Source of the DNA: an uncultured Planctomycetales bacterium
GTDB taxonomy: Bacteria; Omnitrophota; Gorgyraeia; Zapsychrales; Zapsychraceae
Assembly: GCA_964535935.1 (NCBI GenBank)
Contig: CAZHWM010000028.1
Location: 26,744 to 90,743 of the forward strand
Length of the DNA: 64,000 bases
Reading direction: 5' to 3'
Shown here: in pieces, positions 1 to 64,000 of the stretch
Layout of the letters: every line of letters begins with the position of its first letter
Position numbering within the stretch: position 1 is the stretch's first letter
Translations under genes and position numbers: made by a program
The notes under the pieces: generated by a model
Told to the model about the DNA's origin: nothing
Seen by the model: the letters and a program-made list of their open reading frames with translations, nothing else
The model's database searches: none

Positions 1-54
1 ACTACTTAAACCTAAAATATACATATCATTATACCCTTTCCATTTATTCAGAAC

Positions 55-121
55 CTCTATTCTGCACTATTTAACCTTGTTGATTTGTGCATTTTTCACT
101 ATTTAACAAGGTTGATTTGTG
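55..121. repeat. Tandem doublet of 25-nt imperfect palindromes (unit 1 at 65-89, unit 2 at 97-121, 7-nt spacer cattttt, 32-nt phasing). Preceded by ctctattctgca.
   Basis: Read directly: cactatttaaccttgttgatttgtg / cattttt / cactatttaacaaggttgatttgtg. The units differ only in the central triplet (ctt vs aag). Related copies at 8387-8411, 52652-52676, 54117-54141 and 63528-63584. Confidence 0.85.
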
Positions 122-130
122 AAATATAGG

Positions 131-1189
131 TTACCACCTAGAAGTATTTTGTTCATAAATCTGTTGTAACGTTTCATGCAGGTTGTATTTCTGTTTCCAG
201 TTTGGATAATGAGAACAAAATTTTTTTAAATTACTTATATACCAAATATGATCTCCTGCACGGTTCTGTTCACGGTAATTGTAATTTAATTTATTACCTG
301 TTATTTCTTCACATATCTGAATGGCTTCTAATATAGAACAACTATTAGTCCTGCCTCCACCTATATTATAAACTTCAGCAACCCTAGGAGACAGGTAAAA
401 ATGATAAAAGGCATTGACAAGATCATAACTGTGAATATTGTCTCTTACCTGTTTGCCTTTATATCCATAAATAGTATATTGTTCTCCTGTGACAAAGCAC
501 TTCATAAGGTATGCTAAAAAACCATGCATCTCTGTCCCTGAATGCATCGGTCCAGTAAGGCAACCTCCCCGAAAACATACTGTCTTTATCCCAAAATACC
601 TGCCGTATTCCTGAACCAATATATCAGCAGCAAGTTTAGAGGCACCAAATAACGAATGTTTTGATTGGTCTATACTCATTGTCTCATCTATTCCATCATA
701 AAAAGGATGGCTCTCATCTATCTCCCAACGTAACTGTTTTTCTTCTAAAGGCAAATAATTAGGTAGGTCGCCATAAACTTTATTAGTACTGGTAAAAATA
801 AATACTGCATCTGAACAATATTGTCTGGTTGCCTCAAGTAAATTTAAGGTCCCGTTAGCATTAATATTAAAATCTGTAACTGGTTCTTTGGCTGCCCAAT
901 CATGGGAGGGCTGTGCCGCTGTATGGATTATTAATTTAATATCCTGATTATATTCGTTAAATATAGAATCTATTTGTCTTGAATCCCTTATATCTATATT
1001 TTGATGGGTATAATTCTCTATCTTGTTTTCGAGTCTCTGTCTGTTCCATAGGGTAGAAGCTTCCTCACCAAAAAAATAACCGCGCATGTCATTATCTATA
1101 CCAACTATATAAAAACCCTTATCTGCAAAAAACTCTACTGCCTGTGAACCTATAAGACCAGCAGAACCAGTAATAATTGCTATATCCAT
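131..1189 (-). CDS. NAD-dependent epimerase/dehydratase (extended SDR family, nucleotide-sugar modifying)
   Basis: Start moved to the internal ATG giving [15 protein letters not shown] (Rossmann GxxGxxG). The longer ORF extension overlaps metF and is low complexity. Extended-SDR layout with an FGASK motif where YxxxK is expected. Confidence 0.85.
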
Positions 1190-1313
1190 CTCATTCTTTA
1201 TATTAATTTTATAGTAAAAAATATTGATATTTCTTTTTTTAGTTCTATATTGAAAAGTAGTATTTGTTGTTTTAAAAAGCAATGTCTTATATATTACAGG
1301 AGAATTTTTTTTT

Positions 1314-2192
1314 ATGCAAAAGATAACTAAACTTTTCGAAAAAAAAGAAAAAACCTTTTCTTTTGAATTCTTTCCCCCCAAAACAGAGATAGGATATGAG
1401 AAATTAATTACTACAATTGAACATCTGTCCAAACTAAATCCAGATTTTATATCCTGCACATATGGTGCAGGTGGTGGAAACAGGGATAAAACATTCCATA
1501 TTGTTGAACATATACAAAACCATCATAAGATCATAGGTGTGGCACATTTAACCTGTGTACTAAATACAAAGGAAGACATAAAAAATATCCTGGATGATAT
1601 AAAATCTAGAAACATATGCAATATCCTTGCATTAAGAGGAGATCCTCCTCAGGAATTCCCCAATTGGGTACCCGGAGAAAATAATTTTCAATATAGTTAT
1701 CAGTTATGTCAATTTATACGACAAGAGTATGGTAATTTTTTTTCAATCGGCGTTGCAGGGTTCCCTGAAGGACATATATCATGCCATGACAGGGAATTGG
1801 ATGCAAAATACCTTAAAATAAAAATAGATAGCGGTGCTGATTTTGTGATTACACAACTATTTTTCGATAATCGGGATTATTTTGAATACGTACAGCGACT
1901 TAAAAAAATAGGAGTAACCGTACGTGTTATACCTGGAATACTGCCAATAACTAATTATCAAAATCTATTAAAATTCTGTTCTATGTGCGGTGCAAGTATC
2001 CCTGAAGAAGTAAAAAACATCTTTGAGCCCCTTAAAGACAACGCTGAGGCAACCCTTCAAGAAGGAATAAAGTTTGCGATACGTCAATGTAAAGATTTAT
2101 TAAAAAACGGGGCAGCCGGGATACATTTCTACACTTTAAACAAGATATCTCCTGTATTTGAAATACTTTCTGAGATAAAGAAACAAAACTAA
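1314..2192 (+). CDS. metF: 5,10-methylenetetrahydrofolate reductase
   Basis: [11 protein letters not shown]-terminus, LRGDPP and TQLFFD motifs typical of MetF. Length 292 aa. Confidence 0.92.
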
Positions 2193-2204
2193 CAAAAAAT
2201 ATAA

Positions 2205-2720
2205 TTATTGTTTTGTGTTTTCTTTAAAATAAGTCATATAATCTTTTGGAATATCGTTTTCTACCGCCTTGACAATACCTTCTTTATCTATAAAGACAAA
2301 AGTTGGTATACCTAATATATTATACTTATCGCTGACAAAGTTATTATGATCTAATAAAATATCAAAATCTAATCCCCTCCTTTCTGCGTATGCCTTGACT
2401 GCCCGCATGCTTTCACCACCGTCTATAAGTATCATATATACCCCATTATGCTCAAATTCTTTCTTTCTTGCCTTAACCTCACCAATGGCCTCACGACAAT
2501 GTGGACACCATGTTGTCCAAAAAAATAATATAACGTTTTTCCCCTTTCTTATCTTTTCTAAATCAACCAAATCTCCCTTCAAAGAAGTCAAAACAAAATC
2601 TGGAGCCTTCTTCCCAATAATAGGATTTTTAAAAAGAAATAATACCTGTGCAGATACAGAAGAATATACAACAGAAGTTAATAAAAAAACCATTAACCAT
2701 AACTTTAATAATCTTTTCAT
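2205..2720 (-). CDS. Secreted TlpA/ResA-like thiol:disulfide oxidoreductase (thioredoxin fold)
   Basis: N-terminal signal peptide. WCPHC active site. 4-nt overlap with the upstream CcdA gene. Confidence 0.88.
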   Translation of the reverse strand: MKRLLKLWLMVFLLTSVVYSSVSAQVLFLFKNPIIGKKAPDFVLTSLKGDLVDLEKIRKGKNVILFFWTTWCPHCREAIGEVKARKKEFEHNGVYMILIDGGESMRAVKAYAERRGLDFDILLDHNNFVSDKYNILGIPTFVFIDKEGIVKAVENDIPKDYMTYFKENTKQ

Positions 2721-3391
2721 AATAATCTCCCTGTCTGTATTAAAAAATATTCTCCAAAACCTAATAGGACAGCTCCACAGAGACGTTTAATGAATCCCAT
2801 CCACACCCCTGCCCTTGGCATATAATTTAAAATACTAGTGAATGTTCCCACTAATATTAAAGAAAAACCCACTCCATAGGAAAATACAAACATAAGACTT
2901 ATTCCATACCATATATTATGTCTTGAAGCAATATACATCAACAACGCACCTAATATAGGGACAGAACACGCACCAACTATCATTCCCGCAGTCATACCAA
3001 ATAAAATAACACTAAAAATACCTTTACGATGTAATTTAATATTGCCTTTACCTATGTTTAACGTAGGGAATTTTATAATATCAAACATTACAAACGCAAA
3101 AAAAATTAAAACATTTGCGTTTATAATATAAACAATAGGACTATTTTGTAACTGCCCAAACACCTTCCCTGTCAACGCCGCAACTACTGCCATGGAACAA
3201 TAACTTACTGATAGCCCAAATACATATAATAAAGAAAGAATAAATCCCTTAAACATTGTTCCATTTGTATTCATGCCTGCAATAAAACTGGCAGTAATAG
3301 GCATTACAGGATAAAGACAAGGGGTAAAACTCATCATTACCCCAGCAAAAAAAACACTAAAATAACTCAAGATTCCTGATGGTAAATTCAT
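2717..3391 (-). CDS. ccdA: Cytochrome c biogenesis / DsbD-type transmembrane electron transporter (CcdA family)
   Basis: Polytopic membrane protein with conserved Cys in TM1 (FTPCLYPV) and a later Cys (GACSVP). Coupled to the TlpA-like gene. Confidence 0.85.
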   Translation of the reverse strand: MNLPSGILSYFSVFFAGVMMSFTPCLYPVMPITASFIAGMNTNGTMFKGFILSLLYVFGLSVSYCSMAVVAALTGKVFGQLQNSPIVYIINANVLIFFAFVMFDIIKFPTLNIGKGNIKLHRKGIFSVILFGMTAGMIVGACSVPILGALLMYIASRHNIWYGISLMFVFSYGVGFSLILVGTFTSILNYMPRAGVWMGFIKRLCGAVLLGFGEYFLIQTGRLL

Positions 3392-3588
3392 ATATATCTT
3401 CTATTTTTCAATTTTTTTATTGTTATAAAAAGGAACCTTATTTATAGGAAAATTTATCTTACTATAAAAAAAGGGAGATTTCCATCCTAATCTTGTTATA
3501 AAATTTTCAATCCTATCTATCCATTTAATAAAGACAAATTATACCATTAGCGGTTGAAAGGCTATCGCTCAGATGATATTATAATTTT

Positions 3589-4314
3589 ATGTTCCAATAT
3601 TTTCTCGATGGTATATGCAATCTAATCTATCCAAACTCTTGCTTACTATGTAGACAGTATATTTTAAATGACAGAAAAGATAGTATAATATGTACTAATT
3701 GTTTCGCGCAGATAAAATTTAATGTTCCCCCGTTTTGTCCAAAATGTTCAAGACATATAGCATCTGATTTAAAAGGAATAAGATGTAAAGAATGTATGTA
3801 CAGATATCCAGCATTTGACTTTGCATGGGCAGCATGTTGTTATAATAACACTATACGGGAACTAATACATTTATTTAAATATAAGCAAAAGACTGCATTA
3901 CGTAAGCTATTTTCTAATCTTATCATTTCCTTTATAAAGGAATATAACCTTGATATAGCACAGTTTAACGTAATTGTTCCTATTCCTTTATTTTCCACAA
4001 AACTGCGCGAGAGAGGATATAATCAATCACTATTAATAGCAAAAATATTATCTGATCAGTTTAAGATACCTGTTCTGGATAATAATCTTGTTCGTGTTAA
4101 AAATACTAAAAGCCAATCTCTGTTGGATCGAAAAGAACGCTGGACAAATATAAAAGGGGCTTTTAAAATAAAAAATCCTCTTATTTTTTCTGATAAAAGG
4201 ATATTATTGATAGATGATTTGCTTACCACAGGCGCAACTACATCTGAGGCAGCAAACGTATTAAAAGATAATGGAGCAGAAATAGTAGGGGTATTAACTC
4301 TTGCTGTTACATAA
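3589..4314 (+). CDS. comF: ComF family protein (phosphoribosyltransferase domain with N-terminal Cys-rich zinc-binding region)
   Basis: Paired CxxC motifs at the N-terminus. C-terminal PRPP-binding loop ILLIDDLLTTGATT. Confidence 0.85.
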   Translation: MFQYFLDGICNLIYPNSCLLCRQYILNDRKDSIICTNCFAQIKFNVPPFCPKCSRHIASDLKGIRCKECMYRYPAFDFAWAACCYNNTIRELIHLFKYKQKTALRKLFSNLIISFIKEYNLDIAQFNVIVPIPLFSTKLRERGYNQSLLIAKILSDQFKIPVLDNNLVRVKNTKSQSLLDRKERWTNIKGAFKIKNPLIFSDKRILLIDDLLTTGATTSEAANVLKDNGAEIVGVLTLAVT

Positions 4315-4354
4315 TAATATCTCGTATTCAAAAATATTTTAATAACCCATAATT

Positions 4355-5443
4355 ATGAGAATTATACGAAATTATATATTAACAGAGTGTATACTGCCTT
4401 TTTTCTTATCCCTAGGAATATTAACCTGTGTATTTCTATTAGGTAACCTTGTTCAGTTAACCAACCTTGTTGTTAATAAAGGGGTAAGCCTTACAATAAT
4501 AGGAAGGGTGTTTGTTCTATATATCCCTGTATTGCTTGGATATACTTTGCCCATAGCCTGTCTTATTAGTGTAGTTATAACATTCAGCAGACTATCTGCC
4601 GATAACGAGATAGTTGCTATGCGCGCTTGTGGAATACATCTAAATAAACTGCTCTATCCAGTAATAAGTTTAGGTATAATATTAAGTCTGTTTCTTATTA
4701 TCTTGAATGAAAAAATTATCCCTTATGCCCATTATAAACAAAGAAGCTTATTAAAAAATTTGGGTGTACAAAATCCTACCGCCTTTCTTGAGCCAGGTAT
4801 ATTTATACATGCATTTAATAACTCTATATTATTTATTCATAAAATACATGATAATAAAATGTATAATATAAACATCTATCAACCTCAAAAAGACGGACAT
4901 ACCCGTACAATATTCGCTGAAAGAGGAGAATTTGCCCCCGTGCCAGGTAAAGATCAGATAAAATTAAAACTTATAAATGGCTGTGCTGATGAACCTAATA
5001 TTAATGGTAATAAAGGCAATTTTTATAAATTAAATTTTAATACATATTTCATTACTCTGGACCTCACAAAAAAGAAAAATAAGATAGATAAAAAGCCCAA
5101 AAGTATGACATTAAAAGAATTACGTAAAGAAATAAATAAATTGGAAATGTTTTTAGTGGATACATCTCAACTTCGCACAGAATACTATAGAAAGATAACA
5201 TGGTCATTCTCAGCATTTGTATTTGTTTTACTAGGATTTCCTTTAGCAGTTATCACCAACAAAAGAGAACGATCTGCCAATGTGGTAGTTGCAGTTATAT
5301 GCGCTCTTTGTTATTATTTATTATCATTGGGTTGTCAGGCCTTAAGCCTGCAAAAGATTGCCTCACCAGCATTAATCATGTGGGTACCAAATGTTACGTT
5401 TTTAATTATATCATTAATACTAATTAGAAAATGCGTATCTTAG
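4355..5443 (+). CDS. lptF: LPS export ABC permease LptF (YjgP/YjgQ family)
   Basis: YjgP/YjgQ architecture (3 TM, periplasmic domain, 3 TM). Adjacent paralog. N-terminal ILxxY...F motif. Confidence 0.85.
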   Translation: MRIIRNYILTECILPFFLSLGILTCVFLLGNLVQLTNLVVNKGVSLTIIGRVFVLYIPVLLGYTLPIACLISVVITFSRLSADNEIVAMRACGIHLNKLLYPVISLGIILSLFLIILNEKIIPYAHYKQRSLLKNLGVQNPTAFLEPGIFIHAFNNSILFIHKIHDNKMYNINIYQPQKDGHTRTIFAERGEFAPVPGKDQIKLKLINGCADEPNINGNKGNFYKLNFNTYFITLDLTKKKNKIDKKPKSMTLKELRKEINKLEMFLVDTSQLRTEYYRKITWSFSAFVFVLLGFPLAVITNKRERSANVVVAVICALCYYLLSLGCQALSLQKIASPALIMWVPNVTFLIISLILIRKCVS

Positions 5444-6534
5444 ACAAATATATTAATAATTCCATAATCAAGATATTTATCTCAACTCTGTTTATTTTTT
5501 GCTTCTTATATATCTTTATTGATATAACCTCTACTTTAGATGAGATAATAGACAGGAAAATACCAATCAAAATACTAGTCCAATATTATATTTATTTTCT
5601 GCCTATTATTATAAGTCAAATAACACCTGCAGCCTGTTTAATAGCAGTAATATTTACTTTCAGCGGGCTCAATAATAAAAACGAGATCATTGCCCTTCGA
5701 TCAAGTGGACTAAACTTTTGGCAGATTACAAAACCTGCTCTTATATTTGGAATATTGGTATCTGTATTAGTATTCTGGCTTAATGAGAAATATGTCCCCA
5801 AAGCTACATTAATCACCCAAAAAATACGCAATGAAAATATGATACTCAAGGCTGACCGTATATTAAAAAAACAGGAGATTAAAGACCTTACCTTCTATGG
5901 ATATGGGAATCGTATATATTATATTGCATTATACAACCCCAAAACATATGATCTTAAAGGTATTGATATCAGTGAATTTGATAAAAATCAACATATAAAA
6001 AAAAGAATAACAGCCTTAAAAGGTATATGGACAGGTATTGCATGGAAGTTCTTCAACTGTAATATAGAATTATATAATCCAGAAAAAAGTAATATGCCTA
6101 TAAAAGTAAAAGTCTATAAAGAAAAATTAATGAAAATAAAAGAAACCCCTCAAGATTTCGTAAAACAAAGACTCAATGTGTCTGCAATGAATTTAAAACA
6201 ACTCAGGGAATTTATTGAAAAATTCTCTAAAAGTGGTGCAACAAGGGCAATAAACGAACGTATGGTAGATTATTATCATAAAATATCATATCCTTTTGCA
6301 AGTTTTTTTGTAGTGCTAATAAGCCTACCTTTTTCTATAATGATAAAAAGTAGAAAACATGCTAATCTAACCTCTCTTTTCATAGCTGTATGTATAGGAT
6401 TCTTATTCTATGTAACAGATGCACTATCTATAGCTTTTGGAAAAGGCGGTGTATTCCCTCCTCTTCTTGCTGCATGGATAGCACCTTTATTATTCACCGG
6501 CATAGCCATTATACTTATAGAATCCCAACCGTAA
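5431..6534 (+). CDS. lptG: LPS export ABC permease LptG (YjgP/YjgQ family)
   Basis: MRILDKYI N-terminus and YjgP/YjgQ topology. Overlaps lptF by 13 nt. Confidence 0.85.
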   Translation: MRILDKYINNSIIKIFISTLFIFCFLYIFIDITSTLDEIIDRKIPIKILVQYYIYFLPIIISQITPAACLIAVIFTFSGLNNKNEIIALRSSGLNFWQITKPALIFGILVSVLVFWLNEKYVPKATLITQKIRNENMILKADRILKKQEIKDLTFYGYGNRIYYIALYNPKTYDLKGIDISEFDKNQHIKKRITALKGIWTGIAWKFFNCNIELYNPEKSNMPIKVKVYKEKLMKIKETPQDFVKQRLNVSAMNLKQLREFIEKFSKSGATRAINERMVDYYHKISYPFASFFVVLISLPFSIMIKSRKHANLTSLFIAVCIGFLFYVTDALSIAFGKGGVFPPLLAAWIAPLLFTGIAIILIESQP

Positions 6535-6555
6535 AAAAGCTAAATCTTAACATCG

Positions 6556-6858
6556 TTACAAAAATTCTATTTTATAATCACTTATCTCAATTTCTGGATA
6601 CCTATCTATAAAAGCAATAATATTTTGCAGGCAACTGTCAACATAACGCTTATCATTTCCTATCATGCATATTGCAAGTACTGCTATCTGCCATTTATCA
6701 TAACAATCTATCTCTGCAATGGAAACATTAAATCTATCTTTAAGCTTATCTTTCGTTCCCTTTATAAGCATGCGTTTCTGTTTCAAAGACTGAGCCATAC
6801 CTATAAAAAGACGTATATATAAAATACCAATATGATGAGTAGCTATATCTTCTATCAT
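6556..6858 (-). CDS. DUF503 (YlxP-like) family protein
   Basis: About 100 aa with the SLKQKR motif near the N-terminus, characteristic of DUF503. Confidence 0.7.
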   Translation of the reverse strand: MIEDIATHHIGILYIRLFIGMAQSLKQKRMLIKGTKDKLKDRFNVSIAEIDCYDKWQIAVLAICMIGNDKRYVDSCLQNIIAFIDRYPEIEISDYKIEFL

Positions 6859-6884
6859 ATCTTTATAATATATAACTAATAAAA

Positions 6885-7400
6885 TTAGTCATTTTGCTTA
6901 CGTTTATGTTCCTTGGCCTCCTTATATTTTATATATTTTTCCCTCATTCTTTTCAATCTAGCTGCCTTACACGGATGCTTTCTTAAAAATTCTTTTCGTT
7001 TTTCTCGTCTCTTAGCATAATCAGGATGCCTTCTAATCCAACGATTATATCTCCTCACAACCCGTGCTATCCTTCTATATGCCTTTATCAATTTCCTATC
7101 ACTACACAACCGTTTTGCAATAACAGGATGTTTTAGCAACCATCCTGTATTTGAATAAAGTGCATATGCTACCCTTGGATGAGAATGGAGCCATTTCTTA
7201 TCATTATAAAGCCTTGCTGCCACTTTAGAATGTTTTTCTAGCCATTTTCCACTAAAGAATAATCTTCGCACCAACCTAGGATGTTCTCTAAGATAATTTA
7301 CATCATCATCCTTAACTCTATCTCTTGCAACTACAATGGATGAAGTCAATAAAAACATAAGAACAAACAACATCTGTAACCCTGCTCTTCTATTCTTCAT
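6885..7400 (-). CDS. Secreted, highly basic protein made of seven 17-aa tandem repeats (consensus W-L-x-K-H-P-x-x-A-x-R-L)
   Basis: Signal peptide, then LREHPRLVRRLFFSGKW / LEKHSKVAARLYNDKKW / LHSHPRVAYALYSNTGW / LLKHPVIAKRLCSDRKL / IKAYRRIARVVRRYNRW / IRRHPDYAKRREKRKEF / LRKHPCKAARLKRMREK. Confidence 0.75.
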   Translation of the reverse strand: MKNRRAGLQMLFVLMFLLTSSIVVARDRVKDDDVNYLREHPRLVRRLFFSGKWLEKHSKVAARLYNDKKWLHSHPRVAYALYSNTGWLLKHPVIAKRLCSDRKLIKAYRRIARVVRRYNRWIRRHPDYAKRREKRKEFLRKHPCKAARLKRMREKYIKYKEAKEHKRKQND

Positions 7401-7447
7401 ACTCTATCTCCCATCCATTTTAATTTTTGTTAGTTAGTCTTAACAGC

Positions 7448-8080
7448 CTATCTTCTGCCTCCATGAAAAGTGCCCCTACCACCAAATGATGATATACCCC
7501 CCGAGCTGGCACCCATCCCAAATCTTCCTCTATCTATCTGCCTAAACATCTGCCTTATCTTTTCTCTTTTAGTTTCATCCATATTCCTCCACAATCTTTC
7601 TTTCTTTCGTAAACGTTTTCTTTTCTCCGCAGACATACGTTTAAAACGCCGATATCTCTGTCGTATCTTTTGTTTTTTCTTTTCATCAAGAGCCTCCCAT
7701 CTCTTATATGCCTTACGTAATTGTTTCCTACGTTTCTCGCTAAGACGTTTATATCGAAACCAATTCCTACGTATCCTACGCTTATCTTCATTCGACATTT
7801 GCTTATATTTACGAAACCTCTCTTTTATAATCTTTTTCCTTTCCGGAGAAAGTCCTTCCCATATTTTAAGTCTCTCCCGCAACAGTTCCTTCTGTTTGGG
7901 GCTCAATTTCTCCCACTTCTTATACGCCTCACTTTTCTTTAATTGCTCCTCTTCTGATGTATCTGTGGCAGAACCCAATAACCCTTTTGCAGCATATACT
8001 GTTCTAACCGGATATAATGTCACCAAAATATATAACCCCAAAAATATTATCATATTCTTTTTTAATATCTCTCTACTCAT
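7448..8080 (-). CDS. Secreted basic repeat protein, DUF3106-like (seven 18-aa repeats, Gly/Arg-rich tail)
   Basis: Signal peptide (VYA/AK). Repeats are WEKLSPKQKELLRERLKI, WEGLSPERKKIIKERFRK and five more at exact 18-aa period. The W-x-x-L-S-P-x-x-K pattern recalls DUF3106 proteins found beside ECF sigma factors. Confidence 0.75.
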   Translation of the reverse strand: MSREILKKNMIIFLGLYILVTLYPVRTVYAAKGLLGSATDTSEEEQLKKSEAYKKWEKLSPKQKELLRERLKIWEGLSPERKKIIKERFRKYKQMSNEDKRRIRRNWFRYKRLSEKRRKQLRKAYKRWEALDEKKKQKIRQRYRRFKRMSAEKRKRLRKKERLWRNMDETKREKIRQMFRQIDRGRFGMGASSGGISSFGGRGTFHGGRR

Positions 8081-8081
8081 A

Positions 8082-8327
8082 TTATTCTCCTTTATATACC
8101 CTTTTATCTATAACATCCAAATCTTTTAATAAATCAGGATCTTCTTCTAAGAAATTTAATATTTCCAATAACTCTAAATTTTTTATTACCTCCACATCTT
8201 CCTTCGATAAAATCTCTCCTCTCTGAGTAGGCTTCTTTTTTTCTTTTGCACAAATTCCATCGTAAACTACTATATATTCCATTAAAAAAAACACCAAAAA
8301 AGCTAATATCCAACTAGCTACCTTCAT
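8082..8327 (-). CDS. Small membrane-anchored protein with acidic Leu-rich tail
   Basis: N-terminal hydrophobic helix. Tail is NLELLEILNFLEEDPDLLKDLDVI. Stop lies 1 nt from the start of the next gene. Confidence 0.6.
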   Translation of the reverse strand: MKVASWILAFLVFFLMEYIVVYDGICAKEKKKPTQRGEILSKEDVEVIKNLELLEILNFLEEDPDLLKDLDVIDKRVYKGE

Positions 8328-8386
8328 TAAATTTCCTTTCTTTGAAATGTATTCTCTCTTCTTATCTGAATTTTACCTTTTTTTTA

Positions 8387-8411
8387 CAACTCAAACAAGG
8401 TTGAATTACAA
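8387..8411. repeat. Degenerate single unit of the intergenic palindromic repeat family
   Basis: caactcaaacaaggttgaattacaa shares the aacaaggttga core. Its reverse complement shares taattcaaYcttgtt with the diverged unit at 63560-63584. Confidence 0.5.
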
Positions 8412-8433
8412 AATAAAAAATAAAGATAATAAA

Positions 8434-8955
8434 TCACACATTTGAAAAATCTAGCTTTTCAAGGATATCCATATCTTCTAATAAATCTAAATGTGCAATA
8501 AGGTCATAATTTTCAACCAAATCAATATTATCTAACATATCAATATCAATCCCCTCTTTATTTAACTGAGAAATCACAGCATCATCACTCCCATTACGAT
8601 AACTGTATAAATATAAAGAACCTGTTGCTATAATTATGATTACAAGTGTCACTACTGTTACAGGAAATAAGTTAACACGATATGGAATACCCAAGATATA
8701 TTTTATCTTCCTTAAAATCCTCTCATACCATGTTTCTGACAAAGATAACCTTGTCCAAAAACGAGATATATAGCCTGGTTCAGGTTTAATCCCTTCCCAT
8801 AATGATAATACATTCCATATCTTCTTATCTGCCTCAAACTGTTTATGACATTCAATACATCCCTTAATATGCATAGATATAGCATCTCGCTGTTTATCAG
8901 GCAGACTATCTTCTAGATAAGCAGGTATTAACTGTTTCACCTCATCACAATTCAT
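8434..8955 (-). CDS. Anti-sigma factor (zf-HC2/ZAS type), single-pass, with acidic hexad-repeat external tail
   Basis: HxxxCxxC motif (HIKGCIEC). One TM around residues 96-118. C-terminal tail is IDMLDN IDLVEN YDLIAH LDLLED MDILEK LDF. Immediately downstream of the ECF sigma gene. Confidence 0.85.
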   Translation of the reverse strand: MNCDEVKQLIPAYLEDSLPDKQRDAISMHIKGCIECHKQFEADKKIWNVLSLWEGIKPEPGYISRFWTRLSLSETWYERILRKIKYILGIPYRVNLFPVTVVTLVIIIIATGSLYLYSYRNGSDDAVISQLNKEGIDIDMLDNIDLVENYDLIAHLDLLEDMDILEKLDFSNV

Positions 8956-9012
8956 CTATCAGTCCTCCTATTTATTTTAACACACAACATCAGTAAAAGT
9001 TTCGCTACATTA

Positions 9013-9660
9013 TTAGGATTCCCCTTTCCAATATGAACTCAAAGTATTTCTTAGGTTCTCTCTTGCCCTGCTTAATAATGACTTAACTGCAGAAACTGAT
9101 ATCCCCATAGTAGAAGCTATTTCTTCATAAGAAAAATTCTCATATCTTCGTAAAATAACTGCAATTCTTTGATTTTTAGGTAATAAAGATATAGCAGTTC
9201 TAATTACATCTGTGATTTCTTCCCTTCTAAGATTATGATCCGCTGGCTCAGCATTATCATTCATAACATATGTATAGCCATTCAAATCCTCGTAAATAGA
9301 AGCATCAAGAGATAGTGCGCTGTTATTATTACGCCTAACTTCATTAAGACTTATGTTCCTTGCTATCGTATACAACCATGTTCGAAATTTTGCTTTAGGG
9401 ATATATCTGTTCCCACTATTGTATACCTTAATAAAAACCTCCTGGGTAAGTTCCTCCGCTATATCTCTGTTGTTGGTAAATCTATAAATAAAATTCATAA
9501 CACGGGAGAAATACTTTTTCATAAGATGCTCAAATGCAAATTTATTTCCTTTACTAAATTCTATCATTAGCAATGTATCTGGGTCATCCAAATATGTATC
9601 GGAAGATAATTTTTTTAATGGAGTAGATCTTTTTTTTGAAAAAAGGGAATGGATATTCAT
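9013..9660 (-). CDS. RNA polymerase sigma-70 family, ECF subfamily
   Basis: Region 2 (AEELTQEVFIKVY ... FRTWLYTIARN) and region 4 HTH (FSYEEIASTMGISVSAVKSLLSRAR). Confidence 0.9.
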   Translation of the reverse strand: MNIHSLFSKKRSTPLKKLSSDTYLDDPDTLLMIEFSKGNKFAFEHLMKKYFSRVMNFIYRFTNNRDIAEELTQEVFIKVYNSGNRYIPKAKFRTWLYTIARNISLNEVRRNNNSALSLDASIYEDLNGYTYVMNDNAEPADHNLRREEITDVIRTAISLLPKNQRIAVILRRYENFSYEEIASTMGISVSAVKSLLSRARENLRNTLSSYWKGES

Positions 9661-9721
9661 AATTATCTTTATTATATTTTTGGAAGGGAACCTGCGTAAA
9701 AATATATTTTTACTTTCTTTT

Positions 9722-10333
9722 CTATATTATATCCTTAGAAACTAAATTTTGTTGTCTAACAAATTCCTGTATACGATATCTCTCTACACATAAAAATGCC
9801 TTAATACGAGATATATCACCATTAGAAAGCAAAGAAGGGACGAATGTCGTCCTGAATTCATAATCAAGACCTGACTTTTTAATAATATCAATACTTCTTT
9901 TTATCTTATCAATATCTACTTTTACTCCGGCAAGTGTATTATACTTTTCAAATGGGGCCTTTACATCCATAGCTATAAAATCAACAAGACTACGATGTAT
10001 ACTCTCTTCCAATAAATCAGGGTTAGCACCGTTGGTATCAAGTTTTATAAAATAACCCATATCTCTTATTTGACGTAAGAAAGGGATAAGTTCTTCCTGT
10101 ACAGTAGGCTCTCCTCCTGTAATTACCACACCCTCTAACTTACCACACCGTCTTTTCAGAAAATCAAGTATTTCTCCCTCTCTAATACATAGAGAAAATT
10201 TCTCCGGCAGGACAAGTTCTGGATTATGACAAAAAGGACAACGAAAATTACATCCCTGCGTAAAGATAACTGCTGAGACCTTGCCAGGATAATCAATAAC
10301 TGAGGTTTTGATTAAACCGCCTATCTGAAGCAT
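9722..10333 (-). CDS. nrdG: Anaerobic ribonucleoside-triphosphate reductase activating protein (radical SAM)
   Basis: GCNFRCPFCHNPE cluster motif. ITGGEP SAM motif. Located downstream of nrdD. Confidence 0.9.
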   Translation of the reverse strand: MLQIGGLIKTSVIDYPGKVSAVIFTQGCNFRCPFCHNPELVLPEKFSLCIREGEILDFLKRRCGKLEGVVITGGEPTVQEELIPFLRQIRDMGYFIKLDTNGANPDLLEESIHRSLVDFIAMDVKAPFEKYNTLAGVKVDIDKIKRSIDIIKKSGLDYEFRTTFVPSLLSNGDISRIKAFLCVERYRIQEFVRQQNLVSKDII

Positions 10334-10382
10334 GCTCCTTCTCCTTAACCCTTCGTCTCTAATGCATACTATTTCATATACA

Positions 10383-10410
10383 AATTAGGGGAAGATATCT
10401 TCCCCTAATT
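10383..10410 (-). other. Perfect 28-bp palindrome (12-bp stem, 4-nt loop) between nrdD and nrdG
   Basis: aattaggggaagatatcttcccctaatt is its own reverse complement. It lies 31 nt after the nrdD stop and 49 nt before the nrdG start. No clean U-run follows on the minus strand. Confidence 0.85.
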
Positions 10411-10441
10411 CGTATTAATAATTTTTTAAGGATATATCATA

Positions 10442-12586
10442 TCAAACACCTGTTGTTGCAAGGCCTCCTTTAGGCTCTGAGTTTTTTAATCTATAAGTCT
10501 TTCTTTTGTGAAATTCCTCTTGTTTGCCATTATTCCATTGCTGAACTGGCCTTAAATATCCAACAACTCGTGAATATACCTCACACTGGCTTTCACAACG
10601 ATCACAAAATTTATGTTCACCAGCTACATATCCACAATTCGGACATATACTAAAAGTTGGAGTAATAGTGAAATATGGAAGCCTGTATCTTTCACATATT
10701 ATACGAATAAGAGATTTTAACCCTGCCGGATCTTCTATCTTCTCTCCTACAAATCCATGAAATACCGTCCCTCCTGTATAACGCGCCTGTAAAGGATCCT
10801 GTATATCCAGGACTTCAAATATATCATCCGAAAAGTTTACTGGTAGATGAGTGGAATTTGTATAAAATGGTTCAGCACCATTACGAAAATCCATTTCATT
10901 TGCACATATAATATCTGGACAAACTTGTTTATCTATCTTAGCCAACCGATATGAGGCACCTTCCGCAGGGGTTGCCTCCAAATTATATATATGTCCTGTT
11001 TCTTCTTGTATCTCAACAAGTCTATTTCTAATGTAATCAAGGACCTTTGCCGCAAACTCCCGACCTTTTTGGGTTGATATATCTTCTCCAAAGAGGTTCA
11101 AACATGCCTCATTCATACCGATTAATCCTATAGTAGAAAAATGATTACTCCAATACTGGCCAGTTCTCTTTTTAATATTTCTTAAAAAGAACTTCATATA
11201 AGGATATAGATTATCTTCAGAGAATTTCTCTAATACCTTTCGTTTGATCTCAAGACTCTCCTTCGCAAGCTGTATCTTTTCTTCTAATTTTTGAAAGAAA
11301 TCCTCCTCACTATCAGCAAGAAAACCTATTCTTGGCATATTTATTGTAACCACACCTATTGACCCGGTTAAAGGAGACGCACCAAAGAGTCCCCCCCCTC
11401 TTTTTCTTAATTCTCTATTGTCTATACGCAACCTGCAACACATGCTTCTAGCATCTTCAGGGGACATATCAGAATTAATAAAATTAGAAAAATACGGTAT
11501 ACCATATTTTGCAGTAACCTCCCAAAGTTTCTCTAACGCAGGATTGTCCCAGTCAAAGTCATGAGTAATATTATAGGTTGGTATAGGAAATGTAAATACT
11601 CTGCCTTTTGCATCTCCCTCACCCATTACCTCCAAGAATGCCTTATTGAGCATATCCATCTCTTTCTGAAATTCCTTATAGGTCTTATCTTGTATCTGGC
11701 CTCCTATCACAACCCCTTGATCTGCAAAATAATCCGGAACTACCACATCCATTGTGATATTAGTAAATGGTGTCTGGAATCCTACACGTGTAGGAACATT
11801 AATGTTAAATACAAACTCCTGTAAAGCCTGTTTTACTTCTTCATAACTAAGATTGTCATAATATATAAAAGGGGCAAGCAGTGTATCGAAATTAGAAAAT
11901 GCCTGTGCACCTGATGCCTCTCCCTGCAAGGTATAGAAAAAATTGACCACCTGCCCTAAAGCACTTCTCAAATGTCTTGCTGGCCTAGATTCCATCTTGC
12001 CTGAAGCACCTTTAAAACCACTGGTGAGTAAATCCATAAGATCCCATCCAACACAATAAACACTTATTAATCCCAAATCATGTATATGAAAATCCCCTTT
12101 TTGATGTGCTTCTTTTATTTTAGGAGGGTATATTTTATTAAGCCAATAAACTTTACTTATCTCTGAAGAAACATATTGATTTAATCCTTGAAGGGAGAAT
12201 GCCATATTACTGTTTTCATTAACTTTCCAGTCTAATTTACAAAGATACTGTTCAACAAGGTTAACATTACTTCTAGAACTTATCTCTCTAATCTTCGCAT
12301 GTTGATCCCGATATATAATATAAGCCTTGGCAGTTTTCTTATAGGTAGAAGATAAAAGAACTTCTTCTACTATATCTTGTATCTCCTCAACCGTAGGATA
12401 TCTATCCGTAAACAACTGCTGGGCAAGGTTTAACACCCGCAATGCCAATTTCTTTGCCATAACCTCAGAAAACTCGCCTGAAGCCTCTCCTGCCCGCTGG
12501 ATTGCCCTAATTATCTTCCGGGAGTCAAAATCTTCTTCTTTGCCATTTCTTTTGATAATCCTTGTTAAAACTTCTGTTACTTTCAT
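10442..12586 (-). CDS. nrdD: Anaerobic ribonucleoside-triphosphate reductase (class III), with N-terminal ATP-cone
   Basis: ATP-cone N-terminus (VIKRNGKEEDFDSRKI). C-terminal Zn-ribbon CPNCG...CDRC. Glycyl-radical motif SRVVGYLRP. Confidence 0.95.
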   Translation of the reverse strand: MKVTEVLTRIIKRNGKEEDFDSRKIIRAIQRAGEASGEFSEVMAKKLALRVLNLAQQLFTDRYPTVEEIQDIVEEVLLSSTYKKTAKAYIIYRDQHAKIREISSRSNVNLVEQYLCKLDWKVNENSNMAFSLQGLNQYVSSEISKVYWLNKIYPPKIKEAHQKGDFHIHDLGLISVYCVGWDLMDLLTSGFKGASGKMESRPARHLRSALGQVVNFFYTLQGEASGAQAFSNFDTLLAPFIYYDNLSYEEVKQALQEFVFNINVPTRVGFQTPFTNITMDVVVPDYFADQGVVIGGQIQDKTYKEFQKEMDMLNKAFLEVMGEGDAKGRVFTFPIPTYNITHDFDWDNPALEKLWEVTAKYGIPYFSNFINSDMSPEDARSMCCRLRIDNRELRKRGGGLFGASPLTGSIGVVTINMPRIGFLADSEEDFFQKLEEKIQLAKESLEIKRKVLEKFSEDNLYPYMKFFLRNIKKRTGQYWSNHFSTIGLIGMNEACLNLFGEDISTQKGREFAAKVLDYIRNRLVEIQEETGHIYNLEATPAEGASYRLAKIDKQVCPDIICANEMDFRNGAEPFYTNSTHLPVNFSDDIFEVLDIQDPLQARYTGGTVFHGFVGEKIEDPAGLKSLIRIICERYRLPYFTITPTFSICPNCGYVAGEHKFCDRCESQCEVYSRVVGYLRPVQQWNNGKQEEFHKRKTYRLKNSEPKGGLATTGV

Positions 12587-12656
12587 AAAACCCCCCTCCC
12601 TTTCTTCTCAAAAATTATATTTAATTAAAAAGACTTAAAACTTTTTCTCTATATTC

Positions 12657-12684
12657 AATATACACACTATATATTGTGTGTCAA
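12657..12684 (-). promoter_or_regulatory. Sigma-70-type promoter of nrdDG (TTGACA-N16-TATATT on the minus strand)
   Basis: Minus-strand read is ttgaca cacaatatatagtgtg tatatt, about 70 nt upstream of the nrdD ATG. A strong GGAGG lies just before the ATG. Confidence 0.7.
12663..12680. promoter_or_regulatory. NrdR-box-like palindrome 1 (occupies the promoter spacer)
   Basis: cacactatatattgtgtg matches the published NrdR box consensus acaCwAtATaTwGtgt. Confidence 0.8.
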
Positions 12685-12694
12685 GTATTTTTTA

Positions 12695-12710
12695 ATACAA
12701 TATATAGTAT
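12695..12710. promoter_or_regulatory. NrdR-box-like palindrome 2
   Basis: atacaatatatagtat. Centre-to-centre distance to box 1 is 31 bp, the usual tandem NrdR-box phasing. Confidence 0.75.
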
Positions 12711-12727
12711 CAAATTATCTTTTTCTC

Positions 12728-13576
12728 TTAAGAAACATCAAATAAACCATGCCTTTTAGTAGTATCCTCAATATTTAATGCCTTCACCTTTTTTTTCTCT
12801 ACATCATAAACTGATATCACTGGCATTCCTTTAAAATAACCTCTTATTACATCCATTTGCTCTCGTGTCAAAGCTGATACAGCTGATGGCCTCAATGGTG
12901 TATTTAATTGAATCTCATCGGGCTTAAGCATCCTAACAATATCCGAGATATCTTTTGCATACCTCTGGTTTTGCTCTATAAACATTATCTGCAATGCTAA
13001 TCTTCCTGAAAAGTCCTTTTTAAACAGTTCAATCCCCTTAATAATAGAATCAAATCTTATACCCTCAGCTGGATGATTAACCGACTCCATCAACTCCTGG
13101 TTGCATACATCCAGCTTTGCCAGGACACAGTCGGACAAACATAAATCTTGCCGAACATCAGCATATTCCAAAAATGAAGAATTCGTTATAACTGCGATCT
13201 TCGCAGCTCCTATAACCTTTCTAAGACCCCTTATCATCTCTCCTAAATTAGAAGCAAGGCATGGCTCTCCTGCACCAGAAAAGGTATAGTAATCTATATT
13301 ATTAGATGTATTATCAGAGAAGGCTGTTATCTCCTCCAAGATATCTCTAACAGGGACAAATTCTTGTCTTTTTAAAAAAAATTGTCTAGTGGGACCGAGT
13401 TGACAATATCTACAATCAAAGTTACATATCTTTTGATGATTTTTCGTTTTATATACCCCCTTATTATCACATGAAAAATAGATAGGATCTATCCCTAATG
13501 ACACACCTAATCTCCATGAATATACAGGACCAAATATATATTTAAACCTTCTTCCTATCATAGTGATACTCTTCAC
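12728..13576 (-). CDS. Radical SAM protein (COG0731-like, unknown substrate)
   Basis: CNFDCRYCQ CxxxCxxC motif. FGPVYSWRLGVSLGID N-terminal motif. GAGEP SAM-binding motif. The start is GTG at 13576 or ATG at 13561. Confidence 0.8.
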   Translation of the reverse strand: MKSITMIGRRFKYIFGPVYSWRLGVSLGIDPIYFSCDNKGVYKTKNHQKICNFDCRYCQLGPTRQFFLKRQEFVPVRDILEEITAFSDNTSNNIDYYTFSGAGEPCLASNLGEMIRGLRKVIGAAKIAVITNSSFLEYADVRQDLCLSDCVLAKLDVCNQELMESVNHPAEGIRFDSIIKGIELFKKDFSGRLALQIMFIEQNQRYAKDISDIVRMLKPDEIQLNTPLRPSAVSALTREQMDVIRGYFKGMPVISVYDVEKKKVKALNIEDTTKRHGLFDVS

Positions 13577-13833
13577 ATAAGTAATAAGAAAGAAAGGGCG
13601 CTCTTAAAAACAATTCCAATCCGTGGCAGTTATTGATAAAGGAGGACCCCAACATTCAAAATAGTTTACTAGCTGCAATGAAAATTCTGACATAATTACA
13701 TATTAGGAAGGATACAACAAAATATGAGTTATATTATAGTGCTTATAGATAATATTTCCAGTAAAAATTATTCAAATTTCAACAGATTGGCAGGAGAATT
13801 ACTAAAAAATCCGTTCTCTATCTATATACCTTC

Positions 13834-14550
13834 CTATCTATTGATTTTCTTTTTCCCTCTATATAAAAGTTTCCATGGATGCAATTTCAGATCATATGTC
13901 ATTTCCTCCAGATTCTGCGCAGCAGCATTAAGATTTTCTAATATATCATCAACATTATCTTTATTTGTCCTTAATCTATTCTCGATGTTATCTGTTATCA
14001 AGGATATATTCCGTGTAGTATCATTAATATTTGCCAATATTTCATCAATAGTCTTACTATTATTTTTTAACCTTTCATTTATATTCTCTGTAATCTCCTT
14101 TAATTGAGTAGCTATATGTTTACCATCCCTTAACAAGCCTTCAAAATCAGGAGGCTCTTCTCCTATAATGATATCACCTGATTTAAGATATCCTGAGTCT
14201 TTTTTTGATGATATAAGTCCTATATATTTCTCCCCCATAAAACCCAAATTTTTAACAAAAGCCTTAATTCCTTTATGAAGTCTGATTCCATCTTTTATCC
14301 ACAACGTTACTTCTATTAATGTTCTATCTTTTGTTTCTCGAATTGCAATATCTTTAACAATGCCTATCTCAAATCCATTAAACATAACAGGAGAGTTTAA
14401 AGCTATGCCATCAATATTCTTAAAGTAAACCCTTACAGTATAACCATTTCCCAAAAAACGAAAGTCCCCTGCTTTGATAGTCAAAAATACTAAGAATACA
14501 ATAGCAACCACCACCATTAATCCTACTTTAACTTCATTACTAATCTTCAT
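13834..14550 (-). CDS. mlaD: MlaD / MCE-domain protein (outer-membrane lipid asymmetry system)
   Basis: N-terminal TM plus MCE domain. Follows the mlaE and mlaF homologs. Confidence 0.85.
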   Translation of the reverse strand: MKISNEVKVGLMVVVAIVFLVFLTIKAGDFRFLGNGYTVRVYFKNIDGIALNSPVMFNGFEIGIVKDIAIRETKDRTLIEVTLWIKDGIRLHKGIKAFVKNLGFMGEKYIGLISSKKDSGYLKSGDIIIGEEPPDFEGLLRDGKHIATQLKEITENINERLKNNSKTIDEILANINDTTRNISLITDNIENRLRTNKDNVDDILENLNAAAQNLEEMTYDLKLHPWKLLYRGKKKINR

Positions 14551-14702
14551 ACATATAACTCCTTTTTATCTCCTCTTTCCTTTCTAAAAATTAAAGATAT
14601 GTTAAAGATAACATTAAATTATTATTTAAAAAGATTACCCTATACACTAACTCCATTATCTTAAAATTATTAATCATAACAGACCCACTTAACCTAATAT
14701 TA

Positions 14703-15521
14703 CTAAAGCTTAATAGGTCCTCTCACCTTACCATTTATAAATTGTTGAACTATCTCATTACCCGAATTTCTTATCTGCTCTCTATTCCCCACCTCTAATA
14801 TCCTACCATTGTAAATCATAGCCACCCTATCTGCTATACGAAATACACTTTCCATATTATGGGTTACTACAACTGATGTAATGTTAAGTCTGCGAGCCAA
14901 GTCTACTATTAATGCATCTATAACTGCACATACAATAGGATCTAGGCCTGCTGTAGGTTCATCATAGAATATAACCGAAGGATCCATTGCTATTGCCCTT
15001 GCTATACCAACTCGTTTCCTCATCCCACCAGAAAGTTCATTGGGAAAGTATTCTTCAAATCCCCGCAATCCAACTAAATCCAATTTCATACGAGCTATCA
15101 TGCTAATAATCTTTGGACTCAACCGTGTGTGTTCTTTTAACGGGAGACTTACATTCTCCTCTACTGTAAGAAAATCCAACAACGCGGCAGATTGAAAACT
15201 CATTCCAAATGATTGTCTTATTTTTTCTGCCTCTATTCTATTTAAATTATTGATATCCCTCCCCAAAAAACATACTCTACCGATATCTGGTTTTATTGCC
15301 CCTGTCATAATCCTCAACAATGTACTTTTTCCACTACCCGAGCCTCCCATAATTACAAAAATCTCTCCCTTATATATATCTAAATTGATATCTTCTAGGA
15401 CCTTCCTTCCATGAAAAGACTTACTCACACCTTCTATTGAAATCGCTACCTTATCTGCACTATCTTTCTTATTCTTTATACAATCACCTTTTTTCATACT
15501 TCCGATAAGCTTGTCTTTCAT
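14703..15521 (-). CDS. mlaF: ABC transporter ATP-binding protein MlaF-like
   Basis: Walker A GGSGSGKST, signature LSGGMRKR, Walker B IFYDEPTAGLD. Confidence 0.9.
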   Translation of the reverse strand: MKDKLIGSMKKGDCIKNKKDSADKVAISIEGVSKSFHGRKVLEDINLDIYKGEIFVIMGGSGSGKSTLLRIMTGAIKPDIGRVCFLGRDINNLNRIEAEKIRQSFGMSFQSAALLDFLTVEENVSLPLKEHTRLSPKIISMIARMKLDLVGLRGFEEYFPNELSGGMRKRVGIARAIAMDPSVIFYDEPTAGLDPIVCAVIDALIVDLARRLNITSVVVTHNMESVFRIADRVAMIYNGRILEVGNREQIRNSGNEIVQQFINGKVRGPIKL

Positions 15522-15557
15522 ATTTAACTTATAATTTAATTTTTAAATAGACTAATA

Positions 15558-16361
15558 TTAAACCCCTGAGAAAAAGTATAAGCCTGTTAAAATACAATCA
15601 GCTGCTATTATCAGTATAAAACTAATAACCACACTATCTGTTGTTGATTTACCAACACCTACCGCCCCGCCCTCTGTATTTAAACCATGATACGCACCTA
15701 CCATTGTTATAATAATAGCAAATACAAACGACTTGGACAGACCTGTATAAATATCCTTAAGACTTAAAAATTTCATGGCAGTGTGTATATATAACCCTGA
15801 GTTTATTCCTAAATTAGTTACACCTATAATATATCCGCCCAAAAGTCCCCCTGCGTCTCCTATTACAGTAAGAGTAGGAAGCATAAAAAAAAGGGATATT
15901 AATTTAGGTACTACTAAATATCTAACCGGACTTATACCCATTGTTTCTAACGCCTCTATCTGTTCATTTACCTTCATTGAACCTATCTCTGCAGTAATAG
16001 CCGCACCTATCCTGCCTGCAATAACCAAAGCTGTTAATACGGGACCCAATTCTCGACAGATAGATATACTTACCAGACTGGCAACATAAATTAATCCTCC
16101 CATTTTCTGCAGCTGTATCGCAGACTGCATTGCCAATACCACTCCAGTAAAAAATATAACAAAAAATACTATAATAAGGGAGTTAACCCCCATAAATACC
16201 ATCTGTTCGGACACAGCCTTCCAATCTATAGGTTTTTTACGAAACGGACATATGACAATCCAACGAATAGTCTCAGCTAACAAAAGCAAAAAACCTATAA
16301 ACATACATACATTTCTTATGACACCAGCTCCTATCTTTTCCAATACCGTTAACATACTCAC
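15558..16361 (-). CDS. mlaE: ABC permease MlaE-like
   Basis: MlaE/Ttg2B topology and the conserved EIGSMKVNEQIEALETMGI segment. Confidence 0.88.
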   Translation of the reverse strand: MSMLTVLEKIGAGVIRNVCMFIGFLLLLAETIRWIVICPFRKKPIDWKAVSEQMVFMGVNSLIIVFFVIFFTGVVLAMQSAIQLQKMGGLIYVASLVSISICRELGPVLTALVIAGRIGAAITAEIGSMKVNEQIEALETMGISPVRYLVVPKLISLFFMLPTLTVIGDAGGLLGGYIIGVTNLGINSGLYIHTAMKFLSLKDIYTGLSKSFVFAIIITMVGAYHGLNTEGGAVGVGKSTTDSVVISFILIIAADCILTGLYFFSGV

Positions 16362-16391
16362 TCACACCTTTTAATCAAATTATTATTACCT

Positions 16392-16781
16392 TTATTCTGC
16401 CTTTGATTCTATAACTTTTATCGTATCTAAAAGTTTGTCTATATTAATCGGTTTTGTCAGATATGCATCCGCTCCCATCTCAAAACCTGTTTTTATATCT
16501 TCTATTTCATTTCTTGATGTCAACAATATGATTGCAACATTTTTCCCTTTTTCGTCTGCCTTAAGTAGTCTACAAAAATTATAACCATTGATAATAGGCA
16601 TCATCACATCTAATATAACTAAGTCAGGCAATGTATCCATTGCTATCTGCAAACCATCAGTTGCTTCTGTAACAGCTGAGACCTCATATCCATTAGCCTT
16701 AAGCCGAGCTTCTAACATCTTTACCATTACAGGGTCATCATCAACTATTAATACTTTCTTTATCTTATTTGTTTTCGGCAT
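16392..16781 (-). CDS. Stand-alone response regulator receiver domain (CheY-like)
   Basis: VLIVDDD, phospho-acceptor LVILDVMMP, conserved T (LLTS) and K (LTKP). ATG at 16781 preferred over the TTG at 16805. Confidence 0.88.
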   Translation of the reverse strand: MPKTNKIKKVLIVDDDPVMVKMLEARLKANGYEVSAVTEATDGLQIAMDTLPDLVILDVMMPIINGYNFCRLLKADEKGKNVAIILLTSRNEIEDIKTGFEMGADAYLTKPINIDKLLDTIKVIESKAE

Positions 16782-16837
16782 AATAGATACTCTGCCTCCT
16801 TCCAATAAAAAAATTGTTAATTAAATTTTTGTTTATC

Positions 16838-17143
16838 TCATTTATCAGACTTCTTTTCTGTATTAACATTTTTTCCCTTCAAGACCTTATATACTGCCTT
16901 TCCCTTTTTAACACCTATCTCTACTCCTTTCTTTATCTTCTCTACAACCTCTTCCACTACATCCTCTACTGCAGGTGCCTTTTCTTCTACATATTTTTTT
17001 ACTATTGGTGCCTTCTGTCTAACATTTTGCTTAACCTCCTTAGTATGCCTACCTAAATAAAATCCAACCGCGCCTGCCATAAAAAGTATTATTAAAAACC
17101 ATAAACATCCTGTTTTCCCTTCCCTTCCTTCCATCATATCCAC
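16838..17143 (-). CDS. Small membrane-anchored Lys/Glu/Val-rich protein, unknown function
   Basis: One N-terminal TM (LWFLIILFMAGAVGFYLG), then a charged tail with internal KAPIVKKYVEEKAPAVEDVVEE repetition. Confidence 0.5.
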   Translation of the reverse strand: MDMMEGREGKTGCLWFLIILFMAGAVGFYLGRHTKEVKQNVRQKAPIVKKYVEEKAPAVEDVVEEVVEKIKKGVEIGVKKGKAVYKVLKGKNVNTEKKSDK

Positions 17144-17216
17144 CTCCTTTTACTTAAGCTGATACCAATCAATATAATAATTATTTATAATTAACATTTT
17201 ACCCTTACCATCATTA

Positions 17217-18197
17217 TCAGAATATTTTTAAGGCAATCTGTGTGCCATCTGGCATCTCATCGTCTTTATTCTTTTTTAAATATATTGCCTTCTTAAAAAA
17301 ACGTAAAGCGAGATTATCTTCATTTAAAGACTTAAGGGATAAACCGTAATAATAATAGGCATCTGCAAAATTAGGTCTTTTTTTAATACATTCCTCCAAA
17401 AAAGACATAGCATCTTTATACTTTCCAGTATGAAAAGATGCTAACCCCGCATAATAATAATAAAAACCCTTCTCATCTAATCCTTCTTTTATCGCTGCAA
17501 CAGTATATCTTACAAGCTCATAATATTTCTTCTGATAATACCTGCTTAAAACCAATAGCATAAAACTATCCTTATATGCAATCATCTGCCTTAAAAAAGG
17601 ATTAATATGTTTTCCTGCACAGCTTGCATAAATCTGAGTAAATATCCTAGAAGATGAGATTACTTTCATATTAATCTCTGGGATAGTATCTATTGCATGT
17701 TTAAACATATTTGATGCCTTTTCATATTCTCCCTTATGAAAATAAATTATCCCAAGATTATGATAAAACCAGATATAAACAGGATTTAACTTTATTGCTT
17801 TTTTATAGTAATATTCTGCCTTATCAATATCCCCCAAATAATAATAACAATATCCTAACATAGCATAAGAATCAGGATAAAAAACCTCTGCATGTAGTGA
17901 GGGGATATATTCATTAAGTTTATTATAAAAAAATACCGCTTTCTCAAGAACTGCTTTTGTAAAGTTATCATCCCGAACGACATGGCCATCCCCTATATTT
18001 AGTAAAAAACATAAATCTGGCCTTAATCTATCTAATACTTTTACTCGAGCGGAATAAATAACCTTGGAAGTATCAACTGAAACTATTACTATTACTATAG
18101 CACCAATATAAAATATTATATTTCTTTGAAATAGAGATTTAAAAAAGCTTAATCCAATCCTTAAAAAATTCTTCCTATGTGGATTAATTACTTGCAT
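17217..18197 (-). CDS. Membrane-anchored TPR-repeat protein
   Basis: N-terminal TM. Multiple 34-aa TPR-like units (AxxYYxKAIxLNP pattern). Start overlaps the upstream membrane-protein gene by 14 nt. Confidence 0.75.
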   Translation of the reverse strand: MQVINPHRKNFLRIGLSFFKSLFQRNIIFYIGAIVIVIVSVDTSKVIYSARVKVLDRLRPDLCFLLNIGDGHVVRDDNFTKAVLEKAVFFYNKLNEYIPSLHAEVFYPDSYAMLGYCYYYLGDIDKAEYYYKKAIKLNPVYIWFYHNLGIIYFHKGEYEKASNMFKHAIDTIPEINMKVISSSRIFTQIYASCAGKHINPFLRQMIAYKDSFMLLVLSRYYQKKYYELVRYTVAAIKEGLDEKGFYYYYAGLASFHTGKYKDAMSFLEECIKKRPNFADAYYYYGLSLKSLNEDNLALRFFKKAIYLKKNKDDEMPDGTQIALKIF

Positions 18198-20292
18198 AAA
18201 AACCGTCCTTTAGACCAAAAAAGATAAGAGCAATAAACATTGCAAAAAATACACATAGTAAAAAATAATTCAAAAAATATTCTTCCCATGATCCGAATTT
18301 AAAATAAATTATATTCTCACCTGCTGGCAACCATATACCTTTAAATGCTATATCTGTTCTTAATACATCTACTGGCACCCCATTAATAAATGCCTTCCAG
18401 CCTCTACTATAGTTATCGCAATATAATAAAAACTTTTCTGTCTTAAAATCTGTCTTTATCTTTAAAGTATTTGCTGTATATTTTATCAAATGAAACCAAC
18501 TATCCTCTTCTTGTATAATTATAGGACCATCAGATGGGATCATAGCATTTTCTCTTATTTCATCCTTTTTATAAGGAGGATAAATAAAGGCAATATCTTT
18601 ATTTTCTTTAATAGCTTCTTCTATTTGTTTTGTCTCATCTTTATCTTGCACTGGAACAGTACGATTAAATATGTAAATCCTGTTACTTGCAAATCTCTTT
18701 ACTATTTTAGGGTCAATGCTCGCAACTAACCTTCCATACCATTTAGTCGCATAATGAAGAGAGCCCGTTCTTGGATTTCTTTTGTAAAAAAAATCTTGAT
18801 ATGGTTCATCATATAAATACTCTATCTTCACACTGCTAGAATTTCTTGCCAGATAATGATATACCTCTATAGGTTGCAATACAATAAGTATCAACAGATA
18901 AAACAAAATTGGGATCGTTTTTCTAAGAAGACCTGTGATATATGATATAAAAAAAACCATACTAAGAGCTATTACGATATAAGAAGAAAATATCCCATGC
19001 CCGAACTTAAAAATCAATACTGCAAATATAAGGTGTAATACAACAATAAAAGACAATAACAAATATCTATCTCTTTTCCTCTCTAATTGCAAATTAAGAA
19101 ATAACTTCATATTCTCTGCTGCAAATAATATAAATACTGGCAGCAGAACCCACCATAAAAAAAAATGAAGATTTCTAAAATATTTATAAAAAAAGATATG
19201 GTGGTATAAAAACTTATATATTGGGGCATATGGACAATGAAACAAATAGATCATTGAACTCAAAATAAACAGATAAAGAAGGAGTTTGTTCCCTTTAAGA
19301 AAGAGACCTAATAAAAGAATAATATAAACGAAAACAGGAACATACATAACTGCAAATTTAAATTTACGCAGATCATTAAATGCAGAGGAATACATTAAAT
19401 CTTCTGTTATACCCCATCCAGCAATAGTGTTGTATCCTACTTCTATGCTGTTGTGTGCCCGAATTCCATTGCTCCTTGAAGGAAGAACAAACTCTGATTG
19501 CGATGATGCCTTAAAAAGCCTAATCCCAGGGATAAGGGATAAACAAAAGGCAATCAAACATATACAAACTAAAATCTTATTACTCTTTATGAAAGCAACA
19601 CTATTTAAACATATATCTTTACATCTTAAAGGATAGACTCCAATAAATACCAACATAGAGATAATGACTATAGTAATAAAATAAAAAGGAAGATAGGTAG
19701 TAAAGATTATCATCACGGTAAAAATCATACCTATAAAAAAACTCCTGCATGGAGTTTGAAAAAAGGATATTATAAAAAAGAAGAACCATACCATAGGAAC
19801 AAATTCAAAGATGATAAAAGAATCAAATGGTCTGGTGGCAAGAGAAGAAAACATTAAAAGCAAATATGCAACAAAGGCTGCCAGTTTATCCTGCAAGATA
19901 CGTTTTGCCAACAAATAAAATCCTATCATACCGAGGTAATAATAAAGAGAAAGAAATAGTAAATAAGCTAAATGATGAGATAGTCCTAATTTCCTAAAAA
20001 GAATAATCAAAAAAAAGAAAGGATTAAAAGCCCCAAACCTCCTTAGAAAAAATTCATTCGGTGCACCACAATTCCATGCAGGGTCCCAAAGAGGGTAAAT
20101 TCCCTGCATCATATTATCAATAAAAAACTTAATATGATTATAATAGGAAATAGCATCACTCTGTAAAGGTAAGCGTCCAAAGACAAAATCCCTAAAACAA
20201 AATACCCAGACTACAAAGGAAAGAAAAAACAACAATCCAAAACCAAATTTTATATCTCTTTCCTTATTTAAAATAGAAGACTGTCCCATCAA
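18184..20292 (-). CDS. Large polytopic membrane protein, YfhO-like / GT-C-type glycosyltransferase candidate
   Basis: More than 12 predicted TM helices, a soluble C-proximal domain and a terminal TM. N-terminal pattern (YPLWDPAWNCGAP) resembles the YfhO family. Assignment is tentative. Confidence 0.55.
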   Translation of the reverse strand: MMGQSSILNKERDIKFGFGLLFFLSFVVWVFCFRDFVFGRLPLQSDAISYYNHIKFFIDNMMQGIYPLWDPAWNCGAPNEFFLRRFGAFNPFFFLIILFRKLGLSHHLAYLLFLSLYYYLGMIGFYLLAKRILQDKLAAFVAYLLLMFSSLATRPFDSFIIFEFVPMVWFFFFIISFFQTPCRSFFIGMIFTVMIIFTTYLPFYFITIVIISMLVFIGVYPLRCKDICLNSVAFIKSNKILVCICLIAFCLSLIPGIRLFKASSQSEFVLPSRSNGIRAHNSIEVGYNTIAGWGITEDLMYSSAFNDLRKFKFAVMYVPVFVYIILLLGLFLKGNKLLLYLFILSSMIYLFHCPYAPIYKFLYHHIFFYKYFRNLHFFLWWVLLPVFILFAAENMKLFLNLQLERKRDRYLLLSFIVVLHLIFAVLIFKFGHGIFSSYIVIALSMVFFISYITGLLRKTIPILFYLLILIVLQPIEVYHYLARNSSSVKIEYLYDEPYQDFFYKRNPRTGSLHYATKWYGRLVASIDPKIVKRFASNRIYIFNRTVPVQDKDETKQIEEAIKENKDIAFIYPPYKKDEIRENAMIPSDGPIIIQEEDSWFHLIKYTANTLKIKTDFKTEKFLLYCDNYSRGWKAFINGVPVDVLRTDIAFKGIWLPAGENIIYFKFGSWEEYFLNYFLLCVFFAMFIALIFFGLKDGFYASN

Positions 20293-20356
20293 GCCTTGCT
20301 CCTGAAAACTAAACTCAATATTCAGATAATAAATATAAAAAAAAAGTATAAACCTA

Positions 20357-21025
20357 TCAATTCTTATGATTAAGTATACTGGCTATTATAGCCTTCTCAT
20401 ATAACTGTGCCATGGCCTGTTGCATAGCCATATACCGTTGCTGTATAACAGCTAATCGAGCCTGTCTTTGTGCAATCTGCTGAACAACAACAGCCCTATG
20501 CTGGAGGACAGCTTGCTCTATCGCCTTCTCAACTATACGTTGAAATACAGGCTGATACACAATTGGTCTTATGACTCTATCCATCATTGAATTTAATTCT
20601 TTCTGCATAAGTGTGCCTGTCTCTCCTTCTGATATTTTATCCATGGCATAATCCATACATTGATTATAGGCCTCACGTAATATATCTTCTACAGATGCAT
20701 ACTTTAATCCCTGATAAGCAGCTTCTTGTATTGCATAATAAGCTATTTGAGGAAAAACATTTATATCGGATTTTTTCATGGCCCTAGTCATAACCTCTCC
20801 TACAATATGAAGATATGACTGCATAACCTCCTGTCTAACATTTTCCTCTATAGCCTTTCTTAAATCTGTTTTTTCCCATCTTTTATTAGAGGAAACATAT
20901 ATACCTGCTTCTTCCGAGACAGCCATAATCACATCTATAGTAAATATATAAATAATAAGACTCAGAAGACCTTTGACAAAAAAAATAATCCTTTTTCTAT
21001 ATCTTTGATTAAAGAAAACATACAT
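20357..21025 (-). CDS. Hypothetical membrane-anchored protein with Gln/Ala-rich C-terminus
   Basis: Long ORF with one N-terminal TM. No family recognised. Confidence 0.5.
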   Translation of the reverse strand: MYVFFNQRYRKRIIFFVKGLLSLIIYIFTIDVIMAVSEEAGIYVSSNKRWEKTDLRKAIEENVRQEVMQSYLHIVGEVMTRAMKKSDINVFPQIAYYAIQEAAYQGLKYASVEDILREAYNQCMDYAMDKISEGETGTLMQKELNSMMDRVIRPIVYQPVFQRIVEKAIEQAVLQHRAVVVQQIAQRQARLAVIQQRYMAMQQAMAQLYEKAIIASILNHKN

Positions 21026-21206
21026 ATCTCATTCCTTTTTTAAAGTAGATTAGATAAAGAATATATATTTATTATAAAGGCATGATAATAGACGTCAATA
21101 AAATACACCTTTAAAAATTATCTCACAAAGAACCTATATAAATAATATTAATCGTTGCCAGCATATCTATTGAATCATCTCTTTGTTTGATGTAAAATTG
21201 CATAAA

Positions 21207-22862
21207 ATGAAAAGATATAATATTCTCACATCTATACTATATATCATTATCCTAATTGCGATTTATCATAATATTGTCTTATATAATAACCATAAGGACA
21301 GTCTTGAAGAATACAAACAAAATATATGCAAAGAGGTATTTCCTACTGCAGCGAATTGTGAGAAAAAAAATACACCTTTCCCTTACTATATCGCATATAA
21401 ATCATCTAAAACGAAGACTCTCTCAGATATTAAAGGTTACGCCTTTATTACAACAGAACTTGCTCCAAAAATAAAAGGTTTTAGTGGACCAATAAAAATA
21501 ATAGTTGGGATATCCCCTTCAGGTAAGATTCAAAATTTAAAAATACTGGAACAATCCGAAACACCTTCCTATGTAGGTAATCTTGATAAGTTTATAGTCC
21601 AATTCAAAGGGAAAAAAGCAACAGAACCACTACGATTGGGCATAGATATAGACGGAATTACCCATGCAACTGTTACAAGCAAGGCAATTACTTCCTCTAT
21701 TAGAAAAGGGCTAAAAAAATTTTATAAAACTATTATTAAAGATAAAATCTTAAAAACTGGCGCAAAAGAAAAAAATGAATCCTTCAAATGGAATGAAATT
21801 ATCATCCCTTTATTAATATTTACATTAGCAATATTAAGCCTATCTACAAAAAAACAATGGTTAAGATGGGCTGCCATGTCCCTAAGTCTTATCTATCTCG
21901 GGATACTTAAGGCTGCAATGTTGTCTATTGTGCATATAGCAAACATAATCTTGCTGAGAATACCTTCATTTACATATAGCCCTATATGGTATATGCTTAT
22001 ACCTTTATCTCTAATAATCATTTTAATAATTGGAAATATATATTGCGGAAGCGTATGTCCATTTGGTGTAATTCAGGAAATAATATATCGTTCAGCAAGA
22101 AAAATTAAAATAAAAACCCTAAAGATATCAACACACACAGAAGAAAAGGCTCAATACGTCAAATATATTATTCTATTTATCGCTTTAATCTCGGCAATAA
22201 TAGCAAACACTAGTGATATCCTAAACTTTGAGGTATTTGTATTGTTCTTCACATCAAATGCTACCTTCATAGGATGGATATTAGTTGTATCAACATTACT
22301 AATCTCTGCATTCCATTTTAGATTCTGGTGTAAGTACATCTGTCCTACAGGCGCATTTAACAGTTTGATTGCAAGGTTAAGTTTTATAAAAATAAGGGCG
22401 AGTAAAGATATATGCAAAAATTGTATGCTATGTAAAAGAGTATGTGCATTCGATGCTATAAATTATAATGACAATAATATACCCATAATCGATTATGGCG
22501 AATGTAATCTGTGTGCAGAATGTCTAAGAAAATGTCAGGTTGGTGCACTTAAATTAAAAATAAGTCATATTACAAAGTCAAAAACAATACCATTAACAAA
22601 AAAATCTCATATAAAAAATCCACAAGATAGAATATTTGTCTTGATACTTATAATTATAATATTAATGATATTATGGTTATGGATAAAAAATATATCCTCC
22701 TTTATATTAACTCAGAAATCTACTGAAGATTACTATACATATACAGAGAACCCACAACCTATATCTAAATCTATATCAAATGATAAAATAAAAAAAATAA
22801 AACAAAGAATAAAGAAAGCAGGGATTAAGCCACAACCTGCAAAATACTGGAAAAAGCTTTAA
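21207..22862 (+). CDS. NosR/NirI/NapH-like membrane redox protein (FMN-binding domain, CX3CP transmembrane domain, 2x[4Fe-4S] ferredoxin motifs)
   Basis: FMN_bind flavinylation-type motif DGITHATVTS. CGSVCPFG and CKYICPTG in TM helices. CKNCMLCKRVC and CNLCAECLRKC. ATG at 21207 preferred over the TTG at 21183. Confidence 0.8.
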   Translation: MKRYNILTSILYIIILIAIYHNIVLYNNHKDSLEEYKQNICKEVFPTAANCEKKNTPFPYYIAYKSSKTKTLSDIKGYAFITTELAPKIKGFSGPIKIIVGISPSGKIQNLKILEQSETPSYVGNLDKFIVQFKGKKATEPLRLGIDIDGITHATVTSKAITSSIRKGLKKFYKTIIKDKILKTGAKEKNESFKWNEIIIPLLIFTLAILSLSTKKQWLRWAAMSLSLIYLGILKAAMLSIVHIANIILLRIPSFTYSPIWYMLIPLSLIIILIIGNIYCGSVCPFGVIQEIIYRSARKIKIKTLKISTHTEEKAQYVKYIILFIALISAIIANTSDILNFEVFVLFFTSNATFIGWILVVSTLLISAFHFRFWCKYICPTGAFNSLIARLSFIKIRASKDICKNCMLCKRVCAFDAINYNDNNIPIIDYGECNLCAECLRKCQVGALKLKISHITKSKTIPLTKKSHIKNPQDRIFVLILIIIILMILWLWIKNISSFILTQKSTEDYYTYTENPQPISKSISNDKIKKIKQRIKKAGIKPQPAKYWKKL

Positions 22863-22881
22863 AAAACATAAAATTAATTTA

Positions 22882-23868
22882 ATGGTAAAATCTATGAACC
22901 GTTTGCTACAATGTCAATTATGTCCTAAGATGTGTAAACTTGCAGAGGGAGAACGTGGAGACTGCCGTGTACGTATCAACCTCAACGGAGAACTTAAAAC
23001 CCTTGTATATGGTGATCCATGTGCAGCGCACGTCGATCCCATAGAAAAAAAACCTCTATATCATTTTAAACCTGCTAGTATGGCATTTTCTATTGCAACA
23101 GCAGGTTGTAACCTCCATTGTAAATACTGTCAAAATTGGCAAATATCCCAACGAGAACCAGAAGAAACCTACAATTATAATATGCCTCCAAAAACAGTTG
23201 TAGTTAAAACCATTTCATCCAGATGCATATCTATAGCATATACATATTCCGAACCCATAGTTTTCTATGAATATACCTTAGATACTTCCATACTAGCTCA
23301 TAAATACGGAATATATAATGTAGTTGTTACCGCAGGATACATCAACCGTGAACCTCTTATAGAACTATGCAAATATATTGATGCAGCTAACGTTGACTTA
23401 AAAGGAATAACTGAAAAATTTTATAATAATATGTGTGATGCAACACTTAAACCTGTTCTAGAAGGTATCAAGACTATGATAAATCAAGGTGTATGGGTTG
23501 AGCTTACTAACCTTATTATTCCTACATGGAATGATAGTGAAAAAGACATTCGTTTATTATGTAAATGGATTACTGATAATATTGGTGTCGATGTCCCCCT
23601 ACATTTCTCTAGGTTCTGGCCAATGCATAAACTAAAAAATCTACCCCCCACTCCTATAGAAACTTTAAATAACGCTGTAAAAATAGCGAAAAAAGAAGGA
23701 ATCCACTATGTATATGTTGGTAATGTTCCCGGACATCCAGCAAATAATACATATTGCCCTAATGATGGCAAATTACTTATAGAACGTAGAGGATATGCTA
23801 TATTACAAAATAATTTGAAAGATGGAAAGTGCAAATTCTGTGGAACAAAAATACCCGGGATATGGTAA
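22882..23868 (+). CDS. AmmeMemoRadiSam-system-type radical SAM enzyme (PFL-activase-like)
   Basis: N-terminal CQLCPKMCKLAEGERGDCRVR and radical SAM CNLHCKYCQNWQIS. C-terminal Cys pair CPNDG...CKFCG. Confidence 0.82.
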   Translation: MVKSMNRLLQCQLCPKMCKLAEGERGDCRVRINLNGELKTLVYGDPCAAHVDPIEKKPLYHFKPASMAFSIATAGCNLHCKYCQNWQISQREPEETYNYNMPPKTVVVKTISSRCISIAYTYSEPIVFYEYTLDTSILAHKYGIYNVVVTAGYINREPLIELCKYIDAANVDLKGITEKFYNNMCDATLKPVLEGIKTMINQGVWVELTNLIIPTWNDSEKDIRLLCKWITDNIGVDVPLHFSRFWPMHKLKNLPPTPIETLNNAVKIAKKEGIHYVYVGNVPGHPANNTYCPNDGKLLIERRGYAILQNNLKDGKCKFCGTKIPGIW

Positions 23869-23898
23869 AATACACATCAAAATAGGAGGATATGATTT

Positions 23899-24072
23899 AT
23901 GATCAATAAACGTATAACCCGCAGAGAATTTCTAAAACTACTAGGAATTGGGATTATTGCTATTTTTATATTACCATTTAAATATTTCTTTAAAGATGAA
24001 GATACAACAAATACCCCTATAAAAAACAAAGAAGCAAAATATTACTCCCGTGCAGAGCATCTCGCGGGCTAA
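23899..24072 (+). CDS. Unannotated 57-aa peptide with twin-arginine (Tat) signal motif
   Basis: Not in the ORF track (too short). AGGAGG lies 9 nt upstream of the ATG. Translation: MINKRITRREFLKLLGIGIIAIFILPFKYFFKDEDTTNTPIKNKEAKYYSRAEHLAG. Confidence 0.6.
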   Translation: MINKRITRREFLKLLGIGIIAIFILPFKYFFKDEDTTNTPIKNKEAKYYSRAEHLAG

Positions 24073-24100
24073 TACAATATTAATACTCTATCTTCTTTTG

Positions 24101-26185
24101 CTACATAAGATTGTAAAATAAATTTCCTATTTGATATACAATAAAGGCAAAAACCCATGCCATGGCAATAGTTCCTAAAAAAAGGAATAACGTCCATTTA
24201 AGGTTCGAGGCTGTTTCACGATAAAATACAGATATAGCTGCTATACACGGTGGATAAATCATACAAAATATCAAAAAAGAAAAGGCCTTTAATGGATTCC
24301 AACTAGGATCATTACGTATTGCCTCCCTAAGGGCAGAATGATCAGAGCCCTCTTCTAAACTATACATCGTACCAAAGGTAGTTACAACGACTTCTTTGGC
24401 AGCAAGCCCTGATATTAAGGCTATACCTGCCCGCCAATCCAATCCTATAGGTCTCAAAATAGGTTCCATAACCCTTCCTAATTTACCTGCAATACTTTGT
24501 TTCAATTGTATAGAAGCAAAATTATCGCTGTTTTTAATCTCCTCTTTGTTTATCTCAGGAAAACTAAAACCAACCCAGACCAAAATAGAAATCAATAAAA
24601 TAATAGTTGCAGCCTTTTTTAAATAAAGCCGTGCCCGTGTCCATACCTTCAACAATAATCCTTTTAACGTAGGAACTCTATACGGCGGAAGCTCCATAAC
24701 AAAATATGCTGGGTCTCCTTTTAAAACGAATCTCTTTAAAACCCAAGCAGAACCAAAAGCAAGACCGACACTTATCGCATACATCAAAAACATAATATTA
24801 GTTTTATATGCTTCAGGGGAAAATGCACCAATAAAAAGTGCAAATATAGGAAGTTTTGCCCCACAAATCATAAAAGGAGTTACCAGCATAGTAATCAATC
24901 TATCTTTTTTGTTCTCTAATGTTCTTGCTGCCATAATTCCCGGCACCGCACATCCATTTGTTGATATCATCATAGGGACAAAAGACTTCCCATGTAAACC
25001 AAATTTATGCATAATTTTATCCATAATAAATGCTGCCCGTGCCATGTATCCGGAATCTTCAAAAAAGGCTATAGCAAAAAACATAAAAATAATTAAAGGA
25101 AAGAAACTTAATATACTCCCAATACCCCCTATAATCCCGTCAACAATAAAAGATTGAAATATCCCTTCCGGAATAAATTTTGTAGCCATAACTGAGATCC
25201 TGCCAAAAAATATTTCCAACCCTTTTATAACTGGTGCAGAAAAAGAAAAAGTAAATTTAAAGATAATATACATCACAAAAGCAAAAATAGGTAACCCTAA
25301 AAAACGGTTTAAAACAACCATATCAATTTTATCAGAAAAATCATGGTGTTCTTCTGGCGTCGAACGAATAACCTGCGTACATGCTCCAGATATAAAACCA
25401 TATCGCCTATCTGCTATAACAACCTCAGGTTCATCTTCAAACAACTCTTTTAAATATCCTCTACTCTTTTCACTCTGTTGAAAAATATCATTACCCAATG
25501 GTAACCTCATTATAACATCTATGGCTAATGAATCTGCCTCAAGTAGTTTTACTGCAAGCCACTTAACAGGATATTTTTTCAAAAGCTGCGTCTCTTTTTT
25601 TAAAAAAGTTACAAGCTTATCCAATTCCTCTTGAATCTCTTCACCATATGGAATATGAACCTTATCTCGGGTATCTTTCACTTTAACAAGATTAACAATT
25701 GCATCTAAAAGTGCATACATCCCCTTGTTTTTGTTTCCCACTGTAGGGACAACAGGCACTTTTAAAAGCCTTGAAAGTTCATTATAGTCTATTTTCTGCC
25801 CCTTCTTTTCAACAATATCTATCATATTCATAGCAAGTATAACAGGAACATCTATCTCCACAAGCTGGGTAAACAAATATAAATTCCTTTCCAAATTCGA
25901 TGCATCAACTATATGTAGAATAACATCTGGCCTTTGCTGAATTATAAAATTTCTTGTAACAGCCTCATCCTCTGAATATGCAGATAAACTATATGTCCCA
26001 GGAAGGTCAATAATAGTTATATTATACCCTTTATAGCTAACACGGCCTTCTTTACTCTCAACAGTTACACCTGGATAATTACCAACATGTTGAAAGGCAC
26101 CTGTTAGGTTGTTAAATATGGTTGATTTACCTGAATTCGGGTTTCCAACCAAAGCAACCACTAATTCCCGTGGACTTCCCATCAT
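24101..26185 (-). CDS. feoB: Ferrous iron transporter FeoB
   Basis: N-terminal G domain (GNPNSGKST, DLPGTYS) followed by the polytopic gate domains. Confidence 0.95.
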   Translation of the reverse strand: MMGSPRELVVALVGNPNSGKSTIFNNLTGAFQHVGNYPGVTVESKEGRVSYKGYNITIIDLPGTYSLSAYSEDEAVTRNFIIQQRPDVILHIVDASNLERNLYLFTQLVEIDVPVILAMNMIDIVEKKGQKIDYNELSRLLKVPVVPTVGNKNKGMYALLDAIVNLVKVKDTRDKVHIPYGEEIQEELDKLVTFLKKETQLLKKYPVKWLAVKLLEADSLAIDVIMRLPLGNDIFQQSEKSRGYLKELFEDEPEVVIADRRYGFISGACTQVIRSTPEEHHDFSDKIDMVVLNRFLGLPIFAFVMYIIFKFTFSFSAPVIKGLEIFFGRISVMATKFIPEGIFQSFIVDGIIGGIGSILSFFPLIIFMFFAIAFFEDSGYMARAAFIMDKIMHKFGLHGKSFVPMMISTNGCAVPGIMAARTLENKKDRLITMLVTPFMICGAKLPIFALFIGAFSPEAYKTNIMFLMYAISVGLAFGSAWVLKRFVLKGDPAYFVMELPPYRVPTLKGLLLKVWTRARLYLKKAATIILLISILVWVGFSFPEINKEEIKNSDNFASIQLKQSIAGKLGRVMEPILRPIGLDWRAGIALISGLAAKEVVVTTFGTMYSLEEGSDHSALREAIRNDPSWNPLKAFSFLIFCMIYPPCIAAISVFYRETASNLKWTLFLFLGTIAMAWVFAFIVYQIGNLFYNLM

Positions 26186-26411
26186 ATTTACTCCTTACAC
26201 GTATTTTTTTTGCTAAACCATAACCAATAGCTAAAGTTACTCCCTTTATATTTAGTGTAACAGGCCCCATTCCTGAATTATGAACAACTTTTATTTCTTC
26301 TCCTGGCAGTAGACCTATTTCCACTAGACGTTTCTCAGCCCCAAACCCACCTTCTATACAAATAAAAATAACACTTTCTCCTGATGGGATATCAATAAGT
26401 CGTTCAATCAC
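26127..26411 (-). CDS. feoA: FeoA-domain protein (second copy)
   Basis: FeoA SH3-like domain. The reading frame runs 59 nt into feoB. Confidence 0.8.
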   Translation of the reverse strand: MIERLIDIPSGESVIFICIEGGFGAEKRLVEIGLLPGEEIKVVHNSGMGPVTLNIKGVTLAIGYGLAKKIRVRSKYDGKSTGISGCFGWKPEFR

Positions 26412-26641
26412 GATATAACCTCCACCAGAACATATCTTGCTTCTTCCTTACGTAAAGATAAATGATATCCCCTTACCTTAACTTCAATAGGGTCCCCCAA
26501 TGGCGCTAACTTAATAACCTGAAGTTGAGATCCAGGAACAATACCCATATCAAGTAATTTCTTTCTTAAATGTCCACTTCCTTCTATCCTCTTTACCTTT
26601 GCGTGAGTAGATGGAGATAATTTGTTTAATAATGTTTCCAT
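26408..26641 (-). CDS. feoA: FeoA-domain protein (first copy)
   Basis: 77 aa. FeoA pattern (VKRIEG...LLDMGIVPGSQLQV...GDPIEVKVRGYHLSLRKEEA). Confidence 0.88.
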   Translation of the reverse strand: METLLNKLSPSTHAKVKRIEGSGHLRKKLLDMGIVPGSQLQVIKLAPLGDPIEVKVRGYHLSLRKEEARYVLVEVIS

Positions 26642-26667
26642 AATAATATATCCTTTTGAATTACTTT

Positions 26668-26685
26668 AGTTAGATTAATCTAACT
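26668..26685. promoter_or_regulatory. Perfect 18-bp palindrome agttagattaatctaact (GTTAG-N6-CTAAC). Candidate DtxR-family operator of the feoAAB operon.
   Basis: Self-complementary. 27-44 nt upstream of the feoA start. The TTAG/CTAA arms recall the DtxR/IdeR box TWAGGTWAGSCTWACCTWA. Confidence 0.7.
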
Positions 26686-26786
26686 TTTCTTAAAAAAATT
26701 TTTACTAATTAAAAAACTAAAAAGAATAAATTGTATATCCATAATATCTCCTTTCATCAATATGAAAATTATAAAATCCATAACTA

Positions 26787-27230
26787 CTATTTGTTATCAT
26801 CTTTAAAATATCTACGCATCTGATTTATGGCAGTTAATCTCCCATTTACTGCATCTTTTTGCAAAAATCTTAAAAATTTTGTCAATCTCAAAAATGTCTT
26901 CTCCCCTATAGAATGTTCTATAGAGCATGCCTCTTTTTCTGCCAATGTAGCATCTAACATCAAAAACTCTGTTAAAAAACGAAATAATATATCGTGTTTA
27001 TTTCTTATTTCTGATGCTGCCTGTCCTCCTTCGTTAGTTAAATCTACATACCCATATCTCTCATGAATAACCAATCCTTGGTCTGATAAAAATTTTATAG
27101 CAGAGTTAACCGTAGGACTTTTAACATCAAGTTTACTTGCAATCTCTCCTACCCGTGCAAATCCCTTTTCTTTCTTTAGAGAGTATATTGCCTCAAGATA
27201 ATCTTCCATTGTTGAGGTTAATTTGTTCAT
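26787..27230 (-). CDS. DtxR/MntR-family metal-dependent transcriptional repressor (no SH3-like C-terminal domain)
   Basis: MEDYLEAIY N-terminus. wHTH (ARVGEIASKLDVKSPTVNSAIKFL). Metal-binding/dimerisation domain. Confidence 0.9.
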   Translation of the reverse strand: MNKLTSTMEDYLEAIYSLKKEKGFARVGEIASKLDVKSPTVNSAIKFLSDQGLVIHERYGYVDLTNEGGQAASEIRNKHDILFRFLTEFLMLDATLAEKEACSIEHSIGEKTFLRLTKFLRFLQKDAVNGRLTAINQMRRYFKDDNK

Positions 27231-27254
27231 ATTCTTAATTCAAGATTCCAATTC

Positions 27255-27290
27255 TTAGATTAATCTTATTTTGTTAGTGCATTCTAACAA
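27255..27290. promoter_or_regulatory. Second GTTAG-N6-CTAAC inverted repeat (27271-27290) plus a ttagattaatct 12-mer (27255-27266) shared with the feo operator. Candidate autoregulatory operator.
   Basis: ttgttagtgcattctaacaa has 7-bp arms. The 12-mer is identical to 26670-26681. Both lie 25-60 nt upstream of the regulator start. Confidence 0.6.
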
Positions 27291-27381
27291 ATATTTCCTC
27301 TTTGTCAATAAAATTATAAAACTTAAAAAAACTATACTTTCTATCATCCATTAAAAATGATTCAAACTACACTATAAAAAC

Positions 27382-29049
27382 TCACTTATCTATATTTTTC
27401 ATATAAGGGATTCGAATATGGAACTTAGCACACAAATAATTTATTTCCTTTTCTATTTTTTTATTATCCCCTCCATATTTAAGCAAACCTATAAGATAAT
27501 ATATTTTATTGAATGCCCAATTTCGTGCGATATCCTCCCCACCTTGTTCAGCCTTATCAAGTTGAGCTACAATCATAAACTCATTTTGTTCACCTTTAAG
27601 GTCACCTAACAATTGTAAGGAAAATTTATTTTCATCTGTATATTTACCGTATAAAGAAAATTCTGTATTACGAAAAAAATCAGGTAATGATTTTGGATAT
27701 ATCTGGGATTCATCCAATCCACTTACATGATATCGTAAATGTAAAAGAAGGGGTGATTTTATTTTACTATATAATTCAATTATCTGCCTTTTTATCATAT
27801 GTGTCCTATTAGTATACTCTGCCCATCCTCTATTTTTATATGCTATGAAATCAAGAAAATATCTATTAACTCCCATTCCTCCGCTCACAGTAAATATAGG
27901 TCGTCCTCCATTATCGAGCTTAGATATATCTCTTACTATCTTTGCTGCATTTGTTTCTCCTTCTGTAGGCCGACCATCGCTGAAGAAAATAATATAAGAA
28001 GGATCTATAATTTTTTTTATCTTAATACTTTGATAAAAGGCATTATATGCATTCGTCTTCTGTTTAACTATAAGGCTATCAACAAATAATTTAGCTTGCT
28101 CTATAGCTGTCTTACTTGCCTTTACAGAATGTGGTCGAAACCATAATATCTCCCTTTTAAATGCACCTATATTAAAATAATCTCCTTTATTTAAATTTTC
28201 CAAACAATATTTTAACCCTTCTTTAAACTGATTAAACCTTTCTCTTCCTATACTAGAAGAACAATCAATAAGAAAAACTACCTCTTTCGGCATTATTGGT
28301 AATTTTAACCCATCCTTTCCTACCCGGATACCAATCTTATAATATTTCTCGCCATCTGGAGCAACATATGTCATAAGATTACATATTAAATACTGTTTTA
28401 AGTCTGAGGGCTTCGTTTTCCTTTTTATAACAGAATGTCTAATATTCGATATTCCTTTGGTTGTAATCTTTTCGTTTGAAATTAATTCTTCATTTATCCC
28501 CTTAGGAGTAAACCCTGGCATCTTATCAAAAAAATCTCTGCTAGCGTTTACTTCTTTTGTTATATCAGGAGAAGAACTCGGGCCATCTTCGCCTATTATT
28601 GAAGAAACCTCTACCAACTCCTTACGGGTCTTACGCGCATCTTTTTTCCTAACATGTTTATAATTTCTTTGATCATTCACTAATTCCTCTAAAGATTCAT
28701 CTTGATGGGATGAAGAAGGAGCGGGAACAAGGGTAGTAGGCGGAGCATTAAATATTAATTCATTCTTTGCTATATGCTCTGCCTCTGAGCTTACTTCCTT
28801 CTCTAATTTAGCCTCCTCTCTATTATCAGGTTTTACAAATTTCATAGTATTAATAGAAATAACTCCTCTATTTTTAACAACTTTCCTAGGAAGATCGACA
28901 TTTATTTTGTTTATCCTAAATAATCGTCGAGAACGTAGGATATTGATATGTATACTGGGTATCTCTATATCCCTCATAGTCAAGAACAAGGATATATGTA
29001 CTAAAACGGAAACTGTTATTGCAAAAAATATGTCTCTTTTATTATTCAT
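27382..29049 (-). CDS. TolA/TonB-like N-terminal anchor fused to a VWA (MIDAS) domain
   Basis: The single TM FFAITVSVLVHISLFL carries S-x3-H (compare E. coli TolA ISAVLHVILF). The VWA domain has DxSxS (VVFLIDCSSSIG) and SDG (FFSDGRPTEG). 4-nt overlap with the upstream TPR gene. Confidence 0.75.
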   Translation of the reverse strand: MNNKRDIFFAITVSVLVHISLFLTMRDIEIPSIHINILRSRRLFRINKINVDLPRKVVKNRGVISINTMKFVKPDNREEAKLEKEVSSEAEHIAKNELIFNAPPTTLVPAPSSSHQDESLEELVNDQRNYKHVRKKDARKTRKELVEVSSIIGEDGPSSSPDITKEVNASRDFFDKMPGFTPKGINEELISNEKITTKGISNIRHSVIKRKTKPSDLKQYLICNLMTYVAPDGEKYYKIGIRVGKDGLKLPIMPKEVVFLIDCSSSIGRERFNQFKEGLKYCLENLNKGDYFNIGAFKREILWFRPHSVKASKTAIEQAKLFVDSLIVKQKTNAYNAFYQSIKIKKIIDPSYIIFFSDGRPTEGETNAAKIVRDISKLDNGGRPIFTVSGGMGVNRYFLDFIAYKNRGWAEYTNRTHMIKRQIIELYSKIKSPLLLHLRYHVSGLDESQIYPKSLPDFFRNTEFSLYGKYTDENKFSLQLLGDLKGEQNEFMIVAQLDKAEQGGEDIARNWAFNKIYYLIGLLKYGGDNKKIEKEINYLCAKFHIRIPYMKNIDK

Positions 29050-31424
29050 AAATTATCCTGCACAAGCAACTTTAACCGCTGCTTGGCCTCTTCAGCTAAA
29101 TCGCTTTGACTATACACATCAACAATCTCTTTATATACCTTAATTGCATCTTTTCTTTTCTTCAATTCTTCCAATATCCTTCCTGCTCTAAATAAAGCCT
29201 CCGGACAATAAATATCATCATTATATAAAACAGCGACTAACATATAAAATTTATACGCCTCTTCTATATTACCTCTTTCTTGCTCAAGATTGGCAATCTC
29301 AAATCTGGCCCTCATAGTTATAGTCGCATCATCAGGATACTCAACAATAGCAGTCTCAAACTCCTTTCTTGCATCGGAATATCTTTTTAATGCAGACAGA
29401 CATAATCCTTTACCGATATAAGATGCTGCCGTATATACATTCGAAGTCCGTGATAATAATACTATATTATAATTTTTTATCGACTTCTGATATTCCTTCT
29501 TTTTCCGAAAAGCAAGTGCCTTAAAATAAGCTATCTCTATATTATCTTTTCCGTCTACATCTTTCTTCTGAGCCCTTTGTAGGACCTCCAACGCTTTATC
29601 TAAATGCTCTTCATTAACATATTTCTCAGCAAGCCATATATATACCTTAATATTTAAACCACGGCCATCAAACTCTGTAATAATCTTATCATATACGTCA
29701 GCAGCCAATTGTTCTTGCCCCTGATCTAAATATATCAATGCCATATTCTTTAATGATGATGCTATAAGATCTTTACTTGCCTTTGTAAAATCTATCTTTT
29801 TATAGTAGTCTAAGGCTTCCTCTTTATCTCCCTTTATCTGCAAGTCATATGCTAAAAGAAAATATATCTTATTTAACCTATTACTCTTAGGATACTTTAA
29901 TATAAAGGACTTTAAGAGTCCTATTGCCTTATCATATTCTTTCAAATCTCCATATAAATTAGCCAGACGAAACATAACCAATTCACTACGATACCAATTC
30001 TTAAATTTATTCAAATAAAGTTCGCTATCTTTAACCGCCTTATCTGTCATTCTCTCCCTAATAGCAAGCAAAATATCATTATAAAGAGACTCTCTCCTTT
30101 TAGAAAGATCTTTTCCCTGCTGAAAATATTTAAAAAATAATTCCATAGCTTTCTTATTATCTCCTGCTGCCTTTTTCGCATGCGCTGCTCCATAAAGGGC
30201 ATCGTCAGCAAAATCAGAAGAAGGGAAATTATCAATAATCTGTTTATATAATTCATATGATTTTGAAAAATTAGCTAATCCATAATATGCTTCTGCTTCC
30301 AAAAATAATCTTCTATCCTTTCCTACTGTTACATCAGAAAATCCCTTATCTAATAACTCTATAGCCTCTTTCATATGCTTTGATTTAACTAATACCTCTG
30401 CCTTTTCTAATAATGCCTTATTTCTATCAAACTCACTGATGGAAGTATTAGTTAATATACTATTTAAAATCTGCTCTGCTTTTTTATATTGTGATAACTC
30501 AACATATGCTGAAGCCACAATATAATATATTTCAAAAAAATTATCCCCTTCCTTAGCTATAGCTTTATATTTATTATAAACTGAAAGTAAATCTTCATAC
30601 TTAGAAAGGTCATATAAACTCAACAACAAGTTAGAAAACGCATCCTTTACAATGTCTTCATTAAGATATTTATCCAAAATACCTTTAAAGACCTGTATCG
30701 CGGAAAGATAATCTTTATTTAAAAAATATGCTTCTCCTTTTTTATAGAGAATAAAACTCTTTATTTTTTTATCATTAGTACTATTAAATGCCCTATCATA
30801 ATATTTTAAGGCCATCTCAAGTTTATGATCCTTAGCCAAAATAGCTCCTGCTTCAATTAGAGCATCTACAGCACAATGACTTCCTTTTAATATAGCAACT
30901 GCCTCATCAAAGCTCTTAATTGCCTGCTCTTTATCTCCCTTACCCAAATAAGCCTTACCTTTACAAAATACTAATATCTGCCTAAAACTATCATCCAAGG
31001 ACCTACTGTTAACTGAAGAAAGCCATTCTAATGCTGATGTATAGTCGTTTAAAAAAAGAAATGACTGTCCTAATCTCATTTTAGCAAGGTCCACCTTTTT
31101 TCCTTGAGGAAACAAATGTAGATACTCTTTATATTGCTCTATCGCATTATGATAATGCTTAAGAAAAAAACTACTTTCAGCCTTACCAAAATATGCCTCA
31201 GGTAAATATTTGCTTTGCTTAAAAGAACTAATAAACTTACCATATTCATCTGCTGCCATCTTATAAAACCCACGCTGAAAAAGGCCATTTGCAAAATCCA
31301 GCTGCTCAAGATCACTTGAAACCACTGGGGCCTTTGCAAAAACCGTGACGTTAAATGAAAACAGGAAAGTTAAAAATAATAAAATAATAACAATATGTGT
31401 TACTCGCTTATAAAAATCTCGCAT
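29046..31424 (-). CDS. Secreted 792-aa TPR-repeat protein
   Basis: Signal peptide (VFA/KA), then TPR-like units along nearly the entire length. The start is 1 nt after the ExbD stop. Confidence 0.8.
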   Translation of the reverse strand: MRDFYKRVTHIVIILLFLTFLFSFNVTVFAKAPVVSSDLEQLDFANGLFQRGFYKMAADEYGKFISSFKQSKYLPEAYFGKAESSFFLKHYHNAIEQYKEYLHLFPQGKKVDLAKMRLGQSFLFLNDYTSALEWLSSVNSRSLDDSFRQILVFCKGKAYLGKGDKEQAIKSFDEAVAILKGSHCAVDALIEAGAILAKDHKLEMALKYYDRAFNSTNDKKIKSFILYKKGEAYFLNKDYLSAIQVFKGILDKYLNEDIVKDAFSNLLLSLYDLSKYEDLLSVYNKYKAIAKEGDNFFEIYYIVASAYVELSQYKKAEQILNSILTNTSISEFDRNKALLEKAEVLVKSKHMKEAIELLDKGFSDVTVGKDRRLFLEAEAYYGLANFSKSYELYKQIIDNFPSSDFADDALYGAAHAKKAAGDNKKAMELFFKYFQQGKDLSKRRESLYNDILLAIRERMTDKAVKDSELYLNKFKNWYRSELVMFRLANLYGDLKEYDKAIGLLKSFILKYPKSNRLNKIYFLLAYDLQIKGDKEEALDYYKKIDFTKASKDLIASSLKNMALIYLDQGQEQLAADVYDKIITEFDGRGLNIKVYIWLAEKYVNEEHLDKALEVLQRAQKKDVDGKDNIEIAYFKALAFRKKKEYQKSIKNYNIVLLSRTSNVYTAASYIGKGLCLSALKRYSDARKEFETAIVEYPDDATITMRARFEIANLEQERGNIEEAYKFYMLVAVLYNDDIYCPEALFRAGRILEELKKRKDAIKVYKEIVDVYSQSDLAEEAKQRLKLLVQDNL

Positions 31425-31425
31425 C

Positions 31426-31845
31426 TTACTCCTCTTTCATAGTAGAAAAAGATATATTCCATATATCCGCAGCTGCACAAGCATCTAATACCCTTATGAC
31501 ATATTTATGATATGCATTCTCGTCCGCCCTTATAATTACAGCTTGATTAGGAAAAAGCGCGGCTACGCGCTTTAACATTTTCTGCAACCCTTCTTTAGTC
31601 AATTCCTTTTGATTTACAATCACCCTACCATCTTTAGTGATATTAATAATAATCTCTCCCGGACTTCTAACAGGATTGACTGACTCTGATGCCTTAGGAA
31701 CACTTATACTCAACTCTGATTCTAACTGCCCAAATACAGACATAACCATAAAAAAAACTAATGTAAGAAAAATAATATCTATTAATGGGGCCATCTGTAT
31801 CACAGGTCTTTGTTTCTGATACTGGGATACAACAAATTTTGACAT
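31426..31845 (-). CDS. exbD: ExbD/TolR-family biopolymer transport protein
   Basis: MAPLIDIIFLTLVFFM with the conserved TM Asp. ExbD periplasmic domain. Confidence 0.9.
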   Translation of the reverse strand: MSKFVVSQYQKQRPVIQMAPLIDIIFLTLVFFMVMSVFGQLESELSISVPKASESVNPVRSPGEIIINITKDGRVIVNQKELTKEGLQKMLKRVAALFPNQAVIIRADENAYHKYVIRVLDACAAADIWNISFSTMKEE

Positions 31846-31887
31846 CTCCTACCTCCTATAAAAACTATATAAATAATCAACCATACT

Positions 31888-32631
31888 TTATAAATCCTCA
31901 ATAAGTTTTATAATTTCCGTAGTATTATTCTCTATAATATTAACTATACTCTGGACTCTACCGCGGAAAAAAGAATAAAACATCATAGCAGGTATTGCTA
32001 CTATAAGACCAGCCGCAGTAGTAACCATTGCCTTGGAAACTCCACCTGCTAACAGTATAGGTTTAACAGCTACTGTTTGAAAGGCAATTACATTAAAGGC
32101 CTGAATCATCCCCAAAACCGTCCCCAATAAACCCACAAGAGGGGCGACTGTGGCAACATCTGCAAGATAACTGATATTTTGCCACAGATTGCTTATCTCT
32201 TTCCTTGCACAATCTTCCATAGCCTCACGAGCAAATATATGCCCCTTTGAACGTCTTAGTAACCCTGCCATAACAATTTTGGAAATAATATTATCCTTGG
32301 TCTTACACATTTTTTCAGCAGCTATTTTCTGCTTTCGTTCCAATTTATTTATAACCTCTAAAGTAAATTTTTCCGGAATAAGTCTAGATGTCTTAAGGGT
32401 AATAAAATTATATACTATCAATGCAGTAGCAAGTATCGATAAAAAACCTAATACAACCATAACAAAACCACCTGCCTGAACCAACTGCCACAAAGTCATT
32501 CCCTGTTCAGACTGCTGTACTGAGGCTATATATGGCTTTAATTTATCCATCCCTGTAGCTGCAAATACTGGAAAGATACTACCCACAGCCACAATAATAT
32601 TAAAAAGAAATATAATTCCTGTCTTTCTCAT
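31888..32631 (-). CDS. exbB: MotA/TolQ/ExbB-family proton channel
   Basis: Conserved C-terminal helices (APLVGLLGTVLGMIQAF ... ALVTTAAGLIVAIPA). Confidence 0.9.
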   Translation of the reverse strand: MRKTGIIFLFNIIVAVGSIFPVFAATGMDKLKPYIASVQQSEQGMTLWQLVQAGGFVMVVLGFLSILATALIVYNFITLKTSRLIPEKFTLEVINKLERKQKIAAEKMCKTKDNIISKIVMAGLLRRSKGHIFAREAMEDCARKEISNLWQNISYLADVATVAPLVGLLGTVLGMIQAFNVIAFQTVAVKPILLAGGVSKAMVTTAAGLIVAIPAMMFYSFFRGRVQSIVNIIENNTTEIIKLIEDL

Positions 32632-32689
32632 TACAGCTCCTTTCGTTTCAAAAAAATATAAAAATATTTATAATATATTATAACAAACT

Positions 32690-35008
32690 CTATCTTTCCC
32701 CCACAGAAAAATTTAAATGAACATTTTTTATAAATATCAACAACAAAAATACAGAAAAATTCAGCAATGAACAAAGAAGTGCTGTTACACCTATACCAAA
32801 TATAGGGATAAAAAAAGTTGCAGCCATTACGGCACCTATAGCTGCCCCCAAAGAATCAAAAGCATATAACATTCCTGCATGCATAGATATATCTCTAGTT
32901 TTGGGTTCTATTGAACAGTCTTTCTTATCTACCCTATCAGAGGCAAGCAAATACGTTGCCATAGGATATTGCATACCTCCTATAAAACCTGCAATAATAG
33001 GCAACGAGGCAAAAATACTGGCCAAAAATATGGATGAAATATACCCAGGCCTGAAGTCCCTAAAAATAATAAAAATAAGAGGTAAAAGCAAAGGATAAAT
33101 ACATATAGAAAGCTGAGTAATTTTATACCAATTAAAAATACTATTAAAAGTAGAAACAACAATAATCCTTTTGGCGGATAAACTTCCTAAAAATAAACCT
33201 AACATAAAAGATGCAATAATAATACTAATTTTATAATAAGCATAACCATAAAGAGATTGAAAGGCTATAATTACAATTATCTGAAAGATTATCTCTGAGA
33301 AACCTGTAGTAAGAATAGAGAAAGATACAGGGACATTAAGTCCTTTTTTAATAAAAAATAATCCACATATTAAAAATGAAACTGGTATAACCATAAGATA
33401 ATAATATAAAGAAATATTTCGCAAATATGCAAAAAGTGCTTTAAAATATGTATTGAAATGAGTTGACCATAAAAGAATATCGTATAAATAAGATATTGGT
33501 CTCATGTCAGTATTAATATCTCCTCCCTTTTTATCCAGTATTTTCTGTATCTGTAACCTACGATCAGGACTCAATTGATAAGGCAAATAATATTCTCTCA
33601 CATATTTAGTCTTTATCTTACGCTGTTTCAATCGTTGAACTAAGACATCTGGGAGGAGGGTAATTCCTTCTTTACTAGTGGAAGCCACAAAGACCGCTGT
33701 ATCTGTAGGCACGAGCTTCACATCAGCAAAAGCTTGCTTTAATGTAGAATAAATGGAGCGTAAAAACTGTCGCTGCTCTGTGCTTAGATAATTTTCAGAT
33801 GAAGACACACTTAAAGATAATATACCGGATGGGGCCAATATTCTCTTTACTTCTTGAAAAAATTCAAGGGTATAATAACGGTTTACCATTGCTGTCAAAG
33901 GATCGGGTAAATTTATAATAACAACATCGTAGTTCTGATTTGATCTCTTAACAAACATCCTCCCATCCATGTGAATAATATGTACACGGGGATCATGTAA
34001 TGGCTGTATTATATCAGCAGGCAGATATTGTTGTGATACTAAGATAACCTTTGGATCCAATTCCACATAGTCAAGCCGTGCTATATGATGTTTTAATATC
34101 TCTTTCACCGCCCCTCCAATTCCCCCGCCGATAAGCAGGACTTTCTTAGGAGAAGGATGTGCCAACATAGCATAATGGACCCTTGTTTCTGCAGAAAGGT
34201 CATCTTTTGTAGAAAAGGAAAATAAACCATTTTCAAATAGATTATATTCTGTTCCTAAACGTGTAAGTACGATATTCCCATATATGGAATCCGTGATATC
34301 GACTATCGTGGTCCCTTTCCATTGTATCCTACGAGAAATTGTATCAAACCTATCAACCCATCCGAGAAGATACAAAATCAAACTGCCTAATATAAAGACT
34401 GCCAACCATATACTTCTCATCCTTACCCTACTCAAGATAAATATCCCGGCTATCAAATTCAGTATTCCTATAAAAAATATTATCTCAACAGCAGAAAAAT
34501 AATGGACTAAGACATAACCAAAAATAAGTCCACCTGTGGCAGCCCCTGCTGATTCCCATAAATATAAAGAGCCAATATCTTCTATTTCTTCTGGAATACT
34601 TTTATCGTTGATAGATAACCTGCACAAAAATGAAAACATAGCACCAAAAAGAGATGCCGAAGGAGCAAGTAAAATAAAAATAGAAAGAAAAGCAGGAACA
34701 ATACCTATAATTTCTCCTATATGAAGATGCATAAATTGCTTTATACATCTAGAAACAAAAATAGTTGCGGGAAGACATAGATAAAGAAAAAACTGAATAA
34801 CAACCAATGCTACCGGAGATTTCTTTTGTCTTTGCCTAAGTGCACCTCCTATAACAAAACTACCTACACTTACCCAAAACAACCATACAGCAAGAATAAT
34901 AGCATAAACAGTCTCATTGCCATAAAATACCGTAACCAACTCACGCATTAAAACTACTTGAACAATTACCGAACTTATCCCCAGAATAAATGCTAAGAAG
35001 GCTAGCAT
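32690..35008 (-). CDS. Fused polytopic membrane domain / spermidine-synthase-like aminopropyltransferase-fold protein
   Basis: Central SAM-MTase/SpeE-like segment (KKVLLIGGGIGGAVKEILKH ... YVELDP ... YDVVIINLPDP) flanked by many TM helices on both sides. Confidence 0.8.
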   Translation of the reverse strand: MLAFLAFILGISSVIVQVVLMRELVTVFYGNETVYAIILAVWLFWVSVGSFVIGGALRQRQKKSPVALVVIQFFLYLCLPATIFVSRCIKQFMHLHIGEIIGIVPAFLSIFILLAPSASLFGAMFSFLCRLSINDKSIPEEIEDIGSLYLWESAGAATGGLIFGYVLVHYFSAVEIIFFIGILNLIAGIFILSRVRMRSIWLAVFILGSLILYLLGWVDRFDTISRRIQWKGTTIVDITDSIYGNIVLTRLGTEYNLFENGLFSFSTKDDLSAETRVHYAMLAHPSPKKVLLIGGGIGGAVKEILKHHIARLDYVELDPKVILVSQQYLPADIIQPLHDPRVHIIHMDGRMFVKRSNQNYDVVIINLPDPLTAMVNRYYTLEFFQEVKRILAPSGILSLSVSSSENYLSTEQRQFLRSIYSTLKQAFADVKLVPTDTAVFVASTSKEGITLLPDVLVQRLKQRKIKTKYVREYYLPYQLSPDRRLQIQKILDKKGGDINTDMRPISYLYDILLWSTHFNTYFKALFAYLRNISLYYYLMVIPVSFLICGLFFIKKGLNVPVSFSILTTGFSEIIFQIIVIIAFQSLYGYAYYKISIIIASFMLGLFLGSLSAKRIIVVSTFNSIFNWYKITQLSICIYPLLLPLIFIIFRDFRPGYISSIFLASIFASLPIIAGFIGGMQYPMATYLLASDRVDKKDCSIEPKTRDISMHAGMLYAFDSLGAAIGAVMAATFFIPIFGIGVTALLCSLLNFSVFLLLIFIKNVHLNFSVGER

Positions 35009-35068
35009 TTACTTTTGCCTCCCTATCATAACTAAATTTTATCGTTATATATTCTTACATTGGCTAAT

Positions 35069-36175
35069 TTAAAACATACTTCTCTTGTGACTCAAATTTA
35101 ATAATATCCCTATCATAATAATAAAGGCAAAAAAGGATGACCTTCCATAACTTATCAAAGGAAGGGTTAATCCTACAATAGGAAACATACCCATAACCAT
35201 ACCTATATTTATTATTACCTGTAAAGCCAAAATAGATACTATACCTACTGCTGTTAACCTACCGAAGTTATCTTTAATCTGTTCAGCAACCCGCAAACCA
35301 CACATAATAAGCTGAAAGTACAAGAATACTAAAATAAGTGTACCTATAAGTCCCCATTCTTCTCCTATAACAGAAAAAATAAAATCTGTATGCCTTTCAG
35401 GAAGAAAATTTAACTGATTTTGAGTCCCTGCTAACCATCCCTTCCCAAATATTTGGCCAGATCCTATTGCAATCTTTGATTGAGTAATAGTATACCCTGC
35501 TCCTAATGGGTCAATATTAGGATTAAGAAAGACCAATAATCTATTCTTCTGATAAGTCTTAAGCATACCCCAAGCAAAGGGCAAAAAACTCACGCATATT
35601 ATTAAAAATCCTAATATATATTTATATGCCAGACCACTTGCAAATACTATGGCAATAAATATACCAAACATTAATAATGCAGTCCCAAGATCTGGTTGTT
35701 TAAATATTAACAACATCATAGCTGCTGTCAGGATAAAAGGCCATATAAGATGAACAACTACCTTCTGGAGTTTATCTAACATACCAAAATTCAACCTTAT
35801 ACTCCTATTACTAAAATACCTACTCAGCATTAAAATCAGTGAAATTTTACTGAACTCTGATGGCTGAAACCCAACACCGCCTATTTGTATCCACCTACTT
35901 GCACCTAATGCATGTCTTCCTGCTACTAGTACCCAAACTAACAATAGCATATTTATAATATATAAAATATAGGCAACATCATAAAATTTCCTATAATCCA
36001 GTCTACTTAAAACCAACATTACAAACAATCCTATAACGGCAAAACTAAACTGATTATAAAATACCTTTACAGTAACACGCGAATTCCCTGATGCAGCACT
36101 ATACAATGCAAGCAATCCCACAATAATAATTAATAATGTATATATAATTATCTTTACTCCAATATTCCTATTCAT
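35069..36175 (-). CDS. rodA: SEDS-family peptidoglycan polymerase RodA
   Basis: FtsW/RodA/SpoVE topology and motifs (QPSEFSK, TDFIFSVIGEEWG). ATG at 36175 forms an ATGA overlap with the mrdA stop. Confidence 0.9.
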   Translation of the reverse strand: MNRNIGVKIIIYTLLIIIVGLLALYSAASGNSRVTVKVFYNQFSFAVIGLFVMLVLSRLDYRKFYDVAYILYIINMLLLVWVLVAGRHALGASRWIQIGGVGFQPSEFSKISLILMLSRYFSNRSIRLNFGMLDKLQKVVVHLIWPFILTAAMMLLIFKQPDLGTALLMFGIFIAIVFASGLAYKYILGFLIICVSFLPFAWGMLKTYQKNRLLVFLNPNIDPLGAGYTITQSKIAIGSGQIFGKGWLAGTQNQLNFLPERHTDFIFSVIGEEWGLIGTLILVFLYFQLIMCGLRVAEQIKDNFGRLTAVGIVSILALQVIINIGMVMGMFPIVGLTLPLISYGRSSFFAFIIMIGILLNLSHKRSMF

Positions 36176-37899
36176 AATAACGAATTCCGCATCAATTTTA
36201 ATAATAACTGCCTGCCAACAAGACATGCATTCTGACTGGACCCGCCATGCTCAAGGAAAATCGAGAAAACAATATCTCTCTTACGACCTTCCGTATAACC
36301 AACAAACCATGCATGATCCTTTTTATGAGCCGAACACTGAACTGTACCTGTTTTACCAGCAACATATAATCCATCAATATCCATTACATGAGCCGTACCA
36401 GAGGCATACGATACAACATCCCGCAAACCTTCCTTTACTATACTAAATATGGATTTATCTATCTTGATATGTCTCCTAAAAGAATATCTATCCACTGCTT
36501 TACCTGCTATAGCCTTAATTACATGAGGCTGTAATTCATATCCATCAGTAGCTATTATGCCCATCATCCTTACTAACTGTAAAGGGGTACATAATAAATC
36601 CCCCTGGCCTATAGAAAAATTTAAGGTATCTCCTATAAACCATCTGCGACCTGAAAGCATTCGTTTGCGCCGGGAAGGGACAAACCCTTTTTCCTCATAT
36701 GGTAAATCTATATGCGTAAGGCTACCTAATCCAAATATCTTTGCATATTTTGTTATAATATCCGCTCCCAATATCATCCCTACATGATAATAATATACAT
36801 TACAGGAATGACACAAAGATTGCACTAAATCCTGCCACCCATGAATATGTGCACATCTAAATTTCCTGCCTCCTATCTCTAAAAATCCTTTACAATTAAA
36901 TCGTGTATGCTTGGTAATTTTATGATTATCAAGCGCTGCTATCGCAACTACGGGTTTAAAAACAGACCCTGGGGAAAAAACACCTTTTATTGCCCTATTT
37001 AAAAGAGGAGATAATGGATCAGAAAACAAACGTGATAATTCTTTTTCATGCTGTCCCCTATTAACAAATATATTCGCATCATAGCCCGGAGAACTAGCCA
37101 TTGCCAGTATCTCTCCGTTTTTTTTATCCATAATAACAATAGCCCCGACATAGCCATTCAGCACATCCTGAGCTATTTGCTGAATGTCACTGTCTATAGT
37201 TAATGTTATATCTTTTCCTTTCCGAGGTTCTTTTATCCCCAACAACCGCACTTGTTGCCCTTTATTATTAACCTCTATCTGCAACCCGCCGGGCTCTCCT
37301 CTAAGATAAGCGTCATAATATTCCTCTACTCCAAGATATCCAACTTCTCCTAAAGGAGTATACCCATATGACTTTAATTTTTCTATTCTATATCGATTTG
37401 GTTTACCAACATACCCTAACAAATGAGCTCCATTACTACCTAAAGGATACCTACGCATAAAACTCTCTTGAATCATAACGCTTGGATAAAGATATTTATT
37501 CTCTTCTATTACAATAGCCTGTTCTCTTGTTATGTGTTCCGCAACTACTACAGGAGCAAAAGGAGCGAACTTACCCATCCTATATCTATGCATCAACACC
37601 TTTTTATCAACCCTCAAAACTTTACTTAAAAAATTAAATAATTTTTTTACATCTTTTATATCCTGCGGTGTAACTGTTATATTATAAGATGTGACGTTAT
37701 CTGCTAATAATCTACCTTTCCTATCCATAATCCTTCCACGTACAGCCGGCAAAGGTACAATTCGTATTCTATTGTTCTTACTCAAATTGTAATAATGATG
37801 CCCTAAAATTGCCTGGACATAAACTAGGTCCGCAGCTATTAATAGAAATAATAAAATTATAATTATACGAATAATCCTGATACGCATCGCTTTAACCAC
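36172..37899 (-). CDS. mrdA: Penicillin-binding protein 2 (elongasome transpeptidase)
   Basis: PBP dimerisation domain plus transpeptidase motifs SVFK, SCN and KTGT. Sits between mreD and rodA. Confidence 0.92.
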   Translation of the reverse strand: MVKAMRIRIIRIIIILLFLLIAADLVYVQAILGHHYYNLSKNNRIRIVPLPAVRGRIMDRKGRLLADNVTSYNITVTPQDIKDVKKLFNFLSKVLRVDKKVLMHRYRMGKFAPFAPVVVAEHITREQAIVIEENKYLYPSVMIQESFMRRYPLGSNGAHLLGYVGKPNRYRIEKLKSYGYTPLGEVGYLGVEEYYDAYLRGEPGGLQIEVNNKGQQVRLLGIKEPRKGKDITLTIDSDIQQIAQDVLNGYVGAIVIMDKKNGEILAMASSPGYDANIFVNRGQHEKELSRLFSDPLSPLLNRAIKGVFSPGSVFKPVVAIAALDNHKITKHTRFNCKGFLEIGGRKFRCAHIHGWQDLVQSLCHSCNVYYYHVGMILGADIITKYAKIFGLGSLTHIDLPYEEKGFVPSRRKRMLSGRRWFIGDTLNFSIGQGDLLCTPLQLVRMMGIIATDGYELQPHVIKAIAGKAVDRYSFRRHIKIDKSIFSIVKEGLRDVVSYASGTAHVMDIDGLYVAGKTGTVQCSAHKKDHAWFVGYTEGRKRDIVFSIFLEHGGSSQNACLVGRQLLLKLMRNSLL

Positions 37900-38360
37900 T
37901 TAAAAACAAATGATGTTACTATAAGCGTGACCCCTAAACGTGGAAGGAAGATATCCTTTATAATACAAACTAATTGCTGTCCTTCTATACTATTTATAAG
38001 ATGGGAACGAAGAATAAAATGTACTAAAAAATCTACAAAACAAACTAAACTGACAAGTAATAACTGAGGTAAGAGGGAAAGAGAATGAAATATAAATCTA
38101 CGTAACAGTACTGTGATATAAAAACATACAAGAAAAGCAAAAATATATTCTCCAAAATTATCAATATCAAATGCATCCATAAAAATACCTGCACAAACCG
38201 CTGAAAAGAGTGCATAAACTCTCTCGGTAAATACAGAGAAAAAGATAACCAATAACAATAACAAATTAGGTGTAGCCCACAATCCAAAGACATTAAATAA
38301 CACAAATTCTGCAACAAAAAAAATAAAAATCAATCCCAAAATTACTAAAAATCTCTTCAT
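37863..38360 (-). CDS. mreD: Rod shape-determining protein MreD
   Basis: About 165-aa, 5-TM protein in the mreBCD position. Confidence 0.75.
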   Translation of the reverse strand: MKRFLVILGLIFIFFVAEFVLFNVFGLWATPNLLLLLVIFFSVFTERVYALFSAVCAGIFMDAFDIDNFGEYIFAFLVCFYITVLLRRFIFHSLSLLPQLLLVSLVCFVDFLVHFILRSHLINSIEGQQLVCIIKDIFLPRLGVTLIVTSFVFKWLKRCVSGLFV

Positions 38361-38551
38361 AGCTAACCTAATTACCTTTAATTTTTTATGCTATTTCACA
38401 AACACATTCAAATACTATAAAATAGTTATCTTGCTTTTTTATACATCAATCAAATTAAAATATTATTTATATATATTTAATTCTATTTTTAAAGATATAT
38501 TATATTATAATAGTTATTATATATAAAAATATTATAAAATATAAAGAACCG

Positions 38552-39334
38552 TTATTTTCGTATAATCAAAACCTCTTCAAGTTGAGAAAAAGAGACTGCT
38601 GGTTGAAGGACATATTCTATATTGGTTCCTGATGGATTTTCTATCTTTTCAACGATGGTTCCTATCAATAAACCTTCAGGAAAAGACAGGCTCAACTTTG
38701 ATGTGATAACCATATCTCCAATCCGTATCTTTGCACCCGGATATATATACTTAACCCTGCATCCCCCTTCTAATGTCCCTGATATCAATACACTCTCTCT
38801 AGACTCTTTAACAAGAGCCGCAACACTAAAACGAGGATCTGTTAACAGAATAACCTTAGCCTTATCTTTACTTACCTCCCCTATCTTTCCAACCACACCC
38901 AAGGCATTTACAACAGGCATACCTACCTTGATACCATCATCTGAGCCTTTATCAATAATTATAATAGAGTTCCATAGTGAGGGTTCTCTACCTATCACAC
39001 TTGCTGTAACTGAGGAATATACAAGCCTTCTTTTAAAATCTAATAGTTTCTGTAATCGGGTATTTTCACGAATAATCTCTTCCATGCCAATCAAACGACG
39101 CTTTAAAGATGCCACCTCCTTCCTGAGCCGCATATACTCGTCAAATGTACGATGATAATATAATATTTTTTTTATTTCAAAGAGAGGAAAAGATATTATA
39201 CGAGCCGGGAAAGAAATTAAACTTATGATTTTAAATTTTATAGATGAAAAATAGCTTGGATGAGATAATAAAAGGACGATAGAAACAAGTAATGGTATAA
39301 AATATAATAAATATCTATGCTTGATTTTAAACAC
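38552..39334 (-). CDS. mreC: Rod shape-determining protein MreC
   Basis: N-terminal TM, coiled coil (ENTRLQKLL) and MreC beta-domains (PVVNALGVVGKIGEV). Confidence 0.88.
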   Translation of the reverse strand: MFKIKHRYLLYFIPLLVSIVLLLSHPSYFSSIKFKIISLISFPARIISFPLFEIKKILYYHRTFDEYMRLRKEVASLKRRLIGMEEIIRENTRLQKLLDFKRRLVYSSVTASVIGREPSLWNSIIIIDKGSDDGIKVGMPVVNALGVVGKIGEVSKDKAKVILLTDPRFSVAALVKESRESVLISGTLEGGCRVKYIYPGAKIRIGDMVITSKLSLSFPEGLLIGTIVEKIENPSGTNIEYVLQPAVSFSQLEEVLIIRK

Positions 39335-39412
39335 TATCGTTGTCTATTTTTAGCTTATAAAGTAAGTATCTATTTTTATTATTAGTAACAAAAGTTGAGT
39401 TATCTAAAAAAC

Positions 39413-40486
39413 TTAAAAATCTAATTTTGCGGGAACAATAATTCTCCTCCTTAAGCGAGGTGGCATATGAAGCATCTGCCCCGTACCCAAGACCACAGCA
39501 GTGAGTGGGTCGTCTGCAATATGTACTGGCAAACCTGTCTCCTCTGCTATACGTTTGTCCAGACCACGAAGAAGTGAACCACCACCTGCCATAACGATAC
39601 CTCTATCAATAAGATCTGCTGCTAGTTCCGGTGGTGTATGTTCTAACGTAGATTTAGATGCATCCACTATAGCTTGCACAGGGTCATGTAAGGCTTCTCT
39701 AACTTCTACTGATGTAATAGAAATAGTCTTAGGTAACCCTGATATAAGGTCACGTCCACGTACGTCCATACTCAATTCTTCTTCAAGCGGATATGCAGAA
39801 CCAATTCTTATCTTTATCTCTTCTGCTGTTCTTTCTCCTATCATTAGATTATATGTCTTACGTAGATATTCTATAATAGCAGCATCCATCTCATCACCTG
39901 CTATACGAATAGACTTAGCATATACTAACCCACCAAGAGAAATAACAGCAAATTCTGTGGTTCCACCACCCACGTCAATTATCATATTCCCTGCAGCCTC
40001 TGCAACAGGCAACCCTACACCTATGGCAGCTGCCTTAGGTTCTTCTATAAGATCTACTGATCTTGCACCGGCTCTTTCTGCTGAATCACGAACCGCTCGT
40101 TTTTCTACTGCAGTAATTCCTGAAGGAATAGCAATTACCATTGCCGGACTTATGGCAAACCTCCTGCGCTGTGCCTTCTTTTTAAAATAAGTCAGCATGG
40201 CCTCTGTTATTTCGAAATCAGAAATAACTCCATCCTTTAATGGTCTTATAGCAACAATATTCCCCGGTGTCCTTCCTAACATCTTTTTTGCCTCTTCTCC
40301 AACTGCCATAACGCGGTTAGTATCCTTCTCAATAGCCACAACTGAAGGCTCACATAAAACCACTCCTTCACCTTTAACAAAAACCAATGTGGTTGCAGTA
40401 CCTAAATCAATACCTATATCATTAGAAAATAATCCTAAAATATAATTAAAAAATTTTTTTACTATCTTTATAATCTTTTGTAACAT
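39413..40486 (-). CDS. mreB: Rod shape-determining actin homolog MreB
   Basis: [22 protein letters not shown] and [12 protein letters not shown] motifs. Confidence 0.96.
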
Positions 40487-40732
40487 GACCCCTCCCTTTA
40501 GGATAAGGCTCTGATAAAAAAATATAAACTAAATTTATAATACAACTGGGGATATGATATATTAAAAGAAAAATACTGTCAAACCATTTTTACTAAACTA
40601 AACTCCACAAAAAATTTTAGAAATATTATAAAAGGTTATCATTTATAAAATTTTTCTTTTTAACTAATACATTTTTATTATAATAATATTTAATTTTAAT
40701 TATAATCTTTTAAAAAATTTTAGGAGGCTATC

Positions 40733-41680
40733 ATGAAAAATCCTTCATGGGTTATTGCTCTAGTTGTTTATCTTACAACTATATTCTTTCCTTTATCTAA
40801 CTCTACAGCAAGTGAACAAATAAAATCACACTCACAAAAAATTTCCGTTGTTGTTTCCATATTACCATTAGCTAATTTTGTAAAAAATATTGGGAGAGAC
40901 AAAGTAGAGGTTTCTGTGATGATTCCCCCAGGAGCCAGTCCTCATACCTATGAACCAACTCCAAGCCAATTAAAAAAAATTAGCAAGGCCCAATTATATA
41001 TAAAGGTGGGATCTGGTATCGAATTTGAACGTATATGGATGAACAAACTCATTGCGATAAACCCAAATATGGTAGTATGTGATAGCTCTGCAGGTATCCC
41101 ATTAAGAAAAATGTCTTGTAGAATACATAAACATATCAAAAAAGCAAATAAAAAGGAAACCGGCTCAAAAAGCAAACAATACTCACATAACAAACATAAT
41201 GACCCCCATATATGGCTATCACCTGTAAATGCAGAGATAATGGCACAAAATATCAAGAACGCATTGATAAAAATTGACCCTAAGAATAAAGACTTTTATT
41301 CAAAAAATGCTCAAAAATTTATATCAAAATTAAAGAATCTTGACAAACAATTAAAACAAATTTTATCTAAAATGAAAAATAAATCTTTTATAGTAATTCA
41401 TCCTGCATGGGGTTATTTTGCAGATCATTACGGTCTAAAACAAATACCTGTAAAAATCGAAGGGAAACAACCATCTGCAAAAGAAGTAATAAACATAATA
41501 CAAACAGCAAAAAAACAAAAGATTAAAGCAGTATTCGCATCTCCACAATTCAGTCCCAAAACTGCAAAGACCATAGCGGAAAATATTAAAGGAAAGGTTA
41601 TTATAATAAACCCCTTAGGAGAAAATTATATAGATAATCTATATCAAACAGCCAACGTATTGGCCTCAACTGAAAAATGA
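40733..41680 (+). CDS. znuA: Zinc ABC transporter substrate-binding protein (ZnuA/TroA cluster 9) with His-rich loop
   Basis: Signal peptide. Metal ligands (SPHTYEP, DPHIWLSP). Inserted loop HKHIKKANKKETGSKSKQYSHNKHNDPH. Confidence 0.88.
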   Translation: MKNPSWVIALVVYLTTIFFPLSNSTASEQIKSHSQKISVVVSILPLANFVKNIGRDKVEVSVMIPPGASPHTYEPTPSQLKKISKAQLYIKVGSGIEFERIWMNKLIAINPNMVVCDSSAGIPLRKMSCRIHKHIKKANKKETGSKSKQYSHNKHNDPHIWLSPVNAEIMAQNIKNALIKIDPKNKDFYSKNAQKFISKLKNLDKQLKQILSKMKNKSFIVIHPAWGYFADHYGLKQIPVKIEGKQPSAKEVINIIQTAKKQKIKAVFASPQFSPKTAKTIAENIKGKVIIINPLGENYIDNLYQTANVLASTEK

Positions 41681-42438
41681 ATAACAATAAAGAAGAAATA
41701 GTAAAACTAAACCACATCTGGGCAGGTTACCAAGGAATACCTGCTCTGGAAGATGTTACTTTATCTATCAAAAAAAATGATTTTCTTGGAATAATAGGGC
41801 CTAACGGTGGGGGAAAAACTACATTACTAAAGATTATCCTAGGGATTATACGCCCATTAAAAGGAGAGGTAACGATTTTTGGAAAACCTCCCCAAAAAAT
41901 ACGCAAACAAATTGGATATGTCCCTCAAACACGCCATTTCCCTCGAAATTTTCCTGCTAATGTGTTAGAGGTGACATTAATGGGAAGATTATGCTATAGT
42001 CGGCTCTTCACTAATTATAGTAAAACAGATATACAAATAGCTGAAGAAAAATTACAATTGGTAGGACTTAAAGAAATCAGCTACCGCCCTATAGGCGAAC
42101 TGTCTGAAGGACAAAAACAAAGAGTATTTATAGCTCGAGCTCTTGCTTCTGAACCAAAATTATTGTTGCTTGATGAACCCACTGCTAGTTTGGATACATG
42201 TATTCAACAAGATATTTATGAAATACTAAAAAATTTAAAAAAAAATATGGCTATTGTTCTGGTATCCCATGATATAGGTGTAATATCTTCTCATGTGGAT
42301 AAAATAGCATGTCTTAATAAAAAATTATTTTATCATCATAAAAAGGAAATAAATACGAAAGATTTAGAAGCCGCATATAAATGTCCTGTAGATATAATAG
42401 CTCATGGTGTCCCTCATAGGGTAATGAAGCAACATTAA
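41677..42438 (+). CDS. znuC: Zinc/manganese ABC transporter ATP-binding protein
   Basis: Walker A GPNGGGKTT, signature LSEGQKQR, Walker B LLLLDEPTASLD. Confidence 0.9.
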   Translation: MNNNKEEIVKLNHIWAGYQGIPALEDVTLSIKKNDFLGIIGPNGGGKTTLLKIILGIIRPLKGEVTIFGKPPQKIRKQIGYVPQTRHFPRNFPANVLEVTLMGRLCYSRLFTNYSKTDIQIAEEKLQLVGLKEISYRPIGELSEGQKQRVFIARALASEPKLLLLDEPTASLDTCIQQDIYEILKNLKKNMAIVLVSHDIGVISSHVDKIACLNKKLFYHHKKEINTKDLEAAYKCPVDIIAHGVPHRVMKQH

Positions 42439-42488
42439 ATTTATATTTATAATATATAAGTAGATATACAAAAAATTTTTTATAAATC

Positions 42489-43301
42489 ATGATAGAATTA
42501 TTTCAATACGAATTTATGCGAAATGCTATCATGGCAGCCCTCTTAACCAGCATAGCCTGCGGTATTGTTGGTACATACGTGGTTGTCCGTAGAATAGCCT
42601 TTATCAGTGGGGGTATTGCTCATGCAGCATTTGGCGGTATCGGTATAGGATATTGGTTAGGAATAAATCCTATTATAACATTATTGCCGTTTAGTATCTT
42701 ATCGGCAATAGGGATAGCAGTAATCAACCAAAAAAAACATATCCAGGAAGACATTCTCATAGGAATTTTCTGGTCTATGGGCATGGCATTAGGAATAATA
42801 TTAGTAAGCCTCACCCCAGGATATGCACCTGATCTATTTAGCTATCTATTTGGAAACATTCTCACTGTCCCGTTTTCAGACATAATCCTAATGTGTATAT
42901 TAGACATAATAATTATAACCACCGTTTATTTATTATATAAAGAATTTATGGCAATAGCATTCGATGAGGAGTTTGCAGAAATTTCTGGAATAAAAACAAA
43001 CATCTTGCACATAATATTACTTTCCCTTATAGCAATAACTGTTGTCATGTTAGTAAAAGTGGTTGGAATCATCCTTGTTATAGCACTGCTAACAATCCCG
43101 CCTGCAATAGCCCAACAATATACACGAAATATGAAGACAATGATGTATTTATCCTCTGGTATTGGAATGTTCTCTACTCTAACCGGATTGTGGTTATCAT
43201 ATATGTTTGACTTACCATCAGGGGCCACAATTATCCTCTTCTCTGGATGTTGTTTTGGGGTATCCTGTCTTGCACGTAAGCTTACTCCGGCAAAAATTTA
43301 A
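42489..43301 (+). CDS. znuB: Zinc/manganese ABC transporter permease
   Basis: ABC-3 family topology. Follows znuA and znuC. Confidence 0.88.
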
Positions 43302-44629
43302 TAAGAAAGATATTTTAATATAACCTCAGCAACATGCTCTGCAATTAATCTATTCCCCTTTGGAGTACAATGACCAAAATCCCCTGCAAATCTGTCCGTA
43401 AAATACTCATCATATGTGCCTGTAGACAATGCCTTTTCAAAGATACCCTTATTATCGATAAAAATAATTTGATTAAAATTATCAACTGACCGCAACATTG
43501 CCTTTAAAGTATCTATACTCCTTAATGGATACTGCATATATATAGGTTTTATATGTCGCTTTCTCAGCATATCATTAAGCTTTAAATAATTTTTTTGTGT
43601 AATAGAATTGATATGACCTTTCCTTAATTCATCTGCCTTTTTCATATATGCAACAGCTTTACCATTCTCTCCGGCCCGTTTTAAACAATCTGACATTAAA
43701 TCATATAACTCTGGATTGTCCGGCGCTTCTTTAATATTATTGTTTATAACCGACACAATCATAGGAGCCCTTTTTCTATCATTACATAAATCTAATACAG
43801 AACAACTGGCCCATGCATTATACGGGACATGTGCTAATATTGATATCAACTCGTCTGTCTTCCCCTGCTCATATAGACACTTTGCTAATTTTTTATAAAA
43901 ATGTGTCTCAAGAGTAGGAATTATTTTAGAAAATATAAAAAATTTCCATACCTTTTCTGCCTCTGCATACCTGTTAGCGGCATCAAGAAACAATCCCTGA
44001 AAATACAGTTTACGATATTTTAAAGGATATTTGTTAAACTCGGCTACTATAAACTTCTCACCTGTAGAAACATTTTCATTTTTATTCCTATGACCGATTA
44101 CTGTTTTACTCTTATACATAGCAGACATATTTACTCGCAATCCCAATATTATTCTCTTAAATAATTTATATACCCTAAAATCCCTTAAATATGCCAATAT
44201 TTTATGCCAACCTCTTATTTTCTCTATAGGAATATACACCTTACCATCATTTATCCCCATCATAACTATAGCCATATTAGGCTTTGTTTCATCCAAAATA
44301 GCAGGCAAATGCGAAATAATAACAGGAGTAGTAGTACCAGAGACCCCCTTATTAATCACCTGAAATTTTATTCCCTTACTTCTTGCATTCAATATCCTTT
44401 CAAGCTGTCGAGGATAAGAATTTTCTCCTCCTGACATCGTAGTAGACTCACCGATACAGACGATTTTATATACACCTTGTTCTTTAGCAAGTCTATGATT
44501 ACGATATTCCTGCATAGAAAGAAGAACCGCACCAGCTATCCGAAGACCTACTTCCAATAAAATAAGGGAAAGTAGTATCCCGAAGATAACTAATAAAAGC
44601 TTTTGTAAGAACGAGGTCTTCTGGGTCAT
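43298..44629 (-). CDS. Membrane-anchored SGNH/GDSL-family hydrolase with an inserted helical (TPR-like) region
   Basis: N-terminal TM. Block I CIGESTT, block III MMGINDG, block [10 protein letters not shown]. Confidence 0.7.
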
Positions 44630-45234
44630 CTTATTTTCAATAATGTTAGATAAATATCCTTTGCGTTTTTATAGACATCAAAAAAAAAGGTAGAAAAACT
44701 TAACTTACCAGCAAACAGATCCAAACATAAAACAGCAAGGCACACATTAACAATAATAACAATTGACATAGACAGATAATAGGAAGGTTTTATTGCAGAA
44801 TCTTCCCTACCCATAATATCCTGGGCAGTTAATATAATGTGCATAGTAAAAAAGAATCCTGAAAAAAACACAAATACCTGTTCATATCCTGTTAAATTAA
44901 AAAACCGAGTAGCGATACAATACCCTCCCATCAAGACCAATACATAAAATGGCAATATATCCGTTATAAATTGGTCAAAGACAACTGCTAACTTTGCTAC
45001 GCCATTGACTAATTTTTGTCCAAATTCGTAAACCCCCCACATCTGATAAAAAAATAAAAATATCAAAAAAAATGTGCCTACACCTGCTAAAAAATTATGT
45101 TTAAAATTTATCGGATAATACTCTAAATGATCGTAAAAATTTATCGTAGAGGCAAAAATTACCGGAATAAGTAAAATAGCAAGTGTGAATTTTAACACCG
45201 CAATAGGAAAATCGCCCATAGATTTATACCTCAC
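44626..45234 (-). CDS. Polytopic membrane protein, unknown function
   Basis: About 5 TM helices. 4-nt overlaps with serS upstream and the SGNH hydrolase downstream. Confidence 0.55.
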
Positions 45235-46514
45235 CTATGTTTTTTAGGTAATATTTGCTCCATCCCTCCCATATACGGTCTTAAAACCTCAGGAATAATA
45301 CATCCTCCATCCTCAGTCTGATAATTCTCCAATATCGCAACGACACATCTAGCAAGTGCCACACCTGAACCATTAAGCGTATGAACAAAACATGTTCTTT
45401 TCGTATCTTTAGTCTTAAATCTTATATTCGCACGCCTTGCCTGAAAATCCTCAAAATTCGAACAACTTGAAACCTCCAGCCACTTATCTATACCTGGAGC
45501 ATAAACCTCTATGTCATAACACTTTGCAGCAGCAAAACTAAGATCACCTGTGGCCAACTCTATCACCCTATACGGCAATCCCAAAAGTCTTAAAATCTCC
45601 TCAGCGTTAGCAAGTAGAGATTCCAATTCATCATAAGAATCTTCTGGCCTAACAAACTTAACCAATTCAACCTTATCAAACTGATGGACCCTCATCAATC
45701 CCTTAGTATCCTTACCATATGAACCTGCTTCTCTACGAAAACAAGCAGTATAGGCGGTATAATAAATTGGAAGATCTTCCTCTTTCAATATCTCATCTCG
45801 ATGTATATTAGTTACAGGAACTTCTGCTGTAGGGATAAGAAAAAAAGGATCATCTTTTAACTGATACATATCCTCTTTCATCTTGGGCAATTGACCTGTT
45901 CCTATCATAGATATCTCATTTACCAAAAAAGGAGGAAACACCTCCATATATCCATGCTTTTGAGTATGTATATCTAGCATAAAATTATATAATGCTCGCT
46001 CTAAAAGTGCCCCTTCTCTCTTAAATAAAACAAAATGTGCACCTGTTAATTTTGCTGCACGCCTAAAATCTATAATATCCAAAGACTCTGCTAATTCTGT
46101 ATGTGACCTCGGGGGAAAAGAGAACCTTGGAAGCTCTCTCCATGCTCTTATCTCTCTATTACTTTCAGGCCCCCCTACAGGTACAGACTCATGGGGAAGA
46201 TTTGGGATAGACAATAAAAGCTGAGCTATCTCTGCATACAATGCCTTTGCCTGAGGTTCAAGAGAACGTATCTGCTCAGCTATTTGTTTCATCGCGGCTA
46301 TTTTTTCAGAAGGATCACCTTTATCCTGCAATACCTTAGATATCTCATCATTAGCCTTATTTTTTTGACTACGCAGATTATCTAATTGGGTAACCAATAA
46401 CCTATATTCTTTATCCTTTTTTAATATAAAATCTAAATCAGGCCGACTATTCTTAGCAGCTAGCCCACGGCGAACACAATCTATATTATTACGTAATAAA
46501 TTTATATCAAACAT
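45231..46514 (-). CDS. serS: Seryl-tRNA synthetase
   Basis: [10 protein letters not shown] start chosen at the ATG at 46514. Class II motifs ([25 protein letters not shown]). Confidence 0.95.
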
Positions 46515-46578
46515 ACCAAACTCTCTTTTCAATCTTCTCTTTCTGAAACAACTAAAAGTTAAATTATTCCAAAAGAGT

Positions 46579-48087
46579 TCATTGAAATATACTTCTACCT
46601 GTTTCAACTGTAAGTTTACCTAATCTATTGATTATGTCATCTCTAACATGTTCTTCTTCCAACTGCCACTGCCAATTGTCTTTAGTCGTACCGGGCGTAT
46701 TCATCCTATATTCCGCTCCAAGCCCAAGAAGATCCTGCACAGGAATAACAGCTAGGTTAGCAGGTGAACGCATAGCAAGTTCTATTAACTTCCACGGGAC
46801 CTCATCAACACTACATCTTGTCCCGATATAACTAAAAAAATTCTCCTTTTCTTGTTGAGTTGCCTCATTTAAAAACCATCCTTTGGCAGTATTATTATCA
46901 TGAGTACCTGTATATACCACACAGTCAGGCGTATAATTATGAGGCAGATATGGATGTGTCTGCATATCTCCATTAAATGCAAACAAAAGTACTTTCATCC
47001 CAGGAAAGCCATAACGTTTCATGGCCTCTTCAACATCCTTAGTAATAATTCCTAAATCCTCTGCAATAATAGGTTTATCCGGGAACTCCGAACATAAACA
47101 GGTAAAGAAATCATCATAAGGGACACCAACCCATTGACCATTTACCGCTGTATCCTCTTGTGCTGGTATCTGCCAGAAAGCTATCAATCCCCTAAAATGA
47201 TCTATCCTTAAAATATCAAAAAACTTCAAATTATGTCTTATCCTATCCAGCCACCAACTATACCTCTGCTCCTTTAGCCTATCCCAATTATATACTGGGT
47301 TACCCCATCTCTGACCAGTTTCACTAAAATAGTCAGGCGGAACACCTGCTACAAAAATAGGGTCTTCATTTTCATCCAATTTAAAAATATCAGGATGTGT
47401 CCAAACATCAACACTGTCAAAACTTACATAAATAGGCATATCTCCTATAAGACGGACACCTTTATTTTGACAGTATTTCTTTAATGAAAACCATTGTTTA
47501 AAAAATGAATATTGAAGGAATTTAACTTTCTCTATATCTGAAACATATTTCTTTATATATTTATCAATAGCCTGTTTCTGCCTATATTTTATATCATCAG
47601 GCCATTCGTTCCATGCTTTATTGGAAAAACATGATTTCAAAATAACAAACAAAGAGAAATCATCCAGCCACCCTTTATTATCCTTACAAAACCGTAAATA
47701 ATCGACTGGTTTTATGAAATTACGCCGAAAACGTTGATAAGCAATATCAAAAATTTCCTGTTTCCAGTTAATAACAACAGGATAATCTACTTTCCCTTTA
47801 GGGAAACTTGGTTTAGAAGACAGATCTTCTTTCTTAAGCCATCCTTCATCCACCAATATTTCAGGGCTTATTAGGAGATTGTTGGTAGCAAAGGCAGATA
47901 TACTACTATATGGAGAATTCCCAAACATAAGATCCGTAGGATTAAGTGGCAATACCTGCCAAAAAGATTGTTTTGCTGCATTAAGAAAATCTACAAATCT
48001 ATATGCGCTTGGACCAAGATCTCCTATACCGAACTCCGATGGCAACGACGATATATGCAAAAGAACCCCACTTCTTCTTTCAAACAT
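46579..48087 (-). CDS. malQ: 4-alpha-glucanotransferase (amylomaltase, GH77)
   Basis: [14 protein letters not shown]-terminus. [15 protein letters not shown] and YTGTHDN motifs. Confidence 0.93.
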
Positions 48088-48123
48088 AACAAATTCCTTT
48101 TCTAAAATAAATAATAAACAAAA

Positions 48124-50148
48124 TTAACTCTCTTTTTCTTCAGGTTCCTCATCATCCGTCTCACACTGTTGAGTTAGGTTATTCTTTTTAAAGAAAAGAA
48201 TACCTAAAGGAGGCAAGGTAATAGAAATAGAATATTCTCTTCCATGAGATGGTATCTCTTCTGCCTCTACTCCTCCCAAATTCCCCATACCACTACCACC
48301 ATATTCTTTTGCATCACTATTCAACATCTCTTTCCAAAATCCTTTGTAAGGCACCCCTATTCTATAATTTTCCCTAGGTGTTGGAGTAAAATTACAGACA
48401 ACCAATACTACATTATTCGATGACCGTGCCAATCTTAAAAAACTAATAATACTATGCTCCCAATCGCTTCTGTCAACCCACTCAAACCCGGATGGATCAA
48501 AATCATTCTTGTAGAACTCTGGTTCATTGCGATAAAAGGCATTTAAATCCTTTACTAATTTCTGTATACCTTTATGTCTGTCATACTGTAAAAGATGCCA
48601 CTCTAAACTTGATTCATGATTCCACTCAGACCACTGTGCAAATTCTCCACCCATAAATAAAAGCTTCTTTCCTGGATGGGCATACATATATCCAAAAAGC
48701 AGACGCAAATTAGCAAATTTCTGCCAGTCATCACATGGCATTTTTGTAATTAAAGATCCCTTGCCATGCACTACTTCATCATGAGATAAAGAAAGAAGAA
48801 AATTCTCCGTATAAGCATAAAGCATACTAAATGTAAGATCATCATGATGATATTTTCTGTAAATAGGATCTCTCTTAAAATATTCCAGAGTATCATGCAT
48901 CCAACCCATATTCCATTTCATACCAAAACCAAGTCCGCCAAAAGATGTAGGCCTTGACACATTAGGCCATGCAGTAGACTCCTCTGCAATCATTTGGACA
49001 TCCGGGAAAAAATGATATACAGTTTCATTAAGAGTACGAATAAAGGCTATCGACTCCAAATTCTCATTCCCACCATTAATATTAGGGGTCCACTGCCCAT
49101 CTGGTCTTGAATAATCAAGATATAACATGGAAGCAACAGCATCAACTCGAAGCCCATCAGCATGATATTTATCTAACCAAAAAAGCGCACTTGATATTAA
49201 AAATTCTTTTACCTCATTACGACCATTGTTAAACACATAACAATCCCAATCAGGATGAATACGTTTTTGTATATCTTCATGTTCATATAAATGTGTTCCG
49301 TCAAAATATACCAAACCGCAACCGTCAGAAGGGAAATGGGAAGGCACCCAATCTAAAATAACACCTATTCCATTTTGATGGAGTTTATCAATAAGATACA
49401 TTAAATCTTGTGGCGTACCATATCGATTAGTCGGTGCAAAATATCCTAATGTCTGATATCCCCATGATCCGTAAAACGGATGGTCCATTATCGGCATAAA
49501 CTCCACATGAGTAAAACCCATCTGTTTTACATAAGGAATTAATTCATCTGCTAATTCTCTGTACGTCAAAAACCTATTATCTTCCCCCTCTTTTCGTTTC
49601 CATGAACCAAGATGCACCTCATATATCGATATTGGTGCATCTAATGCATTTTTAGTTTTACGAGTTTGCATCCATGCAGAATCATTCCATTGATAATCTA
49701 TATCCCAAACAACAGATGCAGTATTAGGAGGGAGCTCACTAAAAAAACCAAAAGGATCTTTTTTCTCTATTGAATAATTATTGTAATTTGACTCAATATA
49801 ATACTTATACAACGTAGCTTTCCCAACATATGGAATAAATCCTTCCCATATACCAGAACCATCCTGACGAACAAATAAATTATGACTAGATTTATCCCAA
49901 TTATTAAAATCGCCAATAACAGACACCCTTTTTGCATTAGGAGCCCATACTGCAAAATACGTTCCACTAACTCCATCCTTTATTATAGGATGAGCACCGA
50001 ACTTTCTGTAAAGCTGATAATTGGTCCCTTGTCTAAAAAGATAGATATCTTCCTCTGAAAACAAACTATAATTTACAACCGATGATAAGGAATAATTATC
50101 TGACTTTATATTAGCCTCCGTATTATTCATTGTCGCATCCATAAACAA
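48124..50148 (-). CDS. glgB: 1,4-alpha-glucan branching enzyme (GH13)
   Basis: CBM48 region followed by GH13 catalytic motifs (DWVPSHF, GLRVDAVASMLY, AEESTAWP, LSHDEVVHGK). Confidence 0.94.
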   Translation of the reverse strand: MFMDATMNNTEANIKSDNYSLSSVVNYSLFSEEDIYLFRQGTNYQLYRKFGAHPIIKDGVSGTYFAVWAPNAKRVSVIGDFNNWDKSSHNLFVRQDGSGIWEGFIPYVGKATLYKYYIESNYNNYSIEKKDPFGFFSELPPNTASVVWDIDYQWNDSAWMQTRKTKNALDAPISIYEVHLGSWKRKEGEDNRFLTYRELADELIPYVKQMGFTHVEFMPIMDHPFYGSWGYQTLGYFAPTNRYGTPQDLMYLIDKLHQNGIGVILDWVPSHFPSDGCGLVYFDGTHLYEHEDIQKRIHPDWDCYVFNNGRNEVKEFLISSALFWLDKYHADGLRVDAVASMLYLDYSRPDGQWTPNINGGNENLESIAFIRTLNETVYHFFPDVQMIAEESTAWPNVSRPTSFGGLGFGMKWNMGWMHDTLEYFKRDPIYRKYHHDDLTFSMLYAYTENFLLSLSHDEVVHGKGSLITKMPCDDWQKFANLRLLFGYMYAHPGKKLLFMGGEFAQWSEWNHESSLEWHLLQYDRHKGIQKLVKDLNAFYRNEPEFYKNDFDPSGFEWVDRSDWEHSIISFLRLARSSNNVVLVVCNFTPTPRENYRIGVPYKGFWKEMLNSDAKEYGGSGMGNLGGVEAEEIPSHGREYSISITLPPLGILFFKKNNLTQQCETDDEEPEEKES

Positions 50149-50377
50149 TTATTTATTTAAATTGTTAACGATGAAATAAATCAATATATATAAATGATGT
50201 CAAATTGTATCACATAACAACTAACGATTGCAACTATTTATTAAAAATCATTTAACATGTATTTCATTGAAATTTAAGCAGATATAAAAATTAATAATAA
50301 TTCATTTATGCGGACATGCCGTAAATTTCTAACTATACCCCATACAATACAGGACATCCAAAAAATATACACAAAGC

Positions 50378-51361
50378 TTATCCTTTCTCAGCTATATCTT
50401 TTTCATCATATATCTCTCCGAAAAGTTCTTCTAAGACATCTTCCATAGTAACTAACCCAACATCCTTACCTGATGAATCTTGAACTATAAACAAATGCTG
50501 ATGGTAAACCTGAAACTTCGCAAGCAAGGCATCTGCCTTGGTTTCACAGTTAACAAAAATAGGCTCACTCATAAAATCTCTGACACGGGCAGTATAATTA
50601 TCTTTTGCTATCTCTCGCAATAATATACGGTGCTGAACAACTCCTACAAAATCTTTAGGATTTTTATTATATACGGCAATACGACTAAACCGTGAATTTA
50701 TAATAGCATCCTTTAATTCCCCAAGAGTCTTGTTGGCCTCTAAGGCATATATTTGATCAATTGGCTTCATTATCTGATAAGCCTTAACATCATTCAGTTT
50801 AAAGACCCTATTACACAAGACCTCCTCATCTATCTCTACTGTGCCTTCTGCCCTACCAAGCTTAAGCATCATCTTTATTTCTTCTTCTGTAACCTTAGGC
50901 AATCGTTGTCTTCGTAAGAATGGATGTGTTATTTTAATAATCAAGGCAACAAATGGTCTAAGTAATATTACCACCGACCTAACAACAGGAGCGAATAACA
51001 AAGATAGTCTTGCCTTATATCTTTCACCTATAGTTTTAGGGATAATCTCAGAAACAACAATAATACTAAATGTAAGCACAGTAGAAACAAGCCCAAGCCA
51101 TTGATTACCAAAACGTACAGTTACCTGCTGACCTACAAATATAGATCCTACAATATTTATTGCATTGTTAATAATCACTATTGAAGCAACTGCAAAAGAT
51201 ATATTTTCTTTAATCCATACCACATCATTGGCATACCTTTTTCCCTGTTTTAACATCATTCGGGCACGAACAATAGGAAGACTTAAAAATGCAGCCTCTG
51301 CCATAGAACAGAGCGCAGAGGAAAAAACTATCGTTATAAAAAGCAAAAATATTATTAACAT
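50378..51361 (-). CDS. CNNM/DUF21 transmembrane domain plus CBS-pair protein (hemolysin-C/CorC-like), lacking CorC_HlyC C-terminal domain
   Basis: DUF21 N-terminal TM domain (SEIIPKTIG), then two CBS motifs. Confidence 0.82.
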   Translation of the reverse strand: MLIIFLLFITIVFSSALCSMAEAAFLSLPIVRARMMLKQGKRYANDVVWIKENISFAVASIVIINNAINIVGSIFVGQQVTVRFGNQWLGLVSTVLTFSIIVVSEIIPKTIGERYKARLSLLFAPVVRSVVILLRPFVALIIKITHPFLRRQRLPKVTEEEIKMMLKLGRAEGTVEIDEEVLCNRVFKLNDVKAYQIMKPIDQIYALEANKTLGELKDAIINSRFSRIAVYNKNPKDFVGVVQHRILLREIAKDNYTARVRDFMSEPIFVNCETKADALLAKFQVYHQHLFIVQDSSGKDVGLVTMEDVLEELFGEIYDEKDIAEKG

Positions 51362-51404
51362 AAAAAATATAATAGTATAACTTTACTATTCTCCTGCAAA
51401 ATTA

Positions 51405-52625
51405 TTATCTCTTCTTATATACCCTAGGCAGCCTATTACCAAGGCTGCAGACTATCTCATAATTAATGGTATCCGCATATTGCGCAAGTTCATCTGCAGA
51501 TATTTCTTCTTTTCCCTGCCTACCTACAAGAGTGACAAGAGACCCTAATCGTAAACAGCGACTTCCACTATCAAACGATTGTGGCGAAATTATTTTAGAG
51601 ACATCAACCACTATCTCATCCATAGTCACCCTTCCAAGAACAGCACATCTTACACCTTTAATTAAAACATATGCCTTATTAGAGAGACAACGCAGATAAC
51701 CATCATTATACCCTATAGGAATAGTTGCAACAATCATATCCTTCTCCGCAATAAATGTCCTTCCATAACTAATACCCCTTCCCTTTGATATCTTCTGCAA
51801 ATATATCACCTTTGACTTTACACTCAATGCCGGCTTTAATTTTATGTCTTTCCTTAGTCTGGGATGAGGATAAAGGCCATACAACATTAACCCTGGCCTA
51901 ACTAAATTAAGCACATCTGTTCTGTATCCTGCCAACCCCATACTATTAGACGCATGAATAAAGGGTATAACAAAACCACTTTTATCTAAACGCACAACAA
52001 GATTATACAAATCCTTAACCTGTCTTAAAGTAAATCTACGATCTTTATCCGCAACTGGAAAATGTGTATATATACCATAAATAATAAGCCTTCTTAATCC
52101 CATAATCTTACGAATAAAATCATATGCATCTTCATGCCATATCCCAAACCTACCCATCCCTGTATCTACTTGAATATGTATATACACATTACGCCTAATC
52201 TTATAGGCATAACGATTAAGCTCTTCGGCAAAATCAAGATTTGTAACAGTAGGCATTAAACTATAATGGCAAATATCTCTTACAAATATAGGCAATGTAG
52301 TTTCAAATAGTAAAATAGGTTTCTTTATCCCTATCTTTCTTAAACGAACCCCTTCTGATACATTAGACACAGCAAAAGATTCCACGCCTTCCTCATCCAA
52401 CAACTTAGCCACCTCCACCATCCCATGACCATATGCATCCGCTTTAATAACAGCCAACACACCTATCTTATGTTCCTTTGTTTTACTAGGATTATTATGT
52501 CGGGAAGGCAAAAAAAATCTGTTTCTTGAAGCAAGCCTACGTATTTGTCTAAGGTTATATTTGATAGCATCCAGATCTATCTCAGCCCATGTCAAATAAT
52601 CTTCTCTTACGCTCTCTTTTAACAT
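51405..52625 (-). CDS. alr: Alanine racemase
   Basis: PLP-lysine motif AVIKADAYGHG. Catalytic-Tyr region (SYGRTF). C-terminal beta domain. Confidence 0.92.
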   Translation of the reverse strand: MLKESVREDYLTWAEIDLDAIKYNLRQIRRLASRNRFFLPSRHNNPSKTKEHKIGVLAVIKADAYGHGMVEVAKLLDEEGVESFAVSNVSEGVRLRKIGIKKPILLFETTLPIFVRDICHYSLMPTVTNLDFAEELNRYAYKIRRNVYIHIQVDTGMGRFGIWHEDAYDFIRKIMGLRRLIIYGIYTHFPVADKDRRFTLRQVKDLYNLVVRLDKSGFVIPFIHASNSMGLAGYRTDVLNLVRPGLMLYGLYPHPRLRKDIKLKPALSVKSKVIYLQKISKGRGISYGRTFIAEKDMIVATIPIGYNDGYLRCLSNKAYVLIKGVRCAVLGRVTMDEIVVDVSKIISPQSFDSGSRCLRLGSLVTLVGRQGKEEISADELAQYADTINYEIVCSLGNRLPRVYKKR

Positions 52626-52651
52626 ATAATTATCCTGATAATTTCTATCCT

Positions 52652-52676
52652 ACACAATTTAACCTTGTTGATTTGT
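52652..52676. repeat. Single unit of the intergenic palindromic repeat family
   Basis: cacaatttaaccttgttgatttgtg is 24/25 identical to unit 65-89. It is preceded by ctatcctacac (compare ctattctgcac). It lies 5 nt after the stop of the upstream gene. Confidence 0.8.
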
Positions 52677-52680
52677 GCAA

Positions 52681-52908
52681 TTAACGTTCAATCAATGCAA
52701 TAAGTCTATTTTTAGAAAACTTTACTACACCCTTTCTTATAGGATACGGAGTATTATCTATAAAGATACTTCCCTCCCGAAGTAAACTAATTATATCATG
52801 ATGAAACTCTAACACCTCAAATTCTCCAGTCTCCCCGGGAAGTATAACCGAAGATGCCTCTCCATCAAAAACGATTTCATTAGGAGCAACTATTAAAACT
52901 GAAAACAT
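52681..52908 (-). CDS. Stand-alone ATP synthase epsilon (AtpC) N-terminal beta-sandwich-like protein
   Basis: 75 aa. The pattern VLIVAPNEIVFDGEASSVILPGETGEFEVLEFHHDIISLLREGSIFI parallels the F1 epsilon N-terminal domain. No C-terminal helical hairpin and no atp genes nearby. Confidence 0.6.
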   Translation of the reverse strand: MFSVLIVAPNEIVFDGEASSVILPGETGEFEVLEFHHDIISLLREGSIFIDNTPYPIRKGVVKFSKNRLIALIER

Positions 52909-52911
52909 ACT

Positions 52912-53592
52912 TTACCCTCTAACCTGACAATCTGCTGAATATAAATATAATGGGCTTAATTTGAACGGATTATCATAATCCTGCTTATTAAATCTCTCTG
53001 TTGCTAATATTGCCAAACATCGTGCAGAAGGCTTCCAAAACTTTTCATCTGCAAACCTTATAGCTACACCCATATTAACATCAGTAAACCATCTTTTTAG
53101 TAAAGGGATACCATCACCCACAAAAATAGTATTATGGGTTATTTTCTTTAACAATTCATCCCTACCTATTAAAAAATATTTGCCCTCTCGCTTCAAATGA
53201 GCTTGCCTTTTACGGTAAAAACCAGTATATAATAAATTCCTTTTTGCATCACTAATTGCACATATCCTAACATCCTCTTCTAATATGGACATAGCAAGAA
53301 TATCCAAACTAGATACTCCAACAATCGGTTTCCCAAGTGCAAAGGCAAATGCCTTAACAGCTGCAATTCCTACCCTTAGGCTTGTAAACGAACCCGGGCC
53401 TAATCCTACAGCAAAGCCTTCGATATCAGACAAAGATATCCCTGCCTTCATCAATATCCTATTAACTTCTGGTACAAGTTGAGAACACAGCCTCCTACCT
53501 AAACTAATATTCCTATACCGTAAAATAGTACTATCATCTGCCACTGCTAAACTCAAAAGGCCTGTCGATGCCTCTACTGCTAATACTTTCAT
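52912..53592 (-). CDS. tsaB: tRNA t6A37 biosynthesis protein TsaB
   Basis: Peptidase_M22-like fold without metal site (VLAVEASTG ... GLGPGSFTSLRVG). Confidence 0.88.
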   Translation of the reverse strand: MKVLAVEASTGLLSLAVADDSTILRYRNISLGRRLCSQLVPEVNRILMKAGISLSDIEGFAVGLGPGSFTSLRVGIAAVKAFAFALGKPIVGVSSLDILAMSILEEDVRICAISDAKRNLLYTGFYRKRQAHLKREGKYFLIGRDELLKKITHNTIFVGDGIPLLKRWFTDVNMGVAIRFADEKFWKPSARCLAILATERFNKQDYDNPFKLSPLYLYSADCQVRG

Positions 53593-54077
53593 ATATCTGT
53601 CCTTCTCTTTACTCTCCTTTTAAAAAGAGAAGATAACATCACTTCATACCGTTTCCCTAACGCTCTGATTTTAATCAAACGAATATCTCCTTGTTGATAA
53701 AAAATTTCTATGTCTAGATGTTCTGCCGGCAACACGTTTCCCAGTCGCTGTGGCCATTCTATCACAGAAATACCTTCACCATAAAAAAAATCATCATAAC
53801 CCACAAAACTCATCTCATCATCTTCATTCATACGGTAAAAATCAAAATGATATAAAGGCAATCTACCTTCATACATATTCATCAATACAAATGTCGGACT
53901 CCGAACAATATTAGGATTTATGCCAAGTCCCTTAGCTATACCCTTAACCAGTCTAGTTTTCCCCACACCTAACTCACCTGACAGGCATATAACATCAGAT
54001 TCAATTAATTGGGTTGCCAGTCTTTCCCCAAATCTTATTGTATCTGCTTCACTGCTAGATAAAAACTCCACCTTCAA
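53589..54077 (-). CDS. tsaE: tRNA t6A37 biosynthesis ATPase TsaE
   Basis: Walker A GELGVGKT. SPTF and HFDFYR motifs. Confidence 0.9.
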   Translation of the reverse strand: MKVEFLSSSEADTIRFGERLATQLIESDVICLSGELGVGKTRLVKGIAKGLGINPNIVRSPTFVLMNMYEGRLPLYHFDFYRMNEDDEMSFVGYDDFFYGEGISVIEWPQRLGNVLPAEHLDIEIFYQQGDIRLIKIRALGKRYEVMLSSLFKRRVKRRTDI

Positions 54078-54116
54078 TTACCCCTCAACAATATATAATG
54101 ATGTCAATGCTTATTG

Positions 54117-54141
54117 CACTATTTAACAAGGTTAAATAATA
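54117..54141. repeat. Single unit of the intergenic palindromic repeat family (perfect 8-bp arms)
   Basis: cactatttaacaaggttaaataata. The first 17 nt are identical to unit 97-121. Arms tatttaac/gttaaata are perfectly complementary. Confidence 0.75.
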
Positions 54142-54162
54142 CAATAAGAAGAAATAACTCTT

Positions 54163-55080
54163 CTAAAAGTGTTTATACCCTTTTATCTCGATAGTTTTTT
54201 TCCTCCCTTTTGTATCAAGAATACATATTCTATCCCTATTTTTCTGTGTAATCTCCCCCATCTCATAAAATGAAAACCTATGTTTAGTATCCTTTTTTAA
54301 TCTTGATGCATTATCCACAGAAAGAGTAAAAAGCAACTCAAAATCCTCTCCGTCATATAATGCATGATTAATATTAGCCCCATATCTTTTAGGTATGCTC
54401 TCTTCCCATATAACCGCAGATACCCCACTTTCCTTGCATATATGCCATAAATCCGCAACTAATCCATCAGATATATCAATCATCGCTGTTGGTTTAAATT
54501 TCTTAACTAAATATCTTGCTTCCTCAATCCTAGGCTGAAACCTTAAATGCCATCCTGATTGAAACGCTCTACCCAAGGGCCCAGTAACAAAAATTTTGTC
54601 TGAGACCGATGCCCCTGCTCGCCTAACCAATTCTTTATCACAACCTTCTCCTATTAAAGATATATTTATAACAAATTTATTATGCCTTACTGTGTCCCCG
54701 CCCACAATTGAGATCCCATATTGTTCTGCTGTGTTTAGTATCCCTTTATATATTCTGCGTAAAAACCTCACATCTTCAGAGGCACTTACACCTATAGAAA
54801 TAAGGGCATATCTTGGTAGCCCTCCCATAGCTGCTATATCGCTAATACTGCACGCTATTGCCTTATGACCAATTCGTTCAGGTTGCATATCTTTAGTAAA
54901 ATGAACCCCTTCTATTAGCATATCTGATGTTAGCAAGAGTCTTTTTTTAGAACCTGAAACTGTTACAACAGCAGCATCATCACCTATACCGTTTATAACT
55001 CCAGAAAGTCTGTTCCTTACCTCTTTTTTTATAAGATTAATAAGGCCAAATTCACCTATATCAAATAATCGTTTAGACAT
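54163..55080 (-). CDS. thiL: Thiamine-monophosphate kinase
   Basis: AIR-synthase-related fold. GDDAAV, TSDMLIEGVHF and SISDIAAMG motifs. Confidence 0.9.
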   Translation of the reverse strand: MSKRLFDIGEFGLINLIKKEVRNRLSGVINGIGDDAAVVTVSGSKKRLLLTSDMLIEGVHFTKDMQPERIGHKAIACSISDIAAMGGLPRYALISIGVSASEDVRFLRRIYKGILNTAEQYGISIVGGDTVRHNKFVINISLIGEGCDKELVRRAGASVSDKIFVTGPLGRAFQSGWHLRFQPRIEEARYLVKKFKPTAMIDISDGLVADLWHICKESGVSAVIWEESIPKRYGANINHALYDGEDFELLFTLSVDNASRLKKDTKHRFSFYEMGEITQKNRDRICILDTKGRKKTIEIKGYKHF

Positions 55081-55134
55081 AGTAACTATAAAAATTAAAT
55101 CATGCTATTTACATACAAACAGATTAAGTTAATC

Positions 55135-56178
55135 TCATACCTCAAGGATAGAAGCTATATTTTTCTTAAAAGGAGGATATATAATGCCTTTCTCTGTAAT
55201 AATTGCAGAAATCAGTTTATGATCCGTAACGTCAAAGGCTGGATTATATACTCTAACCCTACGGGGAGCAGTTATAACCTCACCAAATCTAACAACCTCA
55301 AATCTATCTCTTTGCTCAATAGGTATCTCACTGCCAGAATTAATCTTTGTATCAAATGTAGAGGTAGGAGCTACAATATAAAAAGGTATCTTGTGATACT
55401 TTGCCAGTACAGCCAACCCATAAGTACCTATTTTATTTGCTGTATCACCATTAAACGCAATTCTGTCCGCACCAGCAAACACCATATCAACTGCTGCCTG
55501 TTTCATAAGTGTTGCAGCCATATTATCGCAAATAAGGGTAACATCGATACCTGCCCGCATAAGCTCCCAAGTAGTAAGTCTTGCTCCTTGAAGAAGGGGA
55601 CGCGTCTCAGATGCATATACCCTAAATCTCTTACCCTGACTATAGGCAGTATACATCACTCCTAATGCTGTGCCAAAATCTACTGTTGCAAGTGCCCCTG
55701 CGTTACATATAGTAATAATCCTTGTTCCCGAACTAATAAATCTCGCCCCAAACTCTCCCATACGCCTACATACAATCCTATCTTCTTCATAAATACTAAA
55801 GGCCTCTTTTTTTAATAATTCTTTAAGCTGTCCTACTGTTTTTCCGCTATGTTTTATCAAGACAGCCTGCATTCTATCAAGCATATTAAAAAGATTTACT
55901 GCTGTAGGTCTTGATTTTTCTATATACTTACATACCTTTCTAATATGTTTTATGAACTTAGCTGAGTCCCCCCCTTTAAATTCTTTTACACCCAGCAATA
56001 CACCAAATGCCGCTGCCACACCTAATGCAGGTGCACCCCGCACACTCAGACATTTAATAGCCTTACATAGCTGTTCCACATCCCTACAGTAAATATATTC
56101 TAGCCTATGCGGTAGTTTTGTTTGATCAATTATCTTTACCGTTCCGCGAACCCAGGATATAGTTGGAGGAAACATCAT
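55135..56178 (-). CDS. mtnA: S-methyl-5-thioribose-1-phosphate isomerase (eIF-2B alpha/beta/delta family)
   Basis: IDQTKLP N-terminus. RGAPALGVAAAFG, CNAGALAT and GADRIA.NGDTANKIGTY motifs. Confidence 0.88.
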   Translation of the reverse strand: MMFPPTISWVRGTVKIIDQTKLPHRLEYIYCRDVEQLCKAIKCLSVRGAPALGVAAAFGVLLGVKEFKGGDSAKFIKHIRKVCKYIEKSRPTAVNLFNMLDRMQAVLIKHSGKTVGQLKELLKKEAFSIYEEDRIVCRRMGEFGARFISSGTRIITICNAGALATVDFGTALGVMYTAYSQGKRFRVYASETRPLLQGARLTTWELMRAGIDVTLICDNMAATLMKQAAVDMVFAGADRIAFNGDTANKIGTYGLAVLAKYHKIPFYIVAPTSTFDTKINSGSEIPIEQRDRFEVVRFGEVITAPRRVRVYNPAFDVTDHKLISAIITEKGIIYPPFKKNIASILEV

Positions 56179-56197
56179 ATTTTGGGATTATCAAAAT

Positions 56198-57703
56198 TTA
56201 TGAGTTTGTCTCTAATCTTGGGAAAAGCGCCTCATGATCTTTAAGTAGGCGCCCCTCTTCTAAACACCCCCATGAAGGCTCTGTTCCTTCTGCCCCAAGC
56301 ACATCAAGCACGACATTAATCTTAGAAGGCATAACAGGAGATAACAAAACCGCAGCTATCCTTAAAGCCTCTGTCGCTGTATAAAGGATAGTACCTGTAT
56401 ACTCCTTATCTGTTTTTACAACCTTCCATGGTGCTTTATGTTCTAAATATTTATTAACATTACGAACAAGCTGTAATGTCTCTTCAATAGCCTCATTAAT
56501 ACGCATATCCAAAATTTTATCTCTTACAACGGTATCCAGCCCCATAGCCTGTTTTCTAATAGCCTCTTCATCTGCTGAAAGCTGACCACAGTCAGGTATA
56601 TGGCCCTCAAAATATTTCCGTATAAGGCCACTTACTCGATTTAAAAGATTACCAAAATCATTCGCTAAATCGCTATTATATCGTTTAATAAATCCTTCCA
56701 TAGTAAAATTAGCATCCTGACCTAATACCATCTCACGCATAAGATAATATCTAACAGGATCTGGACCATATTCATCTATCAAGTCAAGAGGATTAACTAT
56801 ATTACCTAAAGATTTACTCATCTTTTCCTTGCCTATCAGCCACCACCCATGCGCAAATATGCTCTGCGGTAATCGAAAACCTAAGGCAAACAACATCGTA
56901 GACCAATATACACAATGTGTCGTAAGAATATCCTTACCTATAAGATGAACAGACACCGGCCAATACTTATTAAATCTCTGTTCATCCTCACCATATCCAC
57001 ATCCAGTAATATAATTCAACAAAGCGTCAAACCAGACATATGTCACATAATCCGTATCAAATGGGAGTTCTATTCCCCAACTCATACGAGATTTTGGTCT
57101 GGATATACATAAATCACCTAATGGTTGTTTTAAAAATCCCAATATTTCATTACGTCTATGTTCTGGTTGTATGAACTCCGGATGATTATTTATATAATCT
57201 ATCAACTGCTGCTGGTACTTACTCATACGAAAAAACCAGTTACGTTCCTTCAATCTTTTTACTTCTCGAAAAACTCCTGACTCTTTTTCATCATCTGTTA
57301 TAAACCGTTCTTCAGCAACTGAATACCAACCCTCATATTCATCCATATATATATCACCAGCATCATATATCTTCTGAAGCACACTCTTAACCACGTTAAT
57401 GTGTCTGGACTGTGTAGTTCTAATAAAGTCATCATAGCGTATATGCAATTTATCCCAAAGATTCAGAAATCTCGGGGCAAGGTCATCACAGTGTTCCTGA
57501 GGAGACATCCCTCGCTTCTTAGCTGCCTGTTGAACCTTCTGGCCATGTTCATCCAACCCGGTCAAAAACAACACATCCTCTCCCATAGCTCTATGGTAAC
57601 GTGCAAGGACATCCGCAAGAATAGTTGTGTAAGCATGCCCAATGTGGGGCTTATCGTTAACATAATAGATCGGTGTTGTTATATAAAAAATCCTGTTGGT
57701 CAT
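56198..57703 (-). CDS. metG: Methionyl-tRNA synthetase (short form, no C-terminal tRNA-binding domain)
   Basis: HIGHAYT and KMSKSLGN class I signatures. Length 501 aa. Confidence 0.95.
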   Translation of the reverse strand: MTNRIFYITTPIYYVNDKPHIGHAYTTILADVLARYHRAMGEDVLFLTGLDEHGQKVQQAAKKRGMSPQEHCDDLAPRFLNLWDKLHIRYDDFIRTTQSRHINVVKSVLQKIYDAGDIYMDEYEGWYSVAEERFITDDEKESGVFREVKRLKERNWFFRMSKYQQQLIDYINNHPEFIQPEHRRNEILGFLKQPLGDLCISRPKSRMSWGIELPFDTDYVTYVWFDALLNYITGCGYGEDEQRFNKYWPVSVHLIGKDILTTHCVYWSTMLFALGFRLPQSIFAHGWWLIGKEKMSKSLGNIVNPLDLIDEYGPDPVRYYLMREMVLGQDANFTMEGFIKRYNSDLANDFGNLLNRVSGLIRKYFEGHIPDCGQLSADEEAIRKQAMGLDTVVRDKILDMRINEAIEETLQLVRNVNKYLEHKAPWKVVKTDKEYTGTILYTATEALRIAAVLLSPVMPSKINVVLDVLGAEGTEPSWGCLEEGRLLKDHEALFPRLETNS

Positions 57704-57788
57704 TTATATTTTCTACTCCCTTCTTTAGAATTAAAAACTATATACTAACTCTAAAAATCTACGGATAAATATAAATCTATAATAAATC

Positions 57789-58634
57789 TCATCCTGTAGA
57801 TTGCTCCTGTTTATCTTTTTTTCCCTCCGGTGTTGGGACCTTCATTTTTACTATTTGTCCGTCTCCGACATCAACATATATAATTCTCTTTAATATATTA
57901 ACATCAACAACCTTACCTTTACCCTCAGGAGTCTGGGCCCTTTCTCCCATACGTGGTAAACCTTTAGCATGCTCTTTATAAACCGCAAATTCATATGCCA
58001 TACAACACTTTATCCTACCACAAGCACCTGATATCCTTGATGGATTTAGCGGTAATCCCTGCTCTTTTGCCATTTTAATAGAAAGCGGATGAAATATCTT
58101 CATATATGATGAACAACATAATTGTCTACCACATATACCATAACCATCAACTATTTTAGCTTTATCTCGCACACCAATTTGTTTTAATTCTATCCTAACA
58201 CGAAATATAGCGGCTAAATCTTTTACCAGACTACGAAAATCCACCCTCCCATCTGCAGTAAAGAAAAAAATAACCTTACTGCTATCAAAAGTATATTCTG
58301 CCTTAACAATACGCATCTTAAGTTTTCTGTCTGTAATCTTCCTTATACATATATTAAGTGCATCCCTTGCCTTCATTACATTGTTTTCTATCTGTTTCAT
58401 ATCTCCATTTGTTGCCTTCCGCAAGACCTTTCCTTTTATACCATCACATTTATCAGCCATATCTTTTGATGGATCAGAAATGACCCGGCCATATTCAGAG
58501 CCTCTGTCTACCTCAAGTATCACATAATCATTACGTTCACATTCCACATCATTTAAATCGTAACAATATACCGGACGATATGCACCTAATTTAACTTGAA
58601 CTATCTTCCCCATATCTTCTCCCTGAGAAACCAT
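57789..58634 (-). CDS. ricT: PSP1-domain protein (RicT/YaaT-like)
   Basis: PSP1 C-terminal domain with a conserved Cys cluster (CGRQLCCSSY ... CGRIKCCMAYE). Conserved position after holB. Confidence 0.85.
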   Translation of the reverse strand: MVSQGEDMGKIVQVKLGAYRPVYCYDLNDVECERNDYVILEVDRGSEYGRVISDPSKDMADKCDGIKGKVLRKATNGDMKQIENNVMKARDALNICIRKITDRKLKMRIVKAEYTFDSSKVIFFFTADGRVDFRSLVKDLAAIFRVRIELKQIGVRDKAKIVDGYGICGRQLCCSSYMKIFHPLSIKMAKEQGLPLNPSRISGACGRIKCCMAYEFAVYKEHAKGLPRMGERAQTPEGKGKVVDVNILKRIIYVDVGDGQIVKMKVPTPEGKKDKQEQSTG

Positions 58635-59596
58635 ATTGGTAGCTTTAAATTTAAATTTTCTGATAATAAACGACGTAAATTGATTATATACAAGCTAATT
58701 TCCTCTAACTCTGCAAAAGAAAACCTCTCTTGAAACCGTCTAATATCATGAATACGATCTAGATTAACAAAATTCTCACCATCTTCTTCTACCCCTACCT
58801 TAATCAATAGACAATCGCGTATCCAGCTCAATAATATATCAAAAAATTCTCTTGCCTTTTGTTTATCTTTACAAACCTTATCAATAAGGGTATCACTATT
58901 ATAAGATAAAACAAAGGTATCAATAACCTCATTTTTTATTTTAAAAATATCGATTTGCTTAAATCTCTTTGCCTTACCTAAACACCCTTCTGCAAAATGA
59001 GCAATAAAATTTATATCATCCCCCATATCGTAACATGCCTTTAAACGTAAAGCAAGTGCTCCTATAGAAAGAGGATAAAAATGTATAAGCTGACACCTTG
59101 ACTTAACGGTTGCCATAACCCTTGCAGGCCTAGAAGATGTTAAGAGCAATAAGCTAGATTTCGAGGGTTCTTCCAGAGTCTTTAACAGTGCGTTGCCACT
59201 TTCCTGTGATAGGTTTTCGATATTTGTAATAATAAATATCTTCCTATCTGATTGAAATGGCCTGAGTCGAGACTGACCTAAAATAGTTCTTATATCATCA
59301 ATCTTTATAGTATCACCAAAACCACTTATAAGCCTATGAACATCTGGATGATTACCAGAATCTATCTTCTTACAGGAAGGACAATTATTACAAAACATAT
59401 CCCCCCTATTATACTGAACATCTTCGCAATTAAGCATCTTGGCAACAGCAATAGCAGTTGCTGATTTACCTACATCTGCAGGACCTACAAATAAATACGC
59501 ATGAGCAAGCCTATTACGTCTTGCTAACGCACCTATCCGGGATAATACAACACTATTTATATCTGTCTGAACTTTTTGAGTATCTGAAACTACCAT
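58601..59596 (-). CDS. holB: DNA polymerase III delta-prime subunit
   Basis: AHAYLFVGPADVGKS, a zinc module (CNNCPSCKK) and SRC motif (VKSRCQ). Confidence 0.9.
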   Translation of the reverse strand: MVVSDTQKVQTDINSVVLSRIGALARRNRLAHAYLFVGPADVGKSATAIAVAKMLNCEDVQYNRGDMFCNNCPSCKKIDSGNHPDVHRLISGFGDTIKIDDIRTILGQSRLRPFQSDRKIFIITNIENLSQESGNALLKTLEEPSKSSLLLLTSSRPARVMATVKSRCQLIHFYPLSIGALALRLKACYDMGDDINFIAHFAEGCLGKAKRFKQIDIFKIKNEVIDTFVLSYNSDTLIDKVCKDKQKAREFFDILLSWIRDCLLIKVGVEEDGENFVNLDRIHDIRRFQERFSFAELEEISLYIINLRRLLSENLNLKLPIWFLREKIWGR

Positions 59597-60213
59597 TATA
59601 CACCTAATAATCTATCAACATGCCCGCGTACACAGGCGAATACATCTTCCTCACTACCTTCAACCCTCACAAGCTTTATCCGCTCAGGGGCCTCAGCAGC
59701 TATACGCAAATATCCCTCTCTTACCCGTTCATGATAAGAAATACTGCGGAGTTCAATCCTATCCTTAGGTCTATGTATTCTAGAAAATCCCATCTTTACA
59801 TCAATATCAAAAACAAAAGTAAGATCTGGAGTTATACCCTTAACAGCAAATTCACCTATCTTCTTAATTATATTAATATCTATACCATTACCATAACCCT
59901 GATATGCTAGAGTAGAATCAAGAAACCTGTCACATAAAACAATCCGTCCATTCTCTAATGCAGGAATAATAACCTCTGTTACCAGCTGGGCACGTGCAGC
60001 CATATATAATAACATCTCACACTCATCACACATCCCTGTATTCTTTAGATCTAACAAAATATCCCTTATCCTCTCACTTATATCTGTTCCACCTGGTTCT
60101 CGCACAAATAATACAGAAAACCCCATAGAACTTAAATATTTCGAAACCATCTGTATTTGTGTAGTTTTCCCTGAACCTTCTGAGCCCTCAAATGTTATAA
60201 ATTTCCCTTTCAT
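59596..60213 (-). CDS. tmk: Thymidylate kinase
   Basis: FITFEGSEGSGKTTQ P-loop. DRF and LID region. Confidence 0.93.
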   Translation of the reverse strand: MKGKFITFEGSEGSGKTTQIQMVSKYLSSMGFSVLFVREPGGTDISERIRDILLDLKNTGMCDECEMLLYMAARAQLVTEVIIPALENGRIVLCDRFLDSTLAYQGYGNGIDINIIKKIGEFAVKGITPDLTFVFDIDVKMGFSRIHRPKDRIELRSISYHERVREGYLRIAAEAPERIKLVRVEGSEEDVFACVRGHVDRLLGV

Positions 60214-61616
60214 TCTATATCCATTCTACGAGTAAATACCACCCCTCCACCTGCTGTATCTATCACAGAAAGCCCAAACTGCTGCTGAATTCTTTCTCTT
60301 ATAGCATCCGCCTTTACAAAATCCTTTTGTTTTTTTGCCTGTTGTCTTTCCCTTATCATGTCCTTAACCTCATCAGGAATATCCAGCTCTTGTGGCATCG
60401 TTAATCCTAAGATATCAAAAAATATTGTTATTTTATCATAGACATATATAAATGCATCTTTCTTATTTGCTGATATAAACCTTGCTCCTATATCAATGAG
60501 TTTAAACATTGCTCCAAGTGCGGCGGGAGTATTAAAATCATCATCCATAGCATCATAAAACATACGAACAATATCATCAACCTTGGCAATATCCTTATCC
60601 GATGCCTCCATAGGCTGATTATCCATCTTCTGCCAAGTATGGACCTTGTTAAAAAACTCCCCAAATGCCCTGCGCTGCTTTTGGGCCTCATTCAGCTTAT
60701 CATCAGTAAAATCAATATCACTGGCATAATGGGACGAAATAAAAAATAGCTTAATATTGTCTGCTGAATATCTCTTTACAGCCTCTTCTATTGTTATAAA
60801 ATTTCCCAAAGATTTAGACATCTTCTGTCCATTAATCGTAAGCAACCCATTATGCATCCAGTATCTAGCAAATTGTTTGCCTGTCAAGGCCTCTGCCTGG
60901 GCTATTTCATTCTCATGGTGAGGGAAAATAAGATCACGACCACCAGCATGGATATCCAGCGTATCAGTCTTGAGAAATTTCCTGCTCATAACAGAACACT
61001 CTATATGCCAGCCAGGTCTACCTTTCCCCCAAGGACTATCCCAAAACGGCTCACCTGCCTTTGCCTTTTTCCATAAAGCAAAATCCAAAGGGTCTCTCTT
61101 ACGAGAATCCAGCTCTATTCTTACTGCCTCAAGCATCTTTTCTATACTCTGGCCTGAAAGGCTACCATATTGTTTAAATTTTCGAACACAAAAATACACA
61201 TCACCATCAACCTCATATGCATAGCCTCTATCTATTAGTCCCTCTATATGAGTTATCATATCATTAATATTTTCAGTAGCTCTTGGCTCACAATCTGCCT
61301 TGCTTATATCCAACCTCTCTAAATCCTTCTCATAAAGCGTAATATTCTCCTTAACTACCTCATCAAAACTTTTATTCTGCTCATTAGCCTTTTTGATAAT
61401 CTTATCATCTACATCTGTAATATTACGGATAAATTTTACATTATATCCTCTATGCCTCAGGTATCGCGTTATAATATCAAATAAATATAAACTACGTGCG
61501 TGTCCTATATGGCACTTATCATATACAGTCACACCACAACAATACATTCTTATATCTTTATCCTGTGAAGGGATCAATTTCTCCTTTTGTCTTGACAGTG
61601 TATTATAAATATACAT
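60210..61616 (-). CDS. cysS: Cysteinyl-tRNA synthetase
   Basis: HIGHARS and KMSKSLGN signatures. Zn-binding Cys (YCCGVTVYD). Confidence 0.95.
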   Translation of the reverse strand: MYIYNTLSRQKEKLIPSQDKDIRMYCCGVTVYDKCHIGHARSLYLFDIITRYLRHRGYNVKFIRNITDVDDKIIKKANEQNKSFDEVVKENITLYEKDLERLDISKADCEPRATENINDMITHIEGLIDRGYAYEVDGDVYFCVRKFKQYGSLSGQSIEKMLEAVRIELDSRKRDPLDFALWKKAKAGEPFWDSPWGKGRPGWHIECSVMSRKFLKTDTLDIHAGGRDLIFPHHENEIAQAEALTGKQFARYWMHNGLLTINGQKMSKSLGNFITIEEAVKRYSADNIKLFFISSHYASDIDFTDDKLNEAQKQRRAFGEFFNKVHTWQKMDNQPMEASDKDIAKVDDIVRMFYDAMDDDFNTPAALGAMFKLIDIGARFISANKKDAFIYVYDKITIFFDILGLTMPQELDIPDEVKDMIRERQQAKKQKDFVKADAIRERIQQQFGLSVIDTAGGGVVFTRRMDIE

Positions 61617-61623
61617 AATAAAT

Positions 61624-62301
61624 CTACTCCTTTATCTTCTTCTCCAATTCTGAAACCCTCTTCTCTAATCTACTAAGTGCCTGCATAACAGGATCTAATA
61701 TCTTAACATGATCCATCTTATTATCTATCTTTTTCCCATCCTGTCGTGTAACACGCCCCGGGACCCCAACAACAGTAGTATTCTCTGGTACAGGTTTAAT
61801 GACTACAGCATTTGCTCCTATATAAGAATTGGAACCTATCTTTATATTCCCCAGAACCTTAGCACCTGCCCCCACAACAATATTATCTCCCAATGTAGGA
61901 TGCCTTTTGCCCTGCTCCTTTCCTGTCCCGCCAAGAGTTACACCTTGAAAAAGTGTCACATTATCCCCTATTATTGTAGTTTCTCCTATAACTACTCCCA
62001 TACCATGGTCAATAAACAAACCTTTCCCTATCTGTGCGCCTGGATGTATCTCTATCCCTGTCAAAAAACGAGATATCTGAGAAATAAACCGTGGAATAAC
62101 CGGAATTCCTAACTTCCATAAAAAATGAGCTATTCTGTGAAATATAATTGCATGTAATCCCGGATACAAAAGGATGATCTGCAGATAACCTTTTGCTGCT
62201 GGATCTTTTTCTCTAGTAGCCTGTATCTCTTCATGAAAAACAACCGCAATAAGAAGAAATAAAGCAGCGATAATAAAGATAAATATAAAAAATCCACCCA
62301 T
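61624..62301 (-). CDS. cysE: Serine O-acetyltransferase with unusual N-terminal hydrophobic helix
   Basis: EKDPAA...[15 protein letters not shown], then left-handed beta-helix hexapeptide repeats. The first 21 residues ([21 protein letters not shown]) are strongly hydrophobic. Confidence 0.88.
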
Positions 62302-62306
62302 AAAAT

Positions 62307-62795
62307 CTACTCCTTTTTAACCAATGATACTGATGCAAACGCGGCAATAGCCTCTCCTCTACCAACAGCATCCATCCCCTCTGTGGTAGTTGCCTTTATA
62401 TTCACACATCCTTCTGAAATACCAATAACAGATGAAATATTATCTCTCATTCTATCTTTATAATTAGATAATTTAGGAGCTTGCACCTGTATAATCGTAT
62501 CAATATTACAAACCTTATAACCTTCATCATGCATCATAGCTACTACATCCTCTAAAATTACCAGACTTGATATCCCACGAAACCTATCATCCGTATCAGG
62601 GAAAAATTCCCCAATATCGCCTTTACCAATAGCACCTAAAATAGCATCTGCAATAGCATGAACAAGGACATCTGCATCTGAATGTCCCAAAAGTCCTTTA
62701 TCATAAGGGATTTCAACCCCACCTAAAATAAGGCGTCTACCTTCTTTTAACTGATGAATATCATACCCTATTCCTATCCTTACTTGCATAATCAC
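62307..62795 (-). CDS. ispF: 2-C-methyl-D-erythritol 2,4-cyclodiphosphate synthase
   Basis: [10 protein letters not shown] ... [12 protein letters not shown] Zn/CDP-binding motifs. Confidence 0.94.
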
Positions 62796-63499
62796 TATTC
62801 AGTTTTGTGCAAAAATGATTCTGCTATAACTATATCTTCCTTAGTGGTTATCTTTATATTTCTATACTCACCCATCACTATCCTAACCTTATAGCCACAC
62901 TGCTCCACCATACATGCCTCATCTGTGAACAATCCCCCATCTACATCTAACTGCCTCCCAAACCTAGCATATGCAGCAAGCAATATATCTCTTTTAAAAA
63001 CCTGCGGTGTCTGTGCCTCCCATAATTGAGTTCTATCCAAAGTTTTCTTTACAAACCTCCCACTATTATTATCAACCATCTTTACCGTATATTTAACAGG
63101 AACAGCAACTACAACCGCATCCTCATTATAACACCTACTAATTACCTCATCTATCAATTCAAAACTAACAAAAGGTCTTACTCCATCATGGACCACCACT
63201 ATATCTGTATCCATATCAAGTACTTGCAGCCCATTAAAAACAGACCTCACCCTTACCTTAGCACCAGCAACTACTTTCTTAACCTTATTTATCTTATTAT
63301 TCAACACCGCCTCTTTAGCGTATTCCACCCAATCAGGATGTACAACAAGGATAACACTATCTGTTCTGTTGCTTTCTTCAAATGCCTTAAGACAATATAC
63401 AAACAATGGGATATTATCCAACAAAACAAAAGGCTTTGGGACATCAGCCCCCAGTCTCTGCCCAGTACCTGCCATAGCAATAATAGCCTGTGTTTTCAT
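62795..63499 (-). CDS. ispD: 2-C-methyl-D-erythritol 4-phosphate cytidylyltransferase
   Basis: AIIAMAGTGQRLG P-loop-like motif. VHDGVRPF. ATG at 63499 preferred over the TTG at 63505. Confidence 0.92.
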   Translation of the reverse strand: MKTQAIIAMAGTGQRLGADVPKPFVLLDNIPLFVYCLKAFEESNRTDSVILVVHPDWVEYAKEAVLNNKINKVKKVVAGAKVRVRSVFNGLQVLDMDTDIVVVHDGVRPFVSFELIDEVISRCYNEDAVVVAVPVKYTVKMVDNNSGRFVKKTLDRTQLWEAQTPQVFKRDILLAAYARFGRQLDVDGGLFTDEACMVEQCGYKVRIVMGEYRNIKITTKEDIVIAESFLHKTE

Positions 63500-63518
63500 A
63501 AACAAATAACATTAAATA

Positions 63519-63604
63519 GCTATTCTGCACAAATCAACCTTGTTAAATAGTGAAAAATGCACAAATCAACAAGATTGAATTATGCAATAACACTCTATTC
63601 TGCA
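63519..63604. repeat. Tandem doublet of the palindromic repeat family (units 63528-63552 and 63560-63584, 32-nt phasing), bracketed by direct copies of ctattctgca (63520-63529 and 63595-63604)
   Basis: The reverse complement of 63528-63584 is 53/57 identical to 65-121 (hand count), including a 46-nt exact run. Confidence 0.85.
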
Positions 63605-64000
63605 AGATCCGCAAAGATTATCCTGCCTGCTTGTGTCTGCAATATAGATGTAACTACTATCTTCTTTTCCTGCCCAATAAACTCTCTGGCATTATTTACT
63701 ACTATCATAGTTCCTTCTTCAGTAAATGCTAATGCCTGCCCTTGTTCTTTACCTTCTCTAATAAGTTTTACCAGAAGAGTCTCACCTGTCAAAATAAATG
63801 GTTTTATAGCATTAATCAGTTCTCGTATATTAAGTACCTCCACAGATTGCAATCTTGCTATTTCTCCAAGATTAAAATCTGTTGTACATATCCTGGCATC
63901 TATTAATTTTGCCAAATCTATAAGTTTTCTATCTACATTGCGATCGTCAAACTCTTCTGTCTCTTGTACAGATATATCTACATCAGGGTCTTTTTGCATC
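63595..64000 (-). CDS. PIN/TRAM-domain protein (YacL-like), C-terminal part. The gene continues beyond the window.
   Basis: C-terminal TRAM-like segment (GETLLVKLIREGKEQGQALAFTEEGTMIVV) after a PIN-like region. The frame is open to the window edge. Confidence 0.7.
   Translation of the reverse strand, partial: MQKDPDVDISVQETEEFDDRNVDRKLIDLAKLIDARICTTDFNLGEIARLQSVEVLNIRELINAIKPFILTGETLLVKLIREGKEQGQALAFTEEGTMIVVNNAREFIGQEKKIVVTSILQTQAGRIIFADLAE

Follow-up and report, generated by a model that had tools for sequence, protein, structure and literature searches.

The 64-kb window, by which is meant the whole stretch of DNA that was analysed, contains six significant 25-nt units at four intergenic sites and one decayed relic (Table 1). 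Two of the sites are doublets, both with a phase of exactly 32 nt. Every copy is located between minus-strand genes, with a core that lies 3-21 nt past the stop codon of the upstream gene and leaves about 14-35 nt to the start codon that follows, and therefore the element fills nearly the whole of the spacer; this accords with the placement, in minus-strand operons and shortly past a stop, that was given in a preliminary description of the same DNA. The neighbours are unrelated housekeeping genes (Table 1). The named homologues of one of these, alr, all come from Candidatus Omnitrophota/Omnitrophica, at 56-61% identity. The labels used in Table 1 follow published definitions, in which REPINs are inverted REP doublets that form hairpins, are extragenic and lie beside a RAYT (Bertels & Rainey 2011, PMC3116915), and a RAYT is a Y1 transposase that is present once per genome, passed on vertically and flanked by REPs (Bertels et al. 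2017, PMC5581495).

Table 1. Elements of the repeat family in the window, with the genes between which they lie
Feature	Position	Parts	Setting
REPIN-type doublet 1	57-129	left flank 57-64 (CTATTCTG), unit 65-89, 7-nt spacer 90-96 (CATTTTT), unit 97-121, right flank 122-129	after the epimerase stop codon (gene 131-1459, minus) and before the minus-strand gene that starts at ~24-29
Decayed single-unit relic	8377-8418	8-nt deletion and substitutions	between genes 8082-8327 and 8434-8955 (minus)
Single REP unit	52645-52685	core 52653-52677	between the 75-aa ATP-synt_DE_N ORF (52681-52908, minus) and alr (51405-52625, minus)
Single REP unit	54109-54149	core 54117-54141; flanks CTTATTG/CAATAAG	between the thiL-like gene (54163-55080) and tsaE (53589-54077)
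REPIN-type doublet 2	63520-63592	units 63528-63552 and 63560-63584, spacer AAAAATG	between the PIN/TRAM-type gene (63595-63999) and ispD (62795-63499)
Extra flank 10-mer CTATTCTGCA	63595-63604		overlaps the stop codon of the upstream gene

The first unit of doublet 1 is CACTATTTAACCTTGTTGATTTGTG and the second is CACTATTTAACAAGGTTGATTTGTG; as first described, they differ in the central CTT/AAG alone and start 32 nt apart. The complete element reads, in order, CTATTCTG-CACTATTTAACCTTGTTGATTTGTG-CATTTTT-CACTATTTAACAAGGTTGATTTGTG-AAATATAG. Doublet 2 is the reverse complement of doublet 1 (90% over 67 nt), with a second unit that is partly degenerate. Partial degeneration is also seen in the single unit at 54117-54141, which has two G>A changes in its right arm and is predicted to form a hairpin in single-stranded DNA (ssDNA) of the minus strand (-9.5 kcal/mol, z -7.9). 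At the other single unit, the right flank contains the stop codon of the 75-aa ATP-synt_DE_N ORF.

The preliminary description listed five loci in the window. Four of them are significant sites, with the core that it placed at 52652-52676 being located at 52653-52677; the locus that it gave as 63519-63604 holds a real doublet, the element itself spanning 63520-63592, with the extra 10-mer CTATTCTGCA beyond it. By itself this 10-mer has no enrichment and is statistically not unusual; it may be the remnant of an older element. The fifth locus, 8387-8411, is non-significant alone (covariance-model E ~8) and is assigned as a decayed relic because an intact unit occupies its position in contig L069, which is orthologous to window 7821-8970 at 89.5% identity. 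One copy of the family has thus decayed in place.

The degenerate consensus proposed in the preliminary description gives 10 strand-hits in the window, compared with 0.00 expected from 100 shuffles. A covariance model built from 86 units, all from other contigs, was run on the window with filters off; it matched doublet 1 at 89-129 (E 9e-14) and 66-88 (E 2e-5), the single units at 52645-52685 (E 2e-10) and 54109-54149 (E 2e-8), and doublet 2 at 63520-63560 (E 2e-13) and 63563-63581 (E 0.03), with no significant match within genes in the window. A weak match at 62779-62817 (E 0.07), which is in a gene junction, was rejected, as was a match to TTAACCTTGTTGA in an ORF at 12252, this being a lone 13-mer without arms.

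The family extends well beyond the window. A scan of the GTDB representative genomes with TTAACMWKGTTGATTTGTG gave 24 single matches in unrelated taxa, i.e. a chance level, so the organism of the window is not among the GTDB representatives with this motif. In JGI metagenome contigs the 25-nt degenerate pattern was found at 48 loci, nearly all of them from Ga0256914 and the NCBI metagenome VAPK01. The non-redundant set of family loci, gathered by exact motif match, comprises 100 units in 63 clusters, i.e. 35 doublets, 27 singles and 1 triple, and the spacing of units is 32 nt in 36 of 37 cases. The palindrome usually runs 6-9 nt past CAC/GTG as complementary flanks, such that the core is 25 nt and the unit 37-43 nt with flanks included; the recurring flank types are CTATYCTG/CAGRATAG, CTTATTT/AAATAAG, CAAATGT/ACATTTG and CTTATTG/CAATAAG. 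Two subfamilies can be distinguished, one, to which the window elements belong, with CTT/AAG triplets and CATTTTT spacers on contigs of ~32-37% GC, and another with CTG/CAG triplets and CATWATG spacers on contigs of ~38-46% GC. The 57-mer at window 65-121 is identical to three doublets on contig L032, and identical 57-mers are present at many unrelated loci.

All 63 non-redundant clusters are intergenic, intergenic sequence accounting for 12.4% of the bases in the same loci. Where both neighbouring genes are known (n = 37), they are co-directional in 35 cases, convergent in two and divergent in none. This preference mostly mirrors gene organisation, because the background intergenic regions are themselves co-directional, convergent and divergent in 189, 20 and 19 cases, respectively (83% co-directional); the absence from divergent, i.e. 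promoter, regions is marginally notable (Fisher p = 0.049). Across the family the core lies a median of 19 nt past the stop codon. The orientation of the elements with respect to transcription has no bias, including none towards the better-folding RNA; in the CTT/AAG doublets the coding-strand spacer is [AC]AAAATG in 14 and CATTTT[TG] in eight. A scan for sigma-70 promoters and simple terminators called nothing on the elements, and Rfam at gathering thresholds found no family in the whole window. The stems (~25-30% GC) and the location of a T-run in the spacer in either orientation are not those of intrinsic terminators, in which a T-run follows a G+C-rich stem in the direction of transcription.

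Inspection of the 63 sites revealed neither target-site duplications nor, beyond the palindrome, a conserved target. No empty orthologous site came to light in a search for them, both members being occupied in the comparisons of L049 with L061 and of L078 with L080, and no transposition intermediates were found. On contig L068 two REP copies lie around 2.4 kb of DNA that contains an XRE-type HTH gene, a methylase fragment, ispE and spoVG, with no transposase.

The central triplets are reverse-complementary in 34 of the 35 doublets (CTT/AAG or CTG/CAG), and all 12 of the CTG/CAG doublets are perfect palindromes from end to end, despite 1-3 internal mismatches in each unit. When the 35 doublets were aligned, a model with one long hairpin had 89% of cells paired and a covariation of 0.167, compared with 0.107 after shuffling, a value reached by none of 500 shuffles; a model with two hairpins had 84.9% paired and a covariation of 0.112, compared with 0.110, which was reached by 215 of 500, the copies in both cases being kin and the shuffle control leaving their relatedness in. 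The single-unit model gave no covariation, the variable W, W and Y of each arm being uncompensated. Whether folded as RNA or as DNA, both window doublets adopt the long hairpin as their minimum-free-energy structure, with predicted energies of -20.2 and -26.8 kcal/mol for RNA (z -3.7 and -6.5) and of -8.1 to -11.3 kcal/mol for ssDNA (-8.1 for doublet 1). About six mismatches are left in the long hairpin of the window subtype because the arms of its units are direct copies, in which only the triplet is inverted. The covariation supports one long hairpin over two small ones, which is the architecture of a REPIN, and the predicted folds agree.

The preliminary description suggested a search for a RAYT/TnpA(REP) gene, and a Y1 gene was indeed found on related contigs. 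A phmmer search with E. coli RayT of the six-frame ORFs from all loci gave two marginal matches (E 0.008 and 0.085), which were later confirmed by Pfam. One is the ORF at 9411-10388 of L059 (the gene shared by L059/L078), which has doublets on both sides, at 9357 and 10370; the other, at 82-1014 of L036, has a unit at 23 on one side and doublets at 996 and 1183 on the other. The two ORFs have 310-325 aa, the element-flanked protein of the related contigs being 300-325 aa long overall. Including that on L080, the gene is flanked by the same repeats on L059/L078, L036 and L080, all of which are related contigs and not the window; in three related genomes a RAYT-like gene is flanked by the elements.

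The L059 and L036 proteins match the Pfam family Y1_Tnp (PF01797) with E ~1e-8 and 35.9 bits, the cut-off being 23. With the NCBIfam model REP_Tyr_transpos (NF047646) they score 67-71 bits (best 70.6), which is under its cut-off of 80, and an IS200 model gives 16 bits. In alignments the motifs HLH (H94/H96) and YIHLNPV (Y153) do not vary, and their counterparts in E. coli RayT, to which overall identity is 18%, are H59/H61 and Y115. A search of PDB sequences with the RAYT-like protein gave nothing relevant. Its AlphaFold model (pLDDT 83, pTM 0.75) has as its top Foldseek match in the PDB 4ER8 (E 3.7e-6, target TM-score 0.74), followed by the IS608, ISDra2 and IS200 transposases (ranks 2-27); in that entry the E. 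coli RAYT (TnpA(REP)) is in complex with a REP hairpin (Messing et al. 2012, PMC3479197). The modelled partner protein thus has a RAYT-type fold, together with the corresponding catalytic motifs. An additional C-terminal helix-turn-helix (HTH) is indicated by weak matches to HTH_23, HTH_7, HTH_28 and GerE at residues 285-319, a region that has helices in the predicted model, and the motif ARKFLIEQL...EIA..L.ISR is kept in the aligned homologues. The alignment with the RAYT-like protein shows no conservation of the E. coli residues that contact GTAG, i.e. W94, Q95, E100, H101 and R104 (PMC6006769), consistent with the missing GTAG foot of these REPs.

With respect to the relationship between the window and this gene, the gene of one RAYT protein (P0001) lies on a 91.6-kb contig of the ENA assembly ERZ27262694 and is also present in VAPK01. 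ERZ27262694 also holds the 53-kb contig of the window, and VAPK01 has the alr locus of the window at 99.97% identity. The doublets on the RAYT contig, which terminates within the downstream one, match window 65-121 at ~53-57 of 57 positions, and the 99.9%-identical contig L032 carries the exact window 57-mer. Neither the 64-kb window nor the 9.9 kb past its end contains a RAYT gene. The tetranucleotide correlation of the window with the RAYT contig is 0.93, self-controls giving 0.98-0.99. On the basis of co-occurrence and the shared repeat type it is likely, if unproven, that the RAYT contig and the window belong to the same genome.

An 84%-identical RAYT in the MAG GCA_054039975.1 occupies a syntenic slot, the order being secretin, TPR, histidine kinase (HisKA), response regulator and RAYT; synteny is likewise kept between L078 and L080, and between L083 and L084. 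This retained position, like the presence of most homologues on one or two contigs, resembles the behaviour of a domesticated transposase. Around its RAYT gene GCA_054039975.1 has 12 REP units within 12.9 kb, of which most are single and flanked by AAATGT. These units share the intergenic spacers of those on L078 and differ from them in flank type and in being single or double, which points to turnover or concerted evolution of the elements and not to passive inheritance.

More widely, the RAYT-like protein has 782 homologues with E < 1e-3; among the matches listed, these are about 260-340 aa long and most are on one or two contigs. Those that are named come nearly all from Omnitrophota, with one labelled Elusimicrobia and one only 'bacterium', and the C-terminal HTH motif is conserved in all 46 homologues that were aligned. 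Seven homologues at 43-54% identity, mostly from Omnitrophota, have lineage-specific repeats on both sides of the gene in every case (7/7), mostly as palindromes of ~40 nt. In L082, L085, L088 and L090 the repeats beside the gene terminate in TGTAAAGTTA, e.g. TAACTTTACACTTTCAACGACGTTCAAAGTGTAAAGTTA, and the core of the L083 repeat, ACATTTCAAC-AAT-GTTGATTTGT, is recognisably homologous to the unit of the window.

The elements have the properties of REPs, in being short imperfect palindromes with many dispersed copies that are extragenic only, and those of REPINs, in forming inverted REP pairs with a fixed spacing, doublets being predominant (35, compared with 27 singles). Canonical REPs have a 5' GT[AG]G at the foot of the hairpin (PMC6006769), and in this regard the present elements differ, since no GTAG/GTGG is present there in the flank types inspected. 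In common with the REPIN-RAYT systems of Pseudomonas and Enterobacteria, they comprise inverted extragenic doublets with fixed spacing, forming one hairpin with compensatory changes (PMC3116915, PMC5581495), are accompanied by singlets and decayed copies, and are associated with a repeat-flanked Y1 gene that is syntenic between species. By contrast with those systems, where spacings are 71-110 nt, the spacing is 32 nt and the total length ~73 nt; the elements are AT-rich, with a host from Omnitrophota and not Gammaproteobacteria; the protein has double the length and carries an HTH at its C terminus; and the arms in the window subfamily are direct copies, with only the loop triplet inverted.

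The similarity to E. coli TnpA(REP)/RayT comprises the HUH/Tyr core and fold, with the HxH and Y-I-x-x-N-P-V motifs, and the occurrence of palindromes after stops within operons. The differences from that system are that a 5' GTAG guide is absent, the flanks being CTATYCTG, CTTATTT, CAAATGT or CTTATTG, that the five GTAG-contacting residues lack conservation in the alignment, and that the protein scores under the NCBIfam equivalog cut-off. In domain architecture, i.e. a Y1 core followed by an HTH_23/HTH_28/HTH_7-like C terminus, with a serine motif after the tyrosine (YRWSS), the protein resembles subclass 2.1/TIRYT of TnpA(Y1), where the Y1 core is followed by an HTH of the Bac_DnaA_C, HTH_23 or HTH_28 type. 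In a survey of these enzymes, subclass 2.1 had no REP-like sequences near its genes (Quentin et al. 2018, PMC6006769), and the inverted repeats of TIRYT have the consensus GGGG[AT][CG]A[CG] (PMC6006769), whereas the gene described here is flanked by dispersed AT-rich palindromes of unrelated sequence. The TnpA proteins of IS200/IS605 elements (IS608, ISDra2) share the fold and, presumably, the chemistry on ssDNA hairpins; the present system is distinguished from them by the low score with the IS200 model, by having neither distinct left and right ends nor, in the loci seen, a tnpB, and by a position that is kept between species. Thus, the departures from a canonical REPIN-RAYT system are the lack of a GT[AG]G foot, a REPIN of 73 nt and an HTH-bearing RAYT. 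In a full-text search of the literature, none of the 15 best-ranked matches, those with the most terms coming first, joins Omnitrophota with REP, RAYT, REPIN or IS200.

Taken together, the elements very probably represent a lineage-specific REP family, in which the doublets are REPINs, as part of a REP/REPIN-RAYT system. The REP/BIME-like family that was proposed in the preliminary description is supported by the 63 intergenic sites on related contigs and by the RAYT-type gene flanked by the same elements. In such a system, two inverted REPs 32 nt apart would form one hairpin of ~33 bp, either in RNA or in ssDNA. A RAYT of the Y1 (HUH) type, inherited vertically as a single copy and, in the lineage of the window, bearing the extra C-terminal HTH, would recognise the folded palindrome on ssDNA, e.g. 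at a replication fork, and by analogy with E. coli TnpA(REP) and the chemistry of IS200/IS605 may cleave and rejoin it, such that copies become dispersed and homogenised. That the partner protein mobilises these elements is inferred from homology and from the arrangement of gene and repeats. Copies would persist only where insertion is tolerated, i.e. in the short gap that, inside operons, separates a stop codon from the ribosome-binding region of the following gene, where they would be co-transcribed and might have a secondary effect on the mRNA.

It has to be considered whether the elements are instead primarily RNA hairpins, which shield upstream mRNA from degradation by 3'-5' exonucleases, serve as sites for RNase III or attenuate read-through, and which are conserved for such a function and not by mobility. 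The location of 35 of 37 sites between co-directional genes, a few nt past a stop, would be consistent with this, but 83% of all intergenic regions are co-directional in any case. Similarly, the predicted hairpins are stable (-20 to -27 kcal/mol, z -3.7 and -6.5), and both substitutions at 54117-54141 retain G-U pairing in the sense strand, yet there is no orientation bias, and 14 of 22 CTT/AAG doublets give transcription the less stable strand, with C-A and A-A mismatches. Rfam has no match, there is no terminator-like call on the elements, one copy has decayed in place, and a primary role in RNA leaves unexplained why the elements border a Y1 transposase gene in every lineage examined. Such a role is therefore improbable as the main explanation, though it may be a secondary exaptation of REPs, and in that form is compatible with a REP/REPIN-RAYT system.

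The preliminary description also noted that the phased units resemble tandem dimeric-repressor operators. As double-stranded DNA (dsDNA) operators of a dimeric HTH protein, possibly of the HTH of the RAYT itself, they would be occupied cooperatively with a three-turn phasing and would constitute a genome-wide regulatory or nucleoid network. The two-fold symmetry of the units with their invariant CAC.A.T.AAC, the uncompensated variable positions within each unit, which are as expected for half-site recognition, and the conserved C-terminal HTH of the associated protein may be cited in support, as may the exact 32-nt phase; however, this phase is simply that of an inverted REP doublet, in which a 25-nt unit and a 7-nt spacer give a fixed layout. 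Moreover, the sites are at the 3' ends of genes inside operons, beside unrelated housekeeping genes (alr, tsaE, ispD, epimerase), none of 37 is in a divergent promoter region, and the sigma-70 scan is blank on the elements. Complementary triplets and perfect inter-unit palindromes are features of hairpins and not of independent operators, and the copy number and near-identity, including identical 57-mers at many loci, are typical of repeats and not of a regulon. A primary function as operators appears very unlikely. It is barely credible that the elements are MITEs derived from a DDE-type insertion sequence, or chance AT-rich palindromes, even though they are short, terminally inverted, intergenic and multi-copy, and the genome is AT-rich (~34% GC): zero matches are expected by chance, covariance-model E values are as low as ~1e-13, no target-site duplication is visible beside the palindromic ends, and the sole adjacent transposase-like gene found encodes a Y1/HUH enzyme.

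Among the long-lived, vertically inherited "replicators" of bacterial genomes, REPIN-RAYT systems offer the best example. To our knowledge nearly all those characterised come from Gammaproteobacteria, where the REPs carry a GTAG tag and the RAYTs have ~160 aa. The REP/REPIN-RAYT interpretation of the present elements would extend the partnership to the uncultivated phylum Omnitrophota, with an unusually compact REPIN, and would tie dispersed palindromes to an HTH-bearing class of Y1 enzymes that was found to be REP-less when surveyed (PMC6006769). A more speculative proposal, and one that is rather doubtful at present, is that Omnitrophota, with some neighbours, harbour an undescribed REPIN-RAYT branch in which the Y1 enzyme has acquired a C-terminal HTH, with the HUH core acting on the folded ssDNA palindrome and the HTH docking on the same palindromes as dsDNA; were such a two-mode recognition to operate, hundreds of phased sites would also be a protein-binding, nucleoid-organising or operon-internal regulatory network. 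For those annotating Omnitrophota MAGs, the family provides a recognition model for repeats that break assemblies, the RAYT contig itself ending in one, and the case offers a concrete substrate with which the role of HTH-bearing Y1 enzymes may be probed.

Several ORFs on related contigs read into a REP unit and terminate within it, sharing the REP-encoded tail CTNQPC* (TGCACAAATCAACCTTGTTAA); those for a response regulator and the RAYT at the RAYT locus L059 are listed in the table. The RAYT-like protein P0004, from a second RAYT locus (L036), ends with the variant CTNQPG, and a more distant RAYT homologue (on L090) carries the REP-encoded sequence KIDIVKNVKL at its N- and C-terminal ends alike. 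REP insertions have therefore sometimes replaced the native C terminus and stop codon. With respect to genomic setting, another distant RAYT homologue (54 % identity), together with its flanking palindromes, is housed within an F-type ATP synthase operon (L082 4811-9603), flanked by the genes for the delta (OSCP) and c subunits.

Coordinates of ORFs with REP-encoded tails and of an ATP synthase epsilon-like ORF
Feature	Sequence	Position	Strand	Detail
Response regulator ORF	L059	8620-9375		REP-encoded CTNQPC* tail
RAYT ORF	L059	9411-10388		REP-encoded CTNQPC* tail
75-aa ORF	window	52681-52908	minus	ATP synthase epsilon subunit N-terminal domain only (PF02823)

The 75-aa PF02823 ORF is retained on every contig that has its locus; in the window it is situated between tsaB and alr, distant from any ATP synthase genes there.

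In the degenerate right arm of the window unit at 54117-54141, both substitutions, read on the plus strand, change G to A, so that the minus (sense) strand retains G-T/G-U pairs. As DNA, the hairpin is stronger on the minus strand than on the plus strand (-9.5 versus -7.6 kcal/mol), an observation on strand pairing that is anecdotal, this being the sole such case examined. Elsewhere in the window, the flank 10-mer CTATTCTGCA occurs a third time (63595-63604), 11 nt from the second doublet and overlapping the PIN/TRAM gene's stop codon; this copy may be left over from an earlier element or may mark a preferred target, and the 10-mer by itself is not enriched. A weak match to the REP covariance model (E 0.07) at the ispF/ispD junction (62779-62817), which includes TGCATAATCAC and GTGCAAAAATG, similar to REPIN spacer sequences, may be due to chance or may be a very old relic.

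An overlapping pair of AT-rich 56-nt inverted repeats (window 38457-38558; 71 % complementary), located where ORF 37863-38360 is separated from ORF 38552-39334, has no sequence relation to the REP family. On the related contig L068, two copies of a REP unit (83-123 and 2521-2561), both with the beginning of a gene for a 66-aa XRE-type HTH protein after them, form a direct repeat of >100 nt, which may reflect duplication or an assembly chimera; the intervening 2.4 kb contains a truncated DNA methylase gene, ispE and spoVG.

The RAYT loci L078 (5798-11016) and L080 (1791-7046) share a syntenic secretin-TPR-HisKA-RR-RAYT block, with REPs in the corresponding intergenic spacers of both species. 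The flank types of these REPs differ between the two (CTATTCTG versus AAATGT), as does their single or doublet state. Simple vertical decay is thus a less likely history for them than replacement or concerted evolution.

Follow-up and report, generated by a model that had tools for sequence, protein, structure and literature searches.

A putative proton-motive-force-driven Ton/Tol-type transducer with an ITIH-like VWA head encoded by a conserved four-gene operon of Omnitrophota

Introduction

What does a Ton/Tol-type proton motor act on when the transducer encoded with it ends in a VWA domain instead of a TonB or TolA C-terminus? This question is raised by four neighbouring genes in a 64,000-nt stretch of Omnitrophota DNA (the window), which encode an ExbB/TolQ-like and an ExbD/TolR-like stator subunit, a secreted TPR protein and a 555-aa VWA protein. 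An earlier note on this DNA had read the genes as encoding a transducer that is energised by the proton motive force (pmf) and carries a VWA module, and of the readings considered here this is the best supported. Judged from sequence comparison, we give a probability of roughly 0.6 to the interpretation that this quartet forms a self-contained, pmf-driven Ton/Tol-type force-transduction system of the envelope with a VWA-hybrid head as its output.

Results

Organization of the operon

A check of the open reading frames placed the four genes on the minus strand at 31888–32631 (ExbB/TolQ-like stator subunit of 247 aa that begins with a signal-like segment), 31426–31845 (ExbD/TolR-like stator subunit, 139 aa), 29046–31424 (TPR protein, 792 aa) and 27382–29049 (VWA transducer, 555 aa). 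Direct reading of the junctions bore out the tight coupling described before: exbB and exbD are spaced by 42 nt with GGAGG preceding the exbD ATG, the 3′ end of exbD reads GAGGAG-TAA and is separated by a single G from the ATG of the TPR gene, and the TPR and VWA genes overlap by the 4 nt ATGA. In the 58-nt gap between the stop of the SpeE-like gene and the exbB start, we read a candidate extended −10 promoter element, TGTTATAAT (32677–32685, minus strand). As a promoter element of the quartet it is a lead only; it is absent from the output of a two-hexamer promoter scan, whose promoter count was no higher than that of shuffled sequence.

HMM searches agreed with the domain assignments made earlier, with matches to MotA_ExbB (PF01618, E 2.9e-30), ExbD (PF02472, E 2.4e-27), TPR and VWA families; Pfam and NCBIfam returned only VWA_3/VWA on the 555-aa protein and neither TonB_C (PF03544) nor TolA_C (PF06519) at E ≤ 0.1. 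The Pfam scan of the window covered 50 ORFs, including the quartet and the SpeE-like gene, while mre/mrdA/rodA, the znuBC-like ORFs and a few small ORFs lay outside this set. Its 45 further ORFs (44 of at least 100 aa, which are most of the non-nested ones, and a 94-aa feoA) held no TolB, Pal/OmpA, TonB_C, Plug or TBDT barrel at E ≤ 0.001, in line with the earlier statement on TolB, Pal and TonB-dependent receptors, and no tolA, tolB or pal occurred among the 50. Immediately downstream of the operon, the window encodes a DtxR-like repressor, FeoA and FeoB. Upstream of the mre genes lies a ZnuA-like gene (Pfam), followed by ABC-ATPase-like and permease-like ORFs, which, by eye and outside the scan, we take to be ZnuC and ZnuB.

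Motor subunits

The best solved match of the quartet ExbB is E. coli TolQ (8odt, E 4.5e-13), with an ExbB structure at E 2.7e-9, and the protein scores under the equivalog cutoffs of both tolQ (TIGR02796, 94.4 bits vs 221) and exbB (TIGR02797, 55.4 bits vs 206). Similarly, the quartet ExbD stays under the tolR cutoff (TIGR02801, 58.4 bits vs 127.3) and reaches 34–40 bits with the ExbD models of NCBIfam, whose cutoffs are 123–153; among solved structures it matches ExbD and not TolR. ExbBs of different quartets match each other at E 2e-92 and the canonical Ton ExbB of the same genome at 5e-19, and the corresponding values for ExbD are 2e-60 and 5e-13. By these sequence comparisons, the two subunits form an orthologous lineage of their own.

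Key residues of the motor are retained. The transmembrane Asp of the quartet ExbD, D23 (codon 31777–31779), aligns to D25 of E. coli ExbD, with conservation of at least 98% across 50 orthologues, and a residue-level alignment with conservation over 48 orthologues places T171 and T205 of the quartet ExbB on T145 and T178 of TolQ. At a further position, K200 (codon 32032–32034) aligns to TolQ E173, and quartet ExbBs carry Lys or Gln at the site of E173 in TolQ and E176 in ExbB. Mutant work in E. coli showed that this TM3 Glu of TolQ/ExbB (E173/E176) matters for function; since it is missing in the quartet ExbB, the motor may work differently.

Anchor helix, candidate motor box and linker of the transducer

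The 555-aa protein starts with a signal-anchor helix (residues 4–26; 28972–29040, minus strand; AF2 pLDDT 80–94) of the sequence FFAITVSVLVHISLFL, which contains S14-x3-H18 (His codon 28996–28998). K4 and R5 stand before the helix, an A-x-A-type cleavage site is lacking behind it, and the segment is predicted to be a single N-in transmembrane signal anchor that stays uncleaved. In an alignment of 140 family members, 135 N-termini are intact and 132 of these have the His, with Ser (126), Ala (5) or Thr (2) four positions ahead of it, while the rest of the transmembrane helix is variable around this invariant residue. In Hydrogenedentes, the single copy carries Tyr instead of this His and is frameshifted. 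S-x3-H was found in 53/59 family members, whereas of 337 hydrophobic segments at the N-termini of unrelated ORFs in these loci only 4 (1.2%) have it. With regard to the longer pattern S-x3-H-x6-L-x3-S (SHLS), S and H are kept, whereas L and the second S, 7 and 11 positions behind the His, vary.

The proposed correspondence to the TolA and TonB anchors was upheld by MAFFT, which put the anchor His into one column with H20 of E. coli TonB, H22 of TolA and the His of an Omnitrophota TonB; TonB H20 and TolA H22 are essential in E. coli (PMC10666116). A profile of the N-terminal part (residues 1–252) found no match, TonB and TolA included, among all PDB sequences at E ≤ 10, and 112 matches among 1.84 billion representatives, nearly all of them 535–611 aa long or shorter fragments. 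As the HMMER profile gave no match to TonB or TolA, homology of the anchor is at the level of the motif only, and we infer motor docking through His18 and Ser14 from motif identity with TonB/TolA together with conservation.

About 26 residues past the anchor His, the family has a conserved strand-prone segment, LFRINKI (residues 42–48; 28906–28926, minus strand), which is a candidate for a motor (stator) box, a concept taken from PMC12204202. At position 44 (F44 here) 120/140 members have Phe, at position 46 137/140 have V, I or L, and MAFFT aligns the segment onto the ISVTMV segment of TonB. Because AF2 models the segment as coil or disordered, its role as a motor box is presumptive. The linker itself (about 190 residues, 31–218; 28396–28959, minus strand) is disordered, with pLDDT < 50 apart from values of about 65 around residues 171–187. 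It is charged (K+R 36, D+E 27), contains 12 Pro and carries a conserved motif, DFxxKMPGFTP (residues 173–182, nt 28504–28533). The first VWA strand follows the anchor His at a distance of 216–287 residues (median 235) in 132 members. In E. coli, a fully disordered domain II of 127 residues still passes force (PMC10666116).

ITIH-like VWA head

The VWA domain (residues 256–430; 27760–28284, minus strand; VWA_3 E 1.5e-8, VWA E 4.1e-7) has the intact MIDAS attributed to it before, consisting of D262-x-S264-x-S266 (D-C-S-S-S; nt 28252–28266), T332 and D358, and all five residues are present in 140/140 family members. The tail of about 150 aa behind it had been described as uncharacterised. This description no longer holds, as profile search and Foldseek resolve the tail into a hybrid-type beta-sandwich (residues 433–496) and a three-helix region (506–554; both within 27385–27759, minus strand). 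Profile search of the PDB sequences matched ITIH1 (6fpy) at E 1.7e-32, with residues 245–545 of the query on 272–593 of the chain, and Foldseek matched ITIH1 at E 9e-24 over 347 columns with an rmsd of 3.7 Å. The hybrid domain is completed by strands at residues 221–243 (nt 28321–28389), so that the VWA domain is inserted as in the HC-Hybrid1 arrangement of ITIH1 (domain boundaries from PMC7170535). As the tail corresponds to the ITIH1 hybrid domain and helices, the head is integrin-beta-like.

ITIH1 and the bacterial VIT-VWA proteins (TIGR03788) thus share with the 555-aa protein a complete-MIDAS vWFA domain within an integrin-like hybrid domain, followed by three helices. In contrast to them, the large VIT/Hybrid2 beta-sandwich is gone and a TonB-like anchor and linker are found instead: the VIT domain (PF08487) has no match in the protein, and more distant VIT-bearing database matches align with no more than the C-terminal 54% of the query. 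The protein scores 122.8 bits against the TIGR03788 cutoff of 551.65 and, unlike this sortase-target family, is anchored in the inner membrane, has a motor linked to it and shows no sortase signal. YfbK matches the head weakly. An identity as BatA/BatB was rejected, since no BatA domain is present and BatB (3ibs) appears at rank 38 by fold, through the VWA core alone. In addition, the PADLOC anti-phage models gave no quartet match beyond one at chance level (E 0.009), and the protein falls into no characterised family; membership in one was among the three refutations named in the earlier note, none of which came true.

TPR protein

The 792-aa protein has a signal peptide at its start and matches many TPR families and no other Pfam family. 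TIGR02795, the YbgF-type repeat, covers six stretches (E 2.5e-52; 176.5 bits vs a cutoff of 90.1), the CpoB model NF008068 scores 65.5 bits against a cutoff of 383, and the CpoB N-terminal coiled-coil domain (PF16331) has no match. E. coli CpoB matches the TPR orthologues with E-values down to 2e-28. These orthologues have signal peptides throughout, a lipobox is not consistent among them, and conservation peaks at residues 41–80 (LDFANGLF motif) and 721–760. The single-sequence AF2 model is all-helical with about 40 helices and has low confidence (pLDDT 58). The protein resembles CpoB/YbgF in its repeats, its periplasmic location and its encoding in a TolQR-type operon, but it is larger (792 aa with about 20 hairpins vs 263 aa) and lacks the N-terminal trimerising coiled coil. 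The suggestion that it takes the position of CpoB applies to the type of repeat and not to the gene order, with the TPR gene between exbD and the transducer gene and cpoB at the end of tol-pal.

Conservation of the quartet

The four-gene linkage expected in relatives was found in the same order and on the same strand in 45 of 46 related independent loci with enough upstream DNA, the 46 loci being distinct species-level genomes. Most quartet-bearing loci belong to Omnitrophota, and Planctomycetota-labelled MAGs (L064–L066) have the linkage as well. The same gene order in 45/46 loci and the rarity of S-x3-H in the background (1.2%) make chance an unlikely explanation. The exbD-like gene is a single copy in the window and in the 45 complete-quartet loci, where the tolQ-like and TPR genes are also present. 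Universal linkage is limited to these four genes. The mre/rodA and Feo flanks are not kept among related loci, and the argument for an envelope function from the adjacency of mreBCD-mrdA-rodA and SpeE fails for this reason.

In one genome (L063), a canonical TBDT-ExbB-ExbD-TonB_C-FecBCD cluster adjoins the quartet, which marks the quartet as a system separate from Ton. Whether canonical sets accompany the quartet had been raised as a check, and this cluster, with its tonB, is one instance for Ton; for Tol, phmmer with E. coli TolA, TolB and Pal found none in 1.06 Mb, which comprises the whole window and all fetched loci and is not genome-wide.

Relationship to known force transducers

The architecture class has already been proposed: Williams-Jones et al. 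2025 (Mol Biol Evol msaf138, PMC12204202) described, purely in silico, vWA force transducers with an SHLS helix in the PVC group. These adjoin tolQ/tolR-like and TPR genes, were modelled as complexes with AF3 and were found from a seed of Tichowtungia aerotolerans (Kiritimatiellota). The earlier note knew of no characterised system with this architecture; as a class it has been described, and no characterised family was matched. The Omnitrophota quartet is a distinct version of this class. Both have an S-x3-H transmembrane helix with a conserved box soon after it, a disordered linker, a VWA-fold C-terminus that replaces TonB_C/TolA_C, and synteny with tolQ-like, tolR-like and TPR genes. However, no homology to the Tichowtungia seed was detectable (hhalign probability 8.4%, 134 columns, VWA core only; a few letters of the seed sequence may be misread, as it was transcribed from a PDF table). 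The VWA domain of the seed is highly divergent, with no Pfam VWA match and D-A-N-K-L where the quartet family has an invariant D-x-S-x-S, and the ITIH-like quartet head with its hybrid domain and helices represents another VWA lineage. Besides that, the transducer and the TolR-like gene, each single in the quartet, both occur twice at the seed locus, where the TolR-like pair is heterologous; the seed linker has about 100 residues compared to about 190, and a Lys that replaces the conserved TM3 Glu distinguishes the quartet ExbB from the seed. Omnitrophota are missing from the taxa given for vWA transducers in PMC12204202.

With TonB and TolA, the quartet transducer shares type II topology, the in-register S-x3-H, a strand-prone box, a long periplasm-spanning linker and gene linkage to an ExbB/TolQ and ExbD/TolR stator with conserved Asp and Thr. 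It differs in having no TonB_C/TolA_C, a variable L and second S of SHLS, a stator below all NCBIfam equivalog cutoffs with Lys at the position of TolQ E173, and a TPR gene between exbD and the transducer gene; no TBDT, TolB or Pal linked to the quartet was found in the window or the fetched loci.

Discussion

Proposed mechanism

By analogy, an ExbB pentamer and an ExbD dimer would form a 5:2 inner-membrane proton motor, in which ExbD D23, the Asp that carries the protons, and T171 and T205, the threonines of the ExbB pore, are conserved. The 555-aa type II membrane protein would dock with its N-terminal helix outside the ExbB ring, and the strand-prone segment following it may be captured by the periplasmic ExbD dimer, like the motor box proposed for TonB/TolA. 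The motor would then pull the disordered linker of conserved length, which is predicted to join the head through the two hybrid-domain strands ahead of the VWA domain. If the invariant MIDAS metal holds an acidic residue of a ligand at or near the outer membrane, the force would act on that ligand, and more speculatively, given the integrin-beta-like modules, a pull transmitted by the hybrid domain could in addition switch the affinity of the MIDAS. The co-conserved secreted TPR solenoid of about 790 aa may be an obligatory partner, either as docking platform or ligand or as a CpoB-like coordinator. The quartet would work beside canonical TonB uptake without replacing it. Candidate roles are outer-membrane tethering or remodelling and the energising of a non-TBDT outer-membrane component.

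Alternative interpretations

The alternative that survives best specifies a function and is compatible with this mechanism: the quartet could be a functional analogue of Tol-Pal that stabilises or constricts the outer membrane at division, with the VWA transducer as TolA, the TPR protein as a CpoB-like factor and a MIDAS-bound outer-membrane or peptidoglycan partner in the place of TolB-Pal. A stator nearer to TolQ than to ExbB (94 vs 55 bits; PDB E 4.5e-13 vs 2.7e-9), repeats of the CpoB/YbgF type, the lack of TolA, TolB and Pal in the 1.06 Mb of fetched DNA and the position of the operon after mreBCD-mrdA-rodA all point in this direction. However, this adjacency is not kept in relatives, the sampled DNA falls short of a genome-wide survey, the TPR protein is without the CpoB coiled coil (PF16331), and ExbD matches solved ExbD and not TolR, so that we regard this role as unlikely.

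Mechanical coupling might also be absent altogether, with a Bat- or ITIH-like anchored periplasmic VWA and TPR complex merely co-transcribed with an ExbBD motor that energises, for example, TonB elsewhere. Bat operons provide a precedent, as VWA and TPR membrane proteins occur in them together without known motors, and BatA/BatB are likewise membrane-anchored periplasmic VWA proteins encoded beside TPR proteins. The anchor without statistical homology to TonB/TolA and the missing TM3 Glu of the quartet ExbB would fit such a complex, too. Nevertheless, the quartet VWA protein lacks a BatA_N domain, MoxR and DUF58 are absent from the neighbourhoods in the window and in L061–L066, and Bat operons are not known to contain ExbBD. 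An invariant His in TonB/TolA register within an otherwise variable helix, strict synteny with a dedicated ExbBD lineage and the ability of quartet genomes to hold a second, canonical ExbBD-TonB set speak for coupling and render mere co-transcription quite improbable.

We consider it very improbable that the motor drives a VWA adhesin in surface adhesion or gliding as in Agl-Glt/CglB, or in host attachment by host-dependent Omnitrophota. Such a gliding role was speculated on in PMC12204202 for its vWA transducers; the Myxococcus gliding adhesin CglB is a VWA protein (PMC9946355), and Omnitrophota have been reported as host-dependent nanobacteria (PMC10066038). Yet a signal anchor fixes the VWA head to the inner membrane, and with neither an outer-membrane nor a secretion signal the head should not leave the periplasm; no Glt-like, T9SS or adhesin genes linked to the quartet were found in the examined neighbourhoods. 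Finally, a metal (iron) uptake accessory in which the MIDAS senses or captures metal is suggested by the downstream dtxR-feoAB genes and by the ZnuA-like gene and putative ZnuC/ZnuB-like ORFs upstream of the mre genes, but it is highly improbable because this linkage is not conserved, the Feo adjacency being confined to this genome and its near-identical contigs and absent in the other 60-plus loci, and in the promoter scan a strong promoter-like site (TTGACA-16-TAGAAT) belongs to the dtxR-like gene itself.

Implications

The pmf-driven transducer favoured here may be taken one step further, to a tentative and rather unlikely reading in which the quartet evolved independently and represents a third class of output for Ton/Tol-type motors. 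Its integrin-beta/ITIH-like MIDAS-hybrid head would then be a force-regulated, catch-bond-like clamp with an essential envelope function in Omnitrophota, driven by altered motor chemistry. If this were true, the replacement of the TM3 Glu by Lys would reflect the altered chemistry, and a pull through the hybrid domain would switch how tightly the metal site binds a ligand in the outer membrane or on the TPR protein. Such a clamp would serve these ultra-small, host-dependent bacteria in, for example, outer-membrane tethering or remodelling, either replacing Tol-Pal or acting beside it.

Conservation and genomic context of the four-gene operon

ORF listing together with Pfam and NCBIfam matches recovered the four minus-strand genes reported in the earlier note: an ExbB/TolQ-like protein (31888–32631, 247 aa; PF01618, E 2.9e-30), an ExbD/TolR-like protein (31426–31845, 139 aa; PF02472, E 2.4e-27), a TPR protein (29046–31424, 792 aa) matching TPR-type families only, and a VWA protein (27382–29049, 555 aa) matching VWA families only. 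Direct reading of the sequence bore out the tight junctions described for this quartet. The exbD gene ends in GAGGAG-TAA, followed by a single G and the ATG of the TPR gene, and the VWA gene overlaps the TPR gene by an ATGA; 42 nt separate the ExbB stop from the ExbD start, which is preceded by GGAGG. Promoter and terminator scans performed no better than on shuffled sequence, and the operon boundaries therefore rest on gene spacing. An extended -10-like element, TGTTATAAT (32677–32685, minus strand), lies in the 58-nt gap 5' of exbB, and a near-consensus TTGACA-16-TAGAAT with TG (27281–27308, minus strand) is located 5' of the dtxR-like gene; these two promoter-like elements suggest that the quartet and dtxR-feoAB may form separate transcription units. 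According to gene calls on an identical contig, feoB is preceded by a tandem pair of feoA genes of 77 and 94 aa (window 26127–26650, minus strand; L069, 5409–5923); ORF listing of the window with a minimum of 80 aa gave the 94-aa gene alone.

A one-genome-per-species scan yielded 60 loci with genes for relatives of the 555-aa protein, almost all of them from Omnitrophota MAGs, including Candidatus Tantalella and Makaraimicrobium. ORFs were called in each locus and searched with the proteins of the window. In 45 of the 46 loci that had over 3.8 kb of upstream sequence, ExbB, ExbD, TPR and VWA genes followed each other in this order on a single strand, mostly separated by a few bases or joined by short overlaps, so that the proposed four-gene linkage is kept in relatives. 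Clustering of all flanking ORFs left these four as the sole universally linked genes, and an identical 555-aa protein was found on metagenome contigs in an unchanged local context. Altogether, the quartet is a real and robust finding. Distant members, some of them labelled Planctomycetota, carry the same quartet with a single ExbD. The only Hydrogenedentes locus (L060, 9038–10973) has the same four genes, with a VWA gene that is split by a frameshift and encodes Tyr at the helix position of the family His; this copy is a pseudogene or else results from faulty assembly.

The relationship to canonical Ton systems could be examined in one Omnitrophota genome, where a TBDT-ExbB-ExbD-TonB_C-FecBCD cluster directly adjoins the quartet. 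Quartet ExbB and ExbD proteins match one another far better than the adjoining canonical pair. The quartet is thus a separate system with a dedicated motor lineage. On a Planctomycetota-type contig (L066, 1–3168), a second cluster immediately upstream of the quartet consists of TPR, ExbB, ExbD, ExbD and a 391-aa YdjY-domain protein, similar to the two-TolR arrangement reported for PVC bacteria. The YdjY-domain protein was rejected as a further transducer, as it carries a signal peptide and lacks an anchor with the His.

An envelope function had previously been argued from the position directly downstream of mreBCD-mrdA-rodA and a SpeE-like gene. This argument fails, since the upstream flank is not conserved across loci; functional links to mreBCD-rodA-SpeE and, on the same grounds, to the downstream dtxR-feoAB genes were rejected. 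The SpeE-like gene between rodA and exbB (32690–35008, minus strand) encodes a 772-aa protein with a polytopic membrane region fused to a spermidine-synthase-like domain (84 bits against NF037959, fused MFS/spermidine synthase; cutoff 40). One other locus (L005) has a SpeE-like copy, located downstream of the quartet and not adjoining exbB. The next commonest neighbour is a GT4 glycosyltransferase directly 3' of the VWA gene at 15 loci of one subclade (for example, 11291–12418 in L036), and a weakly Wzy_C-like membrane protein is encoded downstream of the VWA gene in L065 (9776–11254). These neighbours may hint at envelope-glycan biology or simply reflect clade-level synteny.

Neither TolB, Pal, TonB_C nor a TonB-dependent receptor was found by Pfam in 45 further ORFs of the window, in line with the earlier note. 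This set covers most non-nested ORFs of at least 100 aa, leaving out mre/mrdA/rodA, znuBC-like genes and a few small ORFs. The window encodes LptF/LptG and MlaDEF, which indicates a diderm organism with LPS, as well as NrdD (anaerobic ribonucleotide reductase) and radical-SAM activase-like genes, which point to an anaerobic lifestyle. A small regulatory cluster comprises genes for an ECF sigma factor, an anti-sigma factor (zf-HC2) and a DUF3106 protein. These two gene groups lie at 9722–13576 and 7448–9660 on the minus strand. Elsewhere (17217–21025, minus strand), a gene for a 326-aa TPR protein is followed by ORFs of 702 and 222 aa, both with no Pfam match at E ≤ 0.001.

Anchor, linker and head of the 555-aa protein

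The N-terminal helix of the 555-aa protein had been proposed to carry the S-x3-H signature of TonB/TolA anchors, and this signature is kept across the family. When 40 full-length relatives with identities as low as 32% were aligned, H18 proved invariant and S14 at least 90% conserved. Among 140 family members, 132 of the 135 intact N-termini have His at this position, and the residue at -4 is Ser in 126, Ala in 5 and Thr in 2 cases. As a control, S-x3-H occurred in 4/337 unrelated ORFs with an N-terminal hydrophobic segment, and any His in 17%. In a MAFFT alignment, the family His shares a column with TonB H20, TolA H22 and the His of Omnitrophota TonB; Ser at -4 is also present in E. coli TonB and TolA, and Ala in Omnitrophota TonB. 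H20A and H22A abolish the function of TonB and TolA, respectively (PMC10666116). Beyond the helix, the ISVTMV segment of TonB aligns onto an F-x-[VIL] segment of the family, with F44 in 120/140 members and V, I or L at position 46 in 137/140. Homology of the anchor to TonB/TolA is not demonstrable by HMMER, where a PDB search with the N-terminal profile returned nothing at E ≤ 10. Of the SHLS motif, the L and the second S vary within the family. Specific to this family, the N-terminal module had 112 representatives among 1.84 billion sequences, almost all of them proteins of 535–611 aa or shorter fragments. In a 5.8-billion-protein database, the family profile A1 and the single sequence recovered identical candidate sets.

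AF2 modelling on the family alignment (mean pLDDT 73) gave a confident helix (residues 4–26), a disordered stretch (31–218) and a confident globular module (221–555). In 132 members, 216–287 residues (median 235) separate the His from the first VWA strand, which indicates that the length of the linker is constrained and its sequence is not. In chimeras of E. coli TolA and TonB, force is still transmitted through a domain II that is disordered throughout (PMC10666116). Conserved motifs within the linker, apparent in the 40 full-length relatives, were unexpected. One of them, DFxxKMPGFTP (residues 173–182; 28504–28533, minus strand), lies mid-linker in disordered surroundings and is found in about 60–70% of the family, with P182 in 120/140. 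The KMPGFTP part is the sole place in this stretch where pLDDT reaches about 65, with isolated beta-bridges. The motif may bind the TPR protein, or it may dock on the head; around F71 there is another motif, LKFExP.

The globular module begins with two strands and comprises a VWA domain (residues 256–430), a beta-sandwich (433–496) and helices (506–554). The MIDAS residues D262, S264, S266, T332 and D358 are present in 140/140 members. The head is homologous to inter-alpha-inhibitor heavy chain 1 (ITIH1), its best solved match both by profile search (E 1.7e-32, query 245–545 against chain 272–593) and by Foldseek (E 9e-24, 347 columns, rmsd 3.7 Å). In ITIH1, the vWFA domain is inserted into a hybrid domain of the integrin-like type, two strands preceding and six following it, then three helices, and a large VIT sandwich lies N-terminal to this region (PMC7170535). 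The 555-aa protein has all of these parts but the VIT sandwich, in whose place it carries the anchor and the linker. What the earlier note had called an uncharacterised tail is therefore an ITIH1-type hybrid beta-sandwich with helices. In agreement with this assignment, the NCBIfam VIT-VWA sortase-target family matches residues 253–549, below its cutoff; E. coli YfbK matches the VWA core only. The reported lack of TonB_C and TolA_C domains was reproduced with Pfam and NCBIfam. Membership in the BatA/BatB proteins was rejected on the Pfam results, with BatB ranking only 38 by fold, and a search for known defence systems led us to reject an anti-phage role.

Motor subunits and the TPR protein

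Alignment to the solved E. coli proteins places ExbD D23 at ExbD D25, and ExbB T171 and T205 at TolQ T145 and T178; all three residues are conserved across orthologues. The stator reaches no NCBIfam equivalog cutoff and, judged by NCBIfam scores and solved-structure alignment, resembles TolQ slightly more than ExbB. One position stands out: K200 of the quartet ExbB (32032–32034, minus strand) aligns to TolQ E173 (E176 in ExbB), which we take to be functionally important in both of these proteins. This Lys is at least 90% conserved in Omnitrophota quartets (48 sequences) and is replaced by Gln in the Planctomycetota-labelled ones (L064–L066), whereas Glu is kept in the canonical Ton ExbB from an Omnitrophota genome (L063). 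By alignment, the Lys represents a charge reversal.

The TPR protein has a signal peptide; a lipoprotein was rejected, as there is no consistent lipobox. Its repeats are of the CpoB/YbgF type, without the CpoB coiled coil, and conservation is highest at both ends. A single-sequence AF2 model is all-helical, with low confidence (pLDDT 58.5, pTM 0.37).

Relationship to vWA force transducers proposed in the literature

To our knowledge, Ton and Tol were for a long time the only TonB/TolA-type tether routes delivering inner-membrane energy to the outer membrane of diderm bacteria. A vWA-tipped tether was first proposed in 2025 from structure predictions (Williams-Jones et al., PMC12204202), so that the architecture, for which the earlier note knew of no characterised system, has already been put forward in the literature on computational grounds. 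The published transducer has a TMH with an SHLS motif (S-x3-H-x6-L-x3-S), a motor box, a domain II of ~100 residues and a C-terminal domain of vWA fold; it occurs in several phyla, and its His lies on the motor in AF3 models (PMC12204202).

We compared the family with the transducer of Tichowtungia aerotolerans (Kiritimatiellota), using sequences from the supplement of that study. The architecture is common to both. However, the linker of our family is longer than domain II, and its canonical, MIDAS-intact, ITIH-like head differs from that of the published protein, which reads D-A-N-K-L at the MIDAS position and gave no VWA match in Pfam. The hhalign comparison reached 8% probability over 134 columns in the VWA core. 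The Tichowtungia locus has two transducers and two TolR-like genes, whereas our family has a single ExbD. Omnitrophota are not listed for the published family (PMC12204202), and a literature search returned no paper linking this phylum to the quartet; it is possible that the Foldseek-defined family includes some of our members. Judged from these sequence comparisons, the family is a lineage separate from the Tichowtungia transducer, so that either a TonB-type anchor was fused to a VWA head more than once or this fusion is very old.

Proposed mechanism and implications

The best-supported reading is that a PMF-driven 5:2 stator would pull on the integrin-like VWA-hybrid head through the TonB/TolA-type anchor and the disordered tether. 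We infer that the helix docks on ExbB, that the box is captured by ExbD and that force is passed on to the head, which would be held by its MIDAS metal to a partner near the outer membrane, with the TPR solenoid as an obligatory partner. The nature of the ligand, and any allosteric switching through the hybrid domain, would be further inferred elements of this scheme. Candidate cellular roles are a Tol-like envelope role, the energising of a non-TBDT outer-membrane component, or adhesion.

The quartet provides a cleaner and more testable instance of a vWA-tipped tether: its four genes form a strict module in dozens of species, the anchor His and the complete MIDAS are invariant, and the head has a solved and well-understood integrin-like homologue. 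If the mechanism holds, its natural variants with Lys or Gln at the conserved TM3 Glu would serve to dissect 5:2 motors, and integrin-style, force-coupled metal-site adhesion would extend to a bacterial proton motor. It would also point to an undescribed process, in the periplasm or at the outer membrane, of a phylum that is poorly understood and for the most part uncultured.
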